From Nannocystis sp. RBIL2 (GTDB taxonomy: Bacteria > Myxococcota_A > Polyangia > Nannocystales > Nannocystaceae), in assembly GCF_026626745.1 (NCBI RefSeq), contig NZ_JAPNJW010000001.1, forward strand, positions 908,311 to 972,310: a stretch of DNA of 64,000 bases, read 5' to 3'. The position numbers and the translations under genes were made by a program. Below the pieces are notes generated by a model. It ran no database searches. It saw only the letters and a program-made list of their open reading frames with translations, and had not been told where the DNA came from. This document shows, piece after piece, positions 1 to 64,000 of this stretch. Positions within the stretch are counted from its first letter, which is position 1, and each line of letters starts with the position of its first letter.

Positions 1-1
1 G

Positions 2-175
2 ACCACCGACGCCGACACCACCACGGGCGGCCTCGATCCCGACGCCCTGAGCGCCTGCCAGGCCTACTGCGAGCGCTGGGGCGAGTGCGGCTTCCAGCCC
101 GACCTCGCCGGCTGCATCGACGGCTGCAGCGGCAATCAGATCGGCCTCGCCGCCGCGCGCTGCTGCGGCTTCTGA
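2..175 (+). CDS. 3' end of a Cys-rich secreted protein (partial, start lies outside the window)
   Basis: An open frame runs from the window edge to TGA at 173-175. It encodes ...SACQAYCERWGECGFQPDLAGCIDGCSGNQIGLAAARCCGF with many spaced Cys and high GC3. It loosely resembles the Cys-rich lipoprotein paralogs at 40254 and 40971. Confidence 0.4.
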   Translation, partial: TTDADTTTGGLDPDALSACQAYCERWGECGFQPDLAGCIDGCSGNQIGLAAARCCGF

Positions 176-244
176 GGCCGGGGCCCCTCGCTCGCGCCGG
201 GCCGCGACTTGAGCCCACGCGCGGCCTCGCGTCACACTGCCCTC

Positions 245-1711
245 ATGCCCACCGCCGAGGCTGGCGTCCGCCCCACGCGTGTCCCTCGCTCGTTCCGCCC
301 GCACCTGCGACTCGCAGCTGCGCTGCTGCTCGCCGCCTGCCCGGCGAACAGCGCCGGCACCACCGACAGTCTCCCGCTCACGTCCACCGGCACCACCACC
401 GCCGATCCAGCCACCACGATCGCTACCACCGAGGTCGCAACGACGACCACCACCGGCGAGCCCATCACCACCTCGACCACCGGCGACACGCCCGACCCCA
501 CGACCACGGGCACCACCGCCGCCGGCACCACCGAGGTCGCCCCGCCGCCGGAGGTCGCCCTGACCCTCATCACCGACGACAACCGCGCCTACGTCGAGAT
601 GCACGGCGGCTGGGGCCCGCACCTGCGCGGCCTCATGCGCGCGCCCGACGACAGCCTGTGGTTTCACGTCGATGCCGGCGAGGACGTGTATCACAACCGC
701 ACCATCCGCTACCTCCGCCGCGGCGCCGGCGAGCCCGCGTGGAGCCTCGTCGCCGAACAACCGCACACTGACGGCATCCAGCAGAACGCCGCCAGCGTGC
801 TGGTCGGCTCGACGATCCTCACCTACGGCGTCAACATCCAGCAGCACTTCCTCGAGGAGTGCTACCTCGACACCGCCGACCCGTCGGTGCACGCCTGCAA
901 CGCAGTGCTCGTCAGCGGCCAGGTCTACACCACCCCGCCCGCCTCGAACTACGTCGGCGCCGCGGTGCTCGGCCCCGGCGCGCGCATCGTGTGGTTTACC
1001 GTCGTCGGCGAGGGCGGCGGCCCCGGTCGCTGGGTCTACACCTACGACTTCGGCGGCGGCTGGAACGGCCCGGTCGAGGTCGACCTCGGCGGCGCCAACG
1101 ACCTCGGCTACGTCCACGCCATGGCCACGCCCGGCGGCCAGCTGGCGCTGGTCGGCCAGACCTTCACCGGCCAGTACCCCGACGGCACTTACGCCGCGGT
1201 GGTCGCCGATGTCACGTTGGGACAGGTCCCTACATTCATGTCCCTCGAGCCACCCGACCCGGCCGCGCAGGTCCGCAGCGGCGCCGACCTGTTCCACGAC
1301 AGCGCCGGCGACACCCACGTGCTCGCGTATTTCGACGGCGTCGTCGCCTATTACCACCGCCCCGCCGGCGCGAGCTGGGCCAGCCACACCGCCCCGCTGC
1401 ACGTGTTCTCCGACACCTATCGTGCCCGCTTCATCCGGCCCGCAGACGACCGCCTGTGGCTCGTCCGCGGCAGCGCCGGCGGCCAGGGCGTCCAGCTGCT
1501 GCGGTCTCCGACCCGGCGCGGCGGGCCGGTCGACTGGGCGGCCGCCGAGATCGTCGACGTCCCCAGCCCCGACCCCGGCTTCGCCGCCCCGTCCGCGATC
1601 TACGTCGAATCGCCGACCTACCAGCCCGCCCCGGCCGGCGCGCTCGAGTTCGCGGTGTGCGGCGCGTACCAGGTCGGCGACCGCTCGATCTGGCACGGCC
1701 GCCTCGAGTGA
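245..1711 (+). CDS. hypothetical secreted lipoprotein with Thr-rich linker
   Basis: ORF 209..1711. The internal Met at 245 precedes a signal peptide with lipobox (LRLAAALLLAAC), then a T/P-rich low-complexity linker and a roughly 400-aa globular part. Codon usage is high in GC3. Confidence 0.6.
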   Translation: MPTAEAGVRPTRVPRSFRPHLRLAAALLLAACPANSAGTTDSLPLTSTGTTTADPATTIATTEVATTTTTGEPITTSTTGDTPDPTTTGTTAAGTTEVAPPPEVALTLITDDNRAYVEMHGGWGPHLRGLMRAPDDSLWFHVDAGEDVYHNRTIRYLRRGAGEPAWSLVAEQPHTDGIQQNAASVLVGSTILTYGVNIQQHFLEECYLDTADPSVHACNAVLVSGQVYTTPPASNYVGAAVLGPGARIVWFTVVGEGGGPGRWVYTYDFGGGWNGPVEVDLGGANDLGYVHAMATPGGQLALVGQTFTGQYPDGTYAAVVADVTLGQVPTFMSLEPPDPAAQVRSGADLFHDSAGDTHVLAYFDGVVAYYHRPAGASWASHTAPLHVFSDTYRARFIRPADDRLWLVRGSAGGQGVQLLRSPTRRGGPVDWAAAEIVDVPSPDPGFAAPSAIYVESPTYQPAPAGALEFAVCGAYQVGDRSIWHGRLE

Positions 1712-1762
1712 CATGTCCCCGCGGACATCCCCGTCCTCGCTCGCCGAATCATCACAGCGTGT

Positions 1763-2695
1763 TCACGGCAGGCGGGTGATGAACAGCGCGTCCGGCAGCG
1801 ACGCGAACGTCGCCCCCTCCGGGCACGTCGGGATCTTGTCGTGGCAATGGATGTCGTCGAGCCGGCCCTTGCCGCGGCAGATCAGCCCCGCCGGGCCCCA
1901 CGCGGCCTCCACCGGGCTCTTGAAGTATTCGTCGGTGGTCCCGTGGATCCCCCACACGTCCTCCAGCACCACCGAGACCCCGGCCTGCGTGTGCGCGCTC
2001 CCGTCGTAGCAATAATCGGCGCGGACCACCCGGATCGCAGTCTCGAACAATTCGAGATCTTGCGTCGTCTGCGCCAAATCATAATACCCGAGCGCCGCCG
2101 CCTTGCCGGTCGCGCCGGTGTCGCAGGCCAGGTAGAGCAACCCCGGCGCGGGCGTCACCTCGCCGGTGGCCTCGTGGATGGTGAGCCCCGACAGCACCCG
2201 CGCGTGGCCGGGGCCGTCCTGGCCTTCGGGACAGTTCGGCACCTCGACGTCGCCCTGGTGGTGGAAGAACTGGTAGTGCGGCACGCCGTCGATCTCGAGC
2301 ACGTCGAGCAGGAACATCGGCAGCGACGTGAGCCCCATGTTGAAGCCGATGGTCCACTCCGAGCCCAGCAGCGCGGCCCCGCGGTGCACCTCGCCGACCC
2401 CGTCCACACCGACGAGCTCGCCGGTGTCCACCCCCAGCTCCGTGAGCGCGACGTCGCCCGCGAGCGCCACGCCGTCGAGCCCCGCGCCGAGGTGCGGCAC
2501 CCCGAGCGGCCCGAGCTCGGAGAACTGGTGGTCGTCGAGGGCGTGGGTGTTGAACACGGGGCCGCCGCCCGAATTGCCGCCGGTGAGCAGGACGCGGAGC
2601 TCGACCTCCTCGTCTTCGGGTGCACAGGCGGTCCCCAGCAGAGACGCGAGGAGGAGGCAGACAGGGGTCCAGGACTGCAAGACAGGTCGCATGCC
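1763..2695 (-). CDS. ADYC-domain lipoprotein
   Basis: The minus ORF's Met at 2695 gives MRPVLQSWTPVCLLLASLLGTAC (lipobox). The C-terminal region contains RADYCYDGSAHT, the signature of the myxobacterial ADYC domain family. The upstream ORF extension is Arg-rich junk. Confidence 0.65.
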   Translation of the reverse strand, partial: GMRPVLQSWTPVCLLLASLLGTACAPEDEEVELRVLLTGGNSGGGPVFNTHALDDHQFSELGPLGVPHLGAGLDGVALAGDVALTELGVDTGELVGVDGVGEVHRGAALLGSEWTIGFNMGLTSLPMFLLDVLEIDGVPHYQFFHHQGDVEVPNCPEGQDGPGHARVLSGLTIHEATGEVTPAPGLLYLACDTGATGKAAALGYYDLAQTTQDLELFETAIRVVRADYCYDGSAHTQAGVSVVLEDVWGIHGTTDEYFKSPVEAAWGPAGLICRGKGRLDDIHCHDKIPTCPEGATFASLPDALFITRLP

Positions 2696-2916
2696 CGCGC
2701 CTGTGCAAGTCCCGGGCCCGACTGGGGGCGCGAGGCCGAAGCCCGCCGCTCCTGGCTCACCCCTCACTCGGCGCCCTCGCTCCCCGCTCCTGTCGTCCGC
2801 CGGACCACGCCCGCGCGTCGGCTGTCGACCGCCCGACCACAAGCCGCCTCCACCCGCCCTGCGCCCCCGTCGACGCGCGTGGCACAGGGGCTGCACTGCG
2901 GCCGGCGAGAACGATC

Positions 2917-5250
2917 ATGCAAGCTCCTGCCCCGCGCCGCCTCCTCATCTCTGCCGTCAGCCTCGCAGTCGTCGCCGCTTGCGACCCCGAGCTCGCGCCG
3001 CGACCGGAAACCACCGCGCGCGAGGCCAGCCTGCTGGCCGCGCCCGGGCTCGACTGCCTCACCGACACCAAGCTGCGCCTGCATCACGACGACGGCACCC
3101 TCGACGTCACCACCGACCTCGCCGCCGGCCTCGCCGAGCTCGCGCGGCCCCGCGACCTCGTCGAGCTGTCCTTCGCGGTCACCCCCCAGTGCGCCGCCGA
3201 CCACCGGCGCGTCACCCTCGCCGCCTACACCACCCAGGGCATCAACCTCGGCCTCGACCCGGTCTACCCGCCGACCGCCTTCGACGTCCACACCACCCGC
3301 CTCGGCGGCGACACTTACCTCCTGCGCGTGCGCTTGCCCGACTGCTACTACGAGCTCGACCTCGCGTTCGGCGAGCCGCTCCCGGTCCAGCGGCCCCAGC
3401 TCTCCTACGCCGCCCAGTCGCGCCTGATCCTCGCCGCGATCGGCGGCGACACCACTTGCGACGAGGCCCCCCTCGCGGTCGAGCGCTTCGATCCGGTCGA
3501 GGCCGGCTGGGGCGACGCTCCCGTGTCCGCTCACTTCGGCTGGCGGCTCACCGCCGACCCTGCAGCCCAGCTGCGCTGCGAGTTCGACTTCGACGCCGAC
3601 GGCCAGCCCGACGTGATCCACGAGCCCTGCAGCCGCACCACCGAGCTCGTCAAGACCGCCGCCCTGCCGCAGTGGACCTACCCCGTCGGCAAGCACCGGC
3701 CCGAGCTCGTCGTCAGCGACGGCCAGCGGCGGATCTGGGCCGGCACCGACATCTACGCCAACCACCTCGACTACAAGCCCGACGTCCACTTCCTCGAGGA
3801 GCGGCCCGACTTCCTCGGCGCCGACGTCACAGTCGAGCCCGCCCCCGACCTGAGCCAGGTCGTGCTCCACTTCAAGGACGCGGCGACGCTCCCCGACGTC
3901 GCCGCGGGCGAGGTCGTCGTCGGCCACGGCGGCGCGCGCGGCTACATGCTGCGCGTCGAAGCCGTCACCTACGAAGACGCCGACCTCGTGCTCCTCGGCG
4001 TGCCGGTCGGCCTCGACGACGTCCTCGCCGGCGGCTTCTTCGGCGTCCGCGACCTCCCGATCGACACCTCCGACGTCGCCTGCGTCGCCGAGCCGTGCCC
4101 CGACGAGATCGTCGTGCTCCCCGATCTGCCCGCGGGCCCCGGCGAGACCGCGGAGATCGGGACGCTCGCGCTCGACGAGAGCGTCGACCCGATCCCTCCT
4201 CCGGGCGGCCCCAGGCTGGTGTTCAAGTTCGGCGACCACGGCGAGCTCCACTTCTCCCCCGGCCTCGACGTCGAGCGCTTCGAGCTCGACGTCGATTGGT
4301 TCAGCGTCCCTCACGCCGACGTGGCGATCACGCCGACCATCCACGCCAGCATCGTCGTCAAGGCCGGCCTCACCCAGGCCTTCGAGTTCGGCGAGCTCTA
4401 CCTCGGGACCTTGCCGCTGGCCATCCCGGTGTCGATCATGCTGCGGCCCGAGCTGGAGGTCGAGGCCGCCTACAAGTTCACCGGCACCGTCGCTGCGAGC
4501 GCCACCGGCACCGCCTTCAAGGATCACACCGGCTGGCGGACTGGGCTCGAGACCCACGTCGACGGCCTCCTCGACAACTTCGGCGCCGCCATGGGCCCCG
4601 AGCTCAGCGCCACCTTGCTGGCCAAGTTCGTCATGACGCTGGGCTTCCTCGACGGCCCCTACGTCGCGCCGCTCGCCACCGTCGGCCTGCGCAACACCAT
4701 GGACGGCTGCGAGACCTGCAACCAGGCTTTCTGGGAGGGCGGCGCCGAGTTCGGGTGGGAGGCCTTCGGCAGCGAGCTGTTCGACGCGATCAAGATCATC
4801 CTCGCCGCCGGCGAGATCTGGAAGGACTGCGAGGCCACCGGGCCGTCCTGCGAGCCGCTGTCGGGCGGCCCCGTGATCGTCCGCCCGCGCGACGGCGTCC
4901 TCCTCGACTGCCAGCAATACCCGAAGCTGGTGTTCCGCGCGCCCGGGGCCGCCACCACCGAGGACGTGAACAGCCCGCATCAGTTCACCATCCACGTGAA
5001 CGCGACGCACCAGCAGCACGGCCTCTACGACTACGTCGTCAACACCGCCTTCCGCGGCGGCCTGCCCGAGTGGGACATCCAGTGCGTCCCGCTGGGCGAC
5101 GACGGCTGGGGCGAGTGCAGCTTCACCCCCGCCGACAACCCGTGCAGCTTCGGCGGCTCGCAGTGGTCCAATCATTCGTGGAGCGTCACCGCCCACGTCC
5201 CGCCCGCCAGCGGCAGCCCCACCGACGTGGCGACCTTCGACGTCCCCTGA
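2917..5250 (+). CDS. large hypothetical lipoprotein (777 aa)
   Basis: ATG at 2917 is in frame with ORF 2620..5250. The signal peptide with lipobox is MQAPAPRRLLISAVSLAVVAAC. Coding bias is good throughout and I recognise no domain. Confidence 0.6.
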   Translation: MQAPAPRRLLISAVSLAVVAACDPELAPRPETTAREASLLAAPGLDCLTDTKLRLHHDDGTLDVTTDLAAGLAELARPRDLVELSFAVTPQCAADHRRVTLAAYTTQGINLGLDPVYPPTAFDVHTTRLGGDTYLLRVRLPDCYYELDLAFGEPLPVQRPQLSYAAQSRLILAAIGGDTTCDEAPLAVERFDPVEAGWGDAPVSAHFGWRLTADPAAQLRCEFDFDADGQPDVIHEPCSRTTELVKTAALPQWTYPVGKHRPELVVSDGQRRIWAGTDIYANHLDYKPDVHFLEERPDFLGADVTVEPAPDLSQVVLHFKDAATLPDVAAGEVVVGHGGARGYMLRVEAVTYEDADLVLLGVPVGLDDVLAGGFFGVRDLPIDTSDVACVAEPCPDEIVVLPDLPAGPGETAEIGTLALDESVDPIPPPGGPRLVFKFGDHGELHFSPGLDVERFELDVDWFSVPHADVAITPTIHASIVVKAGLTQAFEFGELYLGTLPLAIPVSIMLRPELEVEAAYKFTGTVAASATGTAFKDHTGWRTGLETHVDGLLDNFGAAMGPELSATLLAKFVMTLGFLDGPYVAPLATVGLRNTMDGCETCNQAFWEGGAEFGWEAFGSELFDAIKIILAAGEIWKDCEATGPSCEPLSGGPVIVRPRDGVLLDCQQYPKLVFRAPGAATTEDVNSPHQFTIHVNATHQQHGLYDYVVNTAFRGGLPEWDIQCVPLGDDGWGECSFTPADNPCSFGGSQWSNHSWSVTAHVPPASGSPTDVATFDVP

Positions 5251-5253
5251 GCC

Positions 5254-6615
<1,362 letters not shown>

Positions 6616-6762
6616 CGCCTACGCCTACGATCAAACGCCGGCGAGGGCAACGTGGCGCGCTCACACGCGCGCCCGCGGTCGCCCGCGCACGCCCCTCCGC
6701 GGGCCCGCCCTTGAACACCCGGTGCCGCCGATTCAGGCTTACGCAGCCCTGTCGGGCCTGTC

Positions 6763-8292
6763 ATGCGAACTCGAAGCCTGTCCGCAGTATTCGCCGTATC
6801 GACCCTCTTCCTCTCCGCGTGCGGCGATCGCCCGCTCGAGGACCAGCCCGAGGATGGTTGCGCGCTCGACCAGCCGTCCCTCCTCGTGCCGCTGCCCGCC
6901 GGTTGGGATCCGGACGAGCGATCGTCGAGCCTCAACATGTGGGTCACCGACGATCACCTTCTCTACGCCTTCGACGAGGTGGGGCAAAAAGGCCGGTTCG
7001 ATCTCGTCCCTCTCTGCGGCGGCGCCCCCGAGTTCGTCGCCGAGAAGGCCCCCCCGTTCATGTCCTATTCGGTGATGAACTCCGAGCAAGGCCCGGTGCT
7101 CTTTAAATTCGGCGACTACACGCTGGACGTGATCGATCGCCTCGAGGTCCCGGGCCGCGACGAGGTCCGGCGAGTCGGTGAATTCTCCCTGCCGCCCGGC
7201 GACGAAGACGACGTGCTGTCGGTGGAGTGGCGCGGCGGCGACTTCGGCACGGTGTACGGATTCAACCTGACCAGCACGGAGCCGGACCCCGTGGTCCGCG
7301 GCGTGGCAGGGATCGGCGGCGGGCACTCGCGCTACTACTTCCACAGCGGCGACCCCGACGCGCCGGTCGTGCTCATCGGCGACGACATCGTCCGTTACTA
7401 CCAGGCCGACAATCTGGCCTTCATGCTCCGCGACGACGGCAGCGTCGACACCTTCGACCGCGAGACCGGCGAGGCCGCGCACATCCTCGACGGCGCGCGA
7501 TACATCGAATCGGTGTGGACCGCCGACGACCACCTCCACCTGCTCTACCAGGTCATGGGCGACGACGCGTCCGAGTCGGTGCGCATCCGCGACCTCGGCA
7601 CCGGTGAGGAGCGCGAGGTCACCGTCAACGACTTCGCGGCCGACTCCTGGGGCCGCGGCCCGACGACGGGCGCCGGTTATTGGCGCGTTGCGGCCGGCCC
7701 GGACACCACAGTGTTCGCGCTCCACGGCCCCGACTCTCGCTTCGTCGAGGCCTACCGACTCGATACCCTCGAGCCCCTCGCAATCCCCGACCACGTCGGC
7801 CCCTCGTCCTTTATTCAGGGTAATTACCCTGGATTCGCGCTCGTCGTGCCCGATCCCGAGGACCACGTGATCGCAGTGTGGAACGCGCTGACAGGTGCGA
7901 TGGTCGAGATCTACCGCGGCCCCGAGCCGGACTGGCGGTTCCGCGTGATCCACGACGACGGCCGCGTGCTTTACGAGCGCCCGAACGGCGACGGCAGCAT
8001 GCGACGAATCGCCGTCGATCTGGCCTCGGGCGAGACCAACACCGTGATCCCGCGGATCGGCGATTCGTGGTTCACTCTGGAGGACGGCCGGCTCCTCTCG
8101 CGGCTCGACATCAGCGACGACGAGATCCAGCACGAGTTCGAGTACGCGCTGGTCGACCCCGACACCGGCGATTATGAGGTCCTGGTCGAAAGGACAGCTG
8201 AAGCGGCGATCGTCGAGGGTGTCGGGCTCCTGTACCTCGACCTCGAGGCGTCCAGGCCGGGCATCTGGACCCTCCCGTTCCCGCCGCGCTGA
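6763..8292 (+). CDS. hypothetical lipoprotein
   Basis: MRTRSLSAVFAVSTLFLSACGD gives a signal peptide plus lipobox. It is a 509-aa ORF with consistent codon bias and no recognisable catalytic motif. Confidence 0.6.
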   Translation: MRTRSLSAVFAVSTLFLSACGDRPLEDQPEDGCALDQPSLLVPLPAGWDPDERSSSLNMWVTDDHLLYAFDEVGQKGRFDLVPLCGGAPEFVAEKAPPFMSYSVMNSEQGPVLFKFGDYTLDVIDRLEVPGRDEVRRVGEFSLPPGDEDDVLSVEWRGGDFGTVYGFNLTSTEPDPVVRGVAGIGGGHSRYYFHSGDPDAPVVLIGDDIVRYYQADNLAFMLRDDGSVDTFDRETGEAAHILDGARYIESVWTADDHLHLLYQVMGDDASESVRIRDLGTGEEREVTVNDFAADSWGRGPTTGAGYWRVAAGPDTTVFALHGPDSRFVEAYRLDTLEPLAIPDHVGPSSFIQGNYPGFALVVPDPEDHVIAVWNALTGAMVEIYRGPEPDWRFRVIHDDGRVLYERPNGDGSMRRIAVDLASGETNTVIPRIGDSWFTLEDGRLLSRLDISDDEIQHEFEYALVDPDTGDYEVLVERTAEAAIVEGVGLLYLDLEASRPGIWTLPFPPR

Positions 8293-8528
8293 TCCGTCGA
8301 GCCTCGACCGGGCCGTCGCCGCCGTGCTCCCGTGCGCGCAGAGACACGGACGGCGACGCCCGCCTGGCAGCGCACTCGCGGTCCCATGCAAGGGATGCAC
8401 CGAGTCGCATCCACGGCATCCCCCGACCCCTATCCCGCCAGCGCCCGCCGGCCCCGCCTGGGCCCTTCCCAGCCCCTGCGGGCGTTCTCGCGCTTGTCTC
8501 GATCGAGGGTTTCTGCTCTCATCGAGCG

Positions 8529-10031
8529 ATGCGTAGTTCGACTCGTCTTCGCTGCCAAACCACCGCATTTACCCTCGCCACCCTCGCGGCGATCCACGGA
8601 TGCGGCGACGCGGGCAGCAGCACGGCGAGCGACGGCACTGCCACCCAGGGCCCGGGCCCGACCGGCACCGCCGGGACGATGACCGGCACCGGCACCGCCA
8701 CCGAGACCTCGGGCGACGTGCCCACGGGCACCGGCACGCAGGGCGAGACGCAGGGCACCACCACCACCGCGCCGACCACCACCGCGCCGACGAGCACGAC
8801 CACCGCGACCACCACCGAGGGCGTCACGGTCACCAGCACCGACGGCACCGCCACCACCGCGACGACGACCACCACCACGGGCGGCATGAAGCTCGACATG
8901 GGCGGCCCGCCGGTCTGTCCGCCCGACGATCAGCCCGTCACCTTCGATTACATCTGGATCGCCAACACCACCCAGGGCACGGTCTCCAAGATCAACACGA
9001 TGACGGGCGTCGAGGAGGGCCGCTATTACACCAACGCGGTGCCGGGCAGCGGCGAGCCGTCGCGCACCTCCGTCAACCAGTTCGGCGACGTCGCGGTCAG
9101 CAACCGCAATCCGGGCAGCGTCACCAAGGTCATGGCATTGCCGGAGAAGTGCGTCGACAACAACGGCAACGGCGTGATCGACACCTCGACGGGCCCTGGC
9201 GACATTCGCCCGTGGGGTCAGGACGAATGCGTGGTGTGGCACACCGCGCTGCCGCTGGCCGACGGCTATTACGGCGGCGCGCGCCCGACCGCGTGGGAGG
9301 GCGTGGCCCAGGACCCGGTCACCTGCGAGACCCCGGTCCCGCGGCTGTGGGTCGGCTACAAGGACATCAACGGCATCGCCCACTTCGCGCGCCTCGAAGG
9401 CAACACCGGCGCGATCCTCGACGACGTCCAGCGCCCCGGCTGGACCACCAACACGTTCGGCCCCTACGGCGGCGCCGTCAACTCCGCCGGCGACCTGTTC
9501 GTCATCGGCTACGACAACGAGGTCTCGATCCGCATCGACGCCGCCACCCTCGCGATCGAGGAGCTCGGCCTCTCCCCCGGCCAGTACAAGTACGGCATGG
9601 GCGTCGACCAGAACGGCAACATGTGGGTCGGCAGCTTCTCCGGCACCGATCACATGTACTTCTACGACCCGGTCGCCAAGCAGTGGCAGGGTATGGGCAA
9701 CGGCGGCAACAACGGCGGCGGCGCGCTCGGCATCGCCGTCGACGACGAGAACCGGGTGTGGGGCGCCGCCAACGGCCCGTGCCGCCTCATCGAGCTCGAC
9801 GGCGACACCAAGACCTGGACCAACCAGAACATCACCCTGCCCGACTGCGGCTCGCCGTGGGGCGTCAGCATCGACAACGAGGGCTACGTATGGGTCGTCG
9901 ACAAGGCCAACAAGGCCTACAAGGTCGACCCCGACACCTATGAGATCAAGCTCGTCGTCACCGGCCTCGTCAATCCATATACCTACTCCGACATGACCGG
10001 CCAGGGCCTCAAGCTCGTCCTCCCGCAGTGA
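8529..10031 (+). CDS. hypothetical lipoprotein with Thr/Gly-rich linker and beta-propeller-like C-terminal region
   Basis: It starts with the signal/lipobox (LATLAAIHGC), followed by a long TGT/TTT-rich linker and a roughly 380-aa region with repeated Gly/aromatic segments. Confidence 0.6.
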   Translation: MRSSTRLRCQTTAFTLATLAAIHGCGDAGSSTASDGTATQGPGPTGTAGTMTGTGTATETSGDVPTGTGTQGETQGTTTTAPTTTAPTSTTTATTTEGVTVTSTDGTATTATTTTTTGGMKLDMGGPPVCPPDDQPVTFDYIWIANTTQGTVSKINTMTGVEEGRYYTNAVPGSGEPSRTSVNQFGDVAVSNRNPGSVTKVMALPEKCVDNNGNGVIDTSTGPGDIRPWGQDECVVWHTALPLADGYYGGARPTAWEGVAQDPVTCETPVPRLWVGYKDINGIAHFARLEGNTGAILDDVQRPGWTTNTFGPYGGAVNSAGDLFVIGYDNEVSIRIDAATLAIEELGLSPGQYKYGMGVDQNGNMWVGSFSGTDHMYFYDPVAKQWQGMGNGGNNGGGALGIAVDDENRVWGAANGPCRLIELDGDTKTWTNQNITLPDCGSPWGVSIDNEGYVWVVDKANKAYKVDPDTYEIKLVVTGLVNPYTYSDMTGQGLKLVLPQ

Positions 10032-10064
10032 CGCGGGCGCGCGCTCGCGGGCACCTCGCCGCCG

Positions 10065-10463
10065 TCAGCACGTACACGCCGGCGGCCCGCAGAACCGGCC
10101 CACGAGATGCAGCAGGTCGTCGATGTCGATCGGCTTGCTCAGCCCTTCCAGGCCCATCTCGACCGCCTTCTCGGCCACGCGGTGATCGCCCGAGACCACC
10201 ACCACCGGGACCCCGGCGATCGCCGGGTCCTCGCGTTGCTCGGCGCGGAACTCCTGCCCGTTCATCACCGGCATCATCAGGTCGAGCAGGACCAGGCACG
10301 GACGGACCCCGCTGCGCAGCGCGTCCAGGGCCTCCTGACCGTTGCCCGCCGCCGCGACGCGATACCCCGACACCTCGAGCACCGTCTGCAGCGTCTCGCA
10401 GACGTCCGGGTCGTCGTCGACGACGAGCACCAGTCCGCCCGTCTCCTTGTTCTCGACCGTCAT
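10065..10463 (-). CDS. response regulator receiver protein (stand-alone REC)
   Basis: MTVENKETGGLVLVVDDDPDV...LLDLMMPVMNG...VVVVSG is a typical CheY-like receiver with the phospho-acceptor Asp context. Its start codon overlaps the kinase stop (ATGA at 10460-10463). Confidence 0.8.
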   Translation of the reverse strand: MTVENKETGGLVLVVDDDPDVCETLQTVLEVSGYRVAAAGNGQEALDALRSGVRPCLVLLDLMMPVMNGQEFRAEQREDPAIAGVPVVVVSGDHRVAEKAVEMGLEGLSKPIDIDDLLHLVGRFCGPPACTC

Positions 10464-13400
10464 GACTGTGGACCTCCGACCGTCGCCGCGGGCGGCGCCG
10501 CGCTCGTGCACGGCAGCTCGACGATGAACGTCGTCCCCTCGCCCGGCGTGCTCGTGGCGCGGATCGTACCACAGTGGCCCTCGACGATCCTGCGGGCGAT
10601 GTAGAGGCCCAACCCCAGCCCGCCGTAGTTCTCCGCCGACACGCCGCGCTCGAAGCGTTCGAAGATCCGCGGCAAGCGGTCCGGGTCGATGCCGATCCCG
10701 TGGTCGCGGATCGTCAACCGGGCCACGTCGCCGGTGCGCTCCACCGCGATCTCGATCGGCCCCCCGGCCCCGAACTTGGCCGCGTTCGAGAGGATGTTGG
10801 AGACGACCTGCTCGAGGCGCGAGCGGTCCCAGCGTCCGACCACCGGCGCCGGGGCCTCGATCGTCGCCGAGCTGCCGGCGCGCGCCAGGTCGGGCTGGAA
10901 CCGGGCCACGACCTCGCGCACGAGGCCGCTCAGCTCGACCTCGGCGAGCGACAGCGCGAGCTGCCAGGTCTCGATGCGCGACACGTCGAGGAGGTCGCCG
11001 ATCAGCCGGTTCATCCGCCCCGACTGACGGATCGCCAGGTCGAGCAGCTTGCTCGTGACCTGCGGATCGAGCGGCTTGCCGGTCGGGGTCGGCTTGACGA
11101 TCGTCTGCAGCGCGAGGGTCAGCGACGTCATCGGCGTGCGCAGCTCGTGCGACGCGACCGACAGGAATTCGTCGCGCAGCCGCAGCGCCGCCTGGGCCTG
11201 GCGGTAGAGCCTGGCGTTGTCGATCGCCATGGCCGCGCGGCGGGCGAGCTCCACCAGCAGCTCGAGGTCGGCGGCCGCGTAGCGGAAGCCCGGCCGCGCC
11301 GCGCCGAGCGTGATGGCGCCGATGATCCGCGAGGCGGCCGGGAGCGGCGCCACGATCGTGGTCACGACCCCGAGCTTGCGCAGCAGCCCGACGTGGTCCT
11401 CGTCGACGAAGTAGCGCGAGAAGTTCTCGTCGGTCATCTCGATGAGGAGCGGCGTGTTGGTGCGGATCGCCGTCGACGACGGGTGCGGTGAATCGAGGCG
11501 CGGCGGATAGCGAGCGCGCATCTCCTCGAGCACCGCGGCCTGCATCGGGTTGCTCGGCGCCGACGTGCGGCGGCGGATCTCCTGGCCCTCGACGACATCG
11601 ATCGCGCACCAGTCGGCGAACGAGCCCACGCACAGGTCGGCCAGGCGATGCAGCACCTCTTCGTAGTCGAGCGACTCGCCGAGCAGCTTGCTCGCGTCGC
11701 CGAGGAACGCCGCGCGCCGGTGGTCCGCCTCGGCCGCCTGCCGCGCCGCCTGCTCCTGCGTCAGCAGCGTCGCGTTCTCGAGCGAGATGGCGGCCTGCGC
11801 GGCCAGCAGCTCGAGCACCGTCAGGTGCTCGCTGCGGAACGCGCTCGGGACCAGGCTGTTCTCGAGGTAGAGGACGTCCTGCACCATACCGCGGCGGCGG
11901 ATCGGGAAGCACAGGAGCGAGCGCGGCTGGACCTGCGCGACGTACTCGTCGAGGCCGAACCGACCCGGGTCGGCGCGCGCGTCGTCGAGGAGCACGCGCT
12001 CCCCGGTGCGATGGACGTATTGCACGATCGACGCCGGCACCAGCCTGGCGAGCTCCTCGGGCCCGCGGCGGCGCAGATCGGCGCGCATCCCCGCCTCGTC
12101 GAGCGTGGCGCTGGCCTCGAGCGTCAGCTCGCCGTGCCGGACCCCGATGAGGTGCGCGGTGTGGGCCCCGCTCTGTTCGAGCACCACGCTGAGCAAGCGG
12201 CGCAGCAGCTTCTCCTGCACGATCTCGCTCGAGATCGACTGCGACGCCTTGGTCACCGCCAGCAGATCGATGTGCTCCGCAGTGACCGTGTCGCTGGCCA
12301 CGCAACCGCCCGGCGGCGCCTCGGACAGGCCCTCCTCCTGCTCGTCGAGCTGGCGGACCTTGCCGTGCGCGCCCCACCTCAAGTAGCTGGCGCGCGCCGC
12401 GTGCAGGTGCGTCTCCGCCAGCATCTCGAGCCCGCGGTCGCGGTAGAAGCGGGCCAGCAGCTCGTCGGCGATCGCCTGGTTTTGCACGAAGCCGTGCTCG
12501 CGCGCCCCCTTGAGCGCGCGGTCGTAGCATTGCAGGGCGTCGCGCTCGCGGCCCTCGAGCCGGGCGATCTCGGCCGAGACCAGCGCGTGCTTGTGGCCGA
12601 AATTCTGCGGGCAGGAGGCCGCCCACTCCGCCAGCTTCGCCTCGTGTCGCGCCAGCACCGCGAGCGCCTCGCGCTGCCGCACCGGCGCGGCGGGTGACAC
12701 GTGGGCCGCCAGCGCCAGCGCGTAATAATACCAGTACTCGGGCTCCTGGATATGCGCCAGCGAGCACCACAGCAACGGCGCCGCAGCGTCCCCGGCCGCC
12801 AGCGCCGCCGCGTAATCGCCGCTGAGGAACAGCCCCTGCAGCTTCATGATGAAGTACCAGCACTTCACCACCGTCCACGGCGACGCGGTCATCTCCGCCT
12901 GGTACGCCTCGTCGTCGAACACCTCGTCGCTGAAGCTCGCGCGGCTGCGGGTCCGTCCCTGGAGGTTGCGGACCAGCCGCTGGATCCCGACCAGCACCTG
13001 CGACGAGCCGCCGAAGTTCGCGTTGCGCGTGAAGTCCAGCCGGCGCTCGAGCTCCCGGTCGACCTGGTCGAGCGGCTCGCCGAGCACCAGCAAATCAGCC
13101 ACGTAATGATTGCAGCAGTAGCAGGCGAACGTGATGTCGCCGGTCTGGAGCGCCGTCTGGAACGCGATCTCGAGGTAGCGCAGCGCGCCGCGCAGGTGCT
13201 GCGTCCAGAAGCAGATGCAATCGCCGAAGATGCAGTGGAGCTTGGCGCGGTACGCCACCAGCCCGAGCCGCTCCGCCAGGTCGTACCCCAGCTTGCCGAA
13301 CTGGTACCCCTCGCGATAGCGGCCGAACGACGGGCCCAGCACCATCCCGAAGTACGCGTAGCCGAGCGCCGAGGCCTCGCCGTTGCCGTGGCGCAGGCTG

Positions 13401-16165
13401 ATCTCGACCATGCGGCAATAGCAGAGGAACGGCAGCTCGGGGTCGGTGTTGAGCGCCGGCGCGAACAGCACCGCGAGGATCCCGAGCGCCGCGCGCATGT
13501 CGGGGTCGACGAGCGGCGGCAGATCGACGAGGTCTTCGATCCGCCGCTCGCCGAGCGCGTCCTGGATCGTCTGCAGCTCGCGCTGCACCTGCGCGCGCGT
13601 CGGGTGGACCGGCACCTCGACCCCGAGCCACCGCAGGCCCTCGATCCCGCGCTCGACCGCGGTGCGGAGATCCTGCCGGCTGGTGAACAGGTCGACCTCG
13701 ACCCGCCGGATCTCCGCGCGCTCGCGGCGGGTTTGCGCGTGCTCGAAGAGCGCCGCGAATTGCGACTCCGCCGCGTCGAATCGACCCTGCAAATATTCAC
13801 ACTCGGCCCGCCCGAACCCCAGGGAAAAGGCCAGCGAGTGCTGCTCGTCCCACGCCTCGGCCCCGAGCAATCCGTTCCCGGCCGAGTAGTAGCGGACCGC
13901 CGCGTCGTAGGCGGTCGCGGCCTGGGCCTTGCGTCCGGCCGCCAGGTGGAGCGCTGCGACCCGCACCTTCTCCTCGCTCGGCTCGAGCAGGTGCGCCCCC
14001 GCTTCGAAGTGACCGGCGACCTCGAACAGCTGCGCCTCGAGCTCCTCGCGCGCCAGGCGAGCCAGCAGCGCCCGCCCGATCCGCAGGTGGACGGCGGCCC
14101 GCTCCGCCGCGGGGATCAGGCTGAACGCCGCCTCCTGCACGCGGTCGTGGACGAACTTGTAGGTGTCGCCGTCGCGCAGCACCAGCCCCGCCTGGACCGC
14201 CGCCGACAGGTCGCGCCGCACCTCCTCCTCCGACCGCTCGGCCAGCGCCGCGAGCAGGCCGAGCTCGGTGACGCCGCCGAGGCAGGCGGCCAGCTCGAGG
14301 GCCTCGCGCGCCGCCGGCGACAGGCGCTGCAGCGTCTTCACCACCAGCTCGGCGACGTTGCTCGTCGACGTCTTGGCCTGGATCCGCGGGATGTCCCCCG
14401 CCCACGTCCCGGATGCCAGGTCGAGCGCGATGAGCCCCTCCTGATGCAGCATGTTCAAGAATTGCAGCGCGAAGAACGGGTTGCCGGCGGTCTTGCCGTG
14501 GATCAGGCGAGCGAGCGCCGCCGCGTCGCGGACGCGCCCGCCGAACGTCGCAGTGACGAGCGCGGCGAGGTGCTCCTCGGACAGCGGCCCGAGGAAGATG
14601 TCGCACACCGCCACGTTGGCCGCGCGCGCCCTGGCGAGCGCCGTCATCAACGGATGCGACGCGCTCACCTCGTTGTCCCGGTACGCGCAGATCCACAGGA
14701 AGTAATGGATGTCGGGGTGCGTGACCAGGTGGGTGAGCAGCGCCAGGCTGGCCGAATCGACCCATTGCACGTCGTCGAGGAACAGCGCCACCGGGTGCTC
14801 GCGGGCCGTGAACACCCGGAGGAATTGGCGAAACACCAGGTGGAACCGGCTCTGCGCGTCCGACCCCGACAGCTCGGGCACGGGCGGCTGCTCGCCGATC
14901 ACGAGCGCGAGCTCGGGGATGATGTCGACGATCAGCCGCGCGTTCAGGCCGAGCGCCGCCGTCAAGCGCCCGCGCCACTCGGTGACGCGCTCCTCCGGCT
15001 CGGCGAGGATGTCGCGGACCAGGGCGCGGAAGGCCTGCGAGATCGTCGCGTAGGGGATCCCGCGCTGGTACTGATCGAACTTGCCCGAGAGGAAGAAGCC
15101 ATGGGCCTGGACGATCGGTCGCTGCAGCTTGTGGACCAGCGTCGACTTGCCCACCCCTGAATAGCCGGACACGCGCACGACCCCCGGCCCCCCGGTCTCG
15201 ACCATCGCCTCGAACGCCCCGCGGAGCGCCGCCAGCTCGCGCTCGCGGCCGTACAGCTGCTGCGGCACGCGGGGCCGCTCCGACAGGTCCTCTTCGCCGA
15301 GCGTGAACGGCTCGATGCGCCCGTGCGCGTGCCAGGCCGCCAGGCACCGCTCGAGATCGCGGCGAAGCCCGCGTGCGCTCTGGTAGCGGTCCTCCGCGAC
15401 CTTGGCCAGCAGCTTCACCACGATCGCCGACACCACCTCCGGCACCGACGGGCGCAGCGCCGCCGGCGGCGTGACGCGGCGCGCCACGTGGCAGTGGATC
15501 CATTCCAGCGGATCGCTGGCGCGGAACGGCAGGCGTCCGGTCAGCATGCGGTAGAACGTGACGCCCAGCGAGTAGAGGTCGCTGCGGAAGTCGAGCGGGC
15601 GGTTCATCCGCCCGGTCTGCTCCGGCGACATGTACGGCAGCGATCCAGTCAGGATCCCGGCCGTCGGCGCGAGCCCCGACTCGCGGTGCCGCGGCGACGC
15701 CACGCCGAGGTTGGCCAGCTTGACCTCGCCGCGCACCGGGTCGACCACGATGTTGTCGGGCTTGAGATCCTTGTGGATCACGTCGCGCCGGTGGAGCTCC
15801 TCGACCGCCCCGGCGATGCCGATCGCCAGCGACAGGAAGCGCTCGATCGGCAGCGGCGTCGCAGTGAGCAGCTGCTCGAGGAACGTCCCCTCGAAGTGCT
15901 CGAGCACCAGCGCCGGCATGCCGCGATACGTGTCCAGGGCGATCGGCTTGACCGTCCCCGGGATGTCGAGCGACCGCCCGAGCTCGTACTCCGCCCGCAA
16001 GCGCTCGAGCTCCCGCGCCGGACGCAGCCGTGGGTCGAGCGTCTTGATGACGACCGCGCGGTTGTCCTCCACCCGAACCGCGCGGTAGATGCCCGCGCCT
16101 GCGCTCTGACTGAGCAGTCCGGTGGCGCGGTACTTCGCCGGGTCGGCTGCCCCTGCGTCGCCCAT
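10460..16165 (-). CDS. giant hybrid sensor: Ser/Thr protein kinase - P-loop NTPase - TPR-like - GAF - histidine kinase (about 1900 aa)
   Basis: The N-terminal Hanks kinase has HKDLKPDNIVV and DLYSLGV. A P-loop GYSGVGKST follows, then a long helical repeat region, GAF-like segments, the HisKA H-box SHELRTPMTSL and HATPase G-boxes (GGLGLGLYIARRIVEGHCGTI). The start was chosen at the Met at 16165 preceding the kinase domain, because the upstream part of the ORF is Arg-rich. Confidence 0.8.
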   Translation of the reverse strand: MGDAGAADPAKYRATGLLSQSAGAGIYRAVRVEDNRAVVIKTLDPRLRPARELERLRAEYELGRSLDIPGTVKPIALDTYRGMPALVLEHFEGTFLEQLLTATPLPIERFLSLAIGIAGAVEELHRRDVIHKDLKPDNIVVDPVRGEVKLANLGVASPRHRESGLAPTAGILTGSLPYMSPEQTGRMNRPLDFRSDLYSLGVTFYRMLTGRLPFRASDPLEWIHCHVARRVTPPAALRPSVPEVVSAIVVKLLAKVAEDRYQSARGLRRDLERCLAAWHAHGRIEPFTLGEEDLSERPRVPQQLYGRERELAALRGAFEAMVETGGPGVVRVSGYSGVGKSTLVHKLQRPIVQAHGFFLSGKFDQYQRGIPYATISQAFRALVRDILAEPEERVTEWRGRLTAALGLNARLIVDIIPELALVIGEQPPVPELSGSDAQSRFHLVFRQFLRVFTAREHPVALFLDDVQWVDSASLALLTHLVTHPDIHYFLWICAYRDNEVSASHPLMTALARARAANVAVCDIFLGPLSEEHLAALVTATFGGRVRDAAALARLIHGKTAGNPFFALQFLNMLHQEGLIALDLASGTWAGDIPRIQAKTSTSNVAELVVKTLQRLSPAAREALELAACLGGVTELGLLAALAERSEEEVRRDLSAAVQAGLVLRDGDTYKFVHDRVQEAAFSLIPAAERAAVHLRIGRALLARLAREELEAQLFEVAGHFEAGAHLLEPSEEKVRVAALHLAAGRKAQAATAYDAAVRYYSAGNGLLGAEAWDEQHSLAFSLGFGRAECEYLQGRFDAAESQFAALFEHAQTRRERAEIRRVEVDLFTSRQDLRTAVERGIEGLRWLGVEVPVHPTRAQVQRELQTIQDALGERRIEDLVDLPPLVDPDMRAALGILAVLFAPALNTDPELPFLCYCRMVEISLRHGNGEASALGYAYFGMVLGPSFGRYREGYQFGKLGYDLAERLGLVAYRAKLHCIFGDCICFWTQHLRGALRYLEIAFQTALQTGDITFACYCCNHYVADLLVLGEPLDQVDRELERRLDFTRNANFGGSSQVLVGIQRLVRNLQGRTRSRASFSDEVFDDEAYQAEMTASPWTVVKCWYFIMKLQGLFLSGDYAAALAAGDAAAPLLWCSLAHIQEPEYWYYYALALAAHVSPAAPVRQREALAVLARHEAKLAEWAASCPQNFGHKHALVSAEIARLEGRERDALQCYDRALKGAREHGFVQNQAIADELLARFYRDRGLEMLAETHLHAARASYLRWGAHGKVRQLDEQEEGLSEAPPGGCVASDTVTAEHIDLLAVTKASQSISSEIVQEKLLRRLLSVVLEQSGAHTAHLIGVRHGELTLEASATLDEAGMRADLRRRGPEELARLVPASIVQYVHRTGERVLLDDARADPGRFGLDEYVAQVQPRSLLCFPIRRRGMVQDVLYLENSLVPSAFRSEHLTVLELLAAQAAISLENATLLTQEQAARQAAEADHRRAAFLGDASKLLGESLDYEEVLHRLADLCVGSFADWCAIDVVEGQEIRRRTSAPSNPMQAAVLEEMRARYPPRLDSPHPSSTAIRTNTPLLIEMTDENFSRYFVDEDHVGLLRKLGVVTTIVAPLPAASRIIGAITLGAARPGFRYAAADLELLVELARRAAMAIDNARLYRQAQAALRLRDEFLSVASHELRTPMTSLTLALQTIVKPTPTGKPLDPQVTSKLLDLAIRQSGRMNRLIGDLLDVSRIETWQLALSLAEVELSGLVREVVARFQPDLARAGSSATIEAPAPVVGRWDRSRLEQVVSNILSNAAKFGAGGPIEIAVERTGDVARLTIRDHGIGIDPDRLPRIFERFERGVSAENYGGLGLGLYIARRIVEGHCGTIRATSTPGEGTTFIVELPCTSAAPPAATVGGPQS

Positions 16166-16358
16166 GCAGATACCGTGGCGTGGCCCGCCGGGGAAAACCA
16201 CCAGGTTCGCCCGTGCCCCTCGGCCCCGCTCGGCGACGCGCGCGTCGAAGCGCCCTCTCGTCCGTCCGCGTGCTGCGCCGAACCCCGTTCGCCCTAACTC
16301 TCGCGCGCTCGCGGGCGGCCCGCCCGCGGCCCCCTGCACGCGCGTGCGCTCGTTCACC

Positions 16359-16832
16359 TCACGCGATCGCCCCGCGCAGCCGCAGCCGCAGCCGCACGAA
16401 CCACGCGAACAGCTTGAACGCGAGCGATTCCGGCGGCGGCAGCGGCCGCACCCGCGTGTTGTGAAACGCAGTGATCGTCCAGCCCTCGCCGGCGCGGACC
16501 AGCACGTAGGTCTGCCGGGACAACCGGTCGGCCGGGATCCCGCGCTGCCACGGCCACACTGCCCCGCCGATCGCGTGGGCCACCGCCACGTCGTGGCCGA
16601 TCCGGCGCACGTCGGTGACCTCCCCGCGCAGGCTCGTCCCGCGCAGCACCGTGGCGAACAGCGCCGCGTGGGCCCGCTCGACCTCCGCCCGCCCGCGCGC
16701 CAGGCCGCCGTCGAACGTCACGTAATCGACCTCCGGCGCGAACAGGGCCGCGAACGCCCGCGCGTCGCCGCGGCTCCACGCCTCGAAGGTCGCCAGCACA
16801 TGCCCGCGGATCTCCGCCTCGTCGGTTTGCAT
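16359..16832 (-). CDS. SnoaL-like / NTF2-like (DUF4440-type) small protein
   Basis: 157 aa with the MQTDEAEIRGHVLATFEAWSRGDARAFAALFAPEVDYVTFDG pattern typical of NTF2-like fold proteins. It lies divergent to a LysR gene. Confidence 0.7.
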   Translation of the reverse strand: MQTDEAEIRGHVLATFEAWSRGDARAFAALFAPEVDYVTFDGGLARGRAEVERAHAALFATVLRGTSLRGEVTDVRRIGHDVAVAHAIGGAVWPWQRGIPADRLSRQTYVLVRAGEGWTITAFHNTRVRPLPPPESLAFKLFAWFVRLRLRLRGAIA

Positions 16833-16865
16833 ACGACCGGAGTAGCCCTGGTCAGCGATGACGAC

Positions 16866-16898
16866 CAGTGATAACTCCTCATCTTATATATCACTGGC
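16866..16898. promoter_or_regulatory. AT-rich inverted repeat CCAGTGATA-N15-TATCACTGG in the divergent LysR/NTF2 promoter (candidate LysR operator)
   Basis: A perfect 9-bp inverted repeat flanks an AT-rich core (tcttatatatc) in a genome that is otherwise about 72% GC. It sits in the 76-bp spacer between the divergent LysR regulator and its probable target. Confidence 0.4.
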
Positions 16899-16908
16899 GG
16901 TGATACTC

Positions 16909-17841
16909 GTGGACCTCGCAGCGATCGACCTCAACCTGTTCCTCGTCCTCGACGCAGTGCTCACCGAGGGCAGCGCCACCGCGGCGGCGCGGCGCCTGCA
17001 CGTCACCCAGTCCGCGGTCTCGAACGCCCTGGCGCGGCTGCGCGAGGTCGTCGGCGACCCGCTCGTGGTCCGGCGCGGTCGCGGCCTGGCGCCGACCCCG
17101 GTGGCAGTCCAGCTGCAGCCGCGGATCGCCGCCGGCCTGCACGAGCTGCGGGCTGCCCTCGCCGCCGGCCGCGAGTTCGACCCTGCCACCACCACGCGCC
17201 GCTTCTCCATCGCCCTCACCGACAACCAGGAGGTCTCCGACCTGCCGCGGATCGTCGCCCGCTTCGAGCGCCAGCTCCCGCGCGCCTCCTTGCAGGTCGT
17301 CACGGTCGAGCGGCTGATCGCCAGCGACGGCCTCGCCGCCGGCCTCGTCGACCTCGCCCTCGCCCCCGCCGCGGTCACTGCACCCGGCCTGCGCCAGACC
17401 CCGCTCTACAGCGAACAGGGCGTCCTCGTCGTCCGCCGCGACAACCGCAAGGTCGGCCGTCGCCTCGACCGCGCCGCCTTCGAGGCCACTCCCTACGTCG
17501 ACGTGCAGATCCTCGGCGAGGGCGGCCACGGCCACCGCGTCGCCCGCGACAACCTCGCCCGCGCCGGCCTGCGCCGCCGCGTCGTCCTCACCGTCCCGCA
17601 CTTCATGGCCGCCGCAGTCGCCGTCTCGCGCACCGACTGGATGACCGGCCTCCCGCGCCGCTTCGCCGCCGAGGTCAGCCGCCGCCTCCCCCTGCGCACC
17701 GTCGCCGCCCCGCTCGAGATCGTCGACTTCCCGCTCGCCCTGCACTGGCACGCGCGCACCGACGCCGACCCCGGCGCGCAGTTCTTTCGCGCCCTCGTCG
17801 TCGCCGCCCTCCGGCCCCCGGCCTCGCGCGCGCGCTCCTGA
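16909..17841 (+). CDS. LysR-family transcriptional regulator
   Basis: The N-terminal HTH (IDLNLFLVLDAVLTEGSATAAARRLHVTQSAVSNALARLRE) is followed by a LysR substrate-binding fold. GTG at 16909 is preferred over ATG at 16858, because the upstream 50 bp are AT-rich and contain the palindrome. Confidence 0.8.
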   Translation: MDLAAIDLNLFLVLDAVLTEGSATAAARRLHVTQSAVSNALARLREVVGDPLVVRRGRGLAPTPVAVQLQPRIAAGLHELRAALAAGREFDPATTTRRFSIALTDNQEVSDLPRIVARFERQLPRASLQVVTVERLIASDGLAAGLVDLALAPAAVTAPGLRQTPLYSEQGVLVVRRDNRKVGRRLDRAAFEATPYVDVQILGEGGHGHRVARDNLARAGLRRRVVLTVPHFMAAAVAVSRTDWMTGLPRRFAAEVSRRLPLRTVAAPLEIVDFPLALHWHARTDADPGAQFFRALVVAALRPPASRARS

Positions 17842-17881
17842 TCCGACCTGCCCCCGGGGCCATGTCTATCGAGGCGCCGCG

Positions 17882-18532
17882 TCAATCGGCCTCGAAGATC
17901 ACCCGCTCGAAGTCACCCGACCCGTTGAGGTTCTCGGTCGTGCCGCAGCGATAGCCAGTGCCGATCTCGTTGCCGAGGGTGTGCCAGCACAGGCGCATAT
18001 TGGAGTTGGCCTCCGGACCGCCGAATTGAGTGTCGCACTCCGTACGATTCACCGCATCGCCCGCCTGCGCGAAGCCCCACGACCAATTGTCGCTGAAGTA
18101 CCAGGCGACCCCGTTGGCCTCGTGCTTGCCGGTGAGCTGGGTGCCGACGTCGAACAGAACGTCCGCGCGCTCCCCCATCGCCAGCAGCTGGAAATTGGGC
18201 GCGCCGACCTGGCGACAGGCCATGAGGAGCTTCGACCCGGTGCAATCCTGGCCGAGGATCGTCCCGGTGAGGTCGGGCTCGGACTCGCCGTAGATATTCG
18301 AGAAGCACTCGGTCCAGCCGACCAGGTCGCCCGCGGGCACGTCCGCCTGCGGTCCCTCCGCCCAGTACATCGGCTCCGGGCCGCCACCGTCGTCATCGTC
18401 ATCGTCATCGTCGTGGTCGTCGTTATCGTCGTGGTCGTCCTGGTCGTCGTGATCGTCGTGATCGACCTCGCAATTTTGAAGATAGGGGATTGTGCACAAT
18501 AGGCCGCTCAACGCGATCGTGGTGAAGTTCAT
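17882..18532 (-). CDS. hypothetical secreted protein with acidic (DHDD)n His/Asp repeat
   Basis: Met at 18532 with a GGAGAA RBS 5 nt upstream. The signal peptide is MNFTTIALSGLLCTIPYLQNC, followed by DHDDHDDQDDHDDNDDHDDDDDDDDGGG and a Cys-containing globular domain. Confidence 0.55.
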   Translation of the reverse strand: MNFTTIALSGLLCTIPYLQNCEVDHDDHDDQDDHDDNDDHDDDDDDDDGGGPEPMYWAEGPQADVPAGDLVGWTECFSNIYGESEPDLTGTILGQDCTGSKLLMACRQVGAPNFQLLAMGERADVLFDVGTQLTGKHEANGVAWYFSDNWSWGFAQAGDAVNRTECDTQFGGPEANSNMRLCWHTLGNEIGTGYRCGTTENLNGSGDFERVIFEAD

Positions 18533-18705
18533 GGGATTCTCCGGGCGCCTCGAATATGCGACACGTCGCAGGGGCGGCAACGATGAAGGTTGACGCCGCG
18601 CACGTCTCTCCGCCCCTACTCGAGCACGCCCCGAGCCCACGGCGTTCTGCAAGCTTGTCCAACACGCTCGCGCTCGCGCCACGAAGTTCCCCGCGCACCC
18701 GGCCG

Positions 18706-18968
18706 CGCCGAAAGCTCGCGAGAAAGCGTCGATGCGACGGCCAGCCCTGGCCGTCGCATCGACGCCGACGTCCTGCCTTTCGGGCGCGCTCCCGAACGGA
18801 GCCGAGTCCGGCGCGGCGGCTCCTCACGGCTGCAGCCGTGCCCGGGGTCCGGGGAAGGGCCGGCCGCGAATTAGAGACAGGATGGGCGCGAGGAACGAGC
18901 GTCCATCCTGTCGGTCAACTCGCGGCCGGACCTTCCCCGGACCCCCCGCGAGGCGCAGCCGGCAATTA
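18706..18968 (-). ncRNA. candidate structured RNA / 3'-UTR-terminator module, copy 1 of a duplicated roughly 260-bp element
   Basis: It is about 80% identical to 48651-48909 and contains four hairpins. The differences between copies are compensatory, for example a 15-bp stem cgatgcgacggccag/ctggccgtcgcatcg versus ctgttcggcggccag/ctggccgccgaacag. It begins 28 bp after the pfkB-family gene stop on the minus strand. On the minus strand it ends in a GC hairpin followed by CGCUUUCUCGCG. Confidence 0.4.
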
Positions 18969-18996
18969 GCGAAGCCCCCGCGCTACTCCCCGAGCC

Positions 18997-19938
18997 TCAG
19001 GTCAAGCTCGCGCGCGCAAAGTTCGTCAGCGCAGCGAACGTCTCGAAGCGCTTCTGGATCGTCGCCGCATCGAGCCCCTTCAGCCGGTCGTACGAGAACC
19101 CCTCGACGCAGAACGAAGCCATCACCGACCCGTAGATCATCGCGGTGCGCAGCGAGGCCCCGCTGGTCTCCACCCCTGGGCGGGCCAGATAGCCCATGAA
19201 GCCGCCCGCGAAGCTGTCGCCAGCGCCCGTCGGGTCGACCACGTCTTCGAGCGGCAGCGCCGGCGCCGAGAACATCTCACCGTCCGCGTCGAACAGCAGC
19301 GCCCCGTACTCACCGCGCTTGATCACCACGTTGCGGGGACCGAGGGCCCGGATCGCGCGGGCTGCCTTCACGATGTTGTGCTCGCCGCTGAGCTGGCGGG
19401 CCTCCTCGTCGTTGAGGGTCAGCACGTCCACGTTCTTGAGCACCGCCTTGAGGTCGTCGTTGGCGATCGAGATCCACAGGTTCATCGTGTCGAGGCCGAC
19501 CAGGCGGGGCCGATGCATCTGCGCGAACACGTCGCTCTGCAGGCGCGGCTGGATGTTGGCCAGGAACAGGAACTCGCTGCCGCGGAACTCGTCCGGCAGG
19601 CGCGGCTGGAACTTCTCGAACACGTTGAGGTGCGTCTCGAGCGTCGTCCGGTCGTTCATGTTCTCGTGGTACTGGCCCTTCCAGCGGAAGGTCAGCCCGT
19701 CCTGCACGATCTCGAGGCCAGAGGTGTCGACGCCTGCGGCCTTCAGGTCGGCCACCGCGTAGTCGGGGAAGTCGCGCCCGACCACGCCGACCAGCCGCAC
19801 CTGGGACAGGTACGACGCCGCCATCGCGAAGAAGGTCGCCGACCCGCCGACGCTCTCGGGCCGCTCGGCGCGGGGCGTGATGATCCAGTCGATGGCGACG
19901 CTGCCGACGACGACGAGGTGGGGCTTACTGACGGTCAT
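18997..19938 (-). CDS. PfkB-family carbohydrate/nucleoside kinase
   Basis: It has a ribokinase-like fold with the signature DPTGAGDSFAGGFMGYLA near the C-terminus and an N-terminal GS/VAxD motif. It is probably co-transcribed downstream of mtnP. Confidence 0.8.
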   Translation of the reverse strand: MTVSKPHLVVVGSVAIDWIITPRAERPESVGGSATFFAMAASYLSQVRLVGVVGRDFPDYAVADLKAAGVDTSGLEIVQDGLTFRWKGQYHENMNDRTTLETHLNVFEKFQPRLPDEFRGSEFLFLANIQPRLQSDVFAQMHRPRLVGLDTMNLWISIANDDLKAVLKNVDVLTLNDEEARQLSGEHNIVKAARAIRALGPRNVVIKRGEYGALLFDADGEMFSAPALPLEDVVDPTGAGDSFAGGFMGYLARPGVETSGASLRTAMIYGSVMASFCVEGFSYDRLKGLDAATIQKRFETFAALTNFARASLT

Positions 19939-20027
19939 GGCTCTCTCTTCGTTGCTGTTCGTTCAAACATGCCTGAAAGGACAGGCATCGACGGACATGG
20001 GCACTGGCACATGTCCTCTGGGACATC

Positions 20028-20954
20028 TCACTCCGGCGCCTGCAGCAGGTGGCCCGCGATCAGGTCGAGGCGCTTGCGCGTCTCGGCCGGGATCCGCGCC
20101 TTATCGGTGATGAGCGCGTGCTGCAGCGCCTGCGGGTACGGCAGCTCCGCGGTCGACGCCGGCAGCTCCGCGGCCACGCGGGCGATGAGCCGGCGCGACA
20201 GCGCCACGTTGGCCTTCAGCACCGCGATCACGGCCTCGACGCTGACCTCGCCCTCGCTCTGGTGCCAGCAGTCGTAGTCGGTGGCCAGCGCGACCAGGGC
20301 GTAGGCGATCTCGGCCTCGCGGGCGAGCTTCGCCTCGGGCAGCGCGGTCATGCCGATCACGTGCGCGCCCCACGAGCGGTACAGGTTGGACTCGGCGCGG
20401 GTCGAGAAGGCCGGGCCCTCCATCACCACGCAGGTGCCGCCGACGTGGACCCGGGCGCCCTCGGCCTCCGCCGCGCCGGCGACGCGGCGCGACAGCCCCG
20501 CGTCGACCGGATCGCCCATCTGCACGTGCGCCACCAGCCCGCCGCCGAAGAAGGTCTGGGCGCGGCCGGCGGTGCGGTCGATGAACTGGTCGGGGATGAC
20601 GACGTCGCCGGGCGCGATGTCCTCGCGCAGCGAGCCGACCGCCGACACGCTGAGCAGGTGGGTCACGCCGAGCTGCTTGAAGCCGTGCACGTTGGCGCGG
20701 AAGTTGATCTCCGACGGCAGCAGCACGTGCCCGCGGCCGTGTCGCGGCAGGAACACCGCGCGCACCGGCGGCAGACCGTCCGCCCGCGGCAGGAGCCCCA
20801 CGGTGTAGACGTCGGACGGTCGTCCGAAGGGCGTCTCGAGCGCGACCTGCTCGACCTCTTCGAGCCCCTCGATCTCGTAAAGCCCCGAGCCGCCGACGAC
20901 TCCCAGCACCAGACGATCACGGGCCTCGGGCGAAGCAGGATGCGGGGTCGACAT
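20028..20954 (-). CDS. mtnP: S-methyl-5'-thioadenosine phosphorylase
   Basis: VLGVVGGSGLYE...FLPRHGRGH...VIGMTALPEAKLAREAEIAYALVALATDYDCW is characteristic of the PNP/MTAP family at the right length (308 aa). Confidence 0.85.
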   Translation of the reverse strand: MSTPHPASPEARDRLVLGVVGGSGLYEIEGLEEVEQVALETPFGRPSDVYTVGLLPRADGLPPVRAVFLPRHGRGHVLLPSEINFRANVHGFKQLGVTHLLSVSAVGSLREDIAPGDVVIPDQFIDRTAGRAQTFFGGGLVAHVQMGDPVDAGLSRRVAGAAEAEGARVHVGGTCVVMEGPAFSTRAESNLYRSWGAHVIGMTALPEAKLAREAEIAYALVALATDYDCWHQSEGEVSVEAVIAVLKANVALSRRLIARVAAELPASTAELPYPQALQHALITDKARIPAETRKRLDLIAGHLLQAPE

Positions 20955-20997
20955 CGGCGGCGAGGATACCGGCGGCCCCCCGACGCGCCAAGCGCCG

Positions 20998-22611
20998 TTG
21001 CGCGCGACCCCTCACGCACGATACACAGCGGTCACGGCACCCGAGTTCCATCACGACCGCCGCGGCTGCGTCGCCGCCGGTCACCCCGTCACCGCAGCGG
21101 CCGCCATGCACGCGCTCGCGGCCGGGGGCAACGCGTTCGACGCCGTGCTCGCCGCGCTGATGGCCGCGTGTGTCGCCGAGCCGGTGCTCGCCTCGCCCGG
21201 CGGCGGCGGCTTCATCCTCGCGCTCCCGGCCGGCGGCGAGCCGCGGCTCTACGACGCCTTCGTGCACACGCCGCGCGTGCGCCGGCCGCAGGCCGAGGCC
21301 AACGCGCGCGAGGTGATCACCGACTGGGGCACCGCGCAGCAGGCCTTCCACATCGGGGTCGGCTGCGCCGCCACGCCGGGCCTCGTCGCCGGCATGTTCG
21401 CGGTCCACCGCGAGCTCGCGCGCCTGCCGATGCCCGTCATCGCCGCCCCCGCGGTGCAGGCCGCCCGCGACGGCATCGCAGTGTCGCCCTTCATGGCCTA
21501 CCTCATGACGCTGGTGGCGCCGATCTACCTCGAGCTGCCGGCCGCCCGCGCGATCTTCGGCGATCCGGCGGCCGTGGAGGGCGGCGCGCCGACGCCGGTC
21601 AAGGCCGGCGGGCGCCTCGTCAACCCTGTCCTCGGGGACATGCTCGAGCAGCTCGCGCGCGAGGGCGAGGACCTGTTCTACCGCGGCGACGTCGCCGCCG
21701 CGATCGTCCGCCAGAGCCGCGAGGCCGGCGGCCACATCACCGCCGACGACCTCGCCGCCTACCGCGTGCAGGCCCGCGCCCCGCTGCGCCTGCGCTACCG
21801 CGACGCCACCCTCCTCACCAACCCGCCGCCGGCCGCCGGCGGCCTGATGATCGCCTTCGCTCTCGCCTTGCTCTCGGGACATGGCCTGAAGGACATGGGC
21901 TTTCAGACAGCCGAGCACACGGCCCTGCTCGCCCGCGTCCAGGCCGAGACGGTGCGCGCGCGCGCCACCGCCGGCCCGCCGCGCGAGGGCGTCGAGGCGA
22001 CCTGGCTCGGCGGCGACCTGCTGGCCGCCCACGCCGCGGCGCTGGCCGGCCCGCTGCGCAGCCGCGGCACCACCCACGTCAGCGTCATCGACGCCGCCGG
22101 CAACGCCGCCACCGCCACCGTCAGCAACGGCGAGGGCTGCGGCGAGATCGTCCCCGGCACCGGCATGATGCTCAACAACATGCTCGGCGAGGACGACGTC
22201 AACCCGCCGGGCCCGCACGCCTGGCCGCTCGATCAGCGCCTGGCGTCGATGATGTCGCCGACCGCGATCATCGGCGACGACGGCAGCCTGCTGGTGTGCG
22301 GCAGCGGCGGCTCGAAGCGGATCCGCACCGCCGTCCTGCAGGTCGTCTCCAACGTCCTCGACTTCGGCTTGCCCCTGCCCGCCGCGATCGCGGCCCCGCG
22401 GATCCACGTCGAGGACGACCACGTCAGCTTCGAGGCCGGCCTCAGCCCCGCCGCCGCCGAGACCCTCGCCGGCCTGTTCGCCCGCACCACCGCCTGGCCC
22501 GGCCTCAACATGTTCTTCGGCGGCGTCCACACCGTCCAGCGCACCAAGGACGGCCGCCTGTCGGGCTTCGGCGACCCCCGCCGCGACGGCGTCTGCCTCG
22601 GCGGCGAGTAA
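20998..22611 (+). CDS. ggt: gamma-glutamyltransferase family protein
   Basis: It has a GGT fold with the autoprocessing/catalytic Thr context RGTTHVSVIDAAGNA and a glycine-rich oxyanion segment (GSGGSKRI). The exact start is uncertain (ATG 20998 or a downstream GTG). Confidence 0.8.
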   Translation: MRATPHARYTAVTAPEFHHDRRGCVAAGHPVTAAAAMHALAAGGNAFDAVLAALMAACVAEPVLASPGGGGFILALPAGGEPRLYDAFVHTPRVRRPQAEANAREVITDWGTAQQAFHIGVGCAATPGLVAGMFAVHRELARLPMPVIAAPAVQAARDGIAVSPFMAYLMTLVAPIYLELPAARAIFGDPAAVEGGAPTPVKAGGRLVNPVLGDMLEQLAREGEDLFYRGDVAAAIVRQSREAGGHITADDLAAYRVQARAPLRLRYRDATLLTNPPPAAGGLMIAFALALLSGHGLKDMGFQTAEHTALLARVQAETVRARATAGPPREGVEATWLGGDLLAAHAAALAGPLRSRGTTHVSVIDAAGNAATATVSNGEGCGEIVPGTGMMLNNMLGEDDVNPPGPHAWPLDQRLASMMSPTAIIGDDGSLLVCGSGGSKRIRTAVLQVVSNVLDFGLPLPAAIAAPRIHVEDDHVSFEAGLSPAAAETLAGLFARTTAWPGLNMFFGGVHTVQRTKDGRLSGFGDPRRDGVCLGGE

Positions 22612-22647
22612 GCGGCGCCTTCGGCGGAGCGGCGCGCGCCGTCGCTC

Positions 22648-25600
22648 TCATGTCCTTTCAGACATGTCCTTTGCGCCATCCCGTTGCCTCGGCCGCACCA
22701 GCGACGCAGCGCACGGCAGCACCAGCAGCGTCAGGAACAGCGTCGACACCAGCCCGCCGACCACCACAGTCGCCAGCGGCCGCTGCACGTCGGAGCCGAT
22801 CCCGGTCGCCCGCGCCGCGGGGACCATCCCGAGCAGCGCGACCAGGATCATGAGCAGCAACGGGCGCACCGCCCGGGCGGCCCCCTGCACCGTGTCCTCG
22901 CCCGCGTCGCCGCCGGCCGCGACCGCGCGGATCGACTCGACCAGCAGCACCCCGCTCATCACCGCCACGCCGAACAGCGACACCATCCCGACCGCCGCCG
23001 ACACGCTGAGGTGGATCCCGCGCAGCCACAGCGCGAGCACCCCGCCGAGCAACGAGAACGGCACGCACGCCAGCACCAACAGCGCCCAGCGCAGCGAGCG
23101 GAAGGTGAAGCACAGCAGCGACAGGATGATGCCCAGCGTCAGCGGCAAGATCACCACCAGACGTCGCCGCGCCCGCGCCAGGTTCTCGAACTGCCCGCCC
23201 CACTCGACCCGGTAGCCCGGCGGCAGCTGCAGCGTCGCCTGCAGCCGCCGCTGCGCCTCGGCGACGAAGCTGCCCTGGTCGCGCCCGCGGATGTTGGTGC
23301 GCACGGTGACCTGGCGGTGGTTCTCGCGCCGGGCGATGATCGTCGCGCCCTCGACCAACTCGATGTCGGCGACCTCGGCCAGCGGCACCCGACCGCCGCG
23401 GCGCGGCGTGATCATCAAACGCCCGATCGCCTCCCCGCTGGCGCGCGCCTCCGGGATGAACCGCAGCGCCGCCGCGAACCGCCGCGAGCCCTCGTACACC
23501 GTGGCGATCGGCCGCCCGCCGATCGCCAGGCTCACCAGCTGCTGCACGTCCGACACGTCGACCCCGTAGCGCGCCATGTCGGCCCGCCGCAGGCGCAGCC
23601 GCAGCTGCTCCTGCGCCGCCTCCTGCTCGATCGCGGTGTCGGCCGCCCCGGCGATCCCGGCCACCAGCGCGCGGCTCTGCACCGCCAGCCGCCGCAGCTC
23701 GTCGAGGTCGGGGCCGCGGAGGATGATCGCCAGATCGGCCGACGACCCGGTCGCCGCCTCGGTCGCGTTGTCGAGGATCGGCTGGGTGAAGCTGAACGTG
23801 GCGCCGGGGATCGCCGCTCGCAGCCGCCGCGCCAGCGCCTCGACCAGGTCGGCCTTGACCTGTCCCTTCGGCCACGTTTCGTACGGCTGCAGGTCGACCA
23901 AAAATTCGTTGCGGTTGGGCCCGTACGGGTCGGTGCCCGAGTCGTTGCGCCCGGTCTGCGAGGCGACCCGCCGGACCTCGGGCGACTGCAGCACCAGGCC
24001 CCGGATCGTCGTCGCGATCTCGGCCGACTTGAACAGCGACAGCCCGCGCGGCAGGTTGCAGCGGATCCAGATCGACCCCTCGTCGAGCTGCGGGAGGAAC
24101 TCGGTGCCGACGCGGCGACCCACCAGCACCAGCGCCGCCACAGTCATTACCGCCGCCACTGCCACCACCGGTCTGGCGCGCCGCACGAGGCGCCGGACCA
24201 GCCCCGCGTAGCCGGCCGCGATCGCCGACATCACCCGGCTGGGGCGGCTCTTCACTCCGCGGCGGAACACGTAGCTCGCCAGCACCGGCGTCAGCGTCAG
24301 GCTCAGCAGCAGCGCGCCGAGCAGGGCAGTGCTGACGGTGAACGCCATCGGCGTGAACAGCCGCCGCTCGACCCGCTGCAGCATGAACAGCGGCAGATAC
24401 GCGGCGATGATGATCGCCAGCGAGAACCCGATCGGCCGCGCCACCTCGCGGGCCGCCGCACCGAACTCGCTCGGCTCGGCCGGCGCCCGCGGGTCGGGCC
24501 GCTGCTGCAGCCGGTGCACGATCGCCTCGACCATCACCAGAGTGCCGTCGACGATGATGCCGAAGTCGAGCGCCCCGAGGCTCAGCAGGTTGGCCGGGAC
24601 CCCGGCCAGCTTCATGCACACGAACGCGAACAGCAGCGACAGCGGGATCATCAGCGCAGTCAGCAGCGCCGCGCGCACGCTGCCGAGCAGGAGCACCAGC
24701 ACGAACACGACGATGGTCACCCCCTCGGCCAGCGTGCGCGAGACCGTGCGCAGCGTCCGACCGACCAGCTCGCTGCGGTCGTAGAAGCCCTCGATGCGGG
24801 CCCCGGCCAGCTCCTCGCCGGCGTTCAGCGCGTCGACGCGGGCGTGGATGCCCCGCAGCACCTCGCTCGGGTTCTCCCACCGTCGCATCAGCACCACGCC
24901 CTCGACCCCGCCCTGGGCCGCGTCGAGGCCGAAGATCCCGGTCGGCGGCGCCGGGCCGATCCGCACCGTGGCGGCGTCGCGGACGAAGATCGGCACCCCG
25001 TCGTCGACCCCGACCAGCGTCGATGCGATGTCCTCGGCGGTCTGCAGCTGGCCGACGCTGCGCACCGCGATCGACTGCTGACCGTTGTCGATCACCCCGC
25101 CGCCCGCGTTCTCGTTGTTGTCCTCGATCGCCGCCGCGATGTCGTCGATCGACAGGTGGAACTTGTCGAGCGCGAGCGGGTCGAGCTCGACCTGGTACTG
25201 CCGGACCTCGCCGCCGAACGTGACGACGTCGGCCACCCCGGGCGCCTGCAGCAGCCGCGGCGCCACCACCCAGTCCTGCAGCGTGCGCAGCTGCATCGTC
25301 GTCAGCGTGGCGCTCACCAGGTGGTAGCGGAACATCTCGCCGATCGCCGTCGACATCGGCCCGAGCGACGACTCCACCCCCGGCGGCAGATCGGCGTCGC
25401 GCAGCTTCTCGAGCACCACCTGGCGCGCGACCAGATCGTCGATCGCGTCGTCGAAGGTCAGCTCGACCACCGACAGGCCGAAGATCGTCCGCGAGCGGCG
25501 GCCGATCACGTGCGGCACGCTGCCGAGGGACCGCTCGATCGGCACCGTGACCAGCTGCTCGACCTCCTCCGCCGCGTAGCCCGGCAGCGTCGTGATCACC

Positions 25601-25743
25601 ACCACCTGCGTGTCCGACACGTCCGGATAGGCCTCGATCTTCAGCGTCGCCAGCGCGTACGCCCCCGCCGCGCTCCACACCCCCGTGGCCAGCAGCACCG
25701 CGAGGCGGAAGCGCAGGGCGAGGAGCGGCAGCCGCGTCAGCAT
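22648..25743 (-). CDS. czcA: heavy-metal efflux RND permease (CzcA/CusA family)
   Basis: 1031 aa with 12 TM helices and RND architecture. It is the last gene of an OMF-MFP-RND operon in czcCBA order. Confidence 0.9.
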   Translation of the reverse strand: MLTRLPLLALRFRLAVLLATGVWSAAGAYALATLKIEAYPDVSDTQVVVITTLPGYAAEEVEQLVTVPIERSLGSVPHVIGRRSRTIFGLSVVELTFDDAIDDLVARQVVLEKLRDADLPPGVESSLGPMSTAIGEMFRYHLVSATLTTMQLRTLQDWVVAPRLLQAPGVADVVTFGGEVRQYQVELDPLALDKFHLSIDDIAAAIEDNNENAGGGVIDNGQQSIAVRSVGQLQTAEDIASTLVGVDDGVPIFVRDAATVRIGPAPPTGIFGLDAAQGGVEGVVLMRRWENPSEVLRGIHARVDALNAGEELAGARIEGFYDRSELVGRTLRTVSRTLAEGVTIVVFVLVLLLGSVRAALLTALMIPLSLLFAFVCMKLAGVPANLLSLGALDFGIIVDGTLVMVEAIVHRLQQRPDPRAPAEPSEFGAAAREVARPIGFSLAIIIAAYLPLFMLQRVERRLFTPMAFTVSTALLGALLLSLTLTPVLASYVFRRGVKSRPSRVMSAIAAGYAGLVRRLVRRARPVVAVAAVMTVAALVLVGRRVGTEFLPQLDEGSIWIRCNLPRGLSLFKSAEIATTIRGLVLQSPEVRRVASQTGRNDSGTDPYGPNRNEFLVDLQPYETWPKGQVKADLVEALARRLRAAIPGATFSFTQPILDNATEAATGSSADLAIILRGPDLDELRRLAVQSRALVAGIAGAADTAIEQEAAQEQLRLRLRRADMARYGVDVSDVQQLVSLAIGGRPIATVYEGSRRFAAALRFIPEARASGEAIGRLMITPRRGGRVPLAEVADIELVEGATIIARRENHRQVTVRTNIRGRDQGSFVAEAQRRLQATLQLPPGYRVEWGGQFENLARARRRLVVILPLTLGIILSLLCFTFRSLRWALLVLACVPFSLLGGVLALWLRGIHLSVSAAVGMVSLFGVAVMSGVLLVESIRAVAAGGDAGEDTVQGAARAVRPLLLMILVALLGMVPAARATGIGSDVQRPLATVVVGGLVSTLFLTLLVLPCAASLVRPRQRDGAKDMSERT

Positions 25744-25749
25744 CGATCC

Positions 25750-26919
25750 TCACTCCGACGGCAGCAGCAACAGTCCGCCGTCGACCACCACCCGCTCGCC
25801 GACCTTCGCCCCCTCCGCCAGCCCGAGCCACTCGCCGCTGCGCGCCCCGATCCTCACCGCCCGCACCTCGAAGCGGCCCGGGCCGCGCTCGACCAGCACG
25901 ACGTCGCCGCCGTCGCGGTGCAGCACCGCCGACTGCGGCACCGCCGGCATCGACGTGGTCGCCCGCGAGTGACGCACGCGACCGAACATCTCCGGGCGCA
26001 GGCGGCCGTCGGGGTTCGGCAGCGCCGCCTGGACCTTGATCGTCCGCGTCTTCGGCTCGACGGTGTCGGCGATCCGCACCACCCGGGCCGCGAACGTCTC
26101 GCCCGGGTAGGCCGCCAGCTCGGTCTGCATCGACTCGCCGAGCGCGACGAAGCGGATCAGGTTCTCCGGCACGTCGGCCGTCACCAGCACCGCGCTGAGG
26201 TCGGCGATCGTCATCAGCGGCTGGGCCGTGTCGGAGTGGAACTCGCCCGGCGCGACGTGCAGCTCGAGCACCTTGCCGGCGATCGGCGCGCGCACCGAGA
26301 TCGTGTCGCGCCGATCGCCCGCGACCAGCCCGAGCAGCCCGAGGTGCCGGCGCGCCTGCTTGCGATCGGCCTCGCTCCGCACCACCGCCGCCCGGGCTTC
26401 GGCGTGGGCCGCGTCGACGTTGTCGACCTCCTTGCGCGCCACCGCGTCGTGGGCGAAGAGCCCGTGGACGCGCTCGCGGTCGGCGGTGGCCTTGACCAGC
26501 CCGGCCCGCGCCGCCAGCACGTCGGCCTCGGACTGCTCGTAGTGGGCGATCGCCGCGTCGGCCTCGGGGCTGTCGAGCACCAGCAACACGTCGCCCGCCG
26601 CCACGCGATCGCCCACGCGGACATCGACCTCGCGCACGCGCCCGGTCACCGGCAGGAGCACGTGCGACAACCTGCCCGGATCGATCTCGAGCTGCGCCGG
26701 AGACACCACCTCGTCGGTCGACAGCTCGCGCGCAGTGACCCCGCCGATCTTCAGGCTCGACAGCATCGGCGAGTCGGCCGGCAGCTCGATCTGCGGCGAA
26801 TTGCTCGGCACCGCCGCCGGCGCCGACGCGGCCTCGCGCTGCGGCGTCCGCGGTCGACACGGCCCGAGCGAGCCGATCAACCACATCGCGATCCACCACC
26901 CGCGCGCGCTCACTGCCAT
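25750..26919 (-). CDS. czcB: efflux RND periplasmic adaptor (membrane fusion protein)
   Basis: It has biotin-lipoyl-like and beta-barrel MFP segments (DVRVGDRVAAGDVLLVLDSPEA...). It overlaps the upstream OMF gene by 10 nt. Confidence 0.8.
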   Translation of the reverse strand: MAVSARGWWIAMWLIGSLGPCRPRTPQREAASAPAAVPSNSPQIELPADSPMLSSLKIGGVTARELSTDEVVSPAQLEIDPGRLSHVLLPVTGRVREVDVRVGDRVAAGDVLLVLDSPEADAAIAHYEQSEADVLAARAGLVKATADRERVHGLFAHDAVARKEVDNVDAAHAEARAAVVRSEADRKQARRHLGLLGLVAGDRRDTISVRAPIAGKVLELHVAPGEFHSDTAQPLMTIADLSAVLVTADVPENLIRFVALGESMQTELAAYPGETFAARVVRIADTVEPKTRTIKVQAALPNPDGRLRPEMFGRVRHSRATTSMPAVPQSAVLHRDGGDVVLVERGPGRFEVRAVRIGARSGEWLGLAEGAKVGERVVVDGGLLLLPSE

Positions 26920-28211
26920 CCTCCGCTCGCCGTCACCGCCTCGATCTCGTACAGCGCCCGGGCGAACGAAGCCCGCGCCTCGTTGTAGGTCCGGCGCGTG
27001 TCGTTGTGGGCCCGCTGGGCGTCGATCAGCTCGATCAGGCTGGCCTCGCCGCGGCGGTACGCGTACTCCGCCGTCGCCAGCACCTGCTCCGCCCGCGCCA
27101 GCATCCCGCCCTCGAAGCTCGCCAGCAGCTCGCGCGCCACCTCATAGGCCACGTGGGCGTTCGCCGCCTCGATGCGGATCGCCTGTTCGACCGCCAGCGC
27201 CCGCTGATCGGCCTGCGCCGCCTGCTGACGGGAGCGCTCGATCTGCCCCTGATTGCGGTCGAACAGCCGCAGCGGCACCACCACGAAGAACCCGAGCGAG
27301 TTGCCGGTGCCGGCCAGACCTTGCTGGCGCCGCGCCTCCACGCCGACGCTCAGGTCGATCTTGCCCTCGGCGATCTGGCGGCGCACGTCGAGCTGGGTGA
27401 AGCGCTGCTCGTCGTGCGCCGCCCGCAGATCGGGCCGCTCACGCAGCGCTTGGGCCCGGATCTCCGCCAGCGCCCGCGGCGTCACGTCGGCCCGCATCTC
27501 GCCCGTGACGGAGATCGCAGCCGCCGCCTCGGTGCGGCCGAGCAGCAGCGCCAGGTTGTTGCTCGCGACCCGCTGCGCCCCCTCCGCCTGCCGCAGCTCG
27601 TTGCTCGCCTGCAGCTCGGCGATCTGCGCGCGCGTCAGGTCGACCTTGGCGAGGTCGCCGTTGGCGACGCGGACCTCGTTGAGCGCGACCACGCGGGCGT
27701 ACAGGTCGCGGTGCACCTCGGCGAGCTCGACCGCCGCGGCCGCGTACTGCACGTCGACGCAGGCGCGCTGCACGTCGCGGACCAGCCGGCGGACCGCGTC
27801 GCGGAGGCGCTGCTCGGCGACCGCCACGCCGGTCTCGGCGACCTCGATCCGGCGCTTGCGCTTGCGGCCCACGCGGAACAGCCAGTCGGTGCGGACGAAG
27901 AACTCCTCGGGGCCGGCGTGGTTGACGTTGTCGTAGTGCGTGCCGAGCAGGTCGAGGTGGTCGGCGCCGACGCTGAGCGTCGGGTTCAGGCGCAGCCGCG
28001 CCGTGACGATCTCGGCCCGCGCCAGCGGCACCTCGTATCTCTCGGCCAGGAGCTCCAGGTTGTGCCCCAGCGCCTCGCCGACCGCCTCCTCCACGCTCAT
28101 CACCTCCACCGGCGTCAACGGCGCCGCGCTCGCCTGGCCCGAGAGCCAGATGAGCACGAGCCCCGCCCCGCGGACGCGGAGCCGGCGCGCACGGGCATGC
28201 GAGCGAGACAC
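26910..28211 (-). CDS. czcC: TolC-family outer membrane efflux protein
   Basis: It has the signal peptide MSRSHARARRLRVRGAGLVLIWLSGQASA and repeated coiled-coil/beta-barrel halves typical of OMF proteins. It is the first gene of the operon. Confidence 0.8.
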   Translation of the reverse strand: MSRSHARARRLRVRGAGLVLIWLSGQASAAPLTPVEVMSVEEAVGEALGHNLELLAERYEVPLARAEIVTARLRLNPTLSVGADHLDLLGTHYDNVNHAGPEEFFVRTDWLFRVGRKRKRRIEVAETGVAVAEQRLRDAVRRLVRDVQRACVDVQYAAAAVELAEVHRDLYARVVALNEVRVANGDLAKVDLTRAQIAELQASNELRQAEGAQRVASNNLALLLGRTEAAAAISVTGEMRADVTPRALAEIRAQALRERPDLRAAHDEQRFTQLDVRRQIAEGKIDLSVGVEARRQQGLAGTGNSLGFFVVVPLRLFDRNQGQIERSRQQAAQADQRALAVEQAIRIEAANAHVAYEVARELLASFEGGMLARAEQVLATAEYAYRRGEASLIELIDAQRAHNDTRRTYNEARASFARALYEIEAVTASGGWQ

Positions 28212-28289
28212 ACGACGGTGTTATGCCGACGACCCGGGCCGGCAAGCGGGCGCCCGGTCGCGCCCGCAGCCGGCGGCCGGACGGCGAGC

Positions 28290-28470
28290 TGGCCCCCGGG
28301 ACATGCTCGTTCGGACAGCTCGAGACTCCCGCCCGCAGACTGCTCCCCGCGAGAACATGCCCCGAGGGCTCGCCCGCTTTGGACCCCGCCTCACCCGGCC
28401 TGGTCTTCCGGACATGACCCGAAGGACATGATCGTAAGCGCATGTCCGTGAGCACATGCCCTTTCAAACA
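28290..28470. repeat. cluster of CATG-centred palindromes (GGACATG/CATGTCC units) in the czcCBA promoter region
   Basis: At least 7 copies of (G)GACATG(H)(Y)C or its inverse lie within 180 bp upstream of the czcC start, including gcatgtccgtgagcacatgc (a 6-bp stem). Confidence 0.5.
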
Positions 28471-28510
28471 TGTCTCGCGCCCGTCCGGCGCCCCGACTCG
28501 GCCGGCCCGC

Positions 28511-29395
28511 TCAGAACGAGCCGCGCAGGCTGAGCCCGACGAACCCCGGCGCCAGCGCCGGCGCGAACGCGGTGCTGGGCTGCGAGCGGCGCTTGAGCCC
28601 GACGACCAGCAGGGCCACGCCGGCGCCCGCCAGCAGCGGGGCCAGCACCGCTCCGGCGATGGTCATCGACTCGGCCGCCTTGCCGCGGTCGAGCAGGTCC
28701 TGGCACGACGGCGACGGCATGCTGAGCACGCACATGTTGGCCGGGTCGTCGAACTGCTTCTCGATCGAAGAGACGCGCGCCCCGCCGACCCCGGCCACGA
28801 CCGCCGCGCCCACCCCGAGCCCGATCATCACCCCGCCGCCGATCGCCAGCCCCTTCCACGGCTTCGGCTCCGGCAGGTCGTCCGGCGACGGCGGCGGCAG
28901 CTCCTCGGGGCCCTCGACCGCGTCCGGGACCGATGGCTTCTCGGCCGCGGCCGCCGCTTCGGCCTCGGCCAGCCGCTGCTTGAAGTCGTCGCGCGCCGCC
29001 ACGATCTTGGAGCTGATGGGCGTCTCGGTCCCGTACGCGCGGGTGAAGCCCTCGCAGTAGGCGTCGAGCGCCTGGGCCGCCTCGCGCAGCGCCTCCGGCC
29101 GCTTCTCGCCCTGCAGCCCGCGCGTGAACGCGTCGACCACGTACTCGTAGACCGCGGCGCGGTTGTCCCGGTGGGCCGTCGTCTCCTTGAGGTTGGCCGC
29201 CGCCGCGATCCACGTGCGCGCCGCCTCGAGGTTCTCGCCGCGGTCGAACTTGGCCTGTCCCTCGGTGAACCCGGCCTCGAACGCCGCCAGCGCCTTCGCG
29301 TCCTGAGCGGGTGCCGCCAGCGCCGGCGACGGCGCCAGCAACGCGAGCGCGGTGAGGAGAGACAGGACCCGAGAGGGACGCGTGGCGTGCTTCAT
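28511..29395 (-). CDS. hypothetical secreted/membrane protein
   Basis: Met at 29395 gives the signal peptide MKHATRPSRVLSLLTALALLAPSPALAAPA, a helical domain and two C-terminal hydrophobic segments. The upstream part of ORF 28511..29800 is Arg-rich junk. Confidence 0.5.
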   Translation of the reverse strand: MKHATRPSRVLSLLTALALLAPSPALAAPAQDAKALAAFEAGFTEGQAKFDRGENLEAARTWIAAAANLKETTAHRDNRAAVYEYVVDAFTRGLQGEKRPEALREAAQALDAYCEGFTRAYGTETPISSKIVAARDDFKQRLAEAEAAAAAEKPSVPDAVEGPEELPPPSPDDLPEPKPWKGLAIGGGVMIGLGVGAAVVAGVGGARVSSIEKQFDDPANMCVLSMPSPSCQDLLDRGKAAESMTIAGAVLAPLLAGAGVALLVVGLKRRSQPSTAFAPALAPGFVGLSLRGSF

Positions 29396-30193
29396 GTCGT
29401 GTGGGGGATGTCCGAAAGGACAGGGCAGATCGGACCGGTGCGCGGCGCAGTCGCAGTCAGCAGGGCGCCTCGGGGGGCGAGGGCCGGGCTGCGGGCAGGG
29501 CCGAGGGGGGCGGCCCGTCCGGGCCCGCACAGGCGCGGTCGACCTCGACGAGGGCGAGCGACCAGTTGCGGGCGAAGCGGCGCGACATCCGGGGAAAAAC
29601 CGGCGCGAGTGTACAACACCTGCGCCCGCCGAGCGTCGCGCTGATCCGCGCCGCCGGCGCGCCGCCGGCCCCTCGCAGCCGCTGCACGGGCCGCTTCCGG
29701 GGCCCTCGAGGCCGACCGCCACCTCGCTGCAGCGCGCCGCCCTCGTCCGGCTGACTGCGACACCTTCGCCTTCGTCGTCGCGGCCCGGTCGCTGTCGCAA
29801 GCTCTCGCGTCGACCTTCGCCCTGTCATCTCCGTCGCGTCCGCCAGCCTCGTGCGACGAGCCTGAGGCCCGAAGCCCCGAGGTCGGCGCACGTGCACGAA
29901 GATGGGCCCGGCGCGGCGGTCGCTGCCCGTGAACCGCAGCCGGCGGGCAGCGCCGGGGACCCACATCACGGCCGACATCCGGGGAGGATCCCGGACACCT
30001 GCACTGACGGCGATCGATCGCCGCGAGCACACCCCAGCAGGTCGACGTTTCGCCGCCAACATGGCAAAAGACACCGTTTTAGCGCAGATCCGCCCGCCCG
30101 GCGCACCGGCGCCCGCACCCGGCCTCGCTCCAGAACGGACTTCGTTCTAGCGTGCAGAACGGCCACGGCTGGTGTAGGTAAGCGAGACCAGGC

Positions 30194-31891
<1,698 letters not shown>

Positions 31892-32075
31892 CGCCCTGCC
31901 CGCTGCCAGCGACAGGCGCTGTCATGTCCGCATGCTCGCGCGCACTCGTCCTCGCCCGTGCCGGCATCTCGCGCGCACCGGCGACGCGAAGCCCGGCCCT
32001 GCCCGCGAGGTCATGAGCGCCGCCGCCGCTCACCTGCCCTGCGTTTCATGACCCAACCACCATGACCGAAAGAGC

Positions 32076-33524
32076 ATGACCGTGAAGACATCCCAGCTGT
32101 CCCTCGCGTCATCCCTCCTCCTCGCCGCCTGCTTCGACCCGGTCGGCAGCGACACGACCGCCACCGGCGGCAGCGACGGCCCCGCCACCACCAGCAGCGC
32201 CACCACGGTCGAGACCGGGAGCACTGTCAGCGGCGAGGGCCCGGGCACCAGCCCGGGACCCACCGGGCCCACCAGCGGTGAGGAGGGCACCGTCACCCTC
32301 ACCGGCGACACCTCGACCGGCACCGACACCACGGGCGAGCCCTGCACCCTCGACGTGTGCCCCTGCGACAGCGCCTCCGAGTGCCAGCCCGGCCAGCAGT
32401 GTCACGAGGGCAAGTGCGTCGAGTGCATCGACAGCGCCACCTGCAACGGCCGCGTGTGCGACCCCGTCGACCACGTCTGTCGCGCCTGCCGCGAGCATGA
32501 CGAGTGCCCGGAGACCGCCTGTGAGCTCGACGACGGCGTCTGCTTCCCCGAGGACAGCACCAGCCACGCCTTCATCGACCCCACCCTCGTCTGCGGCGAG
32601 CAGTCCTGCGCCAAGGATCAGCCGTGCTGCTCGATCGGCCAGGCCATGAACCAGCACCAGGACGCGGTGCACCTCGTCGTCCACCTGCTCCCCGGCACCT
32701 ATTCGACCGGCATCCACCTCGTGCAGGGCGGGCGCAAGATCGCCGTCCTCGGCAGCGAGCTCACCACCTTCACCGTCGACGTCGAGCCCGCAGTCCTCCT
32801 GGGCGACGAGATGCAGGACCTCGCCATCGACAGCGAGCTCTACGTCTCGCAGATCCGCATCGAAAACGGTCAGGGCGCCGCCGCAGTCCGTTGCCGCTCC
32901 TCCGCCCAGCTATGGCTCGACGACGTCCGGATCGTCGCCTACGGCGGCCGCGCCATCTCGACCGCCGACTGCACCACCGTGGTCCGCCGCAACCAGCTCG
33001 CGCAGAACGTCTACTCCGTCCACATCGCCGAGGGCACCACGTTGCGGCTAGAGAACAGCCTCGTCGCCCACTTCAACATGGGCGCCGCGCTCGAGATCGG
33101 CAACGCCAGCACCGCAAACCTCCTCTACACCACGCTCGGCGACGTCACCCAGCACGAGTCGGGCCTGTTTGTCTGCCTCGACGGCACCGCCGGCCTCATC
33201 GCCCGCAACTCGGCGCTCTTGAGCCACGGCGTCGTCAACACCTTCTCCTGTGCCTCCAGCGCGGCCCAGCTCGAGAACTCGGTCGTCAGCGCCTCGGAGC
33301 TGGAGAACGTCGAAACCAACACCAGCGTCATCCAGCCGCAGGACGTCCCGCAGATCTTCATGAGCTGGAACGGCGGCGACCTGCACGTGTTCGCTGACGG
33401 CGGCCCGCTCGCCGGCGTCGCCCGCTGGAAGCAGGGCGACCCGCGGACCGACGTCGACGGCGATCCGCGGCCGCTGATGGACGGCGCGCCCGACGTCGCC
33501 GGCGGCGACCGCCCGCCGGGTTGA
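32076..33524 (+). CDS. lipoprotein with Cys-rich module and right-handed beta-helix-like region
   Basis: It starts with the lipobox (SLLLAAC) and a T/S/G linker, then a Cys-rich segment (CTLDVCPCDSASECQPGQQCHEGKCVECID...) and repeated segments (ENSLVAHFNMGAALEIGNAS...) consistent with parallel beta-helix repeats. Confidence 0.6.
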   Translation: MTVKTSQLSLASSLLLAACFDPVGSDTTATGGSDGPATTSSATTVETGSTVSGEGPGTSPGPTGPTSGEEGTVTLTGDTSTGTDTTGEPCTLDVCPCDSASECQPGQQCHEGKCVECIDSATCNGRVCDPVDHVCRACREHDECPETACELDDGVCFPEDSTSHAFIDPTLVCGEQSCAKDQPCCSIGQAMNQHQDAVHLVVHLLPGTYSTGIHLVQGGRKIAVLGSELTTFTVDVEPAVLLGDEMQDLAIDSELYVSQIRIENGQGAAAVRCRSSAQLWLDDVRIVAYGGRAISTADCTTVVRRNQLAQNVYSVHIAEGTTLRLENSLVAHFNMGAALEIGNASTANLLYTTLGDVTQHESGLFVCLDGTAGLIARNSALLSHGVVNTFSCASSAAQLENSVVSASELENVETNTSVIQPQDVPQIFMSWNGGDLHVFADGGPLAGVARWKQGDPRTDVDGDPRPLMDGAPDVAGGDRPPG

Positions 33525-33749
33525 CCGTGACCTAACTCCGACCGGGTCGCCTCCGACGCGGCCCGTTCGCGCGGTCGATCGCCCCATCACGCCCGTGCAT
33601 GCCCCTGTCGCCCGCCCGAAGCGCGTTCGCGCACCAGACGCACATGCACTCGCATTGCAATTGCAGTCGGCTGACAACAGCGACTCGAGTGCGAGAGCGG
33701 CCCGCTCGCTTGACGGCCTCGGCCGGGATCTCTTAACCGTTCGATCCCG

Positions 33750-35786
33750 GTGCCACGCGCTCGCGCCACGCTCTGCACCTGCCTCGCGGCGTGCCTGTGG
33801 GCCTCGCCCGGCCAGGCCGCGCCCGCGGTGGTCCCCCCGAGCCCGCGGACCCGCGTCGACGCCGTCTATCCGCTCGCCGAGGCGCGCAGCGACGCCGTCG
33901 CGGTCGAGCTGGCCGTCACCGTCGAGGCCGACGGCCGGGTCGGCGCCGTCGAGGTCCTGAAGAGCGGCGGCGCGGCCTTCGACGACGCCGCAGTCGCCGC
34001 GGTCAAGCAGTGGCGGTTCGACCCGGCGCGCCGCGACGACGTCGCGGTGGCCGTCAAGATCCGCGTGCCCTTCAACTTCGCCCCGCCGGCCCAGCCCGCC
34101 GAGGCGCCCGCGGGTGAACCTGCCCCTTCGGCCCCACCCGGACAACCTGGCCCTTCGGCCAGCCCGCCAGGTCCGTCGCAACCTGCCCCTCCGGACAGCC
34201 AGCCGGGCCCGTCTCAACCCGCCCCTTCAGCCGGCCAGCCAGGCCCGTCTCAACCTGCCCCTTCGGCCAGCCCCACCCGACCTGCCCCCTCGGACAGCCA
34301 GCCGGGCCCGTCGCAACCTGCCCCTTCGGCCAGCCAGCCCGAGCCGGTGCTCGACGTCGCCGCGCGCAGCCGCCGGCCGCCGCCGCGGGCCGCCAGCGAC
34401 TTCGTCGTCGAGCGCGACGTCCTCGCCGCCCCGCCGCGGCAGAGCGCCGCCGACATGCTGAGCAGCGCCCCCGGCGTCTACGTCGCGCGGGCCGAGGGCG
34501 AGGCCGTCGCGCACGAGATCACCCTGCGCGGCTTCAACGCGGCGCACGGCCAGGACATCGAGATCACCGCCGGCGCCTTGCCGCTGAACCAGGTCTCGCA
34601 CCTGCACGGCCAGGGCTACGCCGACCTCAACTGGATCGTCCCCGAGACGGTGCGATCGATCCGCGTCACCGAGGGCGTCTACGACCCGCGGCAGGGCGAC
34701 TTCGCGGTCGCCGGCAGCATCGACTTCGACCTCGCCGTCCCGCGCCGCGGCATCCAGCTGCGCAGCACCGGCGGCTCCTTCGCCACCTTCCGCCAGCTCG
34801 TCCTGTGGGCCCCCAAGGGTCAGGACGACGAGACCTTCGCCGCCGCCGCGGTCCGCCGCACCCGCGGCTTCGGCATGAACCGCGGCGGCCTCTCGGGCAT
34901 GGCCATGGGCCAGTTCGCCTTCTCGGCCGCGGGCGGCTGGCGCGGCAAGGTCCACGTCGCCGCCTACGCCGCGCGGGCCGGCCTCGCCGGCGTCCTGCGC
35001 CGGGACGACGTCGCCGCCGGCGCCGTCGGCTTCTACGACAGCTACGGCGACCCCTCGGCCAACAGTCAGTCCGCCTCGGCCGCGCGCGGCCACCTCTCGC
35101 TCGAGCTCCAGCGCCGCGGCGAGGGCGGGGCGGTCACCCGCATGGCCGTGTGGACCGCCCTCGTCGACTTCCACAGCCGCGAGAACTTCACCGGCTACAC
35201 CCAGCGCGGCGTCGTCATGCCGCAGTGGGTCGGCCGCGGCGACCTCATCGAGCAGCAGAACCGCGACTTCGGCGGCGGCATGCGCCTGTCCCATCGGACA
35301 GCCGGCTGGCGCCCCGCCCCGTGGTTCCACGCCGCCCTCGAGGTCGGCGCGGCCGCGCGGATCCACAACATCCAGCAGGCGCAGAACCTCTTGCAAGCGC
35401 CGCAGAACGAGACCTGGGACCGGCGCGTCGACGCCACCGTGCTCGCCAGCGACGTCGGCCTCTACGGCGACCTCGACCTCCGCTTCGGCAAGCGCGTGCG
35501 CTTGCGCGGCGGCGGTCGGGCCGACGTCCTCCACTACGACATCGACGACCGCCTCGGCAACTTCATCGCCCCCTACCAGATCGAGAGCCACCTCGTCGGC
35601 CACCGCCGCACCGCCACCGGCGTGGCCGCCGGCCCGCGCGTCAGCCTCGAGGTCGCGCCTGTCCCTTGGGTCAGCCTGTTCGCCGCCTACGGCCAGGGCT
35701 ACCGCTCGCCGCAGGCGCGCCAGCTCGACGAGGGCGAGCGGGCTCCGTTCGCCAAGGTCCACAGCACCGAGGCGGCGTGCGCATGA
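33750..35786 (+). CDS. TonB-dependent receptor-like protein with N-terminal TonB-C-like domain and Pro-rich repeat linker (N-terminal 678-aa portion)
   Basis: It has a GTG start and signal peptide. The N-terminus carries a TonB C-terminal-like domain (YPLAEARSDAVAVELAVTVEADGRVGAVEVLKSGGAAFDDAAVAAVKQWRFDPARRDDVAV). Six 36-bp PAPSASQPGPSQ repeats follow, then plug-like motifs (MLSSAPGVYVARAEG...ITLRGFNA) and beta-barrel strands. The frame ends at TGA 35784-35786. Confidence 0.65.
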   Translation: MPRARATLCTCLAACLWASPGQAAPAVVPPSPRTRVDAVYPLAEARSDAVAVELAVTVEADGRVGAVEVLKSGGAAFDDAAVAAVKQWRFDPARRDDVAVAVKIRVPFNFAPPAQPAEAPAGEPAPSAPPGQPGPSASPPGPSQPAPPDSQPGPSQPAPSAGQPGPSQPAPSASPTRPAPSDSQPGPSQPAPSASQPEPVLDVAARSRRPPPRAASDFVVERDVLAAPPRQSAADMLSSAPGVYVARAEGEAVAHEITLRGFNAAHGQDIEITAGALPLNQVSHLHGQGYADLNWIVPETVRSIRVTEGVYDPRQGDFAVAGSIDFDLAVPRRGIQLRSTGGSFATFRQLVLWAPKGQDDETFAAAAVRRTRGFGMNRGGLSGMAMGQFAFSAAGGWRGKVHVAAYAARAGLAGVLRRDDVAAGAVGFYDSYGDPSANSQSASAARGHLSLELQRRGEGGAVTRMAVWTALVDFHSRENFTGYTQRGVVMPQWVGRGDLIEQQNRDFGGGMRLSHRTAGWRPAPWFHAALEVGAAARIHNIQQAQNLLQAPQNETWDRRVDATVLASDVGLYGDLDLRFGKRVRLRGGGRADVLHYDIDDRLGNFIAPYQIESHLVGHRRTATGVAAGPRVSLEVAPVPWVSLFAAYGQGYRSPQARQLDEGERAPFAKVHSTEAACA

Positions 35787-36412
35787 GCCCGCTCGGCGGT
35801 CGCCTCCAGCTCAGCGCCGCCGGCTTCGCCACCTTCCTCGCCCAGGACCTCGCCTTCGACCCCGAGGAGGGCCGGCTCGAGAAAGTCGGCCCGACGCGGC
35901 GGGCCGGCGCCGCGGTCCAGCTGATCGCGCGCCCGCTGCCGTGGTTGGTCGCCGCCGGCAGCGTCACCTACGTCCACGCCGTCCTGCGCGCCCCGCCGCC
36001 GGCCACCGCCGAGAACCCCTCCCCGCCCTACGTCCCCGGCCAGCTGCTGCCCTACGTCCCGCCCGTGGTCGTGCGCGCCGACATCGGCATCGACAAGGAC
36101 CTCGCCTTACTCAAGGGCCGCCCGCTCGGCCTGCGCGTCGGCCTCGGCTACTCCTACCTGTCCCCGCGGCCATTGCCCTACGGACAGTTCGCCGACCCCG
36201 TCCACCTCCTCGACGCCAGCGCCGCGGTGCGTTGGTCGGTCGTCGAGGTCGGCGTCGAGGCCTTCAACCTGCTGGCCCGTCGCTGGGCCGCCACCGAGTA
36301 CAACTTCGTGTCCGACTGGGGCACCCGCCCGATCCCCTCCCTCCTGCCCGCCCGCCACTTCGCCGCCGGCCCTCCGCTCAGCGTCATGGGCACCCTCACC
36401 CTGCACTTCTAG
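35783..36412 (+). CDS. C-terminal beta-barrel portion of the TonB-dependent receptor (separate frame, ATGA overlap)
   Basis: ATG at 35783 overlaps the upstream TGA. It encodes 209 aa of alternating-amphipathic barrel strands ending in the canonical C-terminal aromatic (...MGTLTLHF). This is either a split gene or a frameshifted single receptor. Confidence 0.5.
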   Translation: MSPLGGRLQLSAAGFATFLAQDLAFDPEEGRLEKVGPTRRAGAAVQLIARPLPWLVAAGSVTYVHAVLRAPPPATAENPSPPYVPGQLLPYVPPVVVRADIGIDKDLALLKGRPLGLRVGLGYSYLSPRPLPYGQFADPVHLLDASAAVRWSVVEVGVEAFNLLARRWAATEYNFVSDWGTRPIPSLLPARHFAAGPPLSVMGTLTLHF

Positions 36413-36469
36413 CCGCCTGTCCTCTCGGACTTCCCCGCGACTCGCGCTCGCAGCCGAAGTTTTCGCCCC

Positions 36470-36760
36470 GCATCGCCTTCCGACTCCGCGCGCCTCTCCG
36501 CCGCCTGCCCTCGGAGCCCGTTCCCGACCACCGCTTCCCCACGCGCATCGCCGCCCGACTCCGCGCCCTCTCCGCCGCCTGCCCTCGGAGCCCGTCCCCG
36601 AACGTCGCTTCCCCTCGCGCATCGCCGCCCGCTCCACGCCTCACATGAGTCGCCGCCCTCTCCATCGGGCCCGCCGCACCGACCCTCATCGCTCCTCACC
36701 CCGCCTCGCCTCATCAGCTGTCCCTTCGCACCTGTCCTCTCGCACCTGTCCCTTGTTACC
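36470..36760. repeat. tandem roughly 70-bp direct repeats (2.5 copies) plus three CTGTCC half-site units between receptor and lipoprotein genes
   Basis: The unit gcatcgcc...ccgcctgccctcggagcccgt(t/c)cccga...cgcttcccc repeats at 36470, 36541 and 36611. It is followed by cagctgtcccttcgcacctgtcctctcgcacctgtcccttg. Confidence 0.6.
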
Positions 36761-36773
36761 GGCCCTTTCGCCC

Positions 36774-37502
36774 ATGTCCCTCCGACCAGCCATGCTCCTC
36801 CTGCTCTGCGCCGCCTGCGGCGCCACCGGCGAGCCGGCCTTTCAGGCCCCGCTGCGGGCGCGAGGGGCCGCGGCCGAGCTGACCGCGGGCGCCTGGACAG
36901 TGACCCTCACGCGAGCAGAAGTCGGCCTCGGCCCGCTCTACCTGTGCGCCACCGCGGCCGCCTCCTCCGAGCTGTGCGCCACCGCGGCCGCCGAGTTCGC
37001 AGCGGTCGCCCCCGTCGACCTGCTCGACCTCGGCCCGCAGCCGCTCGGCGAGCTCGACGTCCTGCCCGGCCAGGTCCGCTCGGCCATGCTCGACTACGGC
37101 GTCACCTGGCTCAAGACGCAGGCCAAGCCGGGCGCTCAGGACGGCGCGCCGGGCCGGCGCGCCGCCCGGTTCGCCGGCACGGCTGTCTCTGCGGACATGT
37201 CCTTCGAGTTCACCGCCGACCTCGACGTCGCCCCCGTGCTCCGCGGCAGCCGCACCATCGAGGGCCTGCGGATCGGCCCCTTCGACCTCGACGTCGGCGG
37301 CGCGCTCGACGTCACGATCGACGGCGCCGCCTGGTGGGCCGGCGTCGAATTCGACGCCCTCGCCGCGCTCGGCCCCGGCCCGCACGACCTCGCCGCCCTG
37401 GCCGCCGAAGATCCGGCCTCGCCCGCCGCCGACGCCCTGGCCGCCGTCCGCTTCGCCATGATCGCCGTCCCGCCGCGGTTCGCCTGGACCGCCGAGGAAT
37501 GA
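36774..37502 (+). CDS. hypothetical lipoprotein in the TonB-system cluster
   Basis: MSLRPAMLLLLCAACGATG gives a lipobox. The protein is 242 aa, and the exbB start follows 5 nt after its stop. Confidence 0.55.
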   Translation: MSLRPAMLLLLCAACGATGEPAFQAPLRARGAAAELTAGAWTVTLTRAEVGLGPLYLCATAAASSELCATAAAEFAAVAPVDLLDLGPQPLGELDVLPGQVRSAMLDYGVTWLKTQAKPGAQDGAPGRRAARFAGTAVSADMSFEFTADLDVAPVLRGSRTIEGLRIGPFDLDVGGALDVTIDGAAWWAGVEFDALAALGPGPHDLAALAAEDPASPAADALAAVRFAMIAVPPRFAWTAEE

Positions 37503-37506
37503 CCCC

Positions 37507-38196
37507 ATGACCCCGATCGACGCCCTCCAGCAGCTCTTCCTCCGCGCCGGCGCCGGCTGGGTGCTGTGGCTGCTCGGCCTGCTCTCGCTCGTCAGCGTCG
37601 CCCTCACCGTCGAGCGCTGGTTGGTCCTGCGCGCCCGCGGCGGCGACCTGCGCGTGCTCGCCGGCCGCGTCGCGGCCCTCCTGCAGGCCGGCGACCGCGA
37701 CGGCGCGCTGCGCCTGCTCGCCGCCTCGCCGAGCGTCGCCGCGGCGATCGCCGCCGCCGGCCTGCGCCTCGCCGACCGCGGGCCCAAGGCCGCCGAGTAC
37801 GCCATGCAGAGCGCCCTCGCCCTCGAGCGCGGCCAGCTCGAGCGCGGCCTTATCTTCCTCGGCACCCTCGGCAACAACGCCCCGTTCGTCGGCCTGCTCG
37901 GCACCGTCATCGGCGTCATCGCCGCCTTCGAGGAGCTCGGCCACGCCGCCCCCGGCCACGGCGGGGGCACCGGCGCCGCCTCGCAGGTCGCCTCCAACGC
38001 CGTCATGTCGAGCATCGCCGAGGCCCTCGTCGCCACCGCCGTCGGCCTCCTCGTGGCCCTCCCCGCAGTCGCCGCCTACAACGCCTTCCAGCGCAAGATC
38101 ACCTCGCTGTGCCAGGGCAGCGAGGCGCTCACCAACCTCGTCCTCGCGTACATGTCCGATACGACAGGCCCCGAAGGCCAGCCGGAGGTGCGCTGA
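37507..38196 (+). CDS. exbB: MotA/TolQ/ExbB proton-channel family protein
   Basis: Three TM helices with the conserved GLLGTVIGVIAAF...AEALVATAVGLLVALPAVAAYN TolQ/ExbB core. There is a GAGGAA RBS. Confidence 0.85.
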   Translation: MTPIDALQQLFLRAGAGWVLWLLGLLSLVSVALTVERWLVLRARGGDLRVLAGRVAALLQAGDRDGALRLLAASPSVAAAIAAAGLRLADRGPKAAEYAMQSALALERGQLERGLIFLGTLGNNAPFVGLLGTVIGVIAAFEELGHAAPGHGGGTGAASQVASNAVMSSIAEALVATAVGLLVALPAVAAYNAFQRKITSLCQGSEALTNLVLAYMSDTTGPEGQPEVR

Positions 38197-38636
38197 TGGC
38201 CGGCCACAGCAGCGGCGACCCGGGCGGCATGATCGTCGGCATCAACGTCACGCCGATGGTCGACATCGTCCTGGTGCTGCTCATCATCTTCATCGTCACC
38301 GCCAAGATCATCGTCACCCCCGCGGTCGAGATGGACCTGCCGGAGGCCAGCACCGCCGGCGAGGTCCAGGTCGTCCTGTCGGTGATCGTCCCCGAGCGCG
38401 GCGCCACCCTCGTCGACGGCGAGCCGATCGCCGGCGACGACGAGCTGATGACCCGCGCCGCCGCAGTGCGCGCCCGCAGCCCGCAGGTCCGCGCCGTCAT
38501 CCACGCCGACGGCGAGGTCCCCCACCGCCGCGTGATCGCCACCATCGACGCCCTCCAGCGCGGCGGCGTCTACCGCGTCGCCTTCGCCACCCTGTCCCCC
38601 GCGCCAGGCCCCGCCGGCCAGGAGGCGACGCCGTGA
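38196..38636 (+). CDS. exbD: biopolymer transport protein ExbD/TolR
   Basis: ATG overlaps the exbB stop (TGATG). The protein has a single N-terminal TM helix (INVTPMVDIVLVLLIIFIV) with the conserved Asp and a periplasmic domain, 146 aa. Confidence 0.85.
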   Translation: MAGHSSGDPGGMIVGINVTPMVDIVLVLLIIFIVTAKIIVTPAVEMDLPEASTAGEVQVVLSVIVPERGATLVDGEPIAGDDELMTRAAAVRARSPQVRAVIHADGEVPHRRVIATIDALQRGGVYRVAFATLSPAPGPAGQEATP

Positions 38637-38647
38637 CCCGCTCGTCG

Positions 38648-38880
38648 CATCACATGTCCTTCGGGACAGCCTCCGGCGCGCCCGACACGGCTCATCACCT
38701 GTCTCTCGGGCCATCCTCCCCCGCGCCCGCACGAGCTCTGCCGCGAGCCCTCGCCCGAGCGAGCGCCGCCACGCCTCATCGCCTGTCCTTCGGGCCATCC
38801 TCCGCCGCGCGAGCTCAGGCGCCCGCGCGAGCCCTCGCGCGAGCGAGTGCCGCCGCTCCCCACCTGTCCTTGAAAAAATC
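38648..38880. repeat. tandem roughly 84-bp repeats, each headed by a CATCAC(C/A)TGTCCTTCGGG hairpin-family unit, in the exbD-tonB spacer
   Basis: The units are catcacatgtccttcgggacagcctcc, catcacctgtctctcgggccatcctcc, ctcatcgcctgtccttcgggccatcctcc and cacctgtccttgaaaaaa. Units 2 and 3 are full 84-bp tandem copies. Confidence 0.6.
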
Positions 38881-38898
38881 CTCAGTGGAGGTCCGCGC

Positions 38899-39735
38899 GT
38901 GACTCGGCCGGGCATCGCCGCCCAGGTGTTCGCCGCCGCTGCGCCGCCGGCCTCGCGGCGGCACCACGCGATCATCGTCGCCGTCGTCCTGCACCTCGGC
39001 GTCGCCGTGATGATCTTGCGGGCCCAGCCCACTCTGGAGACCTGGAGCGCCACCATGGCCGCGCGCGTCCACGACGAGCTGACCCGCCTGCAGCTCGCCG
39101 ACGTCGAGCGCACCGAGCCTACGCCTCCGCCGCCCGAGCCGACCCCCTCCGAGCCCCCGCCGCCCACCAGCGAGCCGGCCCCCGCCGTCGCCGCGACCCC
39201 ACCCGCCCCCGCGCGACCGGCCCGGCCCGCCCCCGCGCGCGCCGGCAAGGTCGTCGCCGCCCCGCCGGGCGCCCTCGACCTCACCGGCGACGTCGTCGTC
39301 GTCGGCAACGCCAGCGCCTACGTCGGCGGCGCCACCAGCTCGACCGGCACCGGCACCAAACCTGTCCCGAACGCCAGCTCGGGGCCGTCGCCCGCGCAGT
39401 CGCCCACGCCGCCCGCGAACCCCCCGCCTGCCTCCCCCGGCACCATCGATCGCTCGCGCTCGGTCGCCCTCGCCAGCGACGAGTGGAACTGCCCCTGGCC
39501 GCTCGAGGCCGACGGCCTCGCGCTTGACGAGCAGGTCGCCACGATCCGCGTCGCCGTCGACGCCCGCGGCGTCGTCGAGTCCGCCGAGCTCGTCACCGAC
39601 CCCGGCGACGGCTTCGGCGCCGCCGCCCTCGCCTGCGCCCGCCGGACCCGCTTCACCCCCGCGCTCGACCGCGACGGCCGCCCGGTCCGCGCCCGCTCGC
39701 CTGCCATTCGCGTCCACTTCACCCGCGACCGCTGA
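38899..39735 (+). CDS. tonB: energy transducer TonB
   Basis: GTG start with a GGAGGT RBS. It has an N-terminal TM anchor (AIIVAVVLHLGVAVMIL), a Pro-rich spacer (EPTPPPPEPTPSEPPPPTSEPAP) and a C-terminal TonB-C domain (IRVAVDARGVVESAELVTDPGDGFGAAALACARRTRFTPA). Confidence 0.8.
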   Translation: MTRPGIAAQVFAAAAPPASRRHHAIIVAVVLHLGVAVMILRAQPTLETWSATMAARVHDELTRLQLADVERTEPTPPPPEPTPSEPPPPTSEPAPAVAATPPAPARPARPAPARAGKVVAAPPGALDLTGDVVVVGNASAYVGGATSSTGTGTKPVPNASSGPSPAQSPTPPANPPPASPGTIDRSRSVALASDEWNCPWPLEADGLALDEQVATIRVAVDARGVVESAELVTDPGDGFGAAALACARRTRFTPALDRDGRPVRARSPAIRVHFTRDR

Positions 39736-39783
39736 TTCCGCCTGCACTTCGGGACATGTCCTGAAGACCACTCCATCGCCGCC

Positions 39784-40102
39784 CATGCTCGACCCGCAGC
39801 CACCGACCCCGAAGCCGCGCCGCCTCGCCCCCCTGGGCGTCGCGCTGTTGCTGCTCACGTGTCGCTCGGAGCGGGCCGGCGCTGACGACTGCGCCGTCAT
39901 CCTCGACCGGATCGTCGCCCTCGAGCTCGCCGAGCAGGGCTACCGCGATCCCGAGCTCACGCGGCGCAAGCAGCAGGAGTTCGCGCGGCGGTTCGTCCCC
40001 GAGCTGCAGCGCTGCGAGGGCCTCTCGCTCCCGCCGGGCGCGCGCGAGTGCATCGCGCGGGCCGGCTCGGCCGAGGAGATCAGCCACGTCTGCCTGCGCT
40101 GA
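39784..40102 (+). CDS. small hypothetical lipoprotein
   Basis: MLDPQPPTPKPRRLAPLGVALLLLTC gives a lipobox, 106 aa with 4 Cys, and lies downstream of tonB. Coding bias is moderate. Confidence 0.45.
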
Positions 40103-40253
40103 CGCGCGTCCACGCGCCGCGCTGCGGCCCCGCGCTCGCCTCCTCCGTTCACCTGTCCTTTCAGACAGGCCTCACGCGCCGCCGCTGCGGCCCCCCGGCC
40201 CCACGGACCGCGGTTGACAACGCGATCGCGCGGGCCGCAGACTGCGGATCGCC

Positions 40254-40952
40254 ATGGGGAAGCCGGCCACCGCGCTCGTCGTCGCGCTCGTGCTCGCCGC
40301 CTGCAAGTCGGAGCCCGGGGACGAGAGCACCGGCAGCGGCAGCGACGGCACGACCACGACCACGACCTCCGCCGCTGCCACGACCCCGGGGCCCACCACC
40401 GCCGGGCCCACCACCGCCGAGCTCACCACCACGTCGACCACCTCCGTCGACACCGAGACCTCGACCACCGGCGTCGACGAGGCGCTGTGCGCCGACTACT
40501 GCGCCGACGTCATGACGAACTGTCTCGACCCGCAGGCGCAGTACCCGAACGCCGACAGCTGCAAGCGCGCCTGCGCCAGCTTCCCCGCCGGTGCGCGCGG
40601 TGACGTCTCGGGCAACAGCTACGCCTGTCGCCGCTACCACACCGACGCCGCCGTCATGGACGCGGCGACCCACTGCGTGCACGCCGGCCCGAGCGGCGGC
40701 GGCGCCTGCGGCGACAACTGCGACGGCTTCTGCGCCCTCGCGGTGTCCGTCTGCCCGGGCGAGCACCCGAGCCTCGACGCCTGCCTGGCCTCCTGCGCCG
40801 GCTTCACCGACGACGAGGAGTTCGACGTGGGCGACGTCGCCGGCGACACCCTCGCCTGCCGCCTCTACCACCTCACCGTCGCGGCCACCGGCGAGGCCGA
40901 CGCCGCAGTGCACTGCCCGCACACCCTCCAGGGCTCCCCGCCCTGCATGTAA
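40254..40952 (+). CDS. Cys-rich lipoprotein with internally duplicated SGN(S)xACRxYH...HCxH module (paralog A)
   Basis: It has the lipobox (LVLAAC), a T-rich linker, about 20 Cys, the repeated motifs SGNSYACRRYH...THCVHAGPSGGGACG and TLACRLYHLT...VHCPHT, and a C-terminal SPPCM. Confidence 0.6.
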   Translation: MGKPATALVVALVLAACKSEPGDESTGSGSDGTTTTTTSAAATTPGPTTAGPTTAELTTTSTTSVDTETSTTGVDEALCADYCADVMTNCLDPQAQYPNADSCKRACASFPAGARGDVSGNSYACRRYHTDAAVMDAATHCVHAGPSGGGACGDNCDGFCALAVSVCPGEHPSLDACLASCAGFTDDEEFDVGDVAGDTLACRLYHLTVAATGEADAAVHCPHTLQGSPPCM

Positions 40953-40970
40953 AGACATGTCCCTTCAACC

Positions 40971-41759
40971 ATGCCGGTTCACGCCGCCACGCAAGGCCCT
41001 CGCATGACCTCTCGCGCCTTCCTTCCCCTCCTCGTCACCCTCCTGTTCCCCGCCTGCTTCGACGACTCGCGCGGTGACGACACCGGCTCGACCGTGAGCA
41101 CCACGGTCATGACCACGACCGCGACCCAGGTCAGCGGCGACGTCACGACCACCACGACGACCGGCACCTCCACGACCGACTGGACCTCCGGCGAGCCCAC
41201 CACCTCGACCACCACCAGCGACGTCGATCCGCTCACCAGCACCAGCGACCCGACCACCGGCACCTCGAGCACCGGCGGCGACACCAACGTCGGCTGCCAG
41301 ATGTACTGCGCGGCGATGATGGGCAGCTGCACCGGCACCAACGCCCAGTACCCGAGCAACGAGAGCTGCCTCGGCGCCTGCGGCGGCCTCCCGCCGGGCT
41401 CGCCGGGCGAGACCTCCGGCAACTCGCTGTCCTGCCGGGCCTACCACGCCGGCATGGCCTCGATCGATCCGGGCGTCCACTGCATCCACGCCGGCCCCAG
41501 CGGCGCCGGCGCGTGCGGCCAGAGCTGCGAGGGCTTCTGCGCCATCGCCACCTCGATCTGCCCGACCGAGCACCCGAGCCCCGGCGACTGCATGGCCACC
41601 TGCGCCAACTTCATGGACACCGAGCCGTACAACACCGAGGACGCCGCCGGCAACACCCTCGCCTGCCGCCTCTACCACCTCACGATCGCCTCCACTGGCC
41701 CGGCCGAGGCCCAGGTCCACTGCGGCCACACCATCGAGGCCTCGCCGCCCTGCATGTGA
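40971..41759 (+). CDS. Cys-rich lipoprotein paralog B
   Basis: It has the same architecture and motifs as 40254..40952 (SGNSLSCRAYH...VHCIHAGPSGAGACG, TLACRLYHLT...VHCGHT, C-terminal SPPCM). It is a tandem paralog 18 bp downstream. Confidence 0.6.
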   Translation: MPVHAATQGPRMTSRAFLPLLVTLLFPACFDDSRGDDTGSTVSTTVMTTTATQVSGDVTTTTTTGTSTTDWTSGEPTTSTTTSDVDPLTSTSDPTTGTSSTGGDTNVGCQMYCAAMMGSCTGTNAQYPSNESCLGACGGLPPGSPGETSGNSLSCRAYHAGMASIDPGVHCIHAGPSGAGACGQSCEGFCAIATSICPTEHPSPGDCMATCANFMDTEPYNTEDAAGNTLACRLYHLTIASTGPAEAQVHCGHTIEASPPCM

Positions 41760-41860
41760 CTTGAAGGGCAGGTCCTCCGGGGCATGCTCCGGAGGACAGG
41801 CTCTTCAGGACATGCTCCCAAGGCCAGGCCCCGCGCCCGCTCCCGACCGCAGAGCGCCCC

Positions 41861-41912
41861 AAAAAGCGAAGGCCGCGGCCGCCGCTCCACCGAGCGTCGG
41901 CCCGCGGCCTTC
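41861..41912 (-). terminator. intrinsic terminator for the vWA lipoprotein gene
   Basis: An 11-bp perfect stem gaaggccgcgg/ccgcggccttc with a 22-nt loop sits 14 bp after the minus-strand stop. On the minus strand it is followed by CGCUUUUUGGGG. Genes are convergent here. Confidence 0.6.
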
Positions 41913-41925
41913 GTCACTCCCGTCC

Positions 41926-44082
41926 TCAGCGGGCCGACGGCCACGCGTCGGGCCCGGACGCCGGGGTGCGGCGCACCGGGTTGCGCGGCTGCTCGTAGCG
42001 CGAGCAGAACTTGTCCCACAGCGACAGCACGCGGGTGACCTCGGGGTCGTTCATCCCCTGGGCCATGTCGCGCAGGTCGGCCTTGCCCTGCTCGCACTGC
42101 TGCCAGCCGTCGGCGTCGATCCAGGCTCCGGCGATCGGCGCCGTGCCGATCGGCTGCGGCCGCGAGGCCATCAGCGCCAGGCGGTCGGCCCACGCGATCA
42201 GCAGGCGGCCCTTGCGGATGTTGTAGGCCTCGCGCTCGATCTCCGCCAGCTGGAACGCCCGCTCCTCGACCATCTTCTGCCCCGACTCCGGGTCCTCGTA
42301 CTCGATGGTCAGCATGATCTGGTCCTGCGGCCGCAGCTTCTTGCCGCGCGCCATCAGGTCGGACAGGAACAGCTGCGACGTGTTGGCGAAGTAGTGGATC
42401 GCCTGCACGTCCTCCTTCACCGCCGAGCTCTCCTCGCCGTAGAACACGTTCATGCGCAGCGACGGCGGCAGGTGCAGCTGGAAGTGGACGTCCATCGCCG
42501 TCGTCTCGAGCAGCGAGATGAAGCGCGGACCGAACACCGCGTCGACCTCTGCCTCCGAGCCGAGGAACACGTAGGCCCCCTTGCCGCGCTCGGTCAGCTT
42601 GTCGAGCAGCGCGTCGTTGAACTCGGTGCCGACGCCGACGCCCGACAGGCGGATCTTCCGCTCGTCGTAGTACTTGGCGACCATCGACATGGTCCGCGGG
42701 TCGGTGTTGCCGGTGTTGGCGAGCGCGTCGGTGACCAGCACCACGCGGTTGTTGTAGGTGTGCTGGTAGCCGCGGTCGGCCAGCTCGTAGCCGCGGGTCA
42801 GGCCCGCGTGCACGTCGGTCGACCCGCGCGGCTTCATGCGCTCGATCGCCTTCTCGAGCACCTCCGGCTTGTCGCGCCCGACCACGAAGTTCTCGACCGG
42901 CACGCACACCTCGTGATCGAACAGCACCACGTTGACGAGGTCGCCGGTCTTGAGCTCGCCCATCATCTTCCGCATGCCCCGCTTGAGGTAGTCCATGCGG
43001 CCCTCGTCGCTCATCGACCCCGAGCGGTCGACCACGAACGTCAGGTTGCCGTTGCGCCGCGCCTGCTTGTCGACCGGGCGCCCGCGGATCGCCAGCGCCA
43101 GGTTGTAGATCCCGTCCTGCTTCGGATCCTTGGCGATCTCGGGCAGCACCGAGAAGTCGTCGGTCTGCGCCACCTCGGCCGTCTCGAACGAGAAGTAGTT
43201 GAGAAGCTCGTGCGGCCGGATGTGCTCGAGCGGCACCGGCAGGAACTTGTCGATGGCGAAGATCACCCGCTGCGCCGACGACAGGCTCATCGTGTCGTCG
43301 TTCGACAGGTACGTCGCCTGCCCCCAGTCGCTGTACTGCGCCTCGCCGTCGCCAACCTGCTGGACCGGCTCGTACGCCACCGAGTTGTCGTCCTCCGCCT
43401 CGTCGCGGGCCACCTGCGCCTCGGCCGGCGCCGCCGCGCTCGCTCCCGGCCGCTCCTCGGCCGCCTTGTCGCGCCCGCGGTCCTTCTTCTTCTCGGCCTT
43501 CTCGGCCCTGCGCACGTCGGCCGCCGCCTCGCCGCGAGTGTTCGCCGACTTCGACGCAGTCACCGGCGGCGGCGGAGGAGACTGCGGCGGCGCTGCGCCG
43601 GCATCGAACCCGCTGCTGCTGCCGCGACCGGCCGCGCCCTTGCCGAGCGCCCCGGCCGACGGCGTCGTCTGGATCGGCGCCGGCGAGGACGGAGGCGCCG
43701 AGCCGCCGCCGTAGGTCACCTGCTTGTACTTCGGCTTCGGCGGCGCCGGCTTCTTGATCGGCTTGGGGATCGCCCCGCCCGAGGGGCCACCGGACGCGAT
43801 GGCGCCGCCGCTCGGCCCGTAGCACTGATCGATCCGCGACACCATCTTCGGCAGCGCCGCCAGGTTCGGCGGCGGCGCGTCGCTGCGGTTGCGCGGCGGG
43901 TGCGGACGCGCCGAGAACGTGTGCGGCGCCGCCTCGTAAGCCACGTCCCCTTGCCCGTGCGCCAGCATCACGTTGTTGTTGCCGTCGGGCGTCACCGTGC
44001 CGATCGGGGTCACCGAGCTCGAGCGGCACTGCGTCAGCGCGAGCGGGGTCGCCAGGAGGATCCACTTCATCCACGGGTTCAT
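41926..44082 (-). CDS. von Willebrand factor A (vWA) domain lipoprotein
   Basis: Met at 44082 with a GGAGA RBS. It has the lipobox MNPWMKWILLATPLALTQC, a long Pro/Ala/Lys-rich low-complexity region, and a vWA domain with a MIDAS-like DxSxS (NLTFVVDRSGSMSDEG) and a downstream TD...D. Confidence 0.75.
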   Translation of the reverse strand: MNPWMKWILLATPLALTQCRSSSVTPIGTVTPDGNNNVMLAHGQGDVAYEAAPHTFSARPHPPRNRSDAPPPNLAALPKMVSRIDQCYGPSGGAIASGGPSGGAIPKPIKKPAPPKPKYKQVTYGGGSAPPSSPAPIQTTPSAGALGKGAAGRGSSSGFDAGAAPPQSPPPPPVTASKSANTRGEAAADVRRAEKAEKKKDRGRDKAAEERPGASAAAPAEAQVARDEAEDDNSVAYEPVQQVGDGEAQYSDWGQATYLSNDDTMSLSSAQRVIFAIDKFLPVPLEHIRPHELLNYFSFETAEVAQTDDFSVLPEIAKDPKQDGIYNLALAIRGRPVDKQARRNGNLTFVVDRSGSMSDEGRMDYLKRGMRKMMGELKTGDLVNVVLFDHEVCVPVENFVVGRDKPEVLEKAIERMKPRGSTDVHAGLTRGYELADRGYQHTYNNRVVLVTDALANTGNTDPRTMSMVAKYYDERKIRLSGVGVGTEFNDALLDKLTERGKGAYVFLGSEAEVDAVFGPRFISLLETTAMDVHFQLHLPPSLRMNVFYGEESSAVKEDVQAIHYFANTSQLFLSDLMARGKKLRPQDQIMLTIEYEDPESGQKMVEERAFQLAEIEREAYNIRKGRLLIAWADRLALMASRPQPIGTAPIAGAWIDADGWQQCEQGKADLRDMAQGMNDPEVTRVLSLWDKFCSRYEQPRNPVRRTPASGPDAWPSAR

Positions 44083-44382
44083 GCGCGTCTCCTTGGGCCG
44101 GGGCACCGGCCAGCTTGACAGCCTCGTGCCTCGGCGTGCAGCCCCACAACGCCGCCGCCGTGCCCGCGCTGACACCCCGCGGACACGCCCCGCGAGCGCC
44201 CCGGCGCGGCCGCGACCGCCGGGCGGTTCCGCCCCGGGCGCCGCGTCGCGCTCGCTGTTCACATGTCCCGAAGGACAGCTCACACCTCCGCCGCCGAACG
44301 CCGAACAAACTCACCGCCGCCCCGCCGCAGCCCCCTGGCGTCCCGGCGGGGCTCGCGTCTACCATCCGAGGCTGCTGCGTCC

Positions 44383-45462
44383 ATGCTCGGCCCGACCTCC
44401 GCGCTGCTCCTCCTGTCGCTGGCCGGACCGCCCGCGATCGAGTGGCGCGCCCCTGCCGGCTGCCCGACCCGCGACGACGTCCTCGAAGCTCTGGCCGCCC
44501 TCACCCGGCCGCCCGACCTCGAGGGCGTGCGCGTGCGCGGCGTCGTCCGCCGGGTCGCCGGGCGCTACGAGCTGCGGCTCGACATCCACACGCAGAGCCT
44601 CACCCAGCGCCGGGTCGAGCGCGCCGACGCCTGCGAGTCGCTCGACGGCGCCGCGGCCCTGATCATCGCCATCGCCATCGACCCGCTCGAGTTCGCCAAC
44701 CAGCTCGCGCCCCCGGCCCCTGAACCGCAGCCCGAACCCGAGCCCACCCCTCCGACCCCCGTCCCGCCGCCGCCCGAGGTCGCCGCGCCCGCGCCCCTCG
44801 ATCCCGAGCTCCCGCCGGCCAGCGATCCCCCGCCAGCGCCGCCCCCCGCTCCGCCCTCGCGTCCGTCCCCGCCCCGAGCCGCGCGCGCCCACAAGCTCAG
44901 CGTCCTCCTTCGCGTCGACGGGGCGATCGACGCCGGCATCACCCCGACGATCGCCGGCGACATCGGCGGCGCGTTCGGCTTCCTCTACCACCGCCTCCGC
45001 GTCGAGGCCGTCGCCCACTACATGCCGGCGCGCCCGCTCGACTACTTCAACGCCGAGGTCGGCTTGGACGCCAAGGTCGGCATGGTCGCCCGTTGGGCCC
45101 TGGGGGTCCGCGGTTGCGGCCGGTTTCTCCCCGGCGCCCTCGAGATCCCCGTGTGCCTCGGCCTCGAGGGCGGCCAGTTCCTCGCCGAGGGCGCCGGCAT
45201 CACCATCGACCGCCGACAGGCCCGCCCGCCCTGGTTCGCAATCCTGCTCGGACTCGGCCTCGTGTGGTCGCCGCACCCGCGGATCGGCCTCGGAGTCCGC
45301 ACCGACTTCGTCATCGCCCCGCTGCGGGCCCAGTTCACCGTCAGCGACGAACTCGTCTTCATCACCGGGCCGGTCGGCGTGCGCTTCGGAGGCGGCCTCG
45401 AGATTCGTCTCGGGCCCGGCGCGCGGCATGACGGATCGACCTCGGCCCGGCCAAAGAAATAA
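44383..45462 (+). CDS. hypothetical secreted protein, possible outer-membrane beta-barrel, first gene of an ECF-sigma operon
   Basis: It has the signal peptide MLGPTSALLLLSLAGPPA, a Pro-rich linker (PAPEPQPEPEPTPPTPVPPPPE) and a C-terminal 170 aa of alternating hydrophobic beta-strand pattern. Its stop abuts the sigma-factor start. Confidence 0.5.
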   Translation: MLGPTSALLLLSLAGPPAIEWRAPAGCPTRDDVLEALAALTRPPDLEGVRVRGVVRRVAGRYELRLDIHTQSLTQRRVERADACESLDGAAALIIAIAIDPLEFANQLAPPAPEPQPEPEPTPPTPVPPPPEVAAPAPLDPELPPASDPPPAPPPAPPSRPSPPRAARAHKLSVLLRVDGAIDAGITPTIAGDIGGAFGFLYHRLRVEAVAHYMPARPLDYFNAEVGLDAKVGMVARWALGVRGCGRFLPGALEIPVCLGLEGGQFLAEGAGITIDRRQARPPWFAILLGLGLVWSPHPRIGLGVRTDFVIAPLRAQFTVSDELVFITGPVGVRFGGGLEIRLGPGARHDGSTSARPKK

Positions 45463-46038
45463 GTGACTGCCGTGCTGAAGCTTCAGCCGCCCATATCTGG
45501 CCCCGAGGAGCACGCGCAGCGCGGGTTCGCCACCGTGTACTACGCTTACTTCGACCTCGTCTGGCGGATCCTTCGCCGCCTCGGGGTCCCTTATGACCAG
45601 CTCGAGGACGCCGCCCAGGACGTGTTCCTCGTGCTGCACCGCCGCCTACCCGGCCTGGACCCGCAGATCTCGCTGCGGAGCTGGCTGTTCGGCACCGCGC
45701 GGCGGGTCGCCAGCGACTTCCGCCGCGGTCTTCGGCGCCATGAGCGCCGGATCCAGGCATTCGCCGTCGTCCACACCCATCAACCGCGCGAACGCGACGC
45801 CGAGCGCGCCGAGGCCGCCGATTTCGTGCAACGCTTCCTCGACAGCCTCGACAACGACAAGCGCATGGTCTTCATCCTCGCCGACCTCGAGGGCTTCACG
45901 GCGCCGGAGATCTCCCAGGCCCTCGATGTCAAATTGAACACCGTTTATTCGCGTCTGCGGGCCGCTCGGGCTGAGTTCGAGCGGGCCATCGCCGAGACCG
46001 AACGAGCGGATGGGAGGCAAGCAGCATGGAACCGCTGA
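45463..46038 (+). CDS. RNA polymerase ECF-type sigma-70 factor
   Basis: Region 2 (YYAYFDLVWRILRRLGVPYDQLEDAAQDVFLVLHRRLPGL) and region 4 HTH (DKRMVFILADLEGFTAPEISQALDVKLNTVYSRLRAARAE). It has a GTG start. Confidence 0.85.
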   Translation: MTAVLKLQPPISGPEEHAQRGFATVYYAYFDLVWRILRRLGVPYDQLEDAAQDVFLVLHRRLPGLDPQISLRSWLFGTARRVASDFRRGLRRHERRIQAFAVVHTHQPRERDAERAEAADFVQRFLDSLDNDKRMVFILADLEGFTAPEISQALDVKLNTVYSRLRAARAEFERAIAETERADGRQAAWNR

Positions 46039-46736
46039 GTTCGGAGGCGCGGGCGCGCCTGGCCGCATTTCGCAGCGCCGAGTCGCCCGACCGCGCGATC
46101 GCCGACCGAGTCCTCGCCGCGCTCGAGCAGCGCGTCGAGGAGGGCGGCGGCGACGATCTCGACGACGAAGCACCTTCTCGCTCGCGCCTCGCCCCGCGGG
46201 TCCTCGCCGGCTTCGCCTTGGCGGCCGGCGTCCTGCTGGCCCTGACCTGGGCAGTCATGAAGGGCGGCGAGGCGCCGCAGACCCACGTCGCCGCCCCGTA
46301 TCAAGCCCGCGAGGGCGACGCGACTCAGACCGCCGAGCCCGTCCAGCGCCCCGATCCCGCCCGCGCCTCCGCGCCCGATCCGGCGCCCGAGGTCGCACCC
46401 GAGGCGCAGGCCACCGACAAGCCTGTCCCTGCGGACACCTCCAAGGCGCGCCGCCCTGCGCGTGAGGACACCGTCGCCGCCGAGGTCGACCTGCTGCGGC
46501 GGGCCAAGCTGGCCGCGCCCGCCGAGCGCCTGCAGTTGATCGAGGAGCACGCCCGGCGGTTCCCCGGTGGCATTTTGGCCGCCGAGCGCAGCCTGCTCGA
46601 AATCGAGGCCCGCTGCGCCCTCGGCCAGCGCGACGCCGCCCGCGAGCTGGTCGCCAGCTTCCCGCGACGTTTTCCGGGCTCGCCTCTGGTCGACCGGGCG
46701 GCCACCCTCTGTAATGGATCGGCCGCGCAGCCCTGA
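46026..46736 (+). CDS. putative anti-sigma factor (single-pass membrane)
   Basis: It overlaps the sigma gene by 13 nt. It has an N-terminal cytoplasmic helix, one TM segment (VLAGFALAAGVLLALTWAV) and a periplasmic Ala/Pro-rich region, which is the typical ECF partner layout. Confidence 0.55.
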   Translation: MEPLSSEARARLAAFRSAESPDRAIADRVLAALEQRVEEGGGDDLDDEAPSRSRLAPRVLAGFALAAGVLLALTWAVMKGGEAPQTHVAAPYQAREGDATQTAEPVQRPDPARASAPDPAPEVAPEAQATDKPVPADTSKARRPAREDTVAAEVDLLRRAKLAAPAERLQLIEEHARRFPGGILAAERSLLEIEARCALGQRDAARELVASFPRRFPGSPLVDRAATLCNGSAAQP

Positions 46737-46748
46737 CCCCCGCGGCGG

Positions 46749-48335
46749 GTGAGACGACCCGTGCCCACTTCCCGAACGCACCGCAGCCCGATCGCCTCCG
46801 CGGCGAGGGCCTGCCTCGCCGTGGTTCTCACCTGTCCTTTCGTACACCTCGGCTGCCTCCTCGATCCCAGCCCGCTGGGCGAGCTCCCGGGCGACACCGA
46901 CGGCCCTGACACCGTCGAGCTCGATACCCTCGTCGTCACCTCGCAGCACGTCGACGACACCACCGTCGGTCCGCTGCCGACCACCACCGCCGAGCCGGGC
47001 ACCACCGGCGACCCGCCCGACGGCACCACCGGTGAGCCCGTCACCACCGGCGACGATCCGCCGCCGGAGACCGGCTGCATCGACGGCGGCGCCTGCGAGC
47101 AGCTCGACGTCCTGTTCGTCATCGACAACTCCGGCACCATGGGCGAGGAGCAGAGCCAGCTCGCCGACAGCTTCCCTGCCTTCGTCTCGCTGCTGCGCGG
47201 CCTCAGCGACGCCAACGGTCAGCTCGTCGGCGCCGACGTGCACATCATGGTCACCACCACCGACGTGCCGCACCCGCTGTGCACGCCGTTCGAGAAGCCC
47301 GACTACGACGCCGCCGACGGCCAGCCGATCGACACCCCGTGCACCGACCGGCTGGCGCGGTTTACCGGCCTCGGCGCCGATCCGCCGGTGATGTCCGAGA
47401 TCTGCACCTCGCGCTGCTCCGAGGCCGCCCCCTCGATCCCCACCGATCCGTTCATCCGCTTCAGCCCCACCAGCCACAACATCATCGACCCTGACGGCAT
47501 GGGCGACCCCGCGGCCGACGCCCTCGCCTGCATCGGCCCCCAGGGCATCGACGGCTGCGGCATGGAGTCGCCGCTCGAGGCCATGCTGCGCGCGCTCGAC
47601 CTCGAGGCGCGGTGGAACATCGGCGAGCGGCCCTTCTTGCGCCCCGGCGCCCCGCTGGCGGTCGTCCTCGTCACCGACGAGACCGACTGCTCCACCCTCA
47701 ACTTCGCCTACTTCGACCCCAAGCTGCACGACGACCCCGAGTTCAGCAAGTACTGGCCGTCCCACCCGAGCAGCGGCCAGCGGACCGAGCCCACCAGCGC
47801 CGTGTGCTGGAACGCCGGCATGACCTGCGCCGACGACGACGACGACGGCGAGTACGAGTGGTGCATGTCCGAGGACAAGCACGTCCTCCAGCCCGTCGCC
47901 CGCTACACCGAGGCCCTCGCCGGCCTGCGCCAGCTCCACGGCAAAGAAGTCGTCATGCTCGTCCTCGGCGGCGTCCCTCAGGTCACCGAGCACAACCAAG
48001 CCCCTCCGTTCGAGCCCCTCGTCGGCGGCGTCGACGCCCTCGTCTACCGCGACTGGCAGCCCGACGACATCCTCCCCGGCGACAGCGACACCCCCGCCGA
48101 CAAGCAGTTCGAGTTCGGCATCGGCCCCGGCTGCGTCGGCCCCGCCGGCCAGGCCGTCCCGCCCGGGCGGATCCAGGAAGTCTGCCAGTCGCTCGACATC
48201 CCCGACGACCCCGACACCGCCGTCAACGAACGCGCCATGCGCTGCTGCATCGAGTCCGTCTGCGACAGCGACTACACCCCCGCCCTCGGCTGCCTCGCCG
48301 GCATGCTGCAGCCGACCCTCCACGCCATGCCCTGA
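46749..48335 (+). CDS. hypothetical secreted vWA-like protein, last gene of the ECF operon
   Basis: It has a signal peptide, a T/P/G-rich linker and a DxSxT context (LFVIDNSGTMGEEQSQL) with many Cys pairs. The N-terminal signal-peptide codons contain a hairpin-family unit (ctcacctgtcctttcgtacacctc). Confidence 0.6.
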   Translation: MRRPVPTSRTHRSPIASAARACLAVVLTCPFVHLGCLLDPSPLGELPGDTDGPDTVELDTLVVTSQHVDDTTVGPLPTTTAEPGTTGDPPDGTTGEPVTTGDDPPPETGCIDGGACEQLDVLFVIDNSGTMGEEQSQLADSFPAFVSLLRGLSDANGQLVGADVHIMVTTTDVPHPLCTPFEKPDYDAADGQPIDTPCTDRLARFTGLGADPPVMSEICTSRCSEAAPSIPTDPFIRFSPTSHNIIDPDGMGDPAADALACIGPQGIDGCGMESPLEAMLRALDLEARWNIGERPFLRPGAPLAVVLVTDETDCSTLNFAYFDPKLHDDPEFSKYWPSHPSSGQRTEPTSAVCWNAGMTCADDDDDGEYEWCMSEDKHVLQPVARYTEALAGLRQLHGKEVVMLVLGGVPQVTEHNQAPPFEPLVGGVDALVYRDWQPDDILPGDSDTPADKQFEFGIGPGCVGPAGQAVPPGRIQEVCQSLDIPDDPDTAVNERAMRCCIESVCDSDYTPALGCLAGMLQPTLHAMP

Positions 48336-48414
48336 AGGACATGCTCCACAGGCCATGTCCTCGGCGACATGGCCTTCAAGCATGCCCTTCAGACCATGCG
48401 CACGGAAGCGACCC

Positions 48415-48640
48415 CCGACTCACCGCCCGGCGACCGCCAGCCCGCCTCGCGCCGTGATGTCCACGCGCCGCCGCCCCCCGACCGCCAGCCGGCGCCGCGC
48501 CGTGATGCCCACGCGCCGACACCCCCCGATTGCCAGCCCGCGCCGCGCCGTGATGCTCACGCGCCTCCGCCCCACGACCGCCAGCCCTCACCGCGCCACG
48601 ACGCCGCGCCGCGCCACGACCCGCAGTCCCTCGCCGCGCG
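48415..48640. repeat. about 3.5 tandem copies of a 60-bp direct repeat
   Basis: The unit gaccgccagcc(c/g)gc(c/g)ycgcgccgtgatg(y)ycacgcgcc...cccc(c) repeats head to tail between the vWA-like gene and element copy 2. Confidence 0.6.
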
Positions 48641-48650
48641 GAGATGCCAC

Positions 48651-48909
48651 GCCGAAAGGACGCGAGAAAGCGTCTGTTCGGCGGCCAGCCCTGGCCGCCG
48701 AACAGGCGCCCCAGCTCTGCTCCCGACGACTGCCGCCAGCGAAGCCGAGGCGGCGTGGCGGCTTCTCACGGCTGCAGCCGTGCCAGGGGTCCGGGGAAGG
48801 GGCGGCCGCGAATTAGAGGCGAGATGGGCGCGAGGCACGAGCGTCCATCCCGCCGGTTAACTCGCGGCCGCTCCTTCCCCGGACCCCCCGCGAGGCGCAG
48901 TCGGCAATA
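48651..48909 (-). ncRNA. candidate structured RNA / 3'-UTR-terminator module, copy 2
   Basis: It is the homolog of 18706-18968 with covarying stems. It begins 16 bp after the stop (48925) of the minus-strand hydrolase gene. In this copy the a/c mismatch on the plus strand of one stem would be a U.G wobble on the minus strand. Confidence 0.4.
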
Positions 48910-48924
48910 CGCGAACCAGAGCAC

Positions 48925-51003
48925 CTACCCCGGATCGCAAACCCCCTCGCAAGAGTTCGAGACCACCCCCTCGAGCAAGAACGCCCCGAGGATCCCCTGC
49001 ACCGCCGGCTCGTCGACCGCCGCCCCGTGCGCCCCATTGTCCCCGGCCGCAGGCAGGTTCTCGACCGGAGGCAGCGGCCCCTTCTTCGTATCGACCTGCA
49101 GCAGCGCCGACCCCGTGAACCCCGGCGGAGCCTCCTCGATCCCCCACACCGGCCACACCGAAGGTCCTGCCATCCTCATCCCGTACGAGCGGGCCATCGC
49201 CTCCGACGCGATGTTTGCCACCTGTGCGTCGCCGATCGACTCGATGAGCAGCAGAGCATCGCCAGCCTCCTCGATCAGCGAGCGGTACGTCACCGGGTCT
49301 GCCACGTCGAACACTGCCTGGTACAGCGCGAACAGGAACTCGCGGTTCTGCGTGCTCGGCTGCGTCGCTGCCCACACCGAGTTCACCTGTTCGAACGCAG
49401 TCGAGCGCCACACCATCAGCGAGTAGTTCGACGCCCCGACCACCAGCACGCCGCGTCGCAGGTTCGGCGCCATCGCAGTCACCGTCGCCCCCATGATCCC
49501 GCCCTGCGACCCGCCGACGTAGTACACCGACGACGGGTCGATCAGCCCTTGCAGCGCCGGCTCCTGCGCCAGCTCGCCCTGGGCCAGATACGCCAGCGTC
49601 GTGAAGTTCACCGTCGACTGCACCAGTCGTTCGCCCAGCGTCCGGCCGCCGACGAAGTTGCCGCCGAGCATCCCGATCACCGCCGCGATGTCATCCTCCG
49701 ACATCCCCCAGAAGTCGGTCCCTGCCATGATGAGCGACCCGTTCTTCTTCGCCACCGACTCCGCCTCCGAGCCCGAGCCGAGCAGCCCGTGCCCGTACAC
49801 CGCCACCGGCGCCGGCGTCTTCGCCTCGTAGATCGCCTGCGGCACCGCGATCCAGAAGTTCGCGGTCGCGGTGTTCGAGCAGTCCGGCAGCCCCTCCGGA
49901 TCGCGGGCGAACACAGTCCCGGGCCCGCTGTTGCCCTCGAGGCAGCTCGGCACCGTGAACGTCCCGCGCACCACCAGCGGCACCTGCGTGCCCGGGAACT
50001 CGCTCACCTCCGCGATCGTGTAGCCGAGGTCCCCGGCCTCCGCGCTCGCCACGACCTGCGGCATGATCGCAGTGAAGTCGCGCTGCAGGTCCGCCTGCGT
50101 GTTCGTCGTGAAGTCCCACGCCAGCTGCAGCGACCCGCGATCGATCCCCGCGGCGGCCAGCGTCGCGAAGATCTCGTCGTAGCGTTCGCGCTCGGCCTCG
50201 AGCTGCGGCACGTCGGTCGTCAGCGCATCGCGCAGCGCGCGGAACAGCGGCGAGGTCGGGATCTCCTCGCCGTTTTTATCGCGCAGCCCGCGAACGGCGA
50301 CCACGTAGCGCTCGCCCGCACGCGGCTGTCGCATCGGCCGCACGAAGATCGTCTGTGGTTCGCCTGCCACGGCCGTCGCATCGACCTCCGCGAAGTATGG
50401 CCAGCGTTCCCCCGAGCTGACCTCGAGCAGCACGATCGGCGCCTCGTCGGCCAGCGAACTTCCGATGTCACCGAGCGGCGGCAGCGACGACCCGTCGATG
50501 GGCTGCGCCGACGCGAACCGGATCTGCGCGTTGGGAGTGAACCCCGGCTTCCCGTTGATGAACTCGTCTGCGGGGAACTCCGCCTGCTGCGTGTTCTTCG
50601 GCAGCAGCGCCGCCGGCAACGCCACTGCCAGGCCGGTCGGGCTGTCGCCTGACGACGTCGTGTAGAAGTTCGACGGCCACGGGTACACGCACTGGCCGCG
50701 GCCTGCGGGGTCGCCGAGCGGGTGGCAACCGGCCTCGATGTCCGCGCGACCGACGGCCTCGCAGCTCCCCCCGACGCACGCTTCGTCCGTCGCGCAGCCC
50801 TCGGGGCAACCGTCCTGCGCGCCAGTAGATCCGGAGCTGCCCGATGACGAGGTCGTTGGGACAGGTTCCGTCGGACCTGTCGTCTCGGACATCTCGGAGC
50901 TCGCCCCGGTGGTCGAGGCGCCGTCGGTCGCGCTGCTCACGGCCGGATCCTGGCAAGCGACGAGGCCGACGGTGACGAGGGATACGAGGCTCGATCTGCG
51001 CAC
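48925..51003 (-). CDS. secreted lipoprotein with alpha/beta-hydrolase-like nucleophile elbow
   Basis: It has a GTG start and the lipobox (VTVGLVAC), an S/T/G linker, an EGF-like Cys cluster and a roughly 550-aa domain containing VYYVGGSQGGIMGATV (a GxSxG-type elbow). Confidence 0.6.
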   Translation of the reverse strand: MRRSSLVSLVTVGLVACQDPAVSSATDGASTTGASSEMSETTGPTEPVPTTSSSGSSGSTGAQDGCPEGCATDEACVGGSCEAVGRADIEAGCHPLGDPAGRGQCVYPWPSNFYTTSSGDSPTGLAVALPAALLPKNTQQAEFPADEFINGKPGFTPNAQIRFASAQPIDGSSLPPLGDIGSSLADEAPIVLLEVSSGERWPYFAEVDATAVAGEPQTIFVRPMRQPRAGERYVVAVRGLRDKNGEEIPTSPLFRALRDALTTDVPQLEAERERYDEIFATLAAAGIDRGSLQLAWDFTTNTQADLQRDFTAIMPQVVASAEAGDLGYTIAEVSEFPGTQVPLVVRGTFTVPSCLEGNSGPGTVFARDPEGLPDCSNTATANFWIAVPQAIYEAKTPAPVAVYGHGLLGSGSEAESVAKKNGSLIMAGTDFWGMSEDDIAAVIGMLGGNFVGGRTLGERLVQSTVNFTTLAYLAQGELAQEPALQGLIDPSSVYYVGGSQGGIMGATVTAMAPNLRRGVLVVGASNYSLMVWRSTAFEQVNSVWAATQPSTQNREFLFALYQAVFDVADPVTYRSLIEEAGDALLLIESIGDAQVANIASEAMARSYGMRMAGPSVWPVWGIEEAPPGFTGSALLQVDTKKGPLPPVENLPAAGDNGAHGAAVDEPAVQGILGAFLLEGVVSNSCEGVCDPG

Positions 51004-51063
51004 GATCGACCGAGTACCCGAGCGCGGGCCCGACCGGCAACACCTTCTCGCCGGCCGACGGGC

Positions 51064-51594
51064 CTACGAGCCGGCGAGCGGCCGCGACCACACGCGGACG
51101 ATCCGGTCGTCGGGCGTGCGCTGATACAGGACCAGCTCGGCGATCGTGAACTCGCCGGGGACGGTCAACGAGAACAGCGCGCTGATGTCCGCGTCGGTGA
51201 GCGGCCCCGCCATGCGGATCGTGCAGTGGGGAAAGAACGGGAACTGGCTCTCCTCGAACGCGATACCCGAGTGTTTGAGCGCCTCGTGGAGGGCCATGAA
51301 CGGCATCGGGTCCGACATGCTGAGGCAGAAGATGTCGGTGTCCGGGAAGCGGACCATCCCGCCGAGGCTCGCGCGGATCGGCGCCCACTCCTGCGCGAAG
51401 GCCTCGAGCTTGGGTTCGACGCGGTCCCAGTGGAGCTGCGGCAGCATCGCCCCCACGCCGCTCGAGCCCGTGATCGTGATCTCGGGCGGGAAGTCTTTGA
51501 GGCGCTGACAGTAGCGGCGCCGCAGCGCCATCACTTCCGACGCCTGCGGCTCCGGCAGGTCGAGGCAGATGTACGTCGGCGGGACGAGGTTCAT
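51064..51594 (-). CDS. hypothetical protein, possible 2H phosphoesterase (LigT-like) superfamily
   Basis: Met at 51594 with a GGAG RBS, 176 aa. Only one clear H-x-T motif (FPHCTIR) is present, so the family assignment is tentative. Confidence 0.45.
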   Translation of the reverse strand: MNLVPPTYICLDLPEPQASEVMALRRRYCQRLKDFPPEITITGSSGVGAMLPQLHWDRVEPKLEAFAQEWAPIRASLGGMVRFPDTDIFCLSMSDPMPFMALHEALKHSGIAFEESQFPFFPHCTIRMAGPLTDADISALFSLTVPGEFTIAELVLYQRTPDDRIVRVWSRPLAGS

Positions 51595-51763
51595 CGCTCC
51601 AAGATCGGTAATACAACGCTTTCGCGGGCGCGTCACGGCCCGACCTCGGCGCGTGGGGTCTTCTGCGGACAGGGAACCTCAGTAGACAGCCCCCCTCACG
51701 GTGCGCGCCGTGGACGCAATTCTTGACCTTCCTTATGGTGGATCCCCCAGCAAGGAGCCGCCC

Positions 51764-53536
51764 ATGCCCAGGCAGCCTCGTTTCGCCCGCGCACCATCCA
51801 GGCCACAAGGTCCGGGTGAACTCGCGGTCCTTCTCACTCTCACGGCGAGCCTCGCCAGCGGTTGCTATCACGGCGCCGGCCAGGAACAGAGCGCCAGCAA
51901 CCCCACCCTGACCGGCGGCGAGGATCCCACCGAGACCGGCGGGCCGAACTCCGCCGGTACCGACGGCGATCCGACCGAAGGTACCGACCCGACTGACGGC
52001 GGTGGGGAAGAGTTCGCCCCGGCCCCCGCGCGCCTGCGCCTGCTGCTCGCGCGCCAGTACCGGAGCTCCGTCGCCTACCTGCTCGGCGACGCCGCGGCCG
52101 CCGTGGTCGAGACCCCGCCGGACAGCGCGCTCAACGGCTTCGAGTCGATCGGCGCCGCCCAGCTCGCGCTCAACGACCAGGCCGTCGACACCTACGAGAA
52201 GTCGGCGCGCAAGGTCGCGTCCGCCGCCGACGACGCCATCCTCGCCAGCTACCACACCTGTGTGCCGACCGGCGCCGACGACGAGGCCTGTCACAAGGAG
52301 TTCGTCGCCAACTTCGGCCGCGTCGCCTGGCGCCGCAGCCTCACGCAGGCCGAGATCGATCGCTACGGCGCGGTCGGCCGCGACGCCGCGCTGGCGTTCG
52401 GCAACTGGGAGTCGGGCCGCGAGTACGCCGTCGCCGGCCTGCTGCAGTCGCCCTACTTCCTCTACCAGGTCGAGGTCGGCGAGCCCGATCCCGACGATCC
52501 GGCGCAGCGGGTGCTGACCGGCGTCGAGCTCGCCACGCGCCTCAGCTTCTTCTTGCTCGACACCACCCCGACGCGCGAGCTCATCGACCTCGGCGAGGGC
52601 GACGGCCTCGCCACCGCCGACTCGGTGCGGGCTGTCGCTTGGACCATGCTCGAAACGCCAGCCGCGCGCGGCGCCCTCGGCGGCTTCTTCGCCGAGGTCC
52701 TGCGCCTGCGCACCCTCGAGGCCCTGCCGAAGGATCCCGCCACCTTCCCCGCCTGGTCGCCCGCGCTCGGGACCGCCATGCGCGAAGAGGCGTTGAAGCT
52801 CATCGACGACATCGCCTTCACGCGCGAGGCCGACTTCCGCGACTTCCTCGACGCCCCCTACACCTTCGCCAACGGCCCGCTCGCCGCGCTCTACGGCCTC
52901 ATCCCCGACCCTGCGGTGCTCGGCGACACCTGGCAGCAGTTCGACCTCCCGGTCGACAGCAAGCGCGGGGGCCTGCTCGGTCAGGGCGGCTTCCTCGCCG
53001 CCTACGCGCACATCAGCAGCACCTCGCCGACCCTGCGCGGCAAGTTCGTGCGCGAGGTCTTGATGTGTCAGGGCATCCCGGCGCCGCCGCCCGACGTCGT
53101 CACCGAGCTGCCGGTCGGCGAGGACTACCCGACCATGCGCGACCGCCTGGCCGAGCACCAGACCAACCCCTCGTGCTCGGGCTGCCACAAGCTCATGGAC
53201 GACATCGGCTTCGGCCTCGAGAACTTCGACGGCATCGGCGTGTTCCGCCTCGTCGAGAACGGCGTCACCCTCGACACCGTCAGCAACCTCGACGGCCTCG
53301 GCGAGTTCGACGGCGCCCGCGAGCTCGGCGGCCTCCTGCGCGAGAGCCCGGCCGTCACGCGTTGCCTCGTGCGCAACCTGTTCCGCCACGCCACCGGCCA
53401 CCTCGAGGTGCCCGGCGAGGCCGAGGCGTTGAAGGACCTCGACCAGGCGTTCGAGGACAACGAGTACCGCATGAAGGAGCTCCTCGCCGAGCTCGTCGCC
53501 AGCCCCGCCTTCCTGCGCGTGGGCACCCCGGAGTGA
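51764..53536 (+). CDS. DUF1592/DUF1588-type (PSD/PSCyt-like) protein with CxxCH motif
   Basis: AGGAG RBS, signal/lipobox (LASGC) and a D/T/G-rich linker. The conserved C-terminal block NPSCSGCHKLMDDIGFGLENFDGIG is typical of the DUF1592/1588 family and includes a c-type-haem-like CSGCH. Confidence 0.8.
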   Translation: MPRQPRFARAPSRPQGPGELAVLLTLTASLASGCYHGAGQEQSASNPTLTGGEDPTETGGPNSAGTDGDPTEGTDPTDGGGEEFAPAPARLRLLLARQYRSSVAYLLGDAAAAVVETPPDSALNGFESIGAAQLALNDQAVDTYEKSARKVASAADDAILASYHTCVPTGADDEACHKEFVANFGRVAWRRSLTQAEIDRYGAVGRDAALAFGNWESGREYAVAGLLQSPYFLYQVEVGEPDPDDPAQRVLTGVELATRLSFFLLDTTPTRELIDLGEGDGLATADSVRAVAWTMLETPAARGALGGFFAEVLRLRTLEALPKDPATFPAWSPALGTAMREEALKLIDDIAFTREADFRDFLDAPYTFANGPLAALYGLIPDPAVLGDTWQQFDLPVDSKRGGLLGQGGFLAAYAHISSTSPTLRGKFVREVLMCQGIPAPPPDVVTELPVGEDYPTMRDRLAEHQTNPSCSGCHKLMDDIGFGLENFDGIGVFRLVENGVTLDTVSNLDGLGEFDGARELGGLLRESPAVTRCLVRNLFRHATGHLEVPGEAEALKDLDQAFEDNEYRMKELLAELVASPAFLRVGTPE

Positions 53537-53561
53537 AAGGAGCACGAGTCATGAAGCGCCA

Positions 53562-54933
53562 TCAACTCAGCCGTCGCACCCTGCTCCGCGGCGTCGCCGG
53601 GGGCACCTCCGTCGCGCTCGCGCTCCCGCTGCTCGAGGCCATGCTCAACTCGAACGGCACCGCCCACGCCGATGGCACCGCCCTGCCGCGGCGCATGATC
53701 ACCTGGCACTTCGGCAACGGCGTCGCCCTCGTCGACCCCGCCGACGTCGGCAAGGGCAACCGCTGGGCCCCCGCCGAGACCGGCCCGGGCTACCCGCTGA
53801 CCCCGCAGCTGGCCGCGCTCGAGGGCGTGCGCGACTACTGCAACCTGCTCACCGGCTTCGACATCAAGGCCTCCTCGAAGCACCGCCGCGGCCACCACGA
53901 CGGCTGCGCCGGCTTCTTCTCCGGCTTCCCGTTCATCGAGCTGCCGCACGCCGAGAACAGCTACTCGTCGAAGTTCGGCGGCCCCTCGATCGACCAGGTC
54001 GCCGCCGCCGCCGTCGGCGGTCAGACCTTCCTGCCGTCGCTGCAGCTCGCGGTGTCGAAGCGGGTCATCACCGGCGAGGGCCCGACCCTGCAGTACCTCT
54101 CGCACAAGGGCCCGGACCAGCCGCTGCCGCCGTTCTTCAACCCGCAGGAGGCGTTCGCCGCCCTGTTCGAGAGCTTCGTCCCGCCCGACGACCCGACCAA
54201 GGGCCCGCGCGTCGACATCCTCGACGCAGTGCGCGAGGACGTGAAGGCGCTCAAGCTGCGGGTCGGCAGCGCCGACAAGCTCCGCCTCGACGCCCACCTC
54301 GCCAGCGTCGAGCAGATCAAGAAGCAGATCGAGACCCTGCCGCCGGCCTGCACCCTGCCGGGCATGCCGATCGAGACCAACATGGACATCGACGGCGCCG
54401 AGCCGATCGAGCTCGTCAACGCGGCCATGGTCGAGATCATCATCGAGGCGTTCCGCTGCGACCTGACACGGATCGTCAGCATCCAGTTCTCGGGCTCGGT
54501 CGGCTACCACGTCTTCAAGAGCCTCGGCCACGCCAAGGGTCACCACGACATGACCCACGACACCGCCGACAACGAGGCGGTCGACCAGTCCACGATCAAG
54601 ACCGTCGAGTGCTTCGCGGTCCTTCTCAACCGCCTCAAGGAGTCGGTCGAGGGCGACGGCAACCTGCTCGACAACTCGTGCGTGATCCTCGGCAGCGACG
54701 CCGCCTCGGGCTACACCCACAGCGTGTTCGACCAGCCGTGCATCGTCGCCGGCCGCGGCGGCGGCACCCTGCGCTACCCCGCCGAGCACTACCACTCGCA
54801 GTCGAGCGAGAACACCTCCGACATCCTGCTCGCCTGCCTGCAGTCGGTCGTGCCGGAGGCCACCGAGGTCGGCGCCACCAACGCCGACGGCGACGGCTAC
54901 TCCAACACCCCGTGCGCCGCCCTCCTGGCCTGA
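53562..54933 (+). CDS. DUF1552-domain protein with Tat signal
   Basis: AAAGGAG RBS and a twin-arginine signal (LSRRTLLRGVAGG). It is the usual partner gene found immediately downstream of DUF1592 proteins. Confidence 0.8.
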
Positions 54934-54936
54934 GAG

Positions 54937-55170
54937 ACATCTAAAACTGTCCGCAAGGACAGCCCGCGCGGCGAGGTCGGCTCACCCGGCCTCGCCGCAG
55001 TCGCGACGTCCGGTCCACTCTCGAGACCGCCGCCGCCGCGCATCACCTGTCCCGCAGGACAGCCTTCGATCGACCGGCGCGCGGCGGCGAGCGCTCCTGA
55101 CCTGCCCTCAAGGACAGCCGCCGACCCTCCCTTGCGAGCGCGCCACCCCCCTCCGCACCACCTGACGTGC
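54937..55170. repeat. hairpin-family units plus a 9-bp GC stem-loop downstream of the DUF1552 gene
   Basis: actgtccgcaaggacagcc (54947), the perfect stem gcggcgagg/cctcgccgc (54967-54997), catcacctgtcccgcaggacagcc (55041) and gacctgccctcaaggacagcc (55099). Confidence 0.55.
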
Positions 55171-55481
55171 AGGACATCTGACCGCCCGACCCGCGAGGAC
55201 CGGGGCGGGGGTGATCTACGGCCGCCGGCCCCCCAGGCCCCCGGATGCCCCCAGACCAAGGGGGATTTCTCGCCGTCCGGCGCCATTCGCGCAACCCCGC
55301 GCGACGCCAAACCGCCGCGGAGGTGGCCCTGCGGCCGCTTTCGCGGAACGCGTGTAACCCGCGACGCACACGTGCCCGTGGAACGGCAGGACCGCTTTCT
55401 CGCCGACTCCCCACCGATCGGACCCCGGCTCCATGTAGTGTGGTCTTGCTCGCTGATCGCGGCCCCGAGAGGCACACCGAG

Positions 55482-55865
55482 ATGAACCTGAAAGACGTGA
55501 ATTCGACCCTCACCGAGATCGAAGACGGCCTGATGGGCGGCCTCGCCACCATCGACGTCTTCAGCAAGACGTCCGGTATGTCGGTCGCCGGCATCCGCAG
55601 CTCGCCCAAGGCGTGCGCCCTCTTCAACATCCTCTGTGAACGAATCACGGAGGCGCTCAAGAAGTCCCAGCTGCCGGTGCCCGACTTCGTCTATCAGACG
55701 CTCCTACGCCTCGGCGAGGAGGGCAACGTCATGATCATCGTCGTCGACCTGACCGACAAGTACCGCATGGGCATGGCCGTCGACTGCATCAAGGCGCCGC
55801 TCGGCATCCTCGTCAGCGTCGTCCTCCCGGACACCATCCCGCGGCTCCGCAACTCGCTGCGCTGA
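55482..55865 (+). CDS. small hypothetical protein (127 aa), weak roadblock/LC7-like resemblance
   Basis: GAGAGG RBS and an ORF with acceptable coding bias, with GC slightly below its neighbours. The DGLMGGLATIDVF...GMSVAGI pattern is reminiscent of roadblock/MglB-like folds, though this is not secure. It is flanked on both sides by hairpin arrays. Confidence 0.45.
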   Translation: MNLKDVNSTLTEIEDGLMGGLATIDVFSKTSGMSVAGIRSSPKACALFNILCERITEALKKSQLPVPDFVYQTLLRLGEEGNVMIIVVDLTDKYRMGMAVDCIKAPLGILVSVVLPDTIPRLRNSLR

Positions 55866-55959
55866 ACCGCGCCCGAGCCCCGTCCGCCCGGCGTCCTGCG
55901 ACTCCGGGCGGCTTCGTCGCGACCGCGCCCCGACGTCGCATCTCGGGTAGCGCCGGCTC

Positions 55960-56122
55960 GCCTGTCTGAAGAGACAGCCCGCCATGAAGCGCGGAGCGCC
56001 TGTCCGAAGCGACAGCCAAGCGCGGACCACCTGTCCGAAGAGACAGCCCATCACAGCCGCGAGCACCTGTCCGAAACGACAGCCCCTTCACGACCGAAGA
56101 GCGCCTGTCCGAAGCGACAGCC
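55960..56122. repeat. tandem array of five CTGTC-(c)GAAG(n)-GACAG hairpin units (period 31-38 bp)
   Basis: gcctgtctgaagagacagcc, cgcctgtccgaagcgacagcc, cacctgtccgaagagacagccc, cacctgtccgaaacgacagccc and cgcctgtccgaagcgacagcc, separated by related 12-19-nt spacers. Confidence 0.7.
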
Positions 56123-56148
56123 GCTACCCTCGGCTCACCGCGCCCCGC

Positions 56149-56529
56149 TCACTCCACGCCCGCCGCCTCGCGCCGCGCCGACCAGCGCAGCAGCGAATCG
56201 AGGGTCGGGCACAGCGACTGGCCCCAATCGGTCAGGCGATATTCGACGCGCGGAGGCACCTCGCCGAACACCTCGCGCTGCACCAATCCGTCGCTCTCGA
56301 GCCGGCGCAGCTGCTGCGCCAGCATCTTCTGTGACACCTCCGGAATGGCGCGTTCGAGCTCCGAGTAGCGCAGCACCTTGCCGCCGAACAGGTTGAACAA
56401 GATCCGCAGCTTCCAGCGCCCCTCGAGCAGCGCCAGCGCCTCGCTCACCGCCTCGGCCGCCGTCTCCGGCGTCAGCGGCTCGGACTTACCTGCGGGTGAG
56501 TGGCTGACTTTTTCGTGCGTACTTGTCAC
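56149..56529 (-). CDS. HxlR-family winged-helix transcriptional regulator
   Basis: ALALLEGRWKLRILFNLFGGKVLRYSELERAIPEVSQKMLAQQLRRLESDGLVQREV matches the HxlR/MarR-like wHTH core. It has a GTG start and lies divergent to an SDR gene. Confidence 0.8.
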   Translation of the reverse strand: MTSTHEKVSHSPAGKSEPLTPETAAEAVSEALALLEGRWKLRILFNLFGGKVLRYSELERAIPEVSQKMLAQQLRRLESDGLVQREVFGEVPPRVEYRLTDWGQSLCPTLDSLLRWSARREAAGVE

Positions 56530-56616
56530 TCCCGCAGACTAGTCCCATCTTCGCGGTCCGAGCAATCGGCGGCGGCGAACGACGCGCCGCGCGTACGCTC
56601 GTCCGGAGACTGACCC

Positions 56617-57420
56617 ATGAGCCAGGCAACGCCTCTCTTCTATGACCCCCGCGAATTCACCGGCAAGCGCGTCCTCGTCACCGGCGGCACGCAGGGTATG
56701 GGTGCCGCGGTGGTGCGCCGACTCGCCGCTGGCGGCGCCTCGGTCGCCACCACCGCGCGCTCCGCCTTGCCCGAAGGACAGGAGCCGGCCCTGTTCGTGC
56801 AGGCCGACATCTCCACCCGCGAGGGCGCCGAGCGGGTCGTCCGCGCCGTGACCGACGCCTTCGGCGGCCTCGACATCCTCGTCAACAACGCCGGTGGTTC
56901 GACCGCTCCCGGCGGCGGCGCCCTCGCCCTCGACGACGAGCAGTGGCGCCACGACCTCGACCTCAACCTGCTCGCCGCCGTCCGCTTCGACCGCGCCTTC
57001 CTGCCCGGCATGGTCGCCCAGCGCTACGGCGTCATCCTCCACGTCTCGTCGATCCAGCGGCGCATGCCGCTCTACGAGTCCACCCTCGCCTACGCCGCAG
57101 CCAAGGCCGCCCTCAGCACTTACAGCAAGGGCCTGGCCAAGGAGTTCGGCCCCCAGGGCGTGCGCGTCAACAGCATCGCCCCCGGCTACGTCGAGACCGC
57201 CGCCGCCCACGCCCTCGTCGTCCGCCTGGCCGCCGAGGCCGGCACCGACGAGGCCACCGCGCGCAACGGCCTCATGACCTCGCTCGGCGGCATCCCGATC
57301 GGCCGCCCCGGCCGGCCGGAGGAGGTCGCCGAGCTCGTCGCCTTCCTCGTCTCCGACCGCGCCGCCTCGATCCACGGCAGCGAGACCACCATCGACGGCG
57401 GCACCGTCCCGGTCGTGTGA
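56617..57420 (+). CDS. SDR-family NAD(P)-dependent oxidoreductase
   Basis: It has TGGTQGMGAAV (a TGxxxGxG cofactor site), NNAG, and the catalytic YAAAKAAL (YxxxK). Confidence 0.85.
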   Translation: MSQATPLFYDPREFTGKRVLVTGGTQGMGAAVVRRLAAGGASVATTARSALPEGQEPALFVQADISTREGAERVVRAVTDAFGGLDILVNNAGGSTAPGGGALALDDEQWRHDLDLNLLAAVRFDRAFLPGMVAQRYGVILHVSSIQRRMPLYESTLAYAAAKAALSTYSKGLAKEFGPQGVRVNSIAPGYVETAAAHALVVRLAAEAGTDEATARNGLMTSLGGIPIGRPGRPEEVAELVAFLVSDRAASIHGSETTIDGGTVPVV

Positions 57421-57440
57421 GCCCGCCCGGGCGGCGATGA

Positions 57441-57540
57441 CAGGTCCGTTCGAGCATGTCCTCTGCGACATGCTCGAACGGACATCCCGCCGGTCACCGC
57501 ACCACGAGCATCCGGATCTCCGACATGTCCTCGATGGCGA
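57441..57540. repeat. nested CATG-centred palindromes in the convergent SDR/ALDH intergenic region
   Basis: cgttcgagcatg-tcctctgcga-catgctcgaacg is a perfect 12-bp inverted repeat flanked by gacaggtc...ggacatcc, with a further cgacatgtcctcg at 57522. Confidence 0.5.
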
Positions 57541-58915
57541 AGCGCAGCCCCTCGCGGCCGAGGCCGGACTCCTTGACCCCGCCGTAGGGCATCGGGTCGG
57601 CGCGGAACGACGGCACGTCGTTGATGATCACCCCGCCGACCTCGAGCGAGTCCCAGGCCTGGTGCATGCGGTCGATGTCGCGGGTGAACACGCCCGCCTG
57701 CAGGCCGAACTTGCTGTCGTTGACCTGCCACAGCGCCTCGTCGAAGCTGGCGAACTCCTGCAGCAGCGCCACCGGCCCGAACGCCTCCTCGGCGGCGATC
57801 GGCTGGTCGCGCGGCACGTTCTCGAGCAGCGTCGGCGCCACCATCACCCCGTCGCGCTGGCCGCCGCACAGGAGCCGCGCGCCGGCCTTGACCGCGGCGT
57901 CGATCCACCCGGCGATCCGGCCCGCCTCCTTCTCGGAGATGATCGGCCCGATGAAGGTGTCCTCGTCGCGCGGGTCGCCGACGCGCAGCTTGTTGGTGGC
58001 CGCGACCAGGCGCTCGCGCAGCTCGGCGTAGATCGACGAGTGCGCGATGATCCGCTGCACGCTGATGCAGCTCTGGCCCGACTGGTAGAACGCTCCGGTG
58101 ATGAGCCGCGGCACCACCTTCTCGAGGTCGGCGGTCTCGTCGACCACGCAGGCCGCGTTGCCGCCGAGCTCGAGCACCACCTTCTTCTTGCCGGCGCGGG
58201 CCTTCATCGCCCAGCCGACCGCCGGCGAGCCGGTGAAGCTGAGCAGCTTGAGGCGGTCGTCGCTGGCCAGCGCGTCGGCGCCGGCGCGCGGGCACGGCAC
58301 GATCGACCATGACCCTTCGGGCAGGTCCGTCTCGGCCAGCACCTCGCCGATCAGCAGCGCCGAGATCGGGGTCGCGCTGGCCGGCTTGAGCACGAACGGG
58401 CAGCCCGCGGCGATCGCCGGCGCGATCTTGTGGGCCGCCAGGTTGAGCGGGAAGTTGAACGGCGCGATCAGCGAACACGCGCCGATCGGCACCCGCTTCC
58501 ACTGGCCACGGTAGCCTTGCAGGCGCGGGCTGCTCGCCATCGCCAGCACCTCGCCGGCCGGGCGCGTCACCTCGGCCGCTGCGGCCTTGAACGTCTCGAT
58601 CAGGCGGCCCACCTCGCCGCGGGCGTCGCGGATCGGCTTGCCCGCCTCGATGCACAGCACCCGCGCCAGTTCGGCCGCGCGCTCCTCGAACCGGCGCGCG
58701 CAGTGCTCGAGCGCGGCCTGGCGGGCATAGGGCGGCAGCGCGGCCATCGCCCGCGTCGTCCCGGCGGCGGCGGCGATCGCCGCGTCGAGCGTGCCGGGGT
58801 CGGCCTGGGCCACGCGGGCCGCCTCTTCGCCGGAGAACTTGTCCAGCACGGGCAGGTCGAAGTTGGCCTGCACCGCGCGGCCGCCGAGGAACAGGGGATA
58901 TGTCTCGCGGAGCAT
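57494..58915 (-). CDS. aldehyde dehydrogenase family protein
   Basis: It has the catalytic Cys context FYQSGQSCISVQR and the Glu context VLELGGNAACVV, and it is 473 aa. The start was taken at the Met at 58915, because the upstream ORF part is Arg-rich. Confidence 0.85.
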   Translation of the reverse strand: MLRETYPLFLGGRAVQANFDLPVLDKFSGEEAARVAQADPGTLDAAIAAAAGTTRAMAALPPYARQAALEHCARRFEERAAELARVLCIEAGKPIRDARGEVGRLIETFKAAAAEVTRPAGEVLAMASSPRLQGYRGQWKRVPIGACSLIAPFNFPLNLAAHKIAPAIAAGCPFVLKPASATPISALLIGEVLAETDLPEGSWSIVPCPRAGADALASDDRLKLLSFTGSPAVGWAMKARAGKKKVVLELGGNAACVVDETADLEKVVPRLITGAFYQSGQSCISVQRIIAHSSIYAELRERLVAATNKLRVGDPRDEDTFIGPIISEKEAGRIAGWIDAAVKAGARLLCGGQRDGVMVAPTLLENVPRDQPIAAEEAFGPVALLQEFASFDEALWQVNDSKFGLQAGVFTRDIDRMHQAWDSLEVGGVIINDVPSFRADPMPYGGVKESGLGREGLRFAIEDMSEIRMLVVR

Positions 58916-58923
58916 GCCTCGGT

Positions 58924-60219
58924 TTACACCACCTCGGGACCGGCAGCGACCGCGCCCCGCAGCAGCGCCCCGCGGACGAACACCGCGCGGGCGGGCGCCG
59001 CGTCGCGCCGGAACGCCAGGGCGTCGAACAGCCCGTCGGCGGCCGCGATCTCGGGCGCGTCGATCACCGCCAGATCGGCCGAGTAACCGGGCTGCAGACA
59101 ACCGAGCTCGGCCGCCATCCCCAGCGCGCAAGCTCCGCCCCGCGTCGCCAGCCACAACAGCTCCTCGGCCGTCGCGGGCGCCCCGGCGATGAGGCTCGCG
59201 TCATAGGCGCTCGCGACCACCTGGCGCAGCGAGAAGCTACGGCCGGCGCCGACGTCGGTGCCGAGCCCGACGCGGATGTCCCGCCCGGTGGCCGCCCGCA
59301 GGCGCATGCAACCGCTGCCGAGGAAGAAGTTGCTGTCGGGGCAATGTGCCACCGCCCCGCCGGCCGCCGCCAGTCGATCCCACTCGCCGTCCGACAAGTG
59401 CACGCAGTGCGCGAACAACGAGCGCGGCCCGCTGAGCCCGTGCGACTCGTACACCTCGAGGTAATCGCGGGCCGCCGGGAACGCCGCCGCGGTGTGCACC
59501 AGCTCATCAGTATTTTCGGACAGGTGCGTTTGGACATGTAACCCGTGCGCCTCGGCCAGCCGCCCGGCCGCGCGCAGCAGCTCCGGCGTGCAGCTGAGGG
59601 CGAACCGCGGCGTGACGCAGAACCCGAGTCGGCCGTCGTGGCCGTGCCAGCGGGCGATCAGCCTCTCGCAGCCCGCGATCGCCTCGTCGGCCCCGACGAG
59701 CAGCCCCGGCGGCGCCCCGCGATCCATCAGAGTCATGCCGACCAGCGCCCGCAGCCCGCAGCGGCTCAGCTCCTGGAACAGCACGTCGGTGGCGGCCTCG
59801 TGGCTCGAGGCGTAGATCGCCGCGCATGTGGTGCCCTGACGGATCATCGCCTCGCAGAACTCCCACGCCACCGCCGCCGCGTAGCGCACGCTGTGGAACC
59901 GCTGCTCCTCGGGGAACACGGTCCGCTCGAGCCAGAGGAGCAGCGGCCCGCTGGCGCTGCCGATCACGCGGGTCTGCGGGAAGTGGACGTGGGTGTCGAC
60001 GAAGCCCGGCAAGATCACCGCCCCCGGGTACGACTGCGGCAGCGGGCAATCCTCCGGCGCCGGCGCGATCGAGGCGATCCGTCCGTCCTCGCCGATCGTC
60101 AGCAGGCCGTCGGCGATGCGCTCGATCCTCGCCTGCCGCGGATCGGGGCACAAAATGCGCCCCCGCAGCACGCGGGCGCGGGACGGGGTCTTCGCGGGGC
60201 CGTCGGTGATCGTCGACAT
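58924..60219 (-). CDS. amidohydrolase, guanine-deaminase-like
   Basis: It has the metal-binding HxH (GFVDTHVHFPQ), HLSEN and a C-terminal DxG-type motif in a TIM-barrel amidohydrolase of 431 aa. The start is the Met at 60219. It lies 8 bp upstream of the ALDH gene. Confidence 0.8.
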   Translation of the reverse strand: MSTITDGPAKTPSRARVLRGRILCPDPRQARIERIADGLLTIGEDGRIASIAPAPEDCPLPQSYPGAVILPGFVDTHVHFPQTRVIGSASGPLLLWLERTVFPEEQRFHSVRYAAAVAWEFCEAMIRQGTTCAAIYASSHEAATDVLFQELSRCGLRALVGMTLMDRGAPPGLLVGADEAIAGCERLIARWHGHDGRLGFCVTPRFALSCTPELLRAAGRLAEAHGLHVQTHLSENTDELVHTAAAFPAARDYLEVYESHGLSGPRSLFAHCVHLSDGEWDRLAAAGGAVAHCPDSNFFLGSGCMRLRAATGRDIRVGLGTDVGAGRSFSLRQVVASAYDASLIAGAPATAEELLWLATRGGACALGMAAELGCLQPGYSADLAVIDAPEIAAADGLFDALAFRRDAAPARAVFVRGALLRGAVAAGPEVV

Positions 60220-60249
60220 CCGGCCGAAGGTGCCCGTTGCCGCCGCCGC

Positions 60250-60470
60250 GCGCAATCCGGTCGCGCGCCAAAGTGCTCGCGAGTCCTGCGTCGGCCCGCG
60301 AGCGCGACCCCGTGTTCGCGCCCTCGCCTGCACGCCTCTGCGATCTCGACCCCGTGTTCGCCCCGCCCGCGAGCCTCCGCGAACGCGATGTCGTGTTCGC
60401 GCCGCCCGCGAGTCCTGCGTGCCTCCGCGAGCGCGATCACGAGGCCGCCCGTTCCAGCAAACTCGCATCG
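60250..60470. repeat. four imperfect tandem repeats (about 40 bp, CGCGAgCGCGAyC-CCGTGTTCGCG core) immediately upstream of the guaD-like gene
   Basis: ...cccgcgagcgcgaccccgtgttcgcgcc / ...ctgcgatctcgaccccgtgttcgccc / ...ccgcgaacgcgatgtcgtgttcgcgcc / ...ccgcgagcgcgatcacg. Confidence 0.55.
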
Positions 60471-61346
60471 TCGAGCACCGCTCGCAACGCCACGAGCCAC
60501 CCGCACTCGCCCTCCATCGACCTCGCCGCCCTCGCCGCCCTCGACCCGCGAGCCGCCGGCGACACGCCCGGACCTCGCCGGCGCCGACCGCGAATCCCTC
60601 ACCGCTCCCGCCGGCGCGCCGCAATCCTGCGCAACCTGTGCAACGAGTCTCACCGCCGTCCTCACCGCCGCCTGGCCCATCATCAACCTGTCCATAAAGA
60701 CATATCATCCATCGCCGCCGACGTCCCCGCGCCGACGTCGACAATCGCGCGAGACTTGAGCCCCGCCCGCCGCTCGCTCGCCGCCACCGTGACGCCGACC
60801 ACGCCGGCGCCCTCGCGCCCCGCCTTCACGCGTTCGCAGTCGTGGAGCCCTCGAACCAGCGCGGCGGCTCCAGCGTCGCGGTCCGCTCTATCGCCACGCA
60901 GGCCGCACGCGCCGGCGGCGAGCTCGACCGTTCCATAACCCCTCATTCGTGGCGCATTGCACAAGTGCCATTCGCGGTCGCGCGACGTCCGTGATCCGCT
61001 TCCGTCTCGCTTACGAGCCACAATCGCTTCCATGCCCGGCGCACCCGCAAATACCCGGTCTTTCGTCGCCACGATCGCCGCTCGATCCTTGATCCGTCGC
61101 ACAATCGCGGGCTCTCGACCGATCCGCAAGAACGGCGGTCTGACCGCCTTGCGCGCGCTTCTGCCGGCGTTTCGTCGCCCACATCAATTTAGAACTTTGG
61201 GACAGGCGATGTTTAGCGCCCGCTGCGCGTCGCGGTCGGGCGGACACGCGCCACGGGCCGGCGGCGCCGCTTGAACGCGCCGCATCGGCCTCGCGACGCC
61301 GCGGTTGGGGCGTGTGTGCGGGTCGGTGCAAGACTGGTCGAGTCCC

Positions 61347-64000
61347 ATGAGCGTCATCATTCCCGATACGGACGCGTCGGGGATCTCGGTGGACATCACG
61401 CAGTCGCTGCCTGGTGTCGCGATCTCGGTCCCTGCGACCCTGCCTCCGCGGCTCGGTCGGTTCACCATCCTCGAGCGCCTCGGCGGCGGCACGGCGGTCG
61501 TCTACGCCGCTTACGACGAGCTCCTCGACCGCAAGGTCGCGATCAAGGTCCTGCCCGACACCGGGTCGAAGGGCCAGATCCGGCTGCTGCGCGAGGCTCA
61601 GGCGATGGCCGGCGTCAGCCACCCCAATGTCATCACCGTGCTCGAGGCCGGGGTCATCAAGGGCCAGGTCTACGTCGCCATGGAGCTGATCCGCGGCGCC
61701 GCGCTGCCGGCCTGGCTGGCCGCCGGGCCCCGGACCTGGCGCGAGATCCACGACGTATTCACTCAGGCCGCGAGAGGCCTCGCCGCCGCCCACGAGGTGG
61801 GCCTCCTGCACCGCGACTTCAAGCCCGGCAACGTCATGATCGACGCCACCGGCCGCGCCTGCGTCCTCGACTTCGGGCTCGTGCGCGCCACCCCCGATCG
61901 CCCGGGCCTGCTCGACCTGTCCTCGGGCGCCAGTCAGAGCATGCGGATCCGCGTCGGCGACGACGGCGAGGACATCCTCGGCACGCCCGCCTATCTCGCG
62001 CCCGAGCGCTGGCGCGGCGGCGCGGCCGAGCCGGCCTCCGACCAGTTCAGCTTCTGCGTCGCCCTCTACGAGGCTTTGTTCGGCCTGCCGCCGTTCGCCG
62101 GCAACGACATCCTCGCGCTCTCGCACGCGATCACCAACGGCCACCTGCGGCCTCCACCGCGCAACCACGGCGTGCCCGCGTGGCTGATCGCTGCCCTCAT
62201 GCGCGGCCTCAAGACCGAGCCGCGCGACCGCTACCCGTCGATGGAGGCGCTGCTCGGCGCGCTCGTCCCGTCGCGCGGGCGGACCTGGCGGGTCGTCGGC
62301 GCCGCGCTGGCGCTCGCCCTCACCGCCGGCGCCGCCGGCCTCGCCTTCGTGCCCGAGGCCGCCGCCGAGTCCCCGTGTGCCGACGCCGACGCCGACATCG
62401 CCCGCGTGTGGGGCCCGGCCCAGCGCAACGCCGTCGCCACCGCCTTGCGCGACGCGGCGCCCAACTACGCCGCGGTGCTGTGGCCCAGGGTCGCCGACAA
62501 GCTCGATCGCTTCGCCGCCTCGTGGGCCGAGAACCACCGCGACACTTGCCTCGCCGAGCACCAGGGCCGCTACACCGAGGCCTTGCTCGATCGCCAGCGC
62601 CGCTGCCTCGATCGCCGGCGCGACGCCTTCGACGAGACCGTCAAGGCCCTCTCGATCGCCGACATGGACATGGCCCCGCGGGCGCTCGGCGCCGCCAGCG
62701 ATCTCGTGCCGCCCTCCGCCTGTCACGAGCTCGCCTTTCTCAAGGCCGAGCCGCCCGCGCCCGACGACCCCGAGCTCGGCGAGCGGGTCGCCGACCTGCG
62801 CAATCACATGGCGCGGGCCGAGGCGCTGGCCAAGCTCGGGCGGATCCACGACGCGGTCGATCAGGCCGTCGACATCGAGGCCGCCGCCGAGCAGATCGGC
62901 TACGCCCCGCTGCGGGCCGAGGTCGCGCTGCTGCGCGGGCGGCTCTCGCTCAACACCTCCGAGGAGACCGGCCAGGAGCTCGAGTGGTTGACCCGGGCCA
63001 TGCGCAGCGGCATCGAGTCGCGCGGCGACGCGATCGCGGCCGAGGCCGTGGCCTCGCGGATCGTCGCCGCCAGTCGCCGGCCCGAGATGGTCGCTCGCGC
63101 CCTCGCCGACGAGCCCCTCGCCCTCGCCCTCGCCTCTCGCGGCGCCGCCCCCGAGGCCCTGCGCGGCCTCGTCCTGCACAACCTCGGCGTCGCCAACCTC
63201 GCCCAGCGCAACTCGGCCGAGGCGCGGCGCTACTTCACCGAGGCCCTGAGCGTGCGCCAGGGCGCCCTGTCGGCCGGCCACCGCGACGTCGGCTACACCC
63301 TGCTCAACCTCGCCTCCGTCACCGAGCCGGGCGCCGCGCGCGACGACCTCCTCGCGCGCGCCCTCGAGATCTTCGACGCCGAGCTCGGCGTCGTCCACCC
63401 CGCCACGATCGAGGCGCGGATCACCGCCGCCCAGCTGGCCGAGCCGGGCGAGGCCTGGTCGATCCTCCAGACCGGCTGCGTCGCGCTCGAGCGATTCTTG
63501 CCCGACGACCTCGTGCGCCGCACGCGGTGCCTCTTCCACCTCGGCCGCGCCGCCACCGAGATCGGCTATGACGACGACGCCGCCTCGGTCTTCCGCGCCG
63601 CCGCCGAGCTGTCGGAGCTGTCCGGCACGCGCCTGTTCGGGCCCGAGGCGACCCTGCTCGCCGGCTACCGCGGCCTCGCCGGTCTGGTCGACGACAACAC
63701 CGCCGTCGAGCACCTCCAGGCCACCCTCGCGCGCATGCCGGACGCCACCTGGTCGAGCGAGGAGATCGCCGAGCTGCGCCTGGTCCTCGGCCAGAACTTG
63801 CTCGTCCGCGGCCGACCGCTCGAGGCCCGCGTCCCGCTGGCCGCCGCGGTCGCCGAGCTCACCGTCCTCGCCGCCGACGACCCGCACTGGGCCCCGCGCC
63901 TCGCTCGCGCCCACCGCACCCTCGCCGAGGCCCTGCTGACCGCCACGCCTCCCGCCGTGGCCGCCGCTCGCCCGCACCTCGGGGCCGCGCTCGCCTTCTA
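61347..64000 (+). CDS. Ser/Thr protein kinase with TM helix and TPR-like C-terminal region (3'-truncated by window end)
   Basis: The frame is not in the ORF track because it has no stop within the window. It contains VAIKVL, HRDFKPGNVMID, DFGLV and GTPAYLAPER, a TM segment WRVVGAALALALTAGAAGLAFV, then an Ala/Leu-rich helical repeat region with very high GC3. Confidence 0.8.
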   Translation, partial: MSVIIPDTDASGISVDITQSLPGVAISVPATLPPRLGRFTILERLGGGTAVVYAAYDELLDRKVAIKVLPDTGSKGQIRLLREAQAMAGVSHPNVITVLEAGVIKGQVYVAMELIRGAALPAWLAAGPRTWREIHDVFTQAARGLAAAHEVGLLHRDFKPGNVMIDATGRACVLDFGLVRATPDRPGLLDLSSGASQSMRIRVGDDGEDILGTPAYLAPERWRGGAAEPASDQFSFCVALYEALFGLPPFAGNDILALSHAITNGHLRPPPRNHGVPAWLIAALMRGLKTEPRDRYPSMEALLGALVPSRGRTWRVVGAALALALTAGAAGLAFVPEAAAESPCADADADIARVWGPAQRNAVATALRDAAPNYAAVLWPRVADKLDRFAASWAENHRDTCLAEHQGRYTEALLDRQRRCLDRRRDAFDETVKALSIADMDMAPRALGAASDLVPPSACHELAFLKAEPPAPDDPELGERVADLRNHMARAEALAKLGRIHDAVDQAVDIEAAAEQIGYAPLRAEVALLRGRLSLNTSEETGQELEWLTRAMRSGIESRGDAIAAEAVASRIVAASRRPEMVARALADEPLALALASRGAAPEALRGLVLHNLGVANLAQRNSAEARRYFTEALSVRQGALSAGHRDVGYTLLNLASVTEPGAARDDLLARALEIFDAELGVVHPATIEARITAAQLAEPGEAWSILQTGCVALERFLPDDLVRRTRCLFHLGRAATEIGYDDDAASVFRAAAELSELSGTRLFGPEATLLAGYRGLAGLVDDNTAVEHLQATLARMPDATWSSEEIAELRLVLGQNLLVRGRPLEARVPLAAAVAELTVLAADDPHWAPRLARAHRTLAEALLTATPPAVAAARPHLGAALAF

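Follow-up and report, generated by a model that had tools for sequence, protein, structure and literature searches.

What is a structured sequence of about 275 nt doing in two places of the window, each time directly behind a gene of the minus strand? By the window we mean the whole stretch of Nannocystis DNA that was analysed, 64 kb in length. A sequence-only reading of this stretch had taken the two segments, at about 80% identity, for a duplicated pair of likely functional RNAs ending in what resembles a high-GC intrinsic terminator. With limits refined to 18702–18975 for copy 1 and 48646–48917 for copy 2, the segments align along their whole length, with a mean column identity of 85% (380 columns, flanks included) and 90% over 165 nt ungapped (repeat family D8), so that their homology is borne out. 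Each copy also carries a weakly conserved left extension of about 12 nt, with which the homologous spans become 18690–18975 and 48635–48918. Stem 1 reads cgatgcgacggccag/ctggccgtcgcatcg in copy 1 and ctgttcggcggccag/ctggccgccgaacag in copy 2, with four differences per arm that are all compensated, and the inner stem changes from gacaggatgg/ccatcctgtc in copy 1 to ggcgagatgg/ccatcccgcc in copy 2, with two covariations and one A/C mismatch. Retained in both copies are cacggctgcagccgtg as a palindrome and, in the long nested stem, ggtccggggaagg...ccttccccggacc and GGTCCGGGGAAGG/CCTTCCCCGGACC, whereas the central 50 nt or so diverge. The four compensated differences, the second stem with its mismatch and the conserved palindrome and long stem around a divergent middle had all been claimed from the letters of the window, and each is present as claimed. 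On either strand the fold of each copy is far more stable than that of dinucleotide-shuffled sequences (z = -9.2 to -10.8), none of 200 shuffles reaching it.

A genus-wide family of intergenic elements

The window copies are members of a Nannocystis-specific family of structured intergenic elements of about 275 bp. At least 35 intergenic copies were collected. They come from five species of Nannocystis and from three contigs of metagenomes, and the collections searched yielded none outside these. A scan of a genome collection holding one genome per species, with the outer rod stem as the pattern, returned 28 loci in N. pusilla, N. radixulma, N. exedens, N. punicea, and N. bainbridge, together with seven chance matches elsewhere. 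A profile built from the two window copies aligned with all 28 of these loci across the whole length of about 280 nt. Additional copies are those at L007, L017, L042, L043, and L047; the metagenome scan accounts for only two Nannocystis-like copies beyond the 28 loci. The metagenome locus L047 was found via a neighbouring protein, and was therefore not selected by the DNA pattern. A covariance model of the 5' domain gave 32 full matches among the collected loci. The copies are scattered singly over contigs, and the two in the window lie 29.9 kb apart, with no third copy in the 64 kb detected by nhmmer or by a covariance model with its filters off. Plasmid and phage collections contained no match to the element, and viral contigs only a chance match.

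Comparison of the window with Rfam 15 at gathering thresholds gave no match. When the E-value limit was relaxed to 10, only sub-threshold matches appeared, the best of which were miRNA-precursor hairpins (37.8 bits against a threshold of 97), and no retron msr family was among them; the Rfam comparison proposed in the sequence-only reading thus leads to no known family. None of the papers searched describes a Nannocystis family of about 275 nt, and the family is probably undescribed, or barely described at most. The idea of a duplicated pair has to be given up in favour of a genus-wide dispersed family with filled and empty orthologous sites, tandem end modules, and decayed copies.

Anatomy, covariation and constraint of the element

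In plus-strand orientation of the window, the parts of the element follow one another as 5' domain, palindrome, rod, and tail (Table 1). The 5' domain, 114–119 nt in length, consists of P1, a 9-bp long-range helix GNCACGCCG/CGGCGNGNC whose strands are about 110 nt apart, enclosing the 19-bp stem 1 and a small variable hairpin. The 3' domain of 151–156 nt contains the palindrome, a nested rod of about 100 nt, and the tail, which ends across the family in the near-invariant sequence GGCAATTCGCGAAGC. Neither the palindrome CACGGCTGCAGCCGTG nor the sequence TTCGCGAA covaries, both being invariant across copies; the three exceptions among 29 palindromes are each altered in the central loop only.

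Table 1. Coordinates of the two element copies, their parts and the adjoining features in the window
Feature	Positions	Strand	Remarks
P1 5' strand, copy 1 (GCCGCGCCG), left end of element	18702–18710		Pairs with 18809–18817; covaries in the family
Stem 1, 19-bp hairpin, copy 1	18726–18765		Five pairs changed on both sides across the family
Variable segment, copy 1	18766–18808		Small TGTCC...GGACA-type hairpin in most copies
P1 3' strand, copy 1 (CGGCGCGGC)	18809–18817		Covariation with 18702–18710
Invariant 16-nt palindrome CACGGCTGCAGCCGTG, copy 1	18825–18840		Unchanged in 26 of 29 copies
Rod, long nested hairpin with internal loops and GAA apical loop, copy 1	18844–18945		Inner and apical covariation
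Conserved tail ...CCGCGAGGCGCAGCCGGCAATTAGCGAAGC, copy 1, right end of element	18946–18975		Near-invariant across copies
pfkB-family kinase gene	18997–19938	-	Pfam PF00294, E = 9.5e-35; stop faces right end of copy 1
48-bp tandem repeats, 3–4 units, directly left of copy 2	48426–48605		Repeat family D9
Copy 2, whole element	48646–48917		P1 48646–48654/48751–48759; stem 1 48670–48709
Palindrome, copy 2	48767–48782		
Rod, copy 2	48786–48887		
Tail, copy 2	48888–48917		
Hydrolase-like gene, 692 aa	48925–51003	-	Stop beyond right end of copy 2, 7-nt gap

The secondary structure of the element is under selection. Covariation was measured on a set of 29 copies, with 500 column shuffles and structures slid by 1–3 columns as controls. 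In these copies 98.0% of stem cells are paired, compared with 92.4% in column shuffles. Pairs changed on both sides number 24, compared with 9.3 +/- 1.9 in the shuffles, none of which (0/500) reached 24, and with 5–9 in the slid controls. The covarying helices are four: P1, stem 1, the inner rod, and the rod apex. The outer rod, having served as the search pattern, is uninformative on covariation; the search put no such selection on the other helices. Mutual information added the covarying pairs 191–235, 211–215, and 17–131, of which 211–215 closes the conserved GAA apical loop, itself flanked by G.A/A.G.

The rate of change was also followed at orthologous sites. Four orthologous groups were available, W1/L003/L018, W2/L008/L009, L012/L013, and L011/L002, in which W1 and W2 are window copies 1 and 2; the orthologues of copy 2 are in N. 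pusilla (L008), N. radixulma (L009), and the metagenome contig L047. Conserved and variable columns were defined from other, independent copies, and the 4-fold sites of the adjacent gene served as the benchmark. Divergence at family-conserved columns, variable columns, and 4-fold sites was 2.5, 40.9, and 26.4% for W2/L009, 5.8, 29.2, and 25.6% for W1/L018, 3.1, 36.2, and 17.7% for L012/L013, and 2.3, 15.1, and 10.0% for W1/L003. Conserved and variable columns differed by 4.3 and 36.8% in L011/L002 and by 0.0 and 18.3% in W2/L008. The variable segment, at 29–41% in distant orthologue pairs and 15–18% in the closest pairs, changes at about the neutral rate, and the intergenic DNA adjoining orthologous copies is unalignable. 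Conserved columns at 2–6%, set against 10–26% at 4-fold sites, mean that the core evolves several-fold more slowly than silent sites and is therefore under purifying selection in place. The slow core of resident copies may possibly owe its rate to conversion rather than to purifying selection, and its pattern differs from the uniform decay of a dead repeat. Purifying selection on structure, proposed earlier from two copies, is upheld by the covariation over 29–35 copies and by the site-specific constraint in orthologous copies.

Position, strand and turnover of the copies

In plus orientation of the element, 23 of 27 copies have a right-hand neighbour whose stop codon faces them, which corresponds to about 17 of 22 independent loci; for 17 of these stops the distance is no more than 100 nt. 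The usual distance from the tail end of the element to the stop codon is 8–100 nt. About two-thirds of copies also have a left neighbour that ends towards them, so that convergent gaps are favoured. Of 11 independent loci with such a gap, about 10 have the element closer to the right-hand gene. Roughly 5 of the 22 independent copies do not lie behind a gene 3' end. The neighbours are mutually unrelated, with no gene family shared among the loci, and the earlier observation that the element sits just downstream of unrelated genes holds family-wide. In the window the adjacency stands as described and the distances of 16–28 bp do not, since the gap remeasured to the minus-strand stop codon is 21 nt for copy 1 (stop 18997–18999) and 7 nt for copy 2 (stop 48925–48927). 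Orientation of the copies agrees with local GC skew in 12 of 24 cases, that is, with no association. A replication-linked orientation was rejected on this count, and the polarity is therefore tied to transcription and not to replication.

The DNA of the window belongs to close kin of N. pusilla, with a pfkB protein 98% identical to its counterpart there. Some other features of the neighbouring genes were recorded in passing. A small minus-strand gene at 17882–18532 (MNFTTIALSGLLC..., with a long Asp/His-rich run), lipoprotein-like and with no Pfam match, sits between copy 1 and a LysR gene and is missing from that gap in N. punicea and N. radixulma. In N. punicea another small lipoprotein-like ORF (L044, about 4881–5135) occupies the place where the element of copy 2 would sit. 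ACC/ACG-rich repeats with a 27-nt period occur inside long ORFs of the window at 356–587, 8757–8885, 40326–41287, and 46959–47051, and probably encode Thr/Pro-rich linkers in several large secreted proteins.

The gene context points to a transcript in the sense of the adjoining gene, which is the minus strand in the window. The folding evidence is more even. Recurrent G.U-type pairs, counted symmetrically, occupy about eight positions on the plus strand and about six on the minus strand, and the folding energy of the whole element does not differ between strands (p = 0.16). Stem 1 alone and the rod alone have a slight advantage in stability on the plus strand, and in most copies stem 1 has two A.C mismatches on the minus strand that are G.U on the plus strand. 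A first count of G.U pairs favoured the plus strand because it was biased by the plus-strand RNAalifold structure used; in-register pairs of the rod internal loops even the count, and that strand assignment was withdrawn. No intrinsic terminator (hairpin with U-tract, at least 5 T in 8) was found around either copy on either strand. The U-tract that follows stem 1 on the minus strand varies by copy (UUUCU, CUUCU, CAUCU), and the covarying partner of P1 lies downstream of it on that strand, so that an RNA ending at the tract could not form P1. The intrinsic terminator of the sequence-only reading is thus not supported. No conserved promoter was found within or beside the element on either strand.

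The copies also behave in several ways as a repeat. The pfkB orthologues of N. punicea, N. exedens, N. radixulma, and two MAGs are followed by short hairpins of their own and have no element downstream. At the hydrolase locus the element is present in the window, N. pusilla, N. radixulma, and L047, and the site is empty in N. punicea (L044) and in L045 and L046, whose hydrolase orthologues are more distant than that of N. punicea. In one neighbourhood (L030 compared with L011/L002) the element is found, depending on the species, on one side or the other of a 450-bp gene. On the pfkB side of copy 1 the window is syntenic with N. pusilla Na p29 (L003 4892) at 96% identity, and this synteny breaks exactly at the left edge of copy 1 at about 18702; N. 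bainbridge has yet another left flank at this locus. The left edge of copy 1 marks a rearrangement breakpoint. The 48-bp unit repeated to the left of copy 2 resembles the left end of the element (GCCGTGATGCCCACGCGCC compared with GCGGAGATGCCACGCC), and comparable tandem end modules, left or right, flank copies in L025, L002, L030, L013, L033, L008, and L012. The left module is repeated four to five times in L025 (N. exedens) and also repeated in L002, and both loci hold solo left-module arrays; right-end units are repeated in L008, L012, L025, and L033. One copy (L017 6308–6493) has an intact 5' domain and tail with the rod precisely missing, and another (L007 7060–7286), decayed and arranged in tandem with an intact copy, has an inverted stem 1 loop (GGGC, not GCCC). 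Identity between paralogues of one genome reaches at most 90.8%, and all non-orthologous pairs taken together have a median of 82%; the lack of near-identical paralogues within a genome gives no sign of a recent burst.

Signs of a conventional transposable element were sought at the ends. There are no terminal inverted repeats, as the left end GNCACGCCG...GACGCGAG does not recur in inverted form at the right end, ...GGCAATTCGCGAAGC. Direct repeats of 3–8 nt at a range of boundary offsets showed no excess over flanks shuffled among copies, in a scan for target-site duplications whose power is limited because the right boundary is fuzzy. A MITE with target-site duplications, which the sequence-only reading had named as a contrary case, is matched here by neither inverted repeats nor an excess of duplications. 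No transposase recurred among the neighbours within the 8-kb loci.

Other repeats share these intergenic regions. Hairpins of the form TGTCC-N(2–12)-GGACA occur 13 times in the window compared with 0.44 expected from shuffles (positions 1714, 20012, 21627, 29409, 31531, 31570, 35287, 38655, 44264, 46424, 47866, 54948, and 55048). The related (CA)TGTCCC-N4-GGGACA(TG) is found behind stop codons in related loci, in arrays in L045, and as the variable hairpin inside many element copies. The TGTCC/GGACA hairpins look like a separate REP-like repeat family of Nannocystis. Further intergenic tandem repeats are located at 38637–38849 and 60273–60451, with units of 84 nt and about 48–81 nt; the former contains the motif CACCTGTCYCTYGGGCCATCC, which is interleaved with left-module fragments in L002.

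Candidate functions and related systems

Several known systems resemble the element in part. The REP and BIME sequences of enterobacteria and pseudomonads, REPINs included, are likewise multi-copy and extragenic, lie behind gene 3' ends and often between convergent genes, form stable hairpins and mosaics with other short repeats, are linked to rearrangements, and are thought to act on mRNA 3' ends. However, REPs are imperfect palindromes of 20–40 nt with a GTAG-type foot, arranged in inverted pairs, present in hundreds of copies, and tied to RAYT transposases, whereas the Nannocystis element has about 275 nt, several domains with three different hairpins, a long-range helix, long invariant blocks, no conserved GTAG, and no sequence similarity to them. 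BOX of pneumococcus, RIME of rhizobia, and ERIC-type repeats are strongly folding intergenic sequences built of modules that vary in number, each family being confined to a single lineage and carrying no gene of its own. The Nannocystis element, with left and right modules in tandem, shares these traits and differs in sequence and host. Dispersed, intergenic, and strongly folding with variable modules, it has the characters by which the intergenic mosaic repeats (BIME, BOX, RIME) are recognised. Site-specific constraint between species is not a defining trait of BOX/RIME/ERIC-type families. Intrinsic terminators and 3'-UTR sRNAs are similar in their GC-rich hairpins immediately after stop codons and in the short U-run (UUUCU) after stem 1, but the element is about 10 times longer than a terminator, its U-run is poorly conserved and lies inside the domain closed by P1, and it fails the standard scan. 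It does not form an integron attC array, the copies being 29.9 kb apart in the window and single across contigs. Nor does it resemble IS200/IS605 PATEs or omega-RNAs, since its end hairpins differ, its orientation agrees with GC skew in only 12 of 24 cases, and no tnpA or tnpB partner is nearby.

On the comparison of these sequences, we tentatively favour a co-transcribed 3'-end hairpin module of REP/BIME/BOX-like kind that acts in cis, at a probability of roughly 45%. The position of the tail relative to the stop codon suggests that the element would be read through as a 3' extension of the upstream gene, on the minus strand in the window. The read-through transcript would fold into very stable hairpins, and these might stop or pause transcription and block 3' exonucleases, as is thought for REP/BIME and BOX-type repeats. 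Some mobilisation or recombination would have spread the copies. The stems and the core are kept by selection, so that the element is probably a working 3'-end element; it is probably not a unique RNA gene but one of a familiar kind. Of the functional RNA first proposed, selection on structure remains, and the private pair and the terminator do not. For blocking exonucleases alone, hairpins would suffice, and the element goes beyond them in its strongly conserved stretches of sequence and its long-range helix, which counts against so simple a role. Also against the module are the canonical terminator and promoter that were sought and not found, the position of the U-tract upstream of the P1 partner on the minus strand, the minus-strand A.C mismatches of stem 1, the slightly greater plus-strand stability of stem 1 and the rod, and the roughly 5 of 22 independent copies placed elsewhere than behind a gene 3' end. 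A large (about 275 nt), previously undescribed class of structured bacterial RNA with a host function at dozens of loci is a further reading, which we consider unlikely; such an RNA may be a retron-like template from which an RT in trans makes msDNA, or a protein-recruiting 3'-UTR domain.

The main rival to the 3'-end module, unlikely in our estimate, holds that the family derives from retrons and consists of dispersed msr-msd-like sequences that lack an RT beside them. The plus strand would then be the RNA, with an msr-like 5' hairpin domain and, in the rod domain of about 154 nt, an msd template for an RT acting in trans; alternatively, retrotransposition would have left the copies behind as relics. 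According to a review, Retron-Nex1 (Ne160) of N. exedens contains msr and msd repeats in several duplicates and lacks an RT within one kilobase, the duplicated repeats being attributed to a 1997 report by Lampson and Rice of 'repetitive sequences similar to msDNA' (PMC6868368). As far as that description goes, the likeness extends to the genus, to RT-less repeats, and to duplicated modules, and the msDNA-like repeats of 1997 may be this family, a comparison made with the wording of the review. The element is multi-copy in the same genus, its modules are tandemly duplicated in N. exedens L025, and RT-like ORFs are absent up to about 4 kb from every copy, matching the account of Nex1; no ORF of at least 200 aa with a Y[ACVL]DD motif was present in the window or in any Nannocystis locus. 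A multi-hairpin domain of 114–119 nt is followed by a long-hairpin domain of 151–156 nt, near the 160 nt of the msDNA, and stem 1 pairs better on the plus strand. Genus, copy pattern, and rod domain fit the description of Nex1, and a retron origin is kept as the main rival. Nevertheless, a1/a2 repeats in the flanks, an AGC context for priming, and an RT, by which retrons are recognised, were not found. Candidates for a closing helix (P0, a1/a2-like) were seen by eye in a few copies and rejected, as cognate flanks were no more complementary than non-cognate ones, and the consensus has no conserved AGC priming-G context beside such a stem. Also against a retron are the absence of an Rfam retron msr match up to E = 10 and of a conserved promoter on the plus side, the overall balance of the wobble evidence, and the polarity towards the stop codon of the convergent gene, which it leaves unexplained.

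The remaining alternatives divide over what the conserved stems are for. In a non-autonomous mobile element folding as ssDNA for a distant transposase (REPIN/RAYT- or IS200/IS605-PATE-like), the stems would be kept for mobility rather than for the host. The filled and empty orthologous sites, the different insertion points within one neighbourhood (L030 and L011/L002), the decayed and hairpin-deleted copies, the synteny break at the element edge, and the abundance of short REP-like hairpins in the same intergenic regions are in keeping with this. We consider it quite unlikely, however, because selection for mobility alone does not predict site-specific constraint in resident orthologous copies, near-identical within-genome paralogues are lacking, neither TIRs nor TSDs were found, the hairpins at the two ends differ in sequence, and orientation is unrelated to GC skew, unlike that of elements targeting the lagging strand. 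Long invariant blocks beside covarying helices that include a long-range one, two domains of constant length, a conserved GAA loop with a covarying closing pair, the constrained core at orthologous sites, and the lack of an Rfam match would all suit an independently transcribed, multi-copy structured ncRNA of a new class, trans-acting or cis-antisense. Such an RNA is very improbable in view of copies that are gained, lost, partly duplicated, and left to decay, of the lack of a conserved promoter on either strand inside or beside the element, and of a gene-relative position that suggests co-transcription instead. A cluster of palindromes acting at the DNA level, bound by a regulator or nucleoid protein and forming hairpins only incidentally, would explain why CACGGCTGCAGCCGTG and TTCGCGAA are invariant without covariation, as expected of sequence-specific recognition. 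It is scarcely credible all the same, as binding to dsDNA leaves the compensatory changes in four helices unexplained, those of P1, with strands about 110 nt apart, fitting least.

If the reading as a 3'-end module is right, Nannocystis would have its own large structured repeats behind genes, with covariation and measurable purifying selection. The host role of REP/BIME and BOX elements is still an open question, and the family would offer a clean case for such a role in the formation of transcript 3' ends, in mRNA stability, or in genome rearrangement. It also supplies a concrete sequence for comparison with the old report of RT-less msDNA-like repeats in N. exedens. Overall, the alignment and model would mark dozens of unannotated intergenic features in each Nannocystis genome.

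Follow-up and report, generated by a model that had tools for sequence, protein, structure and literature searches.

The stretch of Nannocystis sp. RBIL2 DNA analysed here, 64,000 nt long and referred to below as the window, carries a TonB-dependent receptor gene (33750..36412, + strand) whose product combines TonB_C, Plug and β-barrel domains (Pfam). A 1-nt deletion at about 35771, defined against the 95%-identical relative L199, breaks the gene into the ORFs 33750-35786 and 35777-36412, and the receptor orthologues are 850-916 aa in length. An in-frame array of decayed palindrome copies (34119..34339, + strand) occupies the linker that joins the TonB_C and Plug domains. The initial annotation had described six 36-bp repeats at this position; the tandem array is real, while pattern search finds seven units, starting at 34119, 34146, 34182, 34218, 34254, 34281 and 34317, with a spacing of either 36 or 27 nt. 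TRF delimits the region 34143-34339, with a period of 36, 5.7 copies and 76% matches. All seven units, of the form xAA CCT GCC CCT TCG GCC AGC, keep the reading frame and are translated as (E/Q)P(A/G)P(S/P)(A/D)(S/G), using the rare codons CCT, CAA and GAA.

The proline-rich repeats of the Nannocystis receptor are in-frame, partly decayed copies of the palindrome TGTCC-N4-GGACA. They match its canonical arms at only 9-12 of 14 positions and have GCC/GCC at the places where the palindrome family has GTC/GAC. Because this decay affects the stem's T-A pair (GTC to GCC, GAC to GCC), six of the seven units no longer fold, their folding z lying between about -0.8 and +1, and the repeat region in full folds worse than its shuffles (z = +1.76). 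The sole unit that still folds (CTGGCC-CTTC-GGCCAG, 34141..34167, + strand; -6.3 kcal/mol, z = -2.7) has a compensated G-C pair replacing the T-A pair of the family. The earlier equation of these repeats with the intergenic hairpin unit is corrected in this respect.

Two additional sites lie in the conserved receptor barrel. A perfect palindrome, CCTGTCC-CATC-GGACAGC (35285..35303, + strand), is read as R-L-S-H-R-T-A using the rare codons CAT and ACA; it is kept in five of six Nannocystis-lineage orthologues, whereas L200 and distant orthologues have ordinary codons. At 35658..35676 (+ strand) the palindrome-like sequence CCT GTC CCT TGG GTC AGC encodes APVPWVS, and other species have CCG CTG CCG TGG CTG CGC at this site, without an indel. 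An intergenic unit (36416..36433, + strand) follows 4 nt 3' of the receptor stop codon, and an orthologous counterpart is present after the stop in L001 and L199.

The TonB_C/Plug junction is conserved among the orthologues, and units are found at it in every Nannocystis-lineage receptor, with variable copy number. In six further orthologues these units are clearer than those of the window (gCA CCT GTC CCT TCA GAC AGC and similar). Across the seven orthologues examined the linker units share nucleotide similarity with intergenic units, and they align to gaps in other species, the in-frame segment being missing from those orthologues. The motif is missing from the two linkers extracted from the more distant relatives L121 and L124. 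For the distant metagenomic receptor orthologues regex extraction recovered only 3 linkers, and whole-locus counts were used instead: the 468 kb of related metagenomic receptor loci contain no more than 6 hairpins, which are confined to L119, L120 and L191, the three loci nearest to the window, and the core palindrome occurs in none of the other 77.

Around the core TGTCC-N4-GGACA the palindrome extends to A-CCTGTCC-N4-GGACAG, usually followed by C or G, with [AG][CG][CA]TGTCC as the flank consensus; the arms are conserved, the loops are variable and the unit length is 14-18 nt. In the window the core is observed 12 times against 0.09 expected (about 130-fold) and is the only outlier when all 5-mer stems are compared, while CCTGTCC alone reaches 38 occurrences (11.5 expected). 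Perfect cores number 153 in 518 kb of Nannocystis DNA, all with an arm spacing of N4, against 0 cases each at N3, N5 and N6. The density of perfect cores is about 0.19 per kb in the Nannocystis loci, 54 of which (in the statistics over ~0.5 Mb) were picked for holding one exact copy, versus 0.005 per kb in other taxa; extrapolation from 0.19 per kb gives roughly 2,000-2,500 perfect cores per 12-13-Mb Nannocystis genome. The exact 17-mer CCTGTCCCTTCGGACAG was searched across genomes of 185,579 species, and at least 54 of its 116 matches are in Nannocystaceae, where it is intergenic in 27 cases, in frame as PVPSDS in 8 and on the antisense strand as LSEGTG in 7; an IMG/VR phage scan for the same 17-mer gave one, uninformative, match. 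The palindrome is restricted to the Nannocystis lineage, in which it is extremely abundant. The proposed relation of coding units to intergenic hairpins is borne out by this 17-mer, which occurs in all three settings, and the two form one DNA family. A search of a literature library returned nothing relevant on the palindrome sequence or on REPs and palindromes of Nannocystis and myxobacteria.

Further coding copies are scattered through the window. Two in-frame units occupy the C-terminal linker of a Ser/Thr kinase (31529..31586, + strand), GAA CCT GTC CCG ACG GAC ACC at 31529 (EPVPTDT) and GAA CCT GTC CCT TCG GAC ACA at 31568 (EPVPSDT), and both are orthologous and kept in L001 although the linker around them diverges. 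The membrane protein encoded after an ECF sigma factor contains AAG CCT GTC CCT GCG GAC ACC (KPVPADT; 46422..46440, + strand), which is likewise kept in L001 amid a divergent linker. The initial annotation had recognized both the kinase units and the KPVPADT unit of what it called an anti-sigma factor, correctly in each case. It had also placed a site in the signal peptide of a vWA-like protein. The 46749-48335 protein does carry a unit in its lipoprotein-type signal peptide (CCTGTCC-TTTC-GTACACC; 46831..46848, + strand), but this unit is read in another frame (T-C-P-F-V-H), its right arm is degenerate, and the label "vWA-like" has no Pfam support. A left-arm unit, AAA CCT GTC CCG AAC GCC (KPVPNA), lies in the TonB linker (39361..39378, + strand). 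In the gamma-glutamyltranspeptidase (GGT) gene the palindrome CCTGTCC-TCGG-GGACATG encodes NPVLGDM (21625..21643, + strand); four other species have CCC GAG CTC GGC GCC CTG at the matching columns, ungapped, and the GGT palindrome appears to have arisen by substitution. The palindrome-like sequence CATGTCC-GATA-CGACAGG at the C-terminus of ExbB (38151..38168, + strand) retains its arms in six of six species while the encoded residues vary (MSDTT, LSSET, LSSGT).

The intergenic copies of the window include single palindromes, arrays of palindromes and arrays of half-sites. Perfect palindromes are found at 55046..55063 (CCTGTCC-CGCA-GGACAGC, + strand) and nearby at 54946-54963. The palindrome CCTGTCC-TTTC-AGACAGG at 40152..40169 (+ strand) keeps its position in L001 though the flanks cannot be aligned, and CCTGTCC-TTTC-GGACATC (29407..29424, - strand), upstream of a minus-strand gene, is also kept in L001. 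Between ExbD and TonB an array of 45- and 84-bp repeats (38637..38898, + strand) carries one palindrome per repeat (at 38653, 38698 and 38782, plus a half-site at 38863); it is missing from L001, L002, L200 and L202, where the ExbD and TonB genes overlap, and it differs between the window and L199 by an indel of a 30-nt unit. At 55961..56121 (+ strand), flanked by convergent genes, five units follow one another in tandem every 31-38 nt (CCTGTCC-GAAG-CGACAGCC and variants). A left-arm array (CTGTCCCTTCGCAC and variants; 36718..36791, + strand) has a 14-nt period and runs up to the next gene's start codon. Arrays of half-sites directly follow the stop of the 46749-48335 gene (GGACATG/CATGTCC type; 48337..48400, + strand) and occupy a position immediately after a stop between convergent genes (GG(A/G)CA(G/T)G, 14-nt period; 41763..41830, + strand); a strong terminator-like hairpin at 41860-41915 stands apart from the latter array.

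Of 96 non-ascertained perfect cores, 46 lie inside genes called by our own codon-bias heuristic, so that about half of the copies are coding. Intergenic DNA is ~5-fold denser in palindromes, above all just past stop codons between convergent genes: densities are 2.83 per kb in convergent, 0.89 in tandem and 0.48 in divergent spacers, and for many copies the distance to a stop codon is 1-20 nt. No gene-end preference was found for the coding copies, which are spread evenly along genes. Comparison of the window with L001 gives 88% conservation in the arms, 62% in the loops and 44% in the flanks of intergenic sites, and 93% in the arms versus 84% in the flanks of coding sites; at third-codon positions the values are 92% in arms versus 81% elsewhere (p = 0.044, a weak test on 60 positions). 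The asymmetric form CCTGTCC...GGACAGC is co-oriented with transcription at a ratio of 16 : 5 in tandem and divergent spacers. Between 95%-identical relatives the unit arrays show indels of 9 nt, 30 nt and 301 nt. Some unit-bearing segments are true presence/absence differences, and half-site arrays bound a 5.4-kb gene-level indel. Slippage, which had been suggested as one source of the repeats, fits with the differing copy number between close relatives.

Within genes the core is read as xxT GTC CNN NNG GAC A, giving (P)-V-P/L-x-D-S/T, as xTG TCC NNN NGG ACA, giving L/M-S-x-G/R-T, or as TGT CCN NNN GGA CAx, giving C-P-x-G-Q; the frame distribution is 29 : 11 : 6. The coding density of the palindrome is 0.107 per kb versus about 0.0014 per kb expected. 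When synonymous codons are resampled with the proteins held fixed, about 7 copies are expected and 124 are observed (by phase 3.6, 1.6 and 1.8 expected versus 55, 17 and 52 observed). The units use CCT, CAA, GAA, GCA and TCA, each a 1-8% codon. In the window CCT makes up 5% of proline codons, yet five of ten PVP tripeptides are written CCT GTC CCx, and ~20 of the 66 CCT codons fall in palindrome units. The palindrome units are held against codon bias. A survey of proline-rich linkers, which the initial annotation had called for, gives a divided answer: the 139 proline-rich segments in 144,000 residues have 7 times the unit density of other coding DNA, but 85% of them are without a unit, and 80% of the coding units lie outside such linkers.

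The initial annotation had also proposed repeated exaptation of a mobile hairpin into interdomain linkers, and suggested alignment of orthologues as a check. Presence/absence of linker units is seen, and these units are lineage-specific at the conserved TonB_C/Plug junction; the GGT site, and RLSHRT and APVPWVS in the barrel, on the other hand, appear to have originated in place, by several substitutions in conserved domains and without an indel. This origin, the retention of units against codon bias, the strict N4 and the variable loops do not support such exaptation as stated. The direction of change at the in-place sites is taken from six species in an unrooted comparison, by which L200 would have lost the palindrome at the RLSHRT site and reverted to common codons. 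Mobile-hairpin insertion explains the pattern incompletely and may not be the chief mechanism.

On balance we favour the reading in which the receptor repeats are in-frame copies of the Nannocystis palindrome, generated and kept at the DNA level through recognition of both arms. The palindrome would be made and maintained by a putative recogniser that contacts both arms at a fixed spacing, most likely a dimeric sequence-specific protein with an architectural role, a role in repair or modification, or a recombinase activity. Upkeep would proceed by selection or biased conversion, as has been proposed for cyanobacterial HIP1, and not by cut-and-paste insertion alone. The first frame (V-P/L-x-D) would supply a proline-rich and flexible peptide from cheap codons, and units could therefore accumulate in disordered interdomain linkers. 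Arrays may then be built by slippage, or by recombination of one unit with another out of register, with a period that is a multiple of 3 (27 or 36 nt), and the linker arrays of the window may now serve only as spacer peptide. A broader reading, which we put forward tentatively as a possibility somewhat short of an even chance, is that of a previously undescribed HIP-like bipartite palindrome, created in place and kept by selection or a sequence-specific conversion drive in thousands of copies in coding and non-coding DNA, presumably through a putative dimeric protein. Such an element would override codon bias and amino-acid choice (V-P-x-D, L-S-x-G-T, C-P-x-G-Q) and would seed and expand interdomain linkers.

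What speaks against the preferred explanation is that the intergenic pattern (convergent over tandem over divergent, near stops) is exactly that of classical REPs (PMC3733652) and is compatible with an element spread by a transposase or acting at the RNA level. A REP-type mobile hairpin copied by a RAYT or similar enzyme, whose in-frame linker copies survive and are co-opted, would account for a short, high-copy palindrome with conserved arms and variable loops, for the spacer densities and the clustering 1-20 nt from stops seen in published REPs, for the unit segments that are present or absent among relatives, and for the half-site arrays flanking the 5.4-kb indel; there are also published cases of REPs within genes and of REP clusters that encode tens of residues (PMC3733652). 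This is nevertheless unlikely, given that the tags are nearly missing (GTAG in 1 of 172 flanks, CGTC in 6 of 172), that the intragenic fraction is close to half, that sites are born without length change by several substitutions in conserved domains, and that the N4 spacing is absolutely fixed. No tblastn match to a Y1-transposase was obtained in 0.65 Mb, a weak test that used a single E. coli RAYT query and covered ~5% of a genome.

The clustering past stops and in convergent spacers and the 16 : 5 co-orientation could also be expected of an RNA hairpin with a selected function at transcript 3' ends or between cistrons, as a stabiliser, processing signal or terminator, with the coding copies as by-products. 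A mild excess of T residues (at least 4 T in the next 12 nt for 20% of intergenic copies versus 9% for background) and a few copies within canonical terminators with A and T tracts (L076) point the same way. However, single-mismatch variants that keep a G-U pair are symmetric between sense and antisense (13 vs 14 and 12 vs 10), and a model in which the RNA sense strand matters is therefore not adopted. RNA hairpin loops of 3-6 nt should be tolerated, yet only N4 occurs; the coding copies are conserved as well as evenly spread along genes; strong terminator-like hairpins adjoin the palindrome arrays but stay separate; and Rfam gives no match over the whole window at gathering thresholds. Taken together, these observations make a function in RNA decidedly improbable. 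Identity with an intrinsic terminator was considered and set aside, the enrichment of downstream T being only modest, and an orientation bias of the loop (YTTC in sense) was not upheld (8 vs 5), only the flank asymmetry giving a modest bias. That P-V/A-P-S-D/A-S is merely a favoured linker peptide in a 72% G+C genome can be argued from the frequency of proline-rich linkers and from the limited match of the window's receptor units to the canonical arms. This coincidence at the level of protein or composition is contradicted by the resampling, by the reliance of units on 1-8% codons, by the mostly intergenic occurrence of the identical 17-mer, by the many proline-rich segments that have no unit, and by the missing motif in the linkers of L121 and L124 and missing core in 77 more distant receptor loci, and its probability is very small.

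On the preferred reading, recognition of both arms at the DNA level, a DNA-level signal would write protein sequence, and rare codons, tripeptides and whole repeat linkers would be explained by the palindrome and not by protein function. With the palindrome present thousands-fold per genome in this genus only, a genome-wide DNA signal would therefore shape protein sequences, and if the HIP-like reading is true, proteins would draw new sequence directly from a signal of genome architecture. With its two arms at fixed spacing, the motif suggests a specific putative recogniser that could be retrieved biochemically. The palindrome units can be expected to mislead gene calling and the annotation of repeats and linkers in Nannocystis; their arrays are hotspots of length variation between strains, and the motif is a near-diagnostic marker for Nannocystis DNA in metagenomes. 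The palindrome may also offer a second system, phylogenetically independent of HIP1, for asking why lineages keep thousands of palindrome copies.

Among known systems, the Rickettsia palindromic elements (RPE) are in-frame palindromic repeats of 100-150 bp in genes and are clear insertions; Ogata et al. (2000) reportedly found that proteins gain peptide segments from them at permissive sites on the surface or in linkers, with orthologues lacking the segment. The Nannocystis linker units are similarly in frame and aligned to gaps, whereas the GGT, RLSHRT and APVPWVS sites are ungapped, and the unit is far smaller (18 nt, 6 codons), probably often created in place, and tandemly amplified. The DNA uptake sequences of Haemophilus (USS) and Neisseria (DUS) are over-represented motifs under molecular drive and form inverted pairs after genes; Findlay and Redfield (2009) are said to have described a reading-frame bias in which coding copies favour tolerant frames and protein regions. 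In those systems a single asymmetric motif acts, whereas the Nannocystis unit is an obligatory inverted pair at N4.

REPs are short, GC-rich palindromic sequences that number in the hundreds to thousands, with the stem conserved and the loop variable (PMC3733652). Most are located near 3' ends, in spacers that separate convergent or co-directional ORFs (Di Nocera et al. 2013, PMC3733652); some copies lie within ORFs, and clusters can encode 20-82 residues (PMC3733652). The Nannocystis palindrome shares the many dispersed short GC-rich copies and, for its intergenic copies, the convergent or co-directional setting near 3' ends. It differs in not being essentially extragenic (46 of 96 cores in genes), in having no GTAG/CGTC tag, in its shorter unit (14-18 nt) and invariant loop length, and in copies that seem to arise by substitution without insertion. 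Cyanobacterial HIP1 (GCGATCGC) is a short palindrome over-represented tens to hundreds of fold in coding and non-coding DNA, conserved within and between ORFs beyond codon usage and believed to persist through selection or biased repair, its function being unproven (PMC5861425, PMC4390886). HIP1 is a contiguous octamer, and HIP1 proper is GCGATCGC with cognate orphan methyltransferases, whereas the Nannocystis element is TGTCC-N4-GGACA, bipartite, with 5-7-bp arms around a free 4-nt spacer; it also belongs to another phylum, is strongly enriched just after stops and forms tandem arrays. Like HIP1, however, it is over-represented in a single lineage, in its genes as well as outside them (about 130-fold in the window, 0.107 versus about 0.0014 per kb in coding DNA), well beyond the 15-fold threshold for a HIP-type palindrome, and its ORF sites exceed the protein and codon expectation (124 versus about 7) and are conserved between species. 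By these analogies, together with its apparent in-place origin, retention against codon bias and lineage restriction, the Nannocystis palindrome resembles HIP1 more closely than it does classical REPs.

The window (G+C 72%, with its best protein matches coming from Nannocystis, notably N. pusilla and relatives) contains a TonB-dependent receptor gene (33750-36412, + strand), followed downstream by genes for a small protein, ExbB, ExbD and TonB. Pfam assigns its product TonB_C (residues 51-111), Plug (218-322) and TonB-dependent receptor barrel domains. The Pro-rich linker repeats described for this protein in the initial annotation are recovered both by TRF (36-nt repeat, 5.7 copies, 34143-34339) and by a pattern search, which places seven units at the TonB_C/Plug junction (starts 34119, 34146, 34182, 34218, 34254, 34281 and 34317), all in frame and encoding (E/Q)-P-(A/G)-P-(S/P)-(A/D)-(S/G). 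The central T-A pair is altered in these units (GTC to GCC, GAC to GCC); a single one (34141-34167, -6.3 kcal/mol) still folds, the remaining six fold as their shuffles do, and the linker region as a whole folds more poorly than shuffles (z = +1.76). The gene is split near 35780 into ORFs 33750-35786 and 35777-36412 because one G near 35771 is missing compared with contig L199 (95% identical), through either recent pseudogenisation or an error in sequencing; receptor orthologues are 850-916 aa long.

The receptor repeats are firmly placed within a genus-wide palindrome family with the core TGTCC-N4-GGACA. We surveyed 518 kb of Nannocystis DNA, comprising the window, two syntenic loci and 54 8-kb tiles, using our own codon-bias heuristic for gene calls; the 54 loci were selected as holding one exact copy, and those copies were left out where relevant. 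This DNA contains 153 perfect cores and 173 with one mismatch; without the 57 tile-selecting cores, 50 perfect cores are intergenic (17% of bases) and 46 lie in genes. The arms are separated by N4 in 153 cases, by N3, N5 or N6 in none and by N2, N7 and N14 in one each, while the loop sequences are very variable. The flank consensus is [A/G][C/G][C/A] on both sides and the usual form A-CCTGTCC-N4-GGACAG-C/G, with a CATGTCC variant where units abut (GGACA directly followed by TGTCC). In the 518 kb, GGACATGTCC, a palindrome of 10 bp, is present 24 times (~0.4 expected), and half-sites recur at a 14-nt period in 35 cases, so that units are joined head to tail as [TGTCC-N4-GGACA]n; the window shows this at 22649-22672, 37184-37207, 36718-36791 and 41763-41830.

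Extra copies reach 0.19 per kb in the Nannocystis tiles, compared with 0.005 per kb where a chance copy had brought in tiles of other taxa; by extrapolation, a 12-13-Mb genome would hold ~2,000-2,500 perfect cores and about as many again with one mismatch. When the 17-mer CCTGTCCCTTCGGACAG was scanned in one genome per species (185,579 species), it was found in at least 116 stretches, at least 54 of them from Nannocystis/Nannocystaceae (N. exedens, pusilla, punicea, bainbridge, radixulma and several MAGs), the matches listed outside Nannocystaceae being single ones in unrelated taxa. Among 80 metagenomic loci carrying receptor relatives (468 kb), the palindrome is present in the three closest, L119 (83% identity), L120 (75%) and L191 (61%), and absent from the rest, ~450 kb of other Myxococcota.

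The palindrome family is, on firm grounds, a feature of the DNA. When all 5-mer stems enclosing a 4-nt loop are compared, TGTCC...GGACA alone stands out (window, 12 observed vs 0.09 expected; two other Nannocystis loci, 9 vs 0.08), and CCTGTCC occurs 38 times in the window against 11.5 expected. The units employ rare codons (CCT, 5% of Pro; GAA, 8%; CAA, 6%), and CCT GTC CCx encodes 5 of the window's 10 PVP tripeptides. With synonymous codons resampled and proteins held fixed over 431 kb of Nannocystis coding sequence, near-matches in the three codon phases numbered 55, 17 and 52 compared with 3.6, 1.6 and 1.8 under this null, so the resemblance of coding units to the palindrome is due neither to chance nor to codon usage.

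Coding copies are evenly distributed along genes and occur in all three frames: xxT GTC CNN NNG GAC A, giving V-(P/L)-x-D (29 cases); xTG TCC NNN NGG ACA, giving (L/M)-S-x-(G/R)-T (11); and TGT CCN NNN GGA CAx, giving C-P-x-G-(Q/H) (6). This ranking appears to track the cost of codons and residues, with GTC and GAC common and ACA, TGT and GGA rare. That the frame-0 translation is a Pro-rich peptide is firmly established; in Nannocystaceae, 27 instances of the exact 17-mer are intergenic, 8 read PVPSDS and 7 read LSEGTG on the opposite strand. The kinase units at 31529 and 31568 and the unit at 46422, in the protein following an ECF sigma factor, are as initially described. The 46831 site is likewise real, but is read in a different frame, and the 'vWA-like' label of its protein lacks Pfam support. 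Further in-frame units lie in the TonB linker (39361), the conserved receptor barrel (35285 and 35658), the ExbB C-terminus (38151) and gamma-glutamyltranspeptidase (21625). A survey of Pro-rich segments, as suggested in the initial annotation, shows enrichment (2.66 units per kb vs 0.39 per kb in the rest of the coding DNA, with 21 of 139 segments bearing at least one), but 80% of coding units lie elsewhere, so linkers are a favoured rather than a defining site. Nor is the receptor linker a lone case, since Nannocystis proteins at two other loci carry 27-nt-period in-frame arrays of perfect palindromes (L021, 1598-1850: KPVLSDS, APVPADSK, KPVPSDS; L105, 4762-4890: AVPGDS, AVPEDR, AVLEDR).

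Several repeats in the window are unrelated to the palindrome, namely 48- and 96-bp tandem repeats (CCGCCAGCCCGCGCCGCGCCGTGATGCCCACGCGCCG...) at 48423-48654, in the spacer after gene 46749-48335, and two coding tandem repeats that yield low-complexity protein segments (8757-8878, ACC/CAC-rich, period 15-21; 18388-18468, TCGTGATCG-type, period 9-27). A long inverted repeat at 48775-48890 (GGGGTCCGGGGAAGGGGCGGCCGCGA ... TCGCGGCCGCTCCTTCCCCGGACCCC, ~26-bp arms, ~40 nt between) and a hairpin with a 14-bp stem at 48676-48708 could be a terminator, small RNA or MITE-like element.

Among receptor orthologues TonB_C and Plug are conserved and the stretch joining them differs in length. All Nannocystis-lineage orthologues examined build this junction from the palindrome-family unit, which is often cleaner than its counterpart in the window: at least eight units in L002 (e.g. 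gCA CCT GTC CCT TCA GAC AGC), GCA CCT GTC CCC GCG GAC AGC plus three more units in L201, two copies of GCA CCT GTC CCA ACG GAC AGC in L202 and four of CCA CCT GTC CCT TCG ACC AGC in L200; the L199 and L001 linkers are similar to that of the window. The preceding codon almost always ends in A (GCA, TCA, CAA, CGA, ACA, GTA), copying the intergenic flank and again requiring rare codons. Linkers of more distant relatives are Pro-rich and lack the motif. Between the window and L001, identity at intergenic sites is 88% in the arms, 79% in the two extension bases, 62% in loops and 44% in flanks; at coding sites the values are 93%, 91%, 75% and 84%. In arms, third codon positions are 92% identical, as against 81% over the remainder of those genes (p = 0.044, n = 60), and the kinase and post-ECF-sigma-factor units form identity islands within diverged linkers.

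The initial annotation proposed repeated exaptation of a mobile or replicating hairpin, or a shared slippage mechanism. The alignments show both presence/absence differences at linkers and spacers and gap-free origin in place, with polarity inferred from six species, unrooted. Linker units lie opposite gaps when aligned with other species. Array copy number varies, on firm evidence, among close relatives: the window and L199 differ by two 9-nt indels in the receptor linker and by a 30-nt unit between ExbD and TonB, and L199 lacks a 301-nt intergenic segment after the receptor stop (36429-36729) bordered by CTGTCC repeats. This segment holds 2.3-2.6 tandem copies of a 74-bp repeat, and every copy includes a degenerate unit (GCCTGCCCTCGGAGCCCGTCCCC). 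L001, L002, L200 and L202 lack any equivalent of the 262-nt array in the ExbD-TonB spacer, and in them ExbD and TonB overlap. An 89-codon ORF (38633-38902) covers the entire array with GTGA overlaps to both neighbours, and TonB of L002, L200 and L202 begins with in-frame units (APVPADS), so the coding/non-coding boundary around units shifts among species. A ~5.4-kb three-gene segment (22648-28510), absent from L001 (4430-4510), is flanked at both ends by CATGTCC/GGACATG half-site arrays where L001 has a single array; this may be a recombination hotspot, or the arrays may simply follow from such units being present at every gene end.

Elsewhere the palindrome replaces other sequence without a gap. 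The transpeptidase site reads AAC CCT GTC CTC GGG GAC ATG in the window and L001 and AAC CCC GAG CTC GGC GCC CTG in four other species, and APVPWVS (CCT GTC CCT TGG GTC AGC) stands in place of CCG CTG CCG TGG CTG CGC. The barrel site RLSHRT (CGC CTG TCC CAT CGG ACA G) is retained in five of six species, rare codons CAT and ACA included; L200 has CGT CTG TCG CAC CGC TCG, and in distant orthologues common codons encode different residues. At the ExbB C-terminus the arms are retained in all six species despite changed residues.

Strict N4 spacing, free loops, conserved arms, origin in place and retention against codon bias together suggest that a sequence-specific factor, probably dimeric, recognises both arms, and selection or biased conversion would then maintain the sites, as argued for the cyanobacterial highly iterated palindrome HIP1 (PMC5861425). 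We weighed against this an action at the RNA level, which is disfavoured by G-U-pairing variants being equal in number for sense and antisense transcripts, by a loop length that never varies and by ordinary strong terminator hairpins adjoining the arrays. A serious rival is a repetitive extragenic palindrome (REP) spread by a transposase. Intergenic density is 2.83 per kb for convergent gene pairs, 0.89 for co-directional and 0.48 for divergent ones, and for many copies the distance to a stop codon is 1-20 nt, a distribution that agrees with such spread and matches published REP families (PMC3733652); the palindrome's flanks, however, lack the GTAG and CGTC tags of REPs, which argues against membership.

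We found no description of the Nannocystis palindrome in the literature searched and no Rfam match. It behaves as a hybrid of HIP1 and REP, differing from HIP1 in sequence and phylum, while its in-frame linker copies resemble intragenic REPs and the Rickettsia palindromic elements.

Follow-up and report, generated by a model that had tools for sequence, protein, structure and literature searches.

The 64-kb stretch of Nannocystis sp. RBIL2 DNA analysed here (64,000 nucleotides, hereafter the window) carries a family of short palindromic repeats that is real, dispersed and far above chance expectation. On balance, we think that it represents an undescribed, Nannocystis-lineage-specific family of very short REP-like palindromic units, which are recognised by a putative protein.

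Core motif and copy number

The core of the unit is TGTCC-N4-GGACA, a palindrome of 14 bases that extends to 16 bp with the pair at positions -1/+1, which is mostly C...G or A...T. Twelve exact copies were found in the window versus 0.02-0.03 expected. When up to one mismatch in the arms was allowed, the count rose to 40, whereas dinucleotide shuffles of the window gave 1.7 on average and never more than 5. The original prediction of over 30 copies, too many to be explained by chance, was thus borne out. This density equals one near-consensus site per 1.6 kb; the chance density of such units is 0.027 per kb. The consensus proposed at the time, CTGTCC-N4-GGACAG, was correct in its core, which is enriched, but the strict form has just 3 exact copies in the window (CTGTC-N6-GACAG has 9). 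Many copies of the unit are decayed.

Enrichment is restricted to the 4-base spacing of the TGTCC and GGACA arms. TGTC-N6-GACA occurs 25 times in the window, spacings of 0-5 and 8-15 yielded 0-1 copies each, and the variant with spacing 7 yielded 5 copies, all of them within coding sequences (CDS). The half-sites alone are barely enriched (80 TGTCC and 70 GGACA in the window versus about 58 each expected from base composition), indicating that the palindrome, and not the half-site, is the unit. For the same reason, a reading as a DNA-uptake-like sequence was rejected.

The 5' flank of many copies is asymmetric and reads (C/A)AC(C/A), with CAC(C/A) or AACC as consensus. The information content of the CAC[C/A] flank is 0.7-0.9 bit per position, that of the 3' flank (GCC, TCC or TG) is weaker, and background is reached beyond approximately 4 nt. 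The oriented unit can be written as 5'-CACCTGTCCTTCGGGACAGCC-3'. Among the loop tetramers we found TTCG, CGAA and GAAA (two copies each), GCAA and GTGA (one each) and GAAG (four to five). The remaining loops are mixed pyrimidine-rich tetramers, so that UUCG and GNRA loops are in the minority.

Intergenic units, arrays and their turnover

The window contains 6.3 units per kb in convergent gaps, about 3 in co-directional gaps, 0.95 in divergent gaps and 0.29 in CDS. REPs rank alike by gap type, with convergent above co-directional and co-directional above divergent gaps (PMC3733652). The dispersed, REP-like placement that had been predicted was therefore supported, since units are most frequent per kb behind genes, where the gap is convergent or co-directional. 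Nearly all of the examples listed in the original prediction were found as well. These are the units at 1714, 29409, 38655, 38700, 38784, 39743-39770, 40154, 44264, 54948, 55048 and 55103, the five-unit array at 55963-56119, the half-site array at 36718-36760, and the CATG-tiled arrays at 19970-20025, 22651-22678, 28290-28456, 41771-41826, 48328-48400 and 57444-57484. Position 51663, however, has isolated GGACAG/GACAG half-sites and no unit.

The unit that had been flagged, CATCACA-TGTCC-TTCG-GGACA-GCCTCC (38648..38675, core 38655-38668, plus strand), is present as claimed. It lies 19 nt past the exbD stop and heads a head-to-tail cluster in the exbD-tonB gap. The rest of this cluster (38696..38870, plus strand) comprises units at 38700-38713 (TGTCTctcgGGCCA) and 38784-38797 (TGTCCttcgGGCCA) and a decayed half-unit, CACCTGTCC, at 38861-38869 on the same strand; all of these fall within an 84-bp tandem module. 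Copy number turns over between sister species at orthologous gaps. In the four species compared, the exbD-tonB gap holds approximately 4 (window), 5 (locus L002), 12 (L001) and 7 (L003) units, while ExbB is 95-99% identical and the coding DNA around the gap 79-95% identical. ExbB of the window is 99% identical to that of N. pusilla, and a look-up of the exact protein gave no record. A 301-bp segment is missing in N. pusilla Na p29, with its left boundary at the plus-strand unit TGTCCtctcGGACT (36418..36431, 6 nt past the stop of 35777-36412) and its right boundary at a plus-strand array of left half-units (CTGTCCCTTCGCAC repeated, 36718..36760) with a 14-bp period. This indel is flanked by CCTGTCC half-units, and a separate 30-bp indel corresponds to one unit.

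Several single units are conserved islands across the four species, namely those at 40154, 44264, 29409 and 40954. The unit TCACC-TGTCCtttcAGACA-GG (40154..40167, plus strand) has an upstream stop codon on one side and a TTGACA promoter-like block on the other; the position of the unit is kept in four species, and the adjacent block is conserved. The exact unit TCACA-TGTCCcgaaGGACA-GCTCAC (44264..44277, plus strand) is found in a divergent gap. An exact unit on the minus strand (29409..29422) precedes the predicted start of the minus-strand gene 28511-29395 by 14 nt. It alone among the copies has its flank in the reverse orientation, and L001, L002 and L003 all keep its position. The half-palindrome AGACATGTCC (40954..40963) is located directly 3' of a stop codon. 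In the 49-bp gap after tonB, two half-units are joined at CATG to form the palindrome CTTCGGGACATGTCCTGAAG (39743..39770), whose ACATGTC core is kept in 4/4 species.

Among the remaining single copies, an A...T-flanked unit, ATGTCCccgcGGACAT (1713..1728), sits in a 51-bp convergent gap, 2-3 nt past the stop codon (1709-1711) of 245-1711. The pair at 19970..20025, which consists of a degenerate unit and an exact unit (20012-20025), lies between two minus-strand genes, and so does the one-mismatch plus-strand unit TGTCGtctcGGACA (50878..50891) in another gap. Three dispersed plus-strand units (54948..55116; exact at 54948 and 55048, one mismatch at 55103) follow the stop of a DUF1552 gene, and another one-mismatch plus-strand unit, AACC-TGTCCataaAGACA (60689..60702), lies in a long divergent gap.

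Tiled and composite copies were found mostly at convergent gene ends. Two abutting 14-bp units (TGTCCtttcAGACA / TGTCCtttgCGCCA, 22651..22678) lie where the gamma-glutamyltranspeptidase gene and an AcrB-type gene converge. Further convergent gaps contain a degenerate array with a 14-bp period (GGTCCtccgGGGCA/TGCTCcggaGGACA/GGCTCttcaGGACA/TGCTCccaaGGCCA, 41771..41826), a composite palindrome in which five units are tiled, with CATG recurring at 14-bp intervals, just past the stop of 46821-48335 (48326..48398), and, in a gap of 73 bp, a second composite palindrome whose stem of 17 bp has TGTCCtctgCGACA at its centre (57444..57484). Degenerate CATG-linked units (28290, 28415 and 28443, within 28290..28456) lie between the 3' end of 28511-29395 and the start of the OEP-HlyD-AcrB operon; many unit-sized indels distinguish this cluster from L002. 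The five-unit plus-strand array C(G/A)CC-TGTC(C/T)-GAAR-(C/A)GACA-GCC (55963..56119), with periods of 31-38 bp, sits in the convergent gap adjoining an HxlR-type regulator gene. Judged by flank and loop orientation, arrays are head-to-tail in the window (38648-38870 and 55963-56119) and in L001, L003, L109 and L111. Head-to-tail arrays with periods of 14, 17, 18, 21 and 27 bp were also found in metagenome contigs of 70-77% GC, in which the repeat arrays were masked before gene calling.

The window (0.62 units per kb) and three syntenic Nannocystis loci together span 0.62-1.16 units per kb. Four independent Nannocystis loci, obtained via ADYC-domain paralogs, contain 0.1-0.43 units per kb and are therefore 2-6 times poorer than the window. 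The window is thus a hot spot, and the family may be regionally clustered instead of evenly dispersed. No unit was found in six other Myxococcota loci and one Stenotrophomonas locus (L004-L008, L175 and L176), whereas the motif is enriched in all Nannocystis loci examined; it is restricted to the Nannocystis lineage. Extrapolated to a genome of 12-13 Mb, local densities of 0.1-1.2 per kb would correspond to about a thousand or more copies.

Coding copies, folding and stem conservation

CDS and intergenic positions in the window were assigned with a codon-score gene caller. Seven of the 12 exact copies and 24 of the 40 near-consensus copies are intergenic, and per-kb enrichment is approximately 10-fold higher outside genes. 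The claim that the copies are almost all intergenic nevertheless failed, as 16 of the 40 near-consensus copies (40%) and 5 of the 12 exact ones fall in predicted CDS, which is 8-10 times the codon-shuffled expectation (17 copies versus 1.6 and 14 versus 1.9). Where a Pro codon finishes the palindrome, it is CCT in 5/5 cases, versus a baseline of 5-8%. The coding copies are under nucleotide-level constraint, with synonymous codons bent to the motif. The exact coding units, all on the plus strand, lie in the linker of a Ser/Thr kinase (two units, 31531..31583, peptides EPVPTDT and EPVPSDT, positions kept in four species), in CDS 33750-35786 (35287..35300, peptide LSHRTA, conserved in four species), in CDS 46026-46736 (46424..46437, peptide KPVPADT) and in the gamma-glutamyltranspeptidase CDS (21627..21640, peptide PVLGDM).

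Strong folding is limited to the composite copies. For single units, folding stays at the level of shuffled sequence (z -0.3 to -1.0), whereas the composite palindromes at 48326..48398 and 57444..57484 fold at -41.9 kcal/mol (z -6.5) and -34.9 kcal/mol (z -5.6), respectively. Compensatory substitutions were not found in any of the five stem pairs. With four pairs kept constant, the remaining pair is broken and not compensated (for example, C5 with A10 22 times, T5 with A10 3 times); at pair 3/12, a Watson-Crick pair is restored in just 4 of 88 variant copies. Since the arm variants are uncompensated and single units fold weakly, it is the sequence that is conserved and not the structure. The idea of a stable tetraloop hairpin, part of the original prediction, does not agree with these data or with the heterogeneous loops. 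No Rfam family matched at the gathering threshold anywhere in the window, and the uncompensated stem pairs argue against a purely structural RNA. Units lack a T-tract, and a terminator scan of 36400-56300 gave 5 terminator-like sites where 4.0 were expected; a unit did not form the stem in any of them. Considering the missing T tract and the weak folding of single units, the class of intrinsic (Rho-independent) terminators was rejected as well.

Candidate explanations and comparison with known systems

The arm sequence and the exact 4-base spacing are conserved, not the mere ability to pair, so the unit is most likely the recognition site of a putative sequence-specific protein, either a transposase/recombinase or a DNA-binding dimer. 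According to the model that we favour, units would accumulate in tolerant DNA, mainly on the 3' sides of genes and also in in-frame coding linkers, and head-to-tail arrays would grow and shrink locally, most likely via slippage or unequal recombination between units. Where A...T-flanked units tile every 14 bp without spacers, they form palindromes of 40-70 nt at convergent gene ends; the likeliest role of these tiled copies would be that of bidirectional 3'-end hairpins that stop or protect transcripts. A functional binding site explains position-conserved single units and conserved units in coding linkers no less well than a selfish repeat does, which counts against the repeat reading.

Two explanations have little to recommend them. 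That the copies are only terminators or RNA-stabilising hairpins, alike through convergent selection for a good hairpin, would fit the many copies 2-20 nt past stop codons and in convergent gaps and the very strong folding of the composite palindromes. We regard it as very improbable, however, because single units fold at shuffle level and lack the T-tract, copies also occur in 5' regions and in genes, and convergent structural selection predicts varied stems with compensatory changes, whereas here one arm sequence is conserved. An artefact of composition or coding in a genome of 72% GC, arising for example from Pro-rich linkers or Met-Ser start contexts, accounts for some copies, such as the QPAPSAS linker array at 34143-34339 and a CATGTCC near 36774 that is a start codon followed by Ser. 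As a general explanation it was refuted and has next to no probability left, given the excess over both dinucleotide shuffles (40 versus 1.7) and codon shuffles (17 versus 1.6), the enrichment of N4 alone and the absence of the motif from other GC-rich Myxococcota loci.

Two further candidates involve a protein. Selected, operator-like arrays for a dimeric helix-turn-helix protein (a putative LuxR/GerE-type 'solo' or another abundant regulator or nucleoid protein) are a possible but rather unlikely explanation, in which selection for binding would account for the spread into genes and the conservation at fixed positions. The LuxR-type (CviR-like) operator consensus is the 16-bp palindrome CTGNCC-N4-GGNCAG, and the ideal CviR/CsuR operator of Chromobacterium is CTGNCCNNNNGGNCAG / CTGTCCGATAGGACAG (PMC12114271). 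The C...G subclass of the units, CTGTCC-N4-GGACAG, conforms to this pattern, has exactly the geometry of the ideal operator and is near-identical to it in sequence, so a regulator-binding repeat, the alternative offered in the original prediction, stays a live rival. Strict spacing, arms conserved in sequence without compensatory change, weak single hairpins, conserved islands in four species, palindromes completed in CDS by synonymous-codon bending and a regionally heterogeneous density also point to operators. On the other hand, one near-consensus site per 1.6 kb is far denser than known regulons, promoter-only (divergent) gaps are the sparsest and convergent gaps the densest, the number of units in a tandem array (4-12 or more) varies from one sister species to another within the same gap, the arrays, with periods of 14-38 bp, are out of helical register, and many copies are decayed. 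No LuxR-family gene was noted among approximately 40 window proteins scanned against Pfam. CviR/CsuR operators are found at few promoters per genome, upstream of the regulated genes, whereas the Nannocystis units lie mainly behind genes, in tandem arrays and inside genes. Still less probable are classical REP elements sensu stricto, mobilised as single-stranded DNA by a REP-associated tyrosine transposase (RAYT, HUH-Y1) encoded elsewhere in the Nannocystis genome. RAYT genes typically have inverted REPs on both sides. The turnover and the REP-like distribution over gap types agree with this, and so does the intrinsic orientation of the units (5' CACC, pyrimidine-rich loop), which tends to follow the GC skew of the contig. 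Clusters in the C orientation outnumber those in the G orientation by 25 to 3 in contigs of negative skew and are outnumbered by 3 to 6 in contigs of positive skew, and where gene direction and skew are in conflict, 5 clusters side with the skew and 1 with the gene. Elements processed on the lagging-strand template are expected to show a bias of this kind (PMC6006769), but the statistic rests on few independent clusters and rough gene calls, and since the four additional Nannocystis loci contain too few units for an orientation test, the correlation is suggestive only. Against classical REPs, 62 aligned units have no GTAG or CGTC beside the stem, the core is 14-16 bp versus 20-40 bp for REPs, arrays are head-to-tail whereas BIMEs alternate orientation, and coding copies are common. 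A tblastn search with E. coli RayT gave no credible hit in the 0.9 Mb of window, related and metagenomic DNA (best match E = 0.06, in an unrelated contig of 35% GC), an amount too small to exclude a RAYT.

The REP/BIME-like character that had been proposed therefore held for the ranking of gap types and for turnover, but not for BIME architecture, the GTAG/CGTC tag or a RAYT homolog in 0.9 Mb. Di Nocera et al. 2013 (PMC3733652) surveyed GTAG- and CGTC-tagged palindromic repeats. Like these and like the REP/BIME elements of Enterobacteria and Pseudomonas, the Nannocystis units are short, dense, clustered palindromes of convergent and co-directional gaps with occasional intragenic copies and fast turnover. 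They differ in their variable periods of 14-38 bp, versus defined linkers, and in the 40% of copies that are coding and under codon-level constraint.

A more speculative and doubtful extension of our preferred reading is that the palindrome is the genome-wide site of a new Nannocystaceae system. Its putative protein could be a new transposase or recombinase that acts on single-stranded DNA and places units in a fixed orientation on one replication strand, or a chromosome-structuring protein whose sites are selected even within genes. Either candidate would account for the strict spacing, the conservation of the arms, the 5/5 use of CCT in synonymous-codon bending, the apparent orientation by GC skew and the in-frame arrays in large proteins.

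As originally stated, no described element could be matched to the family, be it in Rfam, in the literature or in the REP survey (PMC3733652), which lists no myxobacterium; we found no paper that ties Nannocystis to REPs or to palindromic or intergenic repeats. Most of the small dispersed palindromic repeats catalogued so far come from Gamma- and Alphaproteobacteria; we found no description of any from Myxococcota, a group with genomes of 10-13 Mb that are heavily mined for natural products. At such a density, the family offers a practical strain-typing marker and is also a source of error in assembly and annotation (spurious ORFs, shifted start codons and collapsed arrays), and it likely drives variation in intergenic and linker length between species. 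If a dedicated protein does target the palindrome, this would offer a new model of the spread and tolerance of such repeats, to which the nucleotide-level constraint in genes and the possible replication-strand orientation are central.

Other known systems were compared as well. CTGT-N8-ACAG shares the outer geometry of the LexA box, a candidate that was ruled out by copy number and location. Viral contigs scanned with CACCTGTCC-N4-GGACAG gave 41 hits, all of them single or double chance matches without enrichment, and thus no link to phages. In Neisseria, 20-bp dRS3 units (ATTCCC-N8-GGGAAT) flank the intergenic mosaic arrays known as NIME, occur in hundreds of copies and are thought to be a recombinase target. 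The Nannocystis units resemble them as very short inverted repeats with fixed spacing, conserved arms and variable intergenic arrays, but differ in sequence, spacing and host lineage, and no associated phage or recombinase was seen. MIRU of Mycobacterium are non-palindromic units of 40-100 bp, whereas the repeating core in Nannocystis is palindromic, measures 14 bp and also occurs as dispersed single copies. Both form variable-number tandem arrays, intergenic and coding, in a GC-rich genome, with in-frame periods within genes; a 2201-aa ORF of L111 carries in-frame arrays with periods of 18, 21 and 27 bp.

Geometry and anatomy of the repeat unit

The site at 38648-38675 was found to read catcaca-TGTCC-ttcg-GGACA-gcctcc. 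Its 14-bp core, the palindrome TGTCC-N4-GGACA (hereafter the unit), is present in 12 exact copies in the window, compared to 0.02 expected from dinucleotide shuffles. When at most one mismatch over the ten arm positions was allowed, 40 such near-consensus units were detected, while the shuffles gave 1.7 on average and never more than 5. The family is indeed far above chance, as originally predicted, but the proposed strict form, CTGTCC-N4-GGACAG, has just three exact copies. Nearly all of the positions predicted correspond to a unit, an array or a half-unit (a single arm); at 51663 there are only isolated half-sites. The geometry of the unit is strict: TGTC-N6-GACA has 25 copies in the window, spacings of 0-5 and 8-15 have 0-1 copies each, and a spacing of 7 has five, all in coding sequence. 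Control palindromes in the window showed no comparable spacing peak.

Flanking positions -1/+1 were classified by eye from a listing of 19 intergenic TGTC-N6-GACA copies, giving C...G in 8, A...T in 6 and mixed pairs in 5. The C...G form is usually preceded by CACC or AACC and followed by GCC or TCC, and because these flanks differ, the unit has an orientation. The A...T form can tile without a spacer, which places a CATG every 14 bp. Loop sequences vary, and most are rich in pyrimidines on the C-rich strand; the UUCG and GNRA loops of the original description are a minority. Arrays run head-to-tail, with four units within an 84-bp module in the exbD-tonB gap (38648-38870), five units with periods of 31-38 bp at 55963-56119, and periods of 14, 17, 18, 21 and 27 bp in metagenome contigs. 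An unusually A/T-rich stretch at 38865-38885, TTGAAAAAATCCTCAG, stands in place of the right arm of the decayed last unit and immediately precedes GGAGG, the ribosome-binding site of tonB; in the other species the unit at this spot is intact or has decayed differently.

Placement relative to genes and strands

Genes were mapped with a codon-score caller, and most are backed by Pfam hits. Near-consensus units are most frequent in convergent gaps (6.3 per kb), followed by co-directional gaps (about 3), divergent gaps (0.95) and coding sequence (0.29), the chance level being 0.027 per kb. REPs show the same ranking of gap types (PMC3733652). Nevertheless, the units are not almost all intergenic, as had been assumed: 16 of the 40 lie within predicted genes.

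Codon shuffling confirmed an excess in coding DNA, with 17 copies observed versus 1.6 expected in the window and 14 versus 1.9 in four independently annotated loci (L171-L174). Most coding copies share one phase and encode (E/K)-P-V-x-x-D-(T/I/M). In all five cases where the rest of the motif is in frame, it is preceded by the rare CCT as the Pro codon (baseline 5-8%); a preceding codon with a final T was seen in 5 of 7 cases versus 3.6% overall. The two units in the kinase linker and the unit at 46424 keep their positions across species in otherwise variable linkers. L111, a metagenome contig, contains arrays (periods 18, 21 and 27 bp) that are in frame within a 2201-aa ORF, producing GLSEGTG and AVPEDRS repeats. 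The coding excess, the codon bias and the in-frame arrays together indicate that the palindrome is maintained or introduced at the nucleotide level in coding DNA. The large arrays of L111 (77.5% GC) lie at 1978-2190 (period 27 bp) and 4013-4380 (18/21 bp), and the ORF runs on the opposite strand. In the window, CDS 33750-35786 contains a 36-bp-period array of 5.7 copies (34143-34339) that encodes a Pro-rich QPAPSAS/QPGPSQ linker; its DNA (AACCTGCCCCTTCGGCCAGCC) resembles a decayed unit, and its indels relative to the syntenic locus L002 are multiples of 9 bp. A conserved block at 36774-36792 (cccATGTCCCTCCGACCAGCCATGCTC) suggests the ATG at about 36774 (MSLRPAMLLLLCAAC...), and not position 36792, as the start of a lipoprotein-like gene, so that some CATGTCC half-sites would simply be Met-Ser start contexts.

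All 4-kb bins of the window show negative GC skew (-0.04 to -0.21), whatever the gene direction, and thus the whole window lies on a single replichore and has an unusually strong strand bias. Plus-strand genes strengthen the skew by about 0.05-0.1. Of the oriented units in the window, nearly all show the C-rich form on the plus strand. In high-GC contigs, unit clusters tracked the contig skew by 25 to 3 where it was negative and by 6 to 3 where it was positive, and in co-directional gaps whose gene direction opposes the skew, the skew was obeyed in five of six. These numbers are suggestive of a replication-strand bias, but they come from a small number of clusters and from rough gene calls; in the extra Nannocystis loci, units are too scarce for the same test. 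Such a bias is known for single-strand transposition of the IS200/IS605 type (PMC6006769). Possible strand orientation and the nucleotide-level constraint within genes are the most unusual features of the family.

Turnover and lineage range

The ExbB protein of the window shares 99% identity with that of N. pusilla Na p29; for N. punicea and N. radixulma the values are 96% and 95%. In four species, the exbD-tonB gap holds about 4, 5, 12 and 7 units, although the flanking coding DNA is 79-95% identical. In comparison to N. pusilla Na p29, the window carries an extra 301-bp segment (36429-36729) with CCTGTCC half-units at both ends and is missing 30 bp that correspond exactly to one unit. The 301-bp segment is intergenic and built of 74-bp tandem repeats (36469-36660). 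In N. punicea (L001, 11090-11880), tandem copies of a module of about 90 bp, each with one unit, have enlarged the exbD-tonB gap to about 730 bp. Some single units are conserved islands within otherwise diverged gaps: the unit at 29409, which precedes a start codon by 14 nt, the unit at 40154, which is closely followed by a conserved TTGACA block, the unit at 44264, and the GGACATGTCC cores at 39743-39770 and at 40954. The short gap between two adjacent paralogous genes (40254-40952 and 41004-41759; about 71% DNA identity, no Pfam hit, both with Thr/Pro-rich repeat linkers) is almost invariant in four species.

The three syntenic Nannocystis loci contain 0.92-1.16 near-consensus units per kb versus 0.62 in the window, and four independent Nannocystis loci, reached via paralogs of the window's ADYC-domain protein, contain 0.10-0.43. 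The family therefore runs through the genus, and the window is a hot spot. Units are absent from four loci of other Myxococcota that encode an ExbB homolog, from one Stenotrophomonas locus and from two additional metagenomic loci. When metagenomes were scanned for pairs of exact units 11-41 nt apart, many contigs of 70-77% GC with further units were recovered, one holding 29 in 9 kb, while the viral contigs scanned gave chance matches only. As anticipated, no described element matched: an Rfam search gave no hit, our literature search linked Nannocystis neither to REPs nor to palindromic or intergenic repeats, and myxobacteria are absent from the REP survey (PMC3733652). We conclude that the units are a real, lineage-specific family of very short palindromic repeats, apparently undescribed so far.

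Nature of the family

Compensation was scored at one stem pair with the other four fixed. Variants disrupt pairing without compensation (C5 with A10 22 times, T5 with A10 only three times), and at pair 3/12 Watson-Crick pairing is restored in only 4 of 88 variant copies. The predicted folding of single units is no stronger than that of shuffled sequence (z -0.3 and -1.0). Conservation thus concerns the arm sequence and the spacing, which points to protein recognition or recent copying and away from selection for a hairpin as such. Exceptional are the tiled palindromes at 48325-48402 (-41.9 kcal/mol, z -6.5) and at 57436-57505 (-34.9 kcal/mol, z -5.6), which lie in convergent gaps and are predicted to fold strongly. 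The units are not canonical terminators: a scan of 36400-56300 found 5 terminator-like sites versus 4.0 expected, and in none of these does a unit form the stem.

In behaviour, the family is closest to REPs and other small dispersed palindromic repeats. The original REP/BIME-like assignment holds for this behaviour and for the gap ranking, but not for the details: the units lack a GTAG or CGTC tag, their core of 14-16 bp is too short for a strict REP, their head-to-tail arrays are not BIME-like, and no RAYT homolog was found in the 0.9 Mb searched, made up of the window and related and metagenomic DNA, although one may lie elsewhere in a 12-13 Mb genome. Strict RAYT-REP membership is accordingly improbable. 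Slightly favoured is a REP-like repeat whose sequence would be recognized by a putative protein, whose copies may expand through slippage or recombination, and whose composite forms may act as hairpins at 3' ends. The main rival, in which the units are arrayed binding sites of a DNA-binding dimer, is unlikely and fits poorly with how dense the units are, with their preference for convergent gaps and with tandem arrays of variable number. It stays alive since the geometry of the C...G subclass matches exactly that of the LuxR-type CviR/CsuR operator, CTGNCCNNNNGGNCAG (PMC12114271), which shows that recognition of this kind of site by a dimeric helix-turn-helix protein is possible.

Two other repeats in the window differ from the REP-like units. 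A GC-rich palindrome after the stop codon of the kinase gene (31892-31950, tagcgccctgcccgctgccagcgacaggcgctgtca) is not a family member, and right after the composite palindrome in a long convergent gap lies a C-rich 48/96-bp tandem repeat of 3.6 copies (48423-48654) without the unit core.

Follow-up and report, generated by a model that had tools for sequence, protein, structure and literature searches.

The DNA at 48630-48920 of the window (the whole 64,000-nucleotide stretch of Nannocystis sp. RBIL2 analysed here, GCF_026626745.1 NZ_JAPNJW010000001.1:908311-972310) belongs to a dispersed, non-coding family of elements, about 285 nt in length, that is specific to Nannocystis and absent from public RNA family libraries. 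Comparison among the copies strongly supports a predicted, conserved fold of a single strand with two domains: a 5′ multi-hairpin domain, followed by a long 3′ hairpin with an invariant base.

The initial annotation took positions 48651-48909 for the second copy of a structured element near 18.7 kb, and in this it was correct. Pairwise alignment of 48630-48920 with 18687-18978 gives 89% column identity over about 285 nt, and the likeness stops at both edges. The limits had been drawn too narrowly: the conserved part begins some 20 nt earlier (about 48630) and stops some 10 nt later (about 48920). An nhmmer profile search of the window returned two copies only, at 48643-48918 and 18702-18977. 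The sister copy and the two ends of the element are as follows.

18687..18978, plus strand: copy 1, between a pfkB-family kinase gene (18997-19938, minus strand) and a small minus-strand gene; orthologs L002 and L014
48630..48642, plus strand: 5′ motif CTCGYCGCGGGAG, semi-conserved and near-palindromic, the left edge of family conservation (alignment A4 and flank listing)
48913..48920, plus strand: 3′ tail with a sharp right boundary, family consensus ...GGCAATTCGCGAAGC (alignments)

The flanks of the two copies are unrelated, in agreement with the earlier statement that the pair is not a segmental duplicate. Segmental duplication, or a chance likeness between GC-rich hairpins, has the high G+C content of the genome in its favour and nothing else; given these flanks, about 30 further copies elsewhere in five species, and a fold z-score of −10.5, it is an exceedingly improbable account. 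A protein-coding reading was likewise rejected. Long plus-strand ORFs do cross the element, but frame-breaking indels between copies, together with compensatory changes in the helices, mark them as spurious.

Distribution and fold of the family

An exact 28-mer of the element (CCTTCCCCGGACCCCCCGCGAGGCGCAG) occurs at 27 loci in a collection of species-representative genomes, all of them in Nannocystis and distributed over five species. Matches to the 28-mer by species were:

N. pusilla: 6
N. exedens DSM 71: 4 (loci L003, L018, L020, and L021)
N. radixulma: 11
N. punicea: 4
N. bainbridge: 3

Because an exact match to the 28-mer was required, these copy numbers are lower bounds (at least 3-11 per genome). 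Each locus holds a copy that is 75-94% identical over about 280 nt and set in unrelated flanks, as judged by blastn and nhmmer. A metagenome scan added two family copies, both from one metagenome. A scan of viral contigs yielded no true family match, its 18-mer matches being due to chance. Rfam 15 gave no match at gathering threshold anywhere in the window, and a permissive search of 48300-49000 returned sub-threshold hairpin noise of the miRNA type only, with no retron family.

The plus strand of the element has a minimum free energy (MFE) of −186.4 kcal/mol, corresponding to z = −10.5 relative to shuffled sequences; the minus strand has z = −8.5. RNAalifold, applied to 26-27 copies, predicts one and the same fold whether or not 30-45 nt of flanking sequence are included. 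Its parts are:

48646..48759, plus strand: 5′ domain, multi-hairpin, comprising P1, P2, and a hypervariable segment (RNAalifold, pair counts)
48646-48654 with 48751-48759, plus strand: P1, the long-range helix that closes the 5′ domain; 4 covarying pairs, one position being CG:15/AU:11
48670-48709, plus strand: P2, a 16-18-bp hairpin within the 5′ domain; 5 covarying pairs
48710-48750, plus strand: hypervariable segment of the 5′ domain
48761..48912, plus strand: 3′ domain, a long hairpin of about 152-154 nt made of P3, P4, an internal loop, and P5
48761-48783 with 48890-48912, plus strand: P3, the basal helix of the 3′ domain; invariant
48786-48811 with 48862-48887, plus strand: P4, the middle of the 3′ domain; 6 covarying pairs, the lower half never varying
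48823-48849, plus strand: P5, the apical hairpin of the 3′ domain; 6 covarying pairs

In alignment A4, standard pairs fill 98.7% of 1990 cells, and 21 of the 74 pairs have changed on both sides. None of 500 shuffles matched the observed values on any of five measures; as a control, sliding the partner by 1-3 columns lowered pairing to 35-45%. About 80 nt are identical across every copy from all five species, and this invariant core includes unpaired nucleotides. One segment, CGGCUGC, has alternative pairings available to it, either within a local palindrome or with the 3′ tail.

The earlier case for a genuine structured element had been tied to conservation of structure at orthologous loci. 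Such conservation is found: the fold and its compensatory changes are kept in the orthologs of the 48630 copy (L005 and L006) and in those of copy 1 (L002 and L014). Three degenerate members also were recovered. L013b (L013:6314-6495) has lost the P4/P5 hairpin, at profile positions of about 141-233; L018 (L018:4131-4349) lacks an internal part of the 3′ hairpin; and of L020 (L020:7158-7253) only the last 95 nt or so remain. L018 and L020 come from N. exedens, and their orthologs in N. punicea and N. radixulma are intact.

Which strand folds can be judged from the wobble pairs. In the strand-symmetric helices P1, P2, P4, and P5, G·U cells outnumber A·C cells by 69 to 8, a count in which many wobble cells are inherited and not independent events. 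The high-frequency wobble positions are all of the plus-strand type, and in 19 of 27 copies the plus-strand version of the 3′ domain is the more stable one (p = 0.0015). One fixed A·C in P4, read from the alignments, corresponds to G·U on the minus strand. The MFE of the whole element is equal for the two strands (−179.3 kcal/mol each), and is uninformative as a strand test. Taken together, the plus strand is probably the one that folds.

Inheritance and concerted evolution of the copies

Alignment of flanking sequences assigned copies to six orthologous sets:

W2 (the 48630 copy), L005, and L006
W1 (copy 1), L002, and L014
L001, L007, and L024
L008, L009, and L020
L011 and L018
L016 and L021

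Occupation of the same orthologous sites in several species indicates that these copies predate the species splits and were inherited vertically. The flanks in the window are closest to N. pusilla Na p29, at 96-97% identity. All sampled orthologous sites are occupied, among loci that were gathered by the element's own sequence, so that empty sites could not appear.

At third codon positions, the neighbouring genes of the genomes compared differ by 7-23%. Divergence between orthologous elements is about the same overall but very uneven: the core does not vary, one segment is hypervariable, and changes in the helices are compensated. When the elements are placed in a tree, close orthologs cluster, whereas distant orthologs group by genome and not by locus. 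For example, L006 shares 87-89% identity with further N. radixulma copies, against only about 81% with the ortholog in the window. That distant orthologs are closer to paralogs in their own genome indicates concerted evolution among the dispersed copies.

Some copies have short direct repeats at their junctions. Those of L007, L014, and L002 comprise CGCGAACCAGG / CGCTAACCCAGG, CGCGGAC, and CGAAGC (A4 columns 22-37 and 306-326). These could be old target duplications, or else the start of a further partial 5′ unit.

Such junctions bring to mind a decayed non-autonomous mobile element, either a MITE or a relative of the IS200/IS605 type, which would have spread in the Nannocystis ancestor and be immobile now, its hairpins having formerly been recognised by a transposase and serving no present function. 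The family does share with MITEs and with IS200/IS605 palindrome-associated elements (including orphan ends that bear guide RNAs) the form of a dispersed repeat of a few hundred nucleotides, with subterminal hairpins near both ends and a sharp 3′ boundary followed by variable sequence. The direct repeats that mark both junctions of the three copies (CGCG and 3-8 nt more) and the shortened or internally deleted copies L013b, L018, and L020 fit as well. However, no transposase, whether TnpA, TnpB, or another, was found among the genes neighbouring the copies, nor any recurrent neighbour gene. Terminal inverted repeats are unsupported by the flank-pairing and candidate-stem tests described below, the evidence for target duplications is equivocal (short direct repeats in few copies), and there is no sign of recent mobility. 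The orthologous sites sampled, at loci gathered by the element's own sequence, are all occupied. Moreover, 21 compensatory pairs have kept the fold well after any spread, and the wobble is strand-biased; both point to continuing selection and not to decay. A decayed mobile element is therefore improbable.

Tandem arrays and short palindromes

The initial annotation placed about 3.5 head-to-tail copies of a 60-bp repeat before the element, and saw in this region a clustering of three different repeat classes. A tandem array is indeed present, but its period is 48, and it is not a separate block: the unit at 48621-48654, the last in the row, is the 5′ end of the element itself (repeat family D3).

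48415..48654, plus strand: tandem array, period 48, about 5 units (TRF and repeat families D1-D3)

TRF reports the array at 48423-48597, with a period of 48, 3.6 copies, 84% matches, and a score of 245. Its units start at 48415, 48463, 48511, 48559, and 48601, at spacings of 48, 48, 48, and 42 nt; the 48-nt unit was found nowhere else in the window. The array thus represents local tandem amplification of the element's first 40 nt or so, a recurrent and fast-turning-over by-product of element ends, and three independent classes of repeat are not present.

Variation of the array among relatives, which had been put forward as a check, goes further than a change in copy number. The nearest relative, L005, has flanks that are 96% identical but lacks the array, carrying at the same site an unrelated spacer of 465 nt; L006 shows yet another arrangement. 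To survey other loci for end-derived arrays, TRF was run on the oriented flanks of 28 copies. Eight of these have an array that runs into the 5′ end of the element, with the following periods (nt) and copy numbers:

W2 (the 48630 copy): 48 × 3.6-5
L026: 57 × 11.4
L012: 55 × 4.4
L001: 190 × 2.5
L007: 83 × 2.2
L009: 16 × 6.2
L024: 40 × 2.5
L010: 14 × 2.7

In four of the 28 copies (L008, L026, L005, and L016), an array begins exactly at the 3′ end of the element. The units of these end arrays carry the element's own terminal sequence. Since periods and sequences differ by locus, each array arose independently from the conserved end; slippage or template switching at very stable hairpins is the inferred origin.

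The 5′ array of L026 lies on the minus strand at L026:480-1075, upstream of the copy at L026:199-475. Each of its 11.4 units of 57 nt joins the element's first 40 nt or so to a linker in which the 5′ palindromic motif recurs. At the 3′ end of this copy another array begins, 24 nt × 8.

Nested CATG palindromes had been noted near 48336-48412, and inverted repeats are confirmed there with slightly shifted limits.

48326..48398, no strand assigned: nested CATG palindromes forming a REP-like hairpin; starting at the upstream gene's stop codon and lying outside the element family

The outer arms, 48326-48345 and 48379-48398, are 85% complementary, and the inner arms, 48350-48359 and 48366-48375, are 100% complementary. 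The motif GGMCATGYC has 18 matches in the window against 2.5 expected (for example at 37193-37202, 39752-39761, and 48351-48374). These palindromes are a separate, genome-wide short motif and are not derived from the element. In other genomes, nested CATG hairpins lie just past stop codons beside many element copies. Similar hairpins are present in L005 and L006.

Another short REP-like hairpin motif, CCTGTCCYTYSGGSCAKCC, has 13 matches in the window where 0.03 would be expected; most of them fall within intergenic tandem arrays whose periods are 36-84. It is found at 34143-34339, 36718-36781, 38648-38854, and 55987-56122, and also at 22663, 29406, 35285, 35658, and 56764. Many element copies carry this motif in their hypervariable segment, as do the repeat units that precede L001.

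Gene context and a possible retron connection

The copy at 48630 lies between two genes that converge on it.

46749..48335, plus strand: upstream co-directional gene, 528 aa, with a TGA stop at 48333-48335 (GC3-based call); no Pfam match; orthologs at L005 (96%) and L006 (86%)
48925..51003, minus strand: convergent gene, 692 aa; no Pfam match; its stop is about 5 nt from the right end of the element

The element had been described as abutting the stop of a minus-strand gene, and so it does: the TAG of ORF 48925-51003 is about 5-16 nt beyond the element, depending on where the element is taken to end. The neighbours of the two window copies encode a pfkB kinase, a phosphorylase, a LysR regulator, and two proteins without a Pfam match. 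Just upstream of copy 1, the minus-strand ORF 17882-18682, also without a Pfam match, contains at 18388-18468 a 9-nt in-frame tandem repeat, TCGTGATCG, present seven times and also readable as 18- and 27-nt repeats.

Genes around the other copies were called by third-position G+C, and orthologous loci were collapsed, leaving 16 independent loci with neighbours on both sides:

Convergent intergenic region, element co-directional with the 5′ gene: 9 of 16
Element between two opposite-strand genes: 3 of 16
Element between two co-directional genes: 2 of 16
Element in a divergent region: 2 of 16

The gene at the right end converges on the element at 12 of the 16 loci, usually at a distance of 3-116 nt, and the 5′ neighbour is typically about 300 nt away. 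No gene family recurs beside the copies, the neighbouring proteins being unrelated across loci, and a simple scan found neither a sigma-70-like promoter nor a T-tract terminator. The link to the minus-strand gene implied by the initial annotation is uncertain: proximity to a convergent stop is typical, whereas the wobble pairs and the stability of the 3′ domain favour the plus strand.

A cis-acting repeat of the ERIC, REP, or BIME kind would suit this context. Its very stable hairpins, formed on transcripts from either direction, would act on the 3′ ends of flanking genes, above all of convergent ones, as terminators, insulators, or stabilisers, with no reverse transcriptase (RT) involved. REP, BIME, and ERIC-type repeats are short (about 30-130 nt), single, imperfect palindromes. 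Like them, the Nannocystis family is non-coding, multicopy, and lineage-restricted, lies at gene 3′ ends and between convergent genes, and has hairpins with compensation. The equal overall folding of the two strands, the lack of any promoter-like site in the scan and of recurrent neighbours, and the wealth of other small palindromic repeats in the same intergenic regions are in keeping with such a role. The element is nonetheless 2-10 times larger and far more complex, with two domains and a long-range helix. Its core of about 80 nt is invariant in five species whose third codon positions diverge by up to 23%, an invariance that a generic hairpin would not need. It has no T-tract terminator, its wobble polymorphism is strand-biased, and four of the 16 loci are not at a convergent or co-directional 3′ end in the expected sense. 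Element ends also seed arrays of their own sequence, and copies are fixed at orthologous sites and evolve in concert, in contrast to the ERIC and REP-BIME repeats. A cis-acting repeat is on balance unlikely, though it deserves serious consideration.

Another possibility comes from the genus itself. Lampson and Rice reportedly detected, by hybridisation, msDNA-like repeats in Nannocystis exedens in 1997. According to a passage in a review (PMC6868368), these repeats (Retron-Nex1/msDNA-Ne160) exist in several chromosomal copies, with no RT within about 1 kb, and have duplicated msr repeats. The present family may be this RT-less, msDNA-like repeat, acting as a template for a distant RT; we favour this identification tentatively, and place it somewhat below an even chance. 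It rests on that one review sentence (PMC6868368) plus resemblance, a comparison by description and not by sequence.

As far as the review passage describes the Ne160 repeats, the likenesses are several: the genus; a type strain, DSM 71, with at least four copies; dispersal; no RT nearby; a duplicated 5′ (msr-like) part; and a 3′ domain with tail amounting to 160 nt. Several copies are preceded by partial duplicates of the 5′ domain, which fits the “duplicated repeats of msr” and counts as a point for the Ne160 reading. In this copy the stretch that begins with P3 and runs to the conserved right boundary (48761-48920) is 160 nt, equal to the Ne160 length, a numerical coincidence rather than a mapped msDNA. 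Small 5′ hairpins followed by a long 3′ hairpin, and the size of the whole, parallel the order of parts in the Mx162 and Sorangium retron RNAs. Under the Ne160 reading, the plus strand of the element would be transcribed; the 5′ domain would take the role of msr, a handle recognised by an RT encoded elsewhere; and the sequence from 48920 back to 48761 (160 nt) would serve as msd, the template from which a small single-stranded DNA is made.

The search for an RT near the copies used phmmer with the Ec86 RT and six retron-type RTs as queries, against six-frame ORFs of the window and of 27 loci of 8 kb. No RT was found at E ≤ 1, including at the four element loci of N. exedens DSM 71 (L003, L018, L020, and L021); the Mx162 and Sorangium RTs, serving as positive controls, were detected at about 1e-39. 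With an Mx162 RT query (98% identical to the real protein), the best 120 matches stop at Sorangium. Among 50%-cluster representatives (more than 150 above 36% identity), ten were looked up and none came from Nannocystis.

A retron-type a1/a2 closing stem also was sought. RNAalifold predicted none with 30-45 nt of flank; pairing of own flanks was no stronger than that of cross-matched flanks (−27.6 versus −26.9 kcal/mol, p = 0.2); and three candidate terminal stems, S1-S3, reached only 74-80% pairing and showed no compensation. In retrons a conserved branching G, often within AGC, marks the foot of the a1/a2 stem. An invariant GCG, commonly preceded by A (GAGAAAGCG, at about 48662-48672), lies in the 5′ domain, but placing a branching G there lacks the a1/a2 stem as a reference. 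Neither an a1/a2 stem nor a branching G could be assigned in the family. Further points weigh against the Ne160 reading: similarity to validated Mx162-type RNAs was sought and not found; the RT searches described above reached no Nannocystis RT; the whole-element MFE is the same on both strands, and one fixed A·C would be G·U on the minus strand; and at most loci a convergent stop lies within 3-116 nt of the right end, a position at least equally suited to a cis-acting element at the 3′ ends of genes.

A bolder version of the Ne160 reading would make the copies live RT-less retron templates. One distant RT would then produce msDNA from many loci, and recombination of the cDNA would homogenise the copies and seed the arrays at their ends. 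This version is doubtful, with a small probability only; if true, it would be a natural form of retron “recombineering”.

The same fold and the same concerted evolution could also belong to a new large structured RNA unrelated to retrons, the copies being sibling trans-acting RNAs, protein scaffolds, or ribozymes, each with its own promoter. The large bacterial RNAs OLE, GOLLD, ROOL, HEARO, and raiA, whose function is unknown, are usually single-copy and phylogenetically wider in distribution. The element resembles these RNAs in exceeding 200 nt, in its covariation-supported fold of several helices, and in its invariant loop and helix nucleotides, some of them unpaired; its concerted evolution recalls multicopy RNA genes, and the alternative pairings of CGGCUGC may be added. 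It differs in being multicopy and limited to one genus. That it matches no Rfam model is a point in favour. On the other side, no conserved promoter was recognised, orthologs share no conserved sequence ahead of the element, and nothing indicates a specific partner or target. A new RNA class of this kind has a low probability.

Should the Ne160 identity prove true, a retron-type template can be multicopy and uncoupled from its RT, with a bearing on retron recognition in trans and on re-entry of msDNA into the genome. If the family is the repeat of Lampson and Rice, then the present analysis is its first genome-scale description, covering copy number in five species, fold, orthologous fixation, concerted evolution, and arrays. 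If it is not related to retrons, it is an unannotated intergenic repeat, unusually large and complex in structure, with an invariant core of 80 nt. On either view the element accounts for the 48-nt array, which is its by-product and no feature in its own right. No earlier description appears to exist of the fold, of the concerted evolution, or of the arrays derived from element ends, and the core sequences of the element had no match in literature full text; novelty is moderate because the 1997 hybridisation study may already have seen the family.

The label of canonical retron ncRNA was rejected. The element shares with the Mx162-type (type XIII) retron RNAs of Myxococcus and Sorangium the small 5′ hairpins, a 3′ hairpin of about 150 nt, an overall length of about 230-290 nt, and a myxobacterial host. 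However, each of its domains is closed by its own helix and no a1/a2 stem encloses them; no RT gene follows any of about 29 element copies; and the element is multicopy, whereas the retron is single. Neither nhmmer with the family profile nor blastn detected similarity to the Mx162 (L040) or Sorangium (L041) ncRNAs. Lacking both the a1/a2 stem and Mx162-type similarity, the family is not filed as a retron ncRNA.

The Mx162-type retron neighbourhood itself is alike in Myxococcus xanthus and Sorangium cellulosum (L040:1-4458 and L041:1-4476). In both, the genes upstream of the ncRNA and RT encode a giant WD40-repeat protein and another of about 620-640 aa, and the two ncRNAs are 75% identical.
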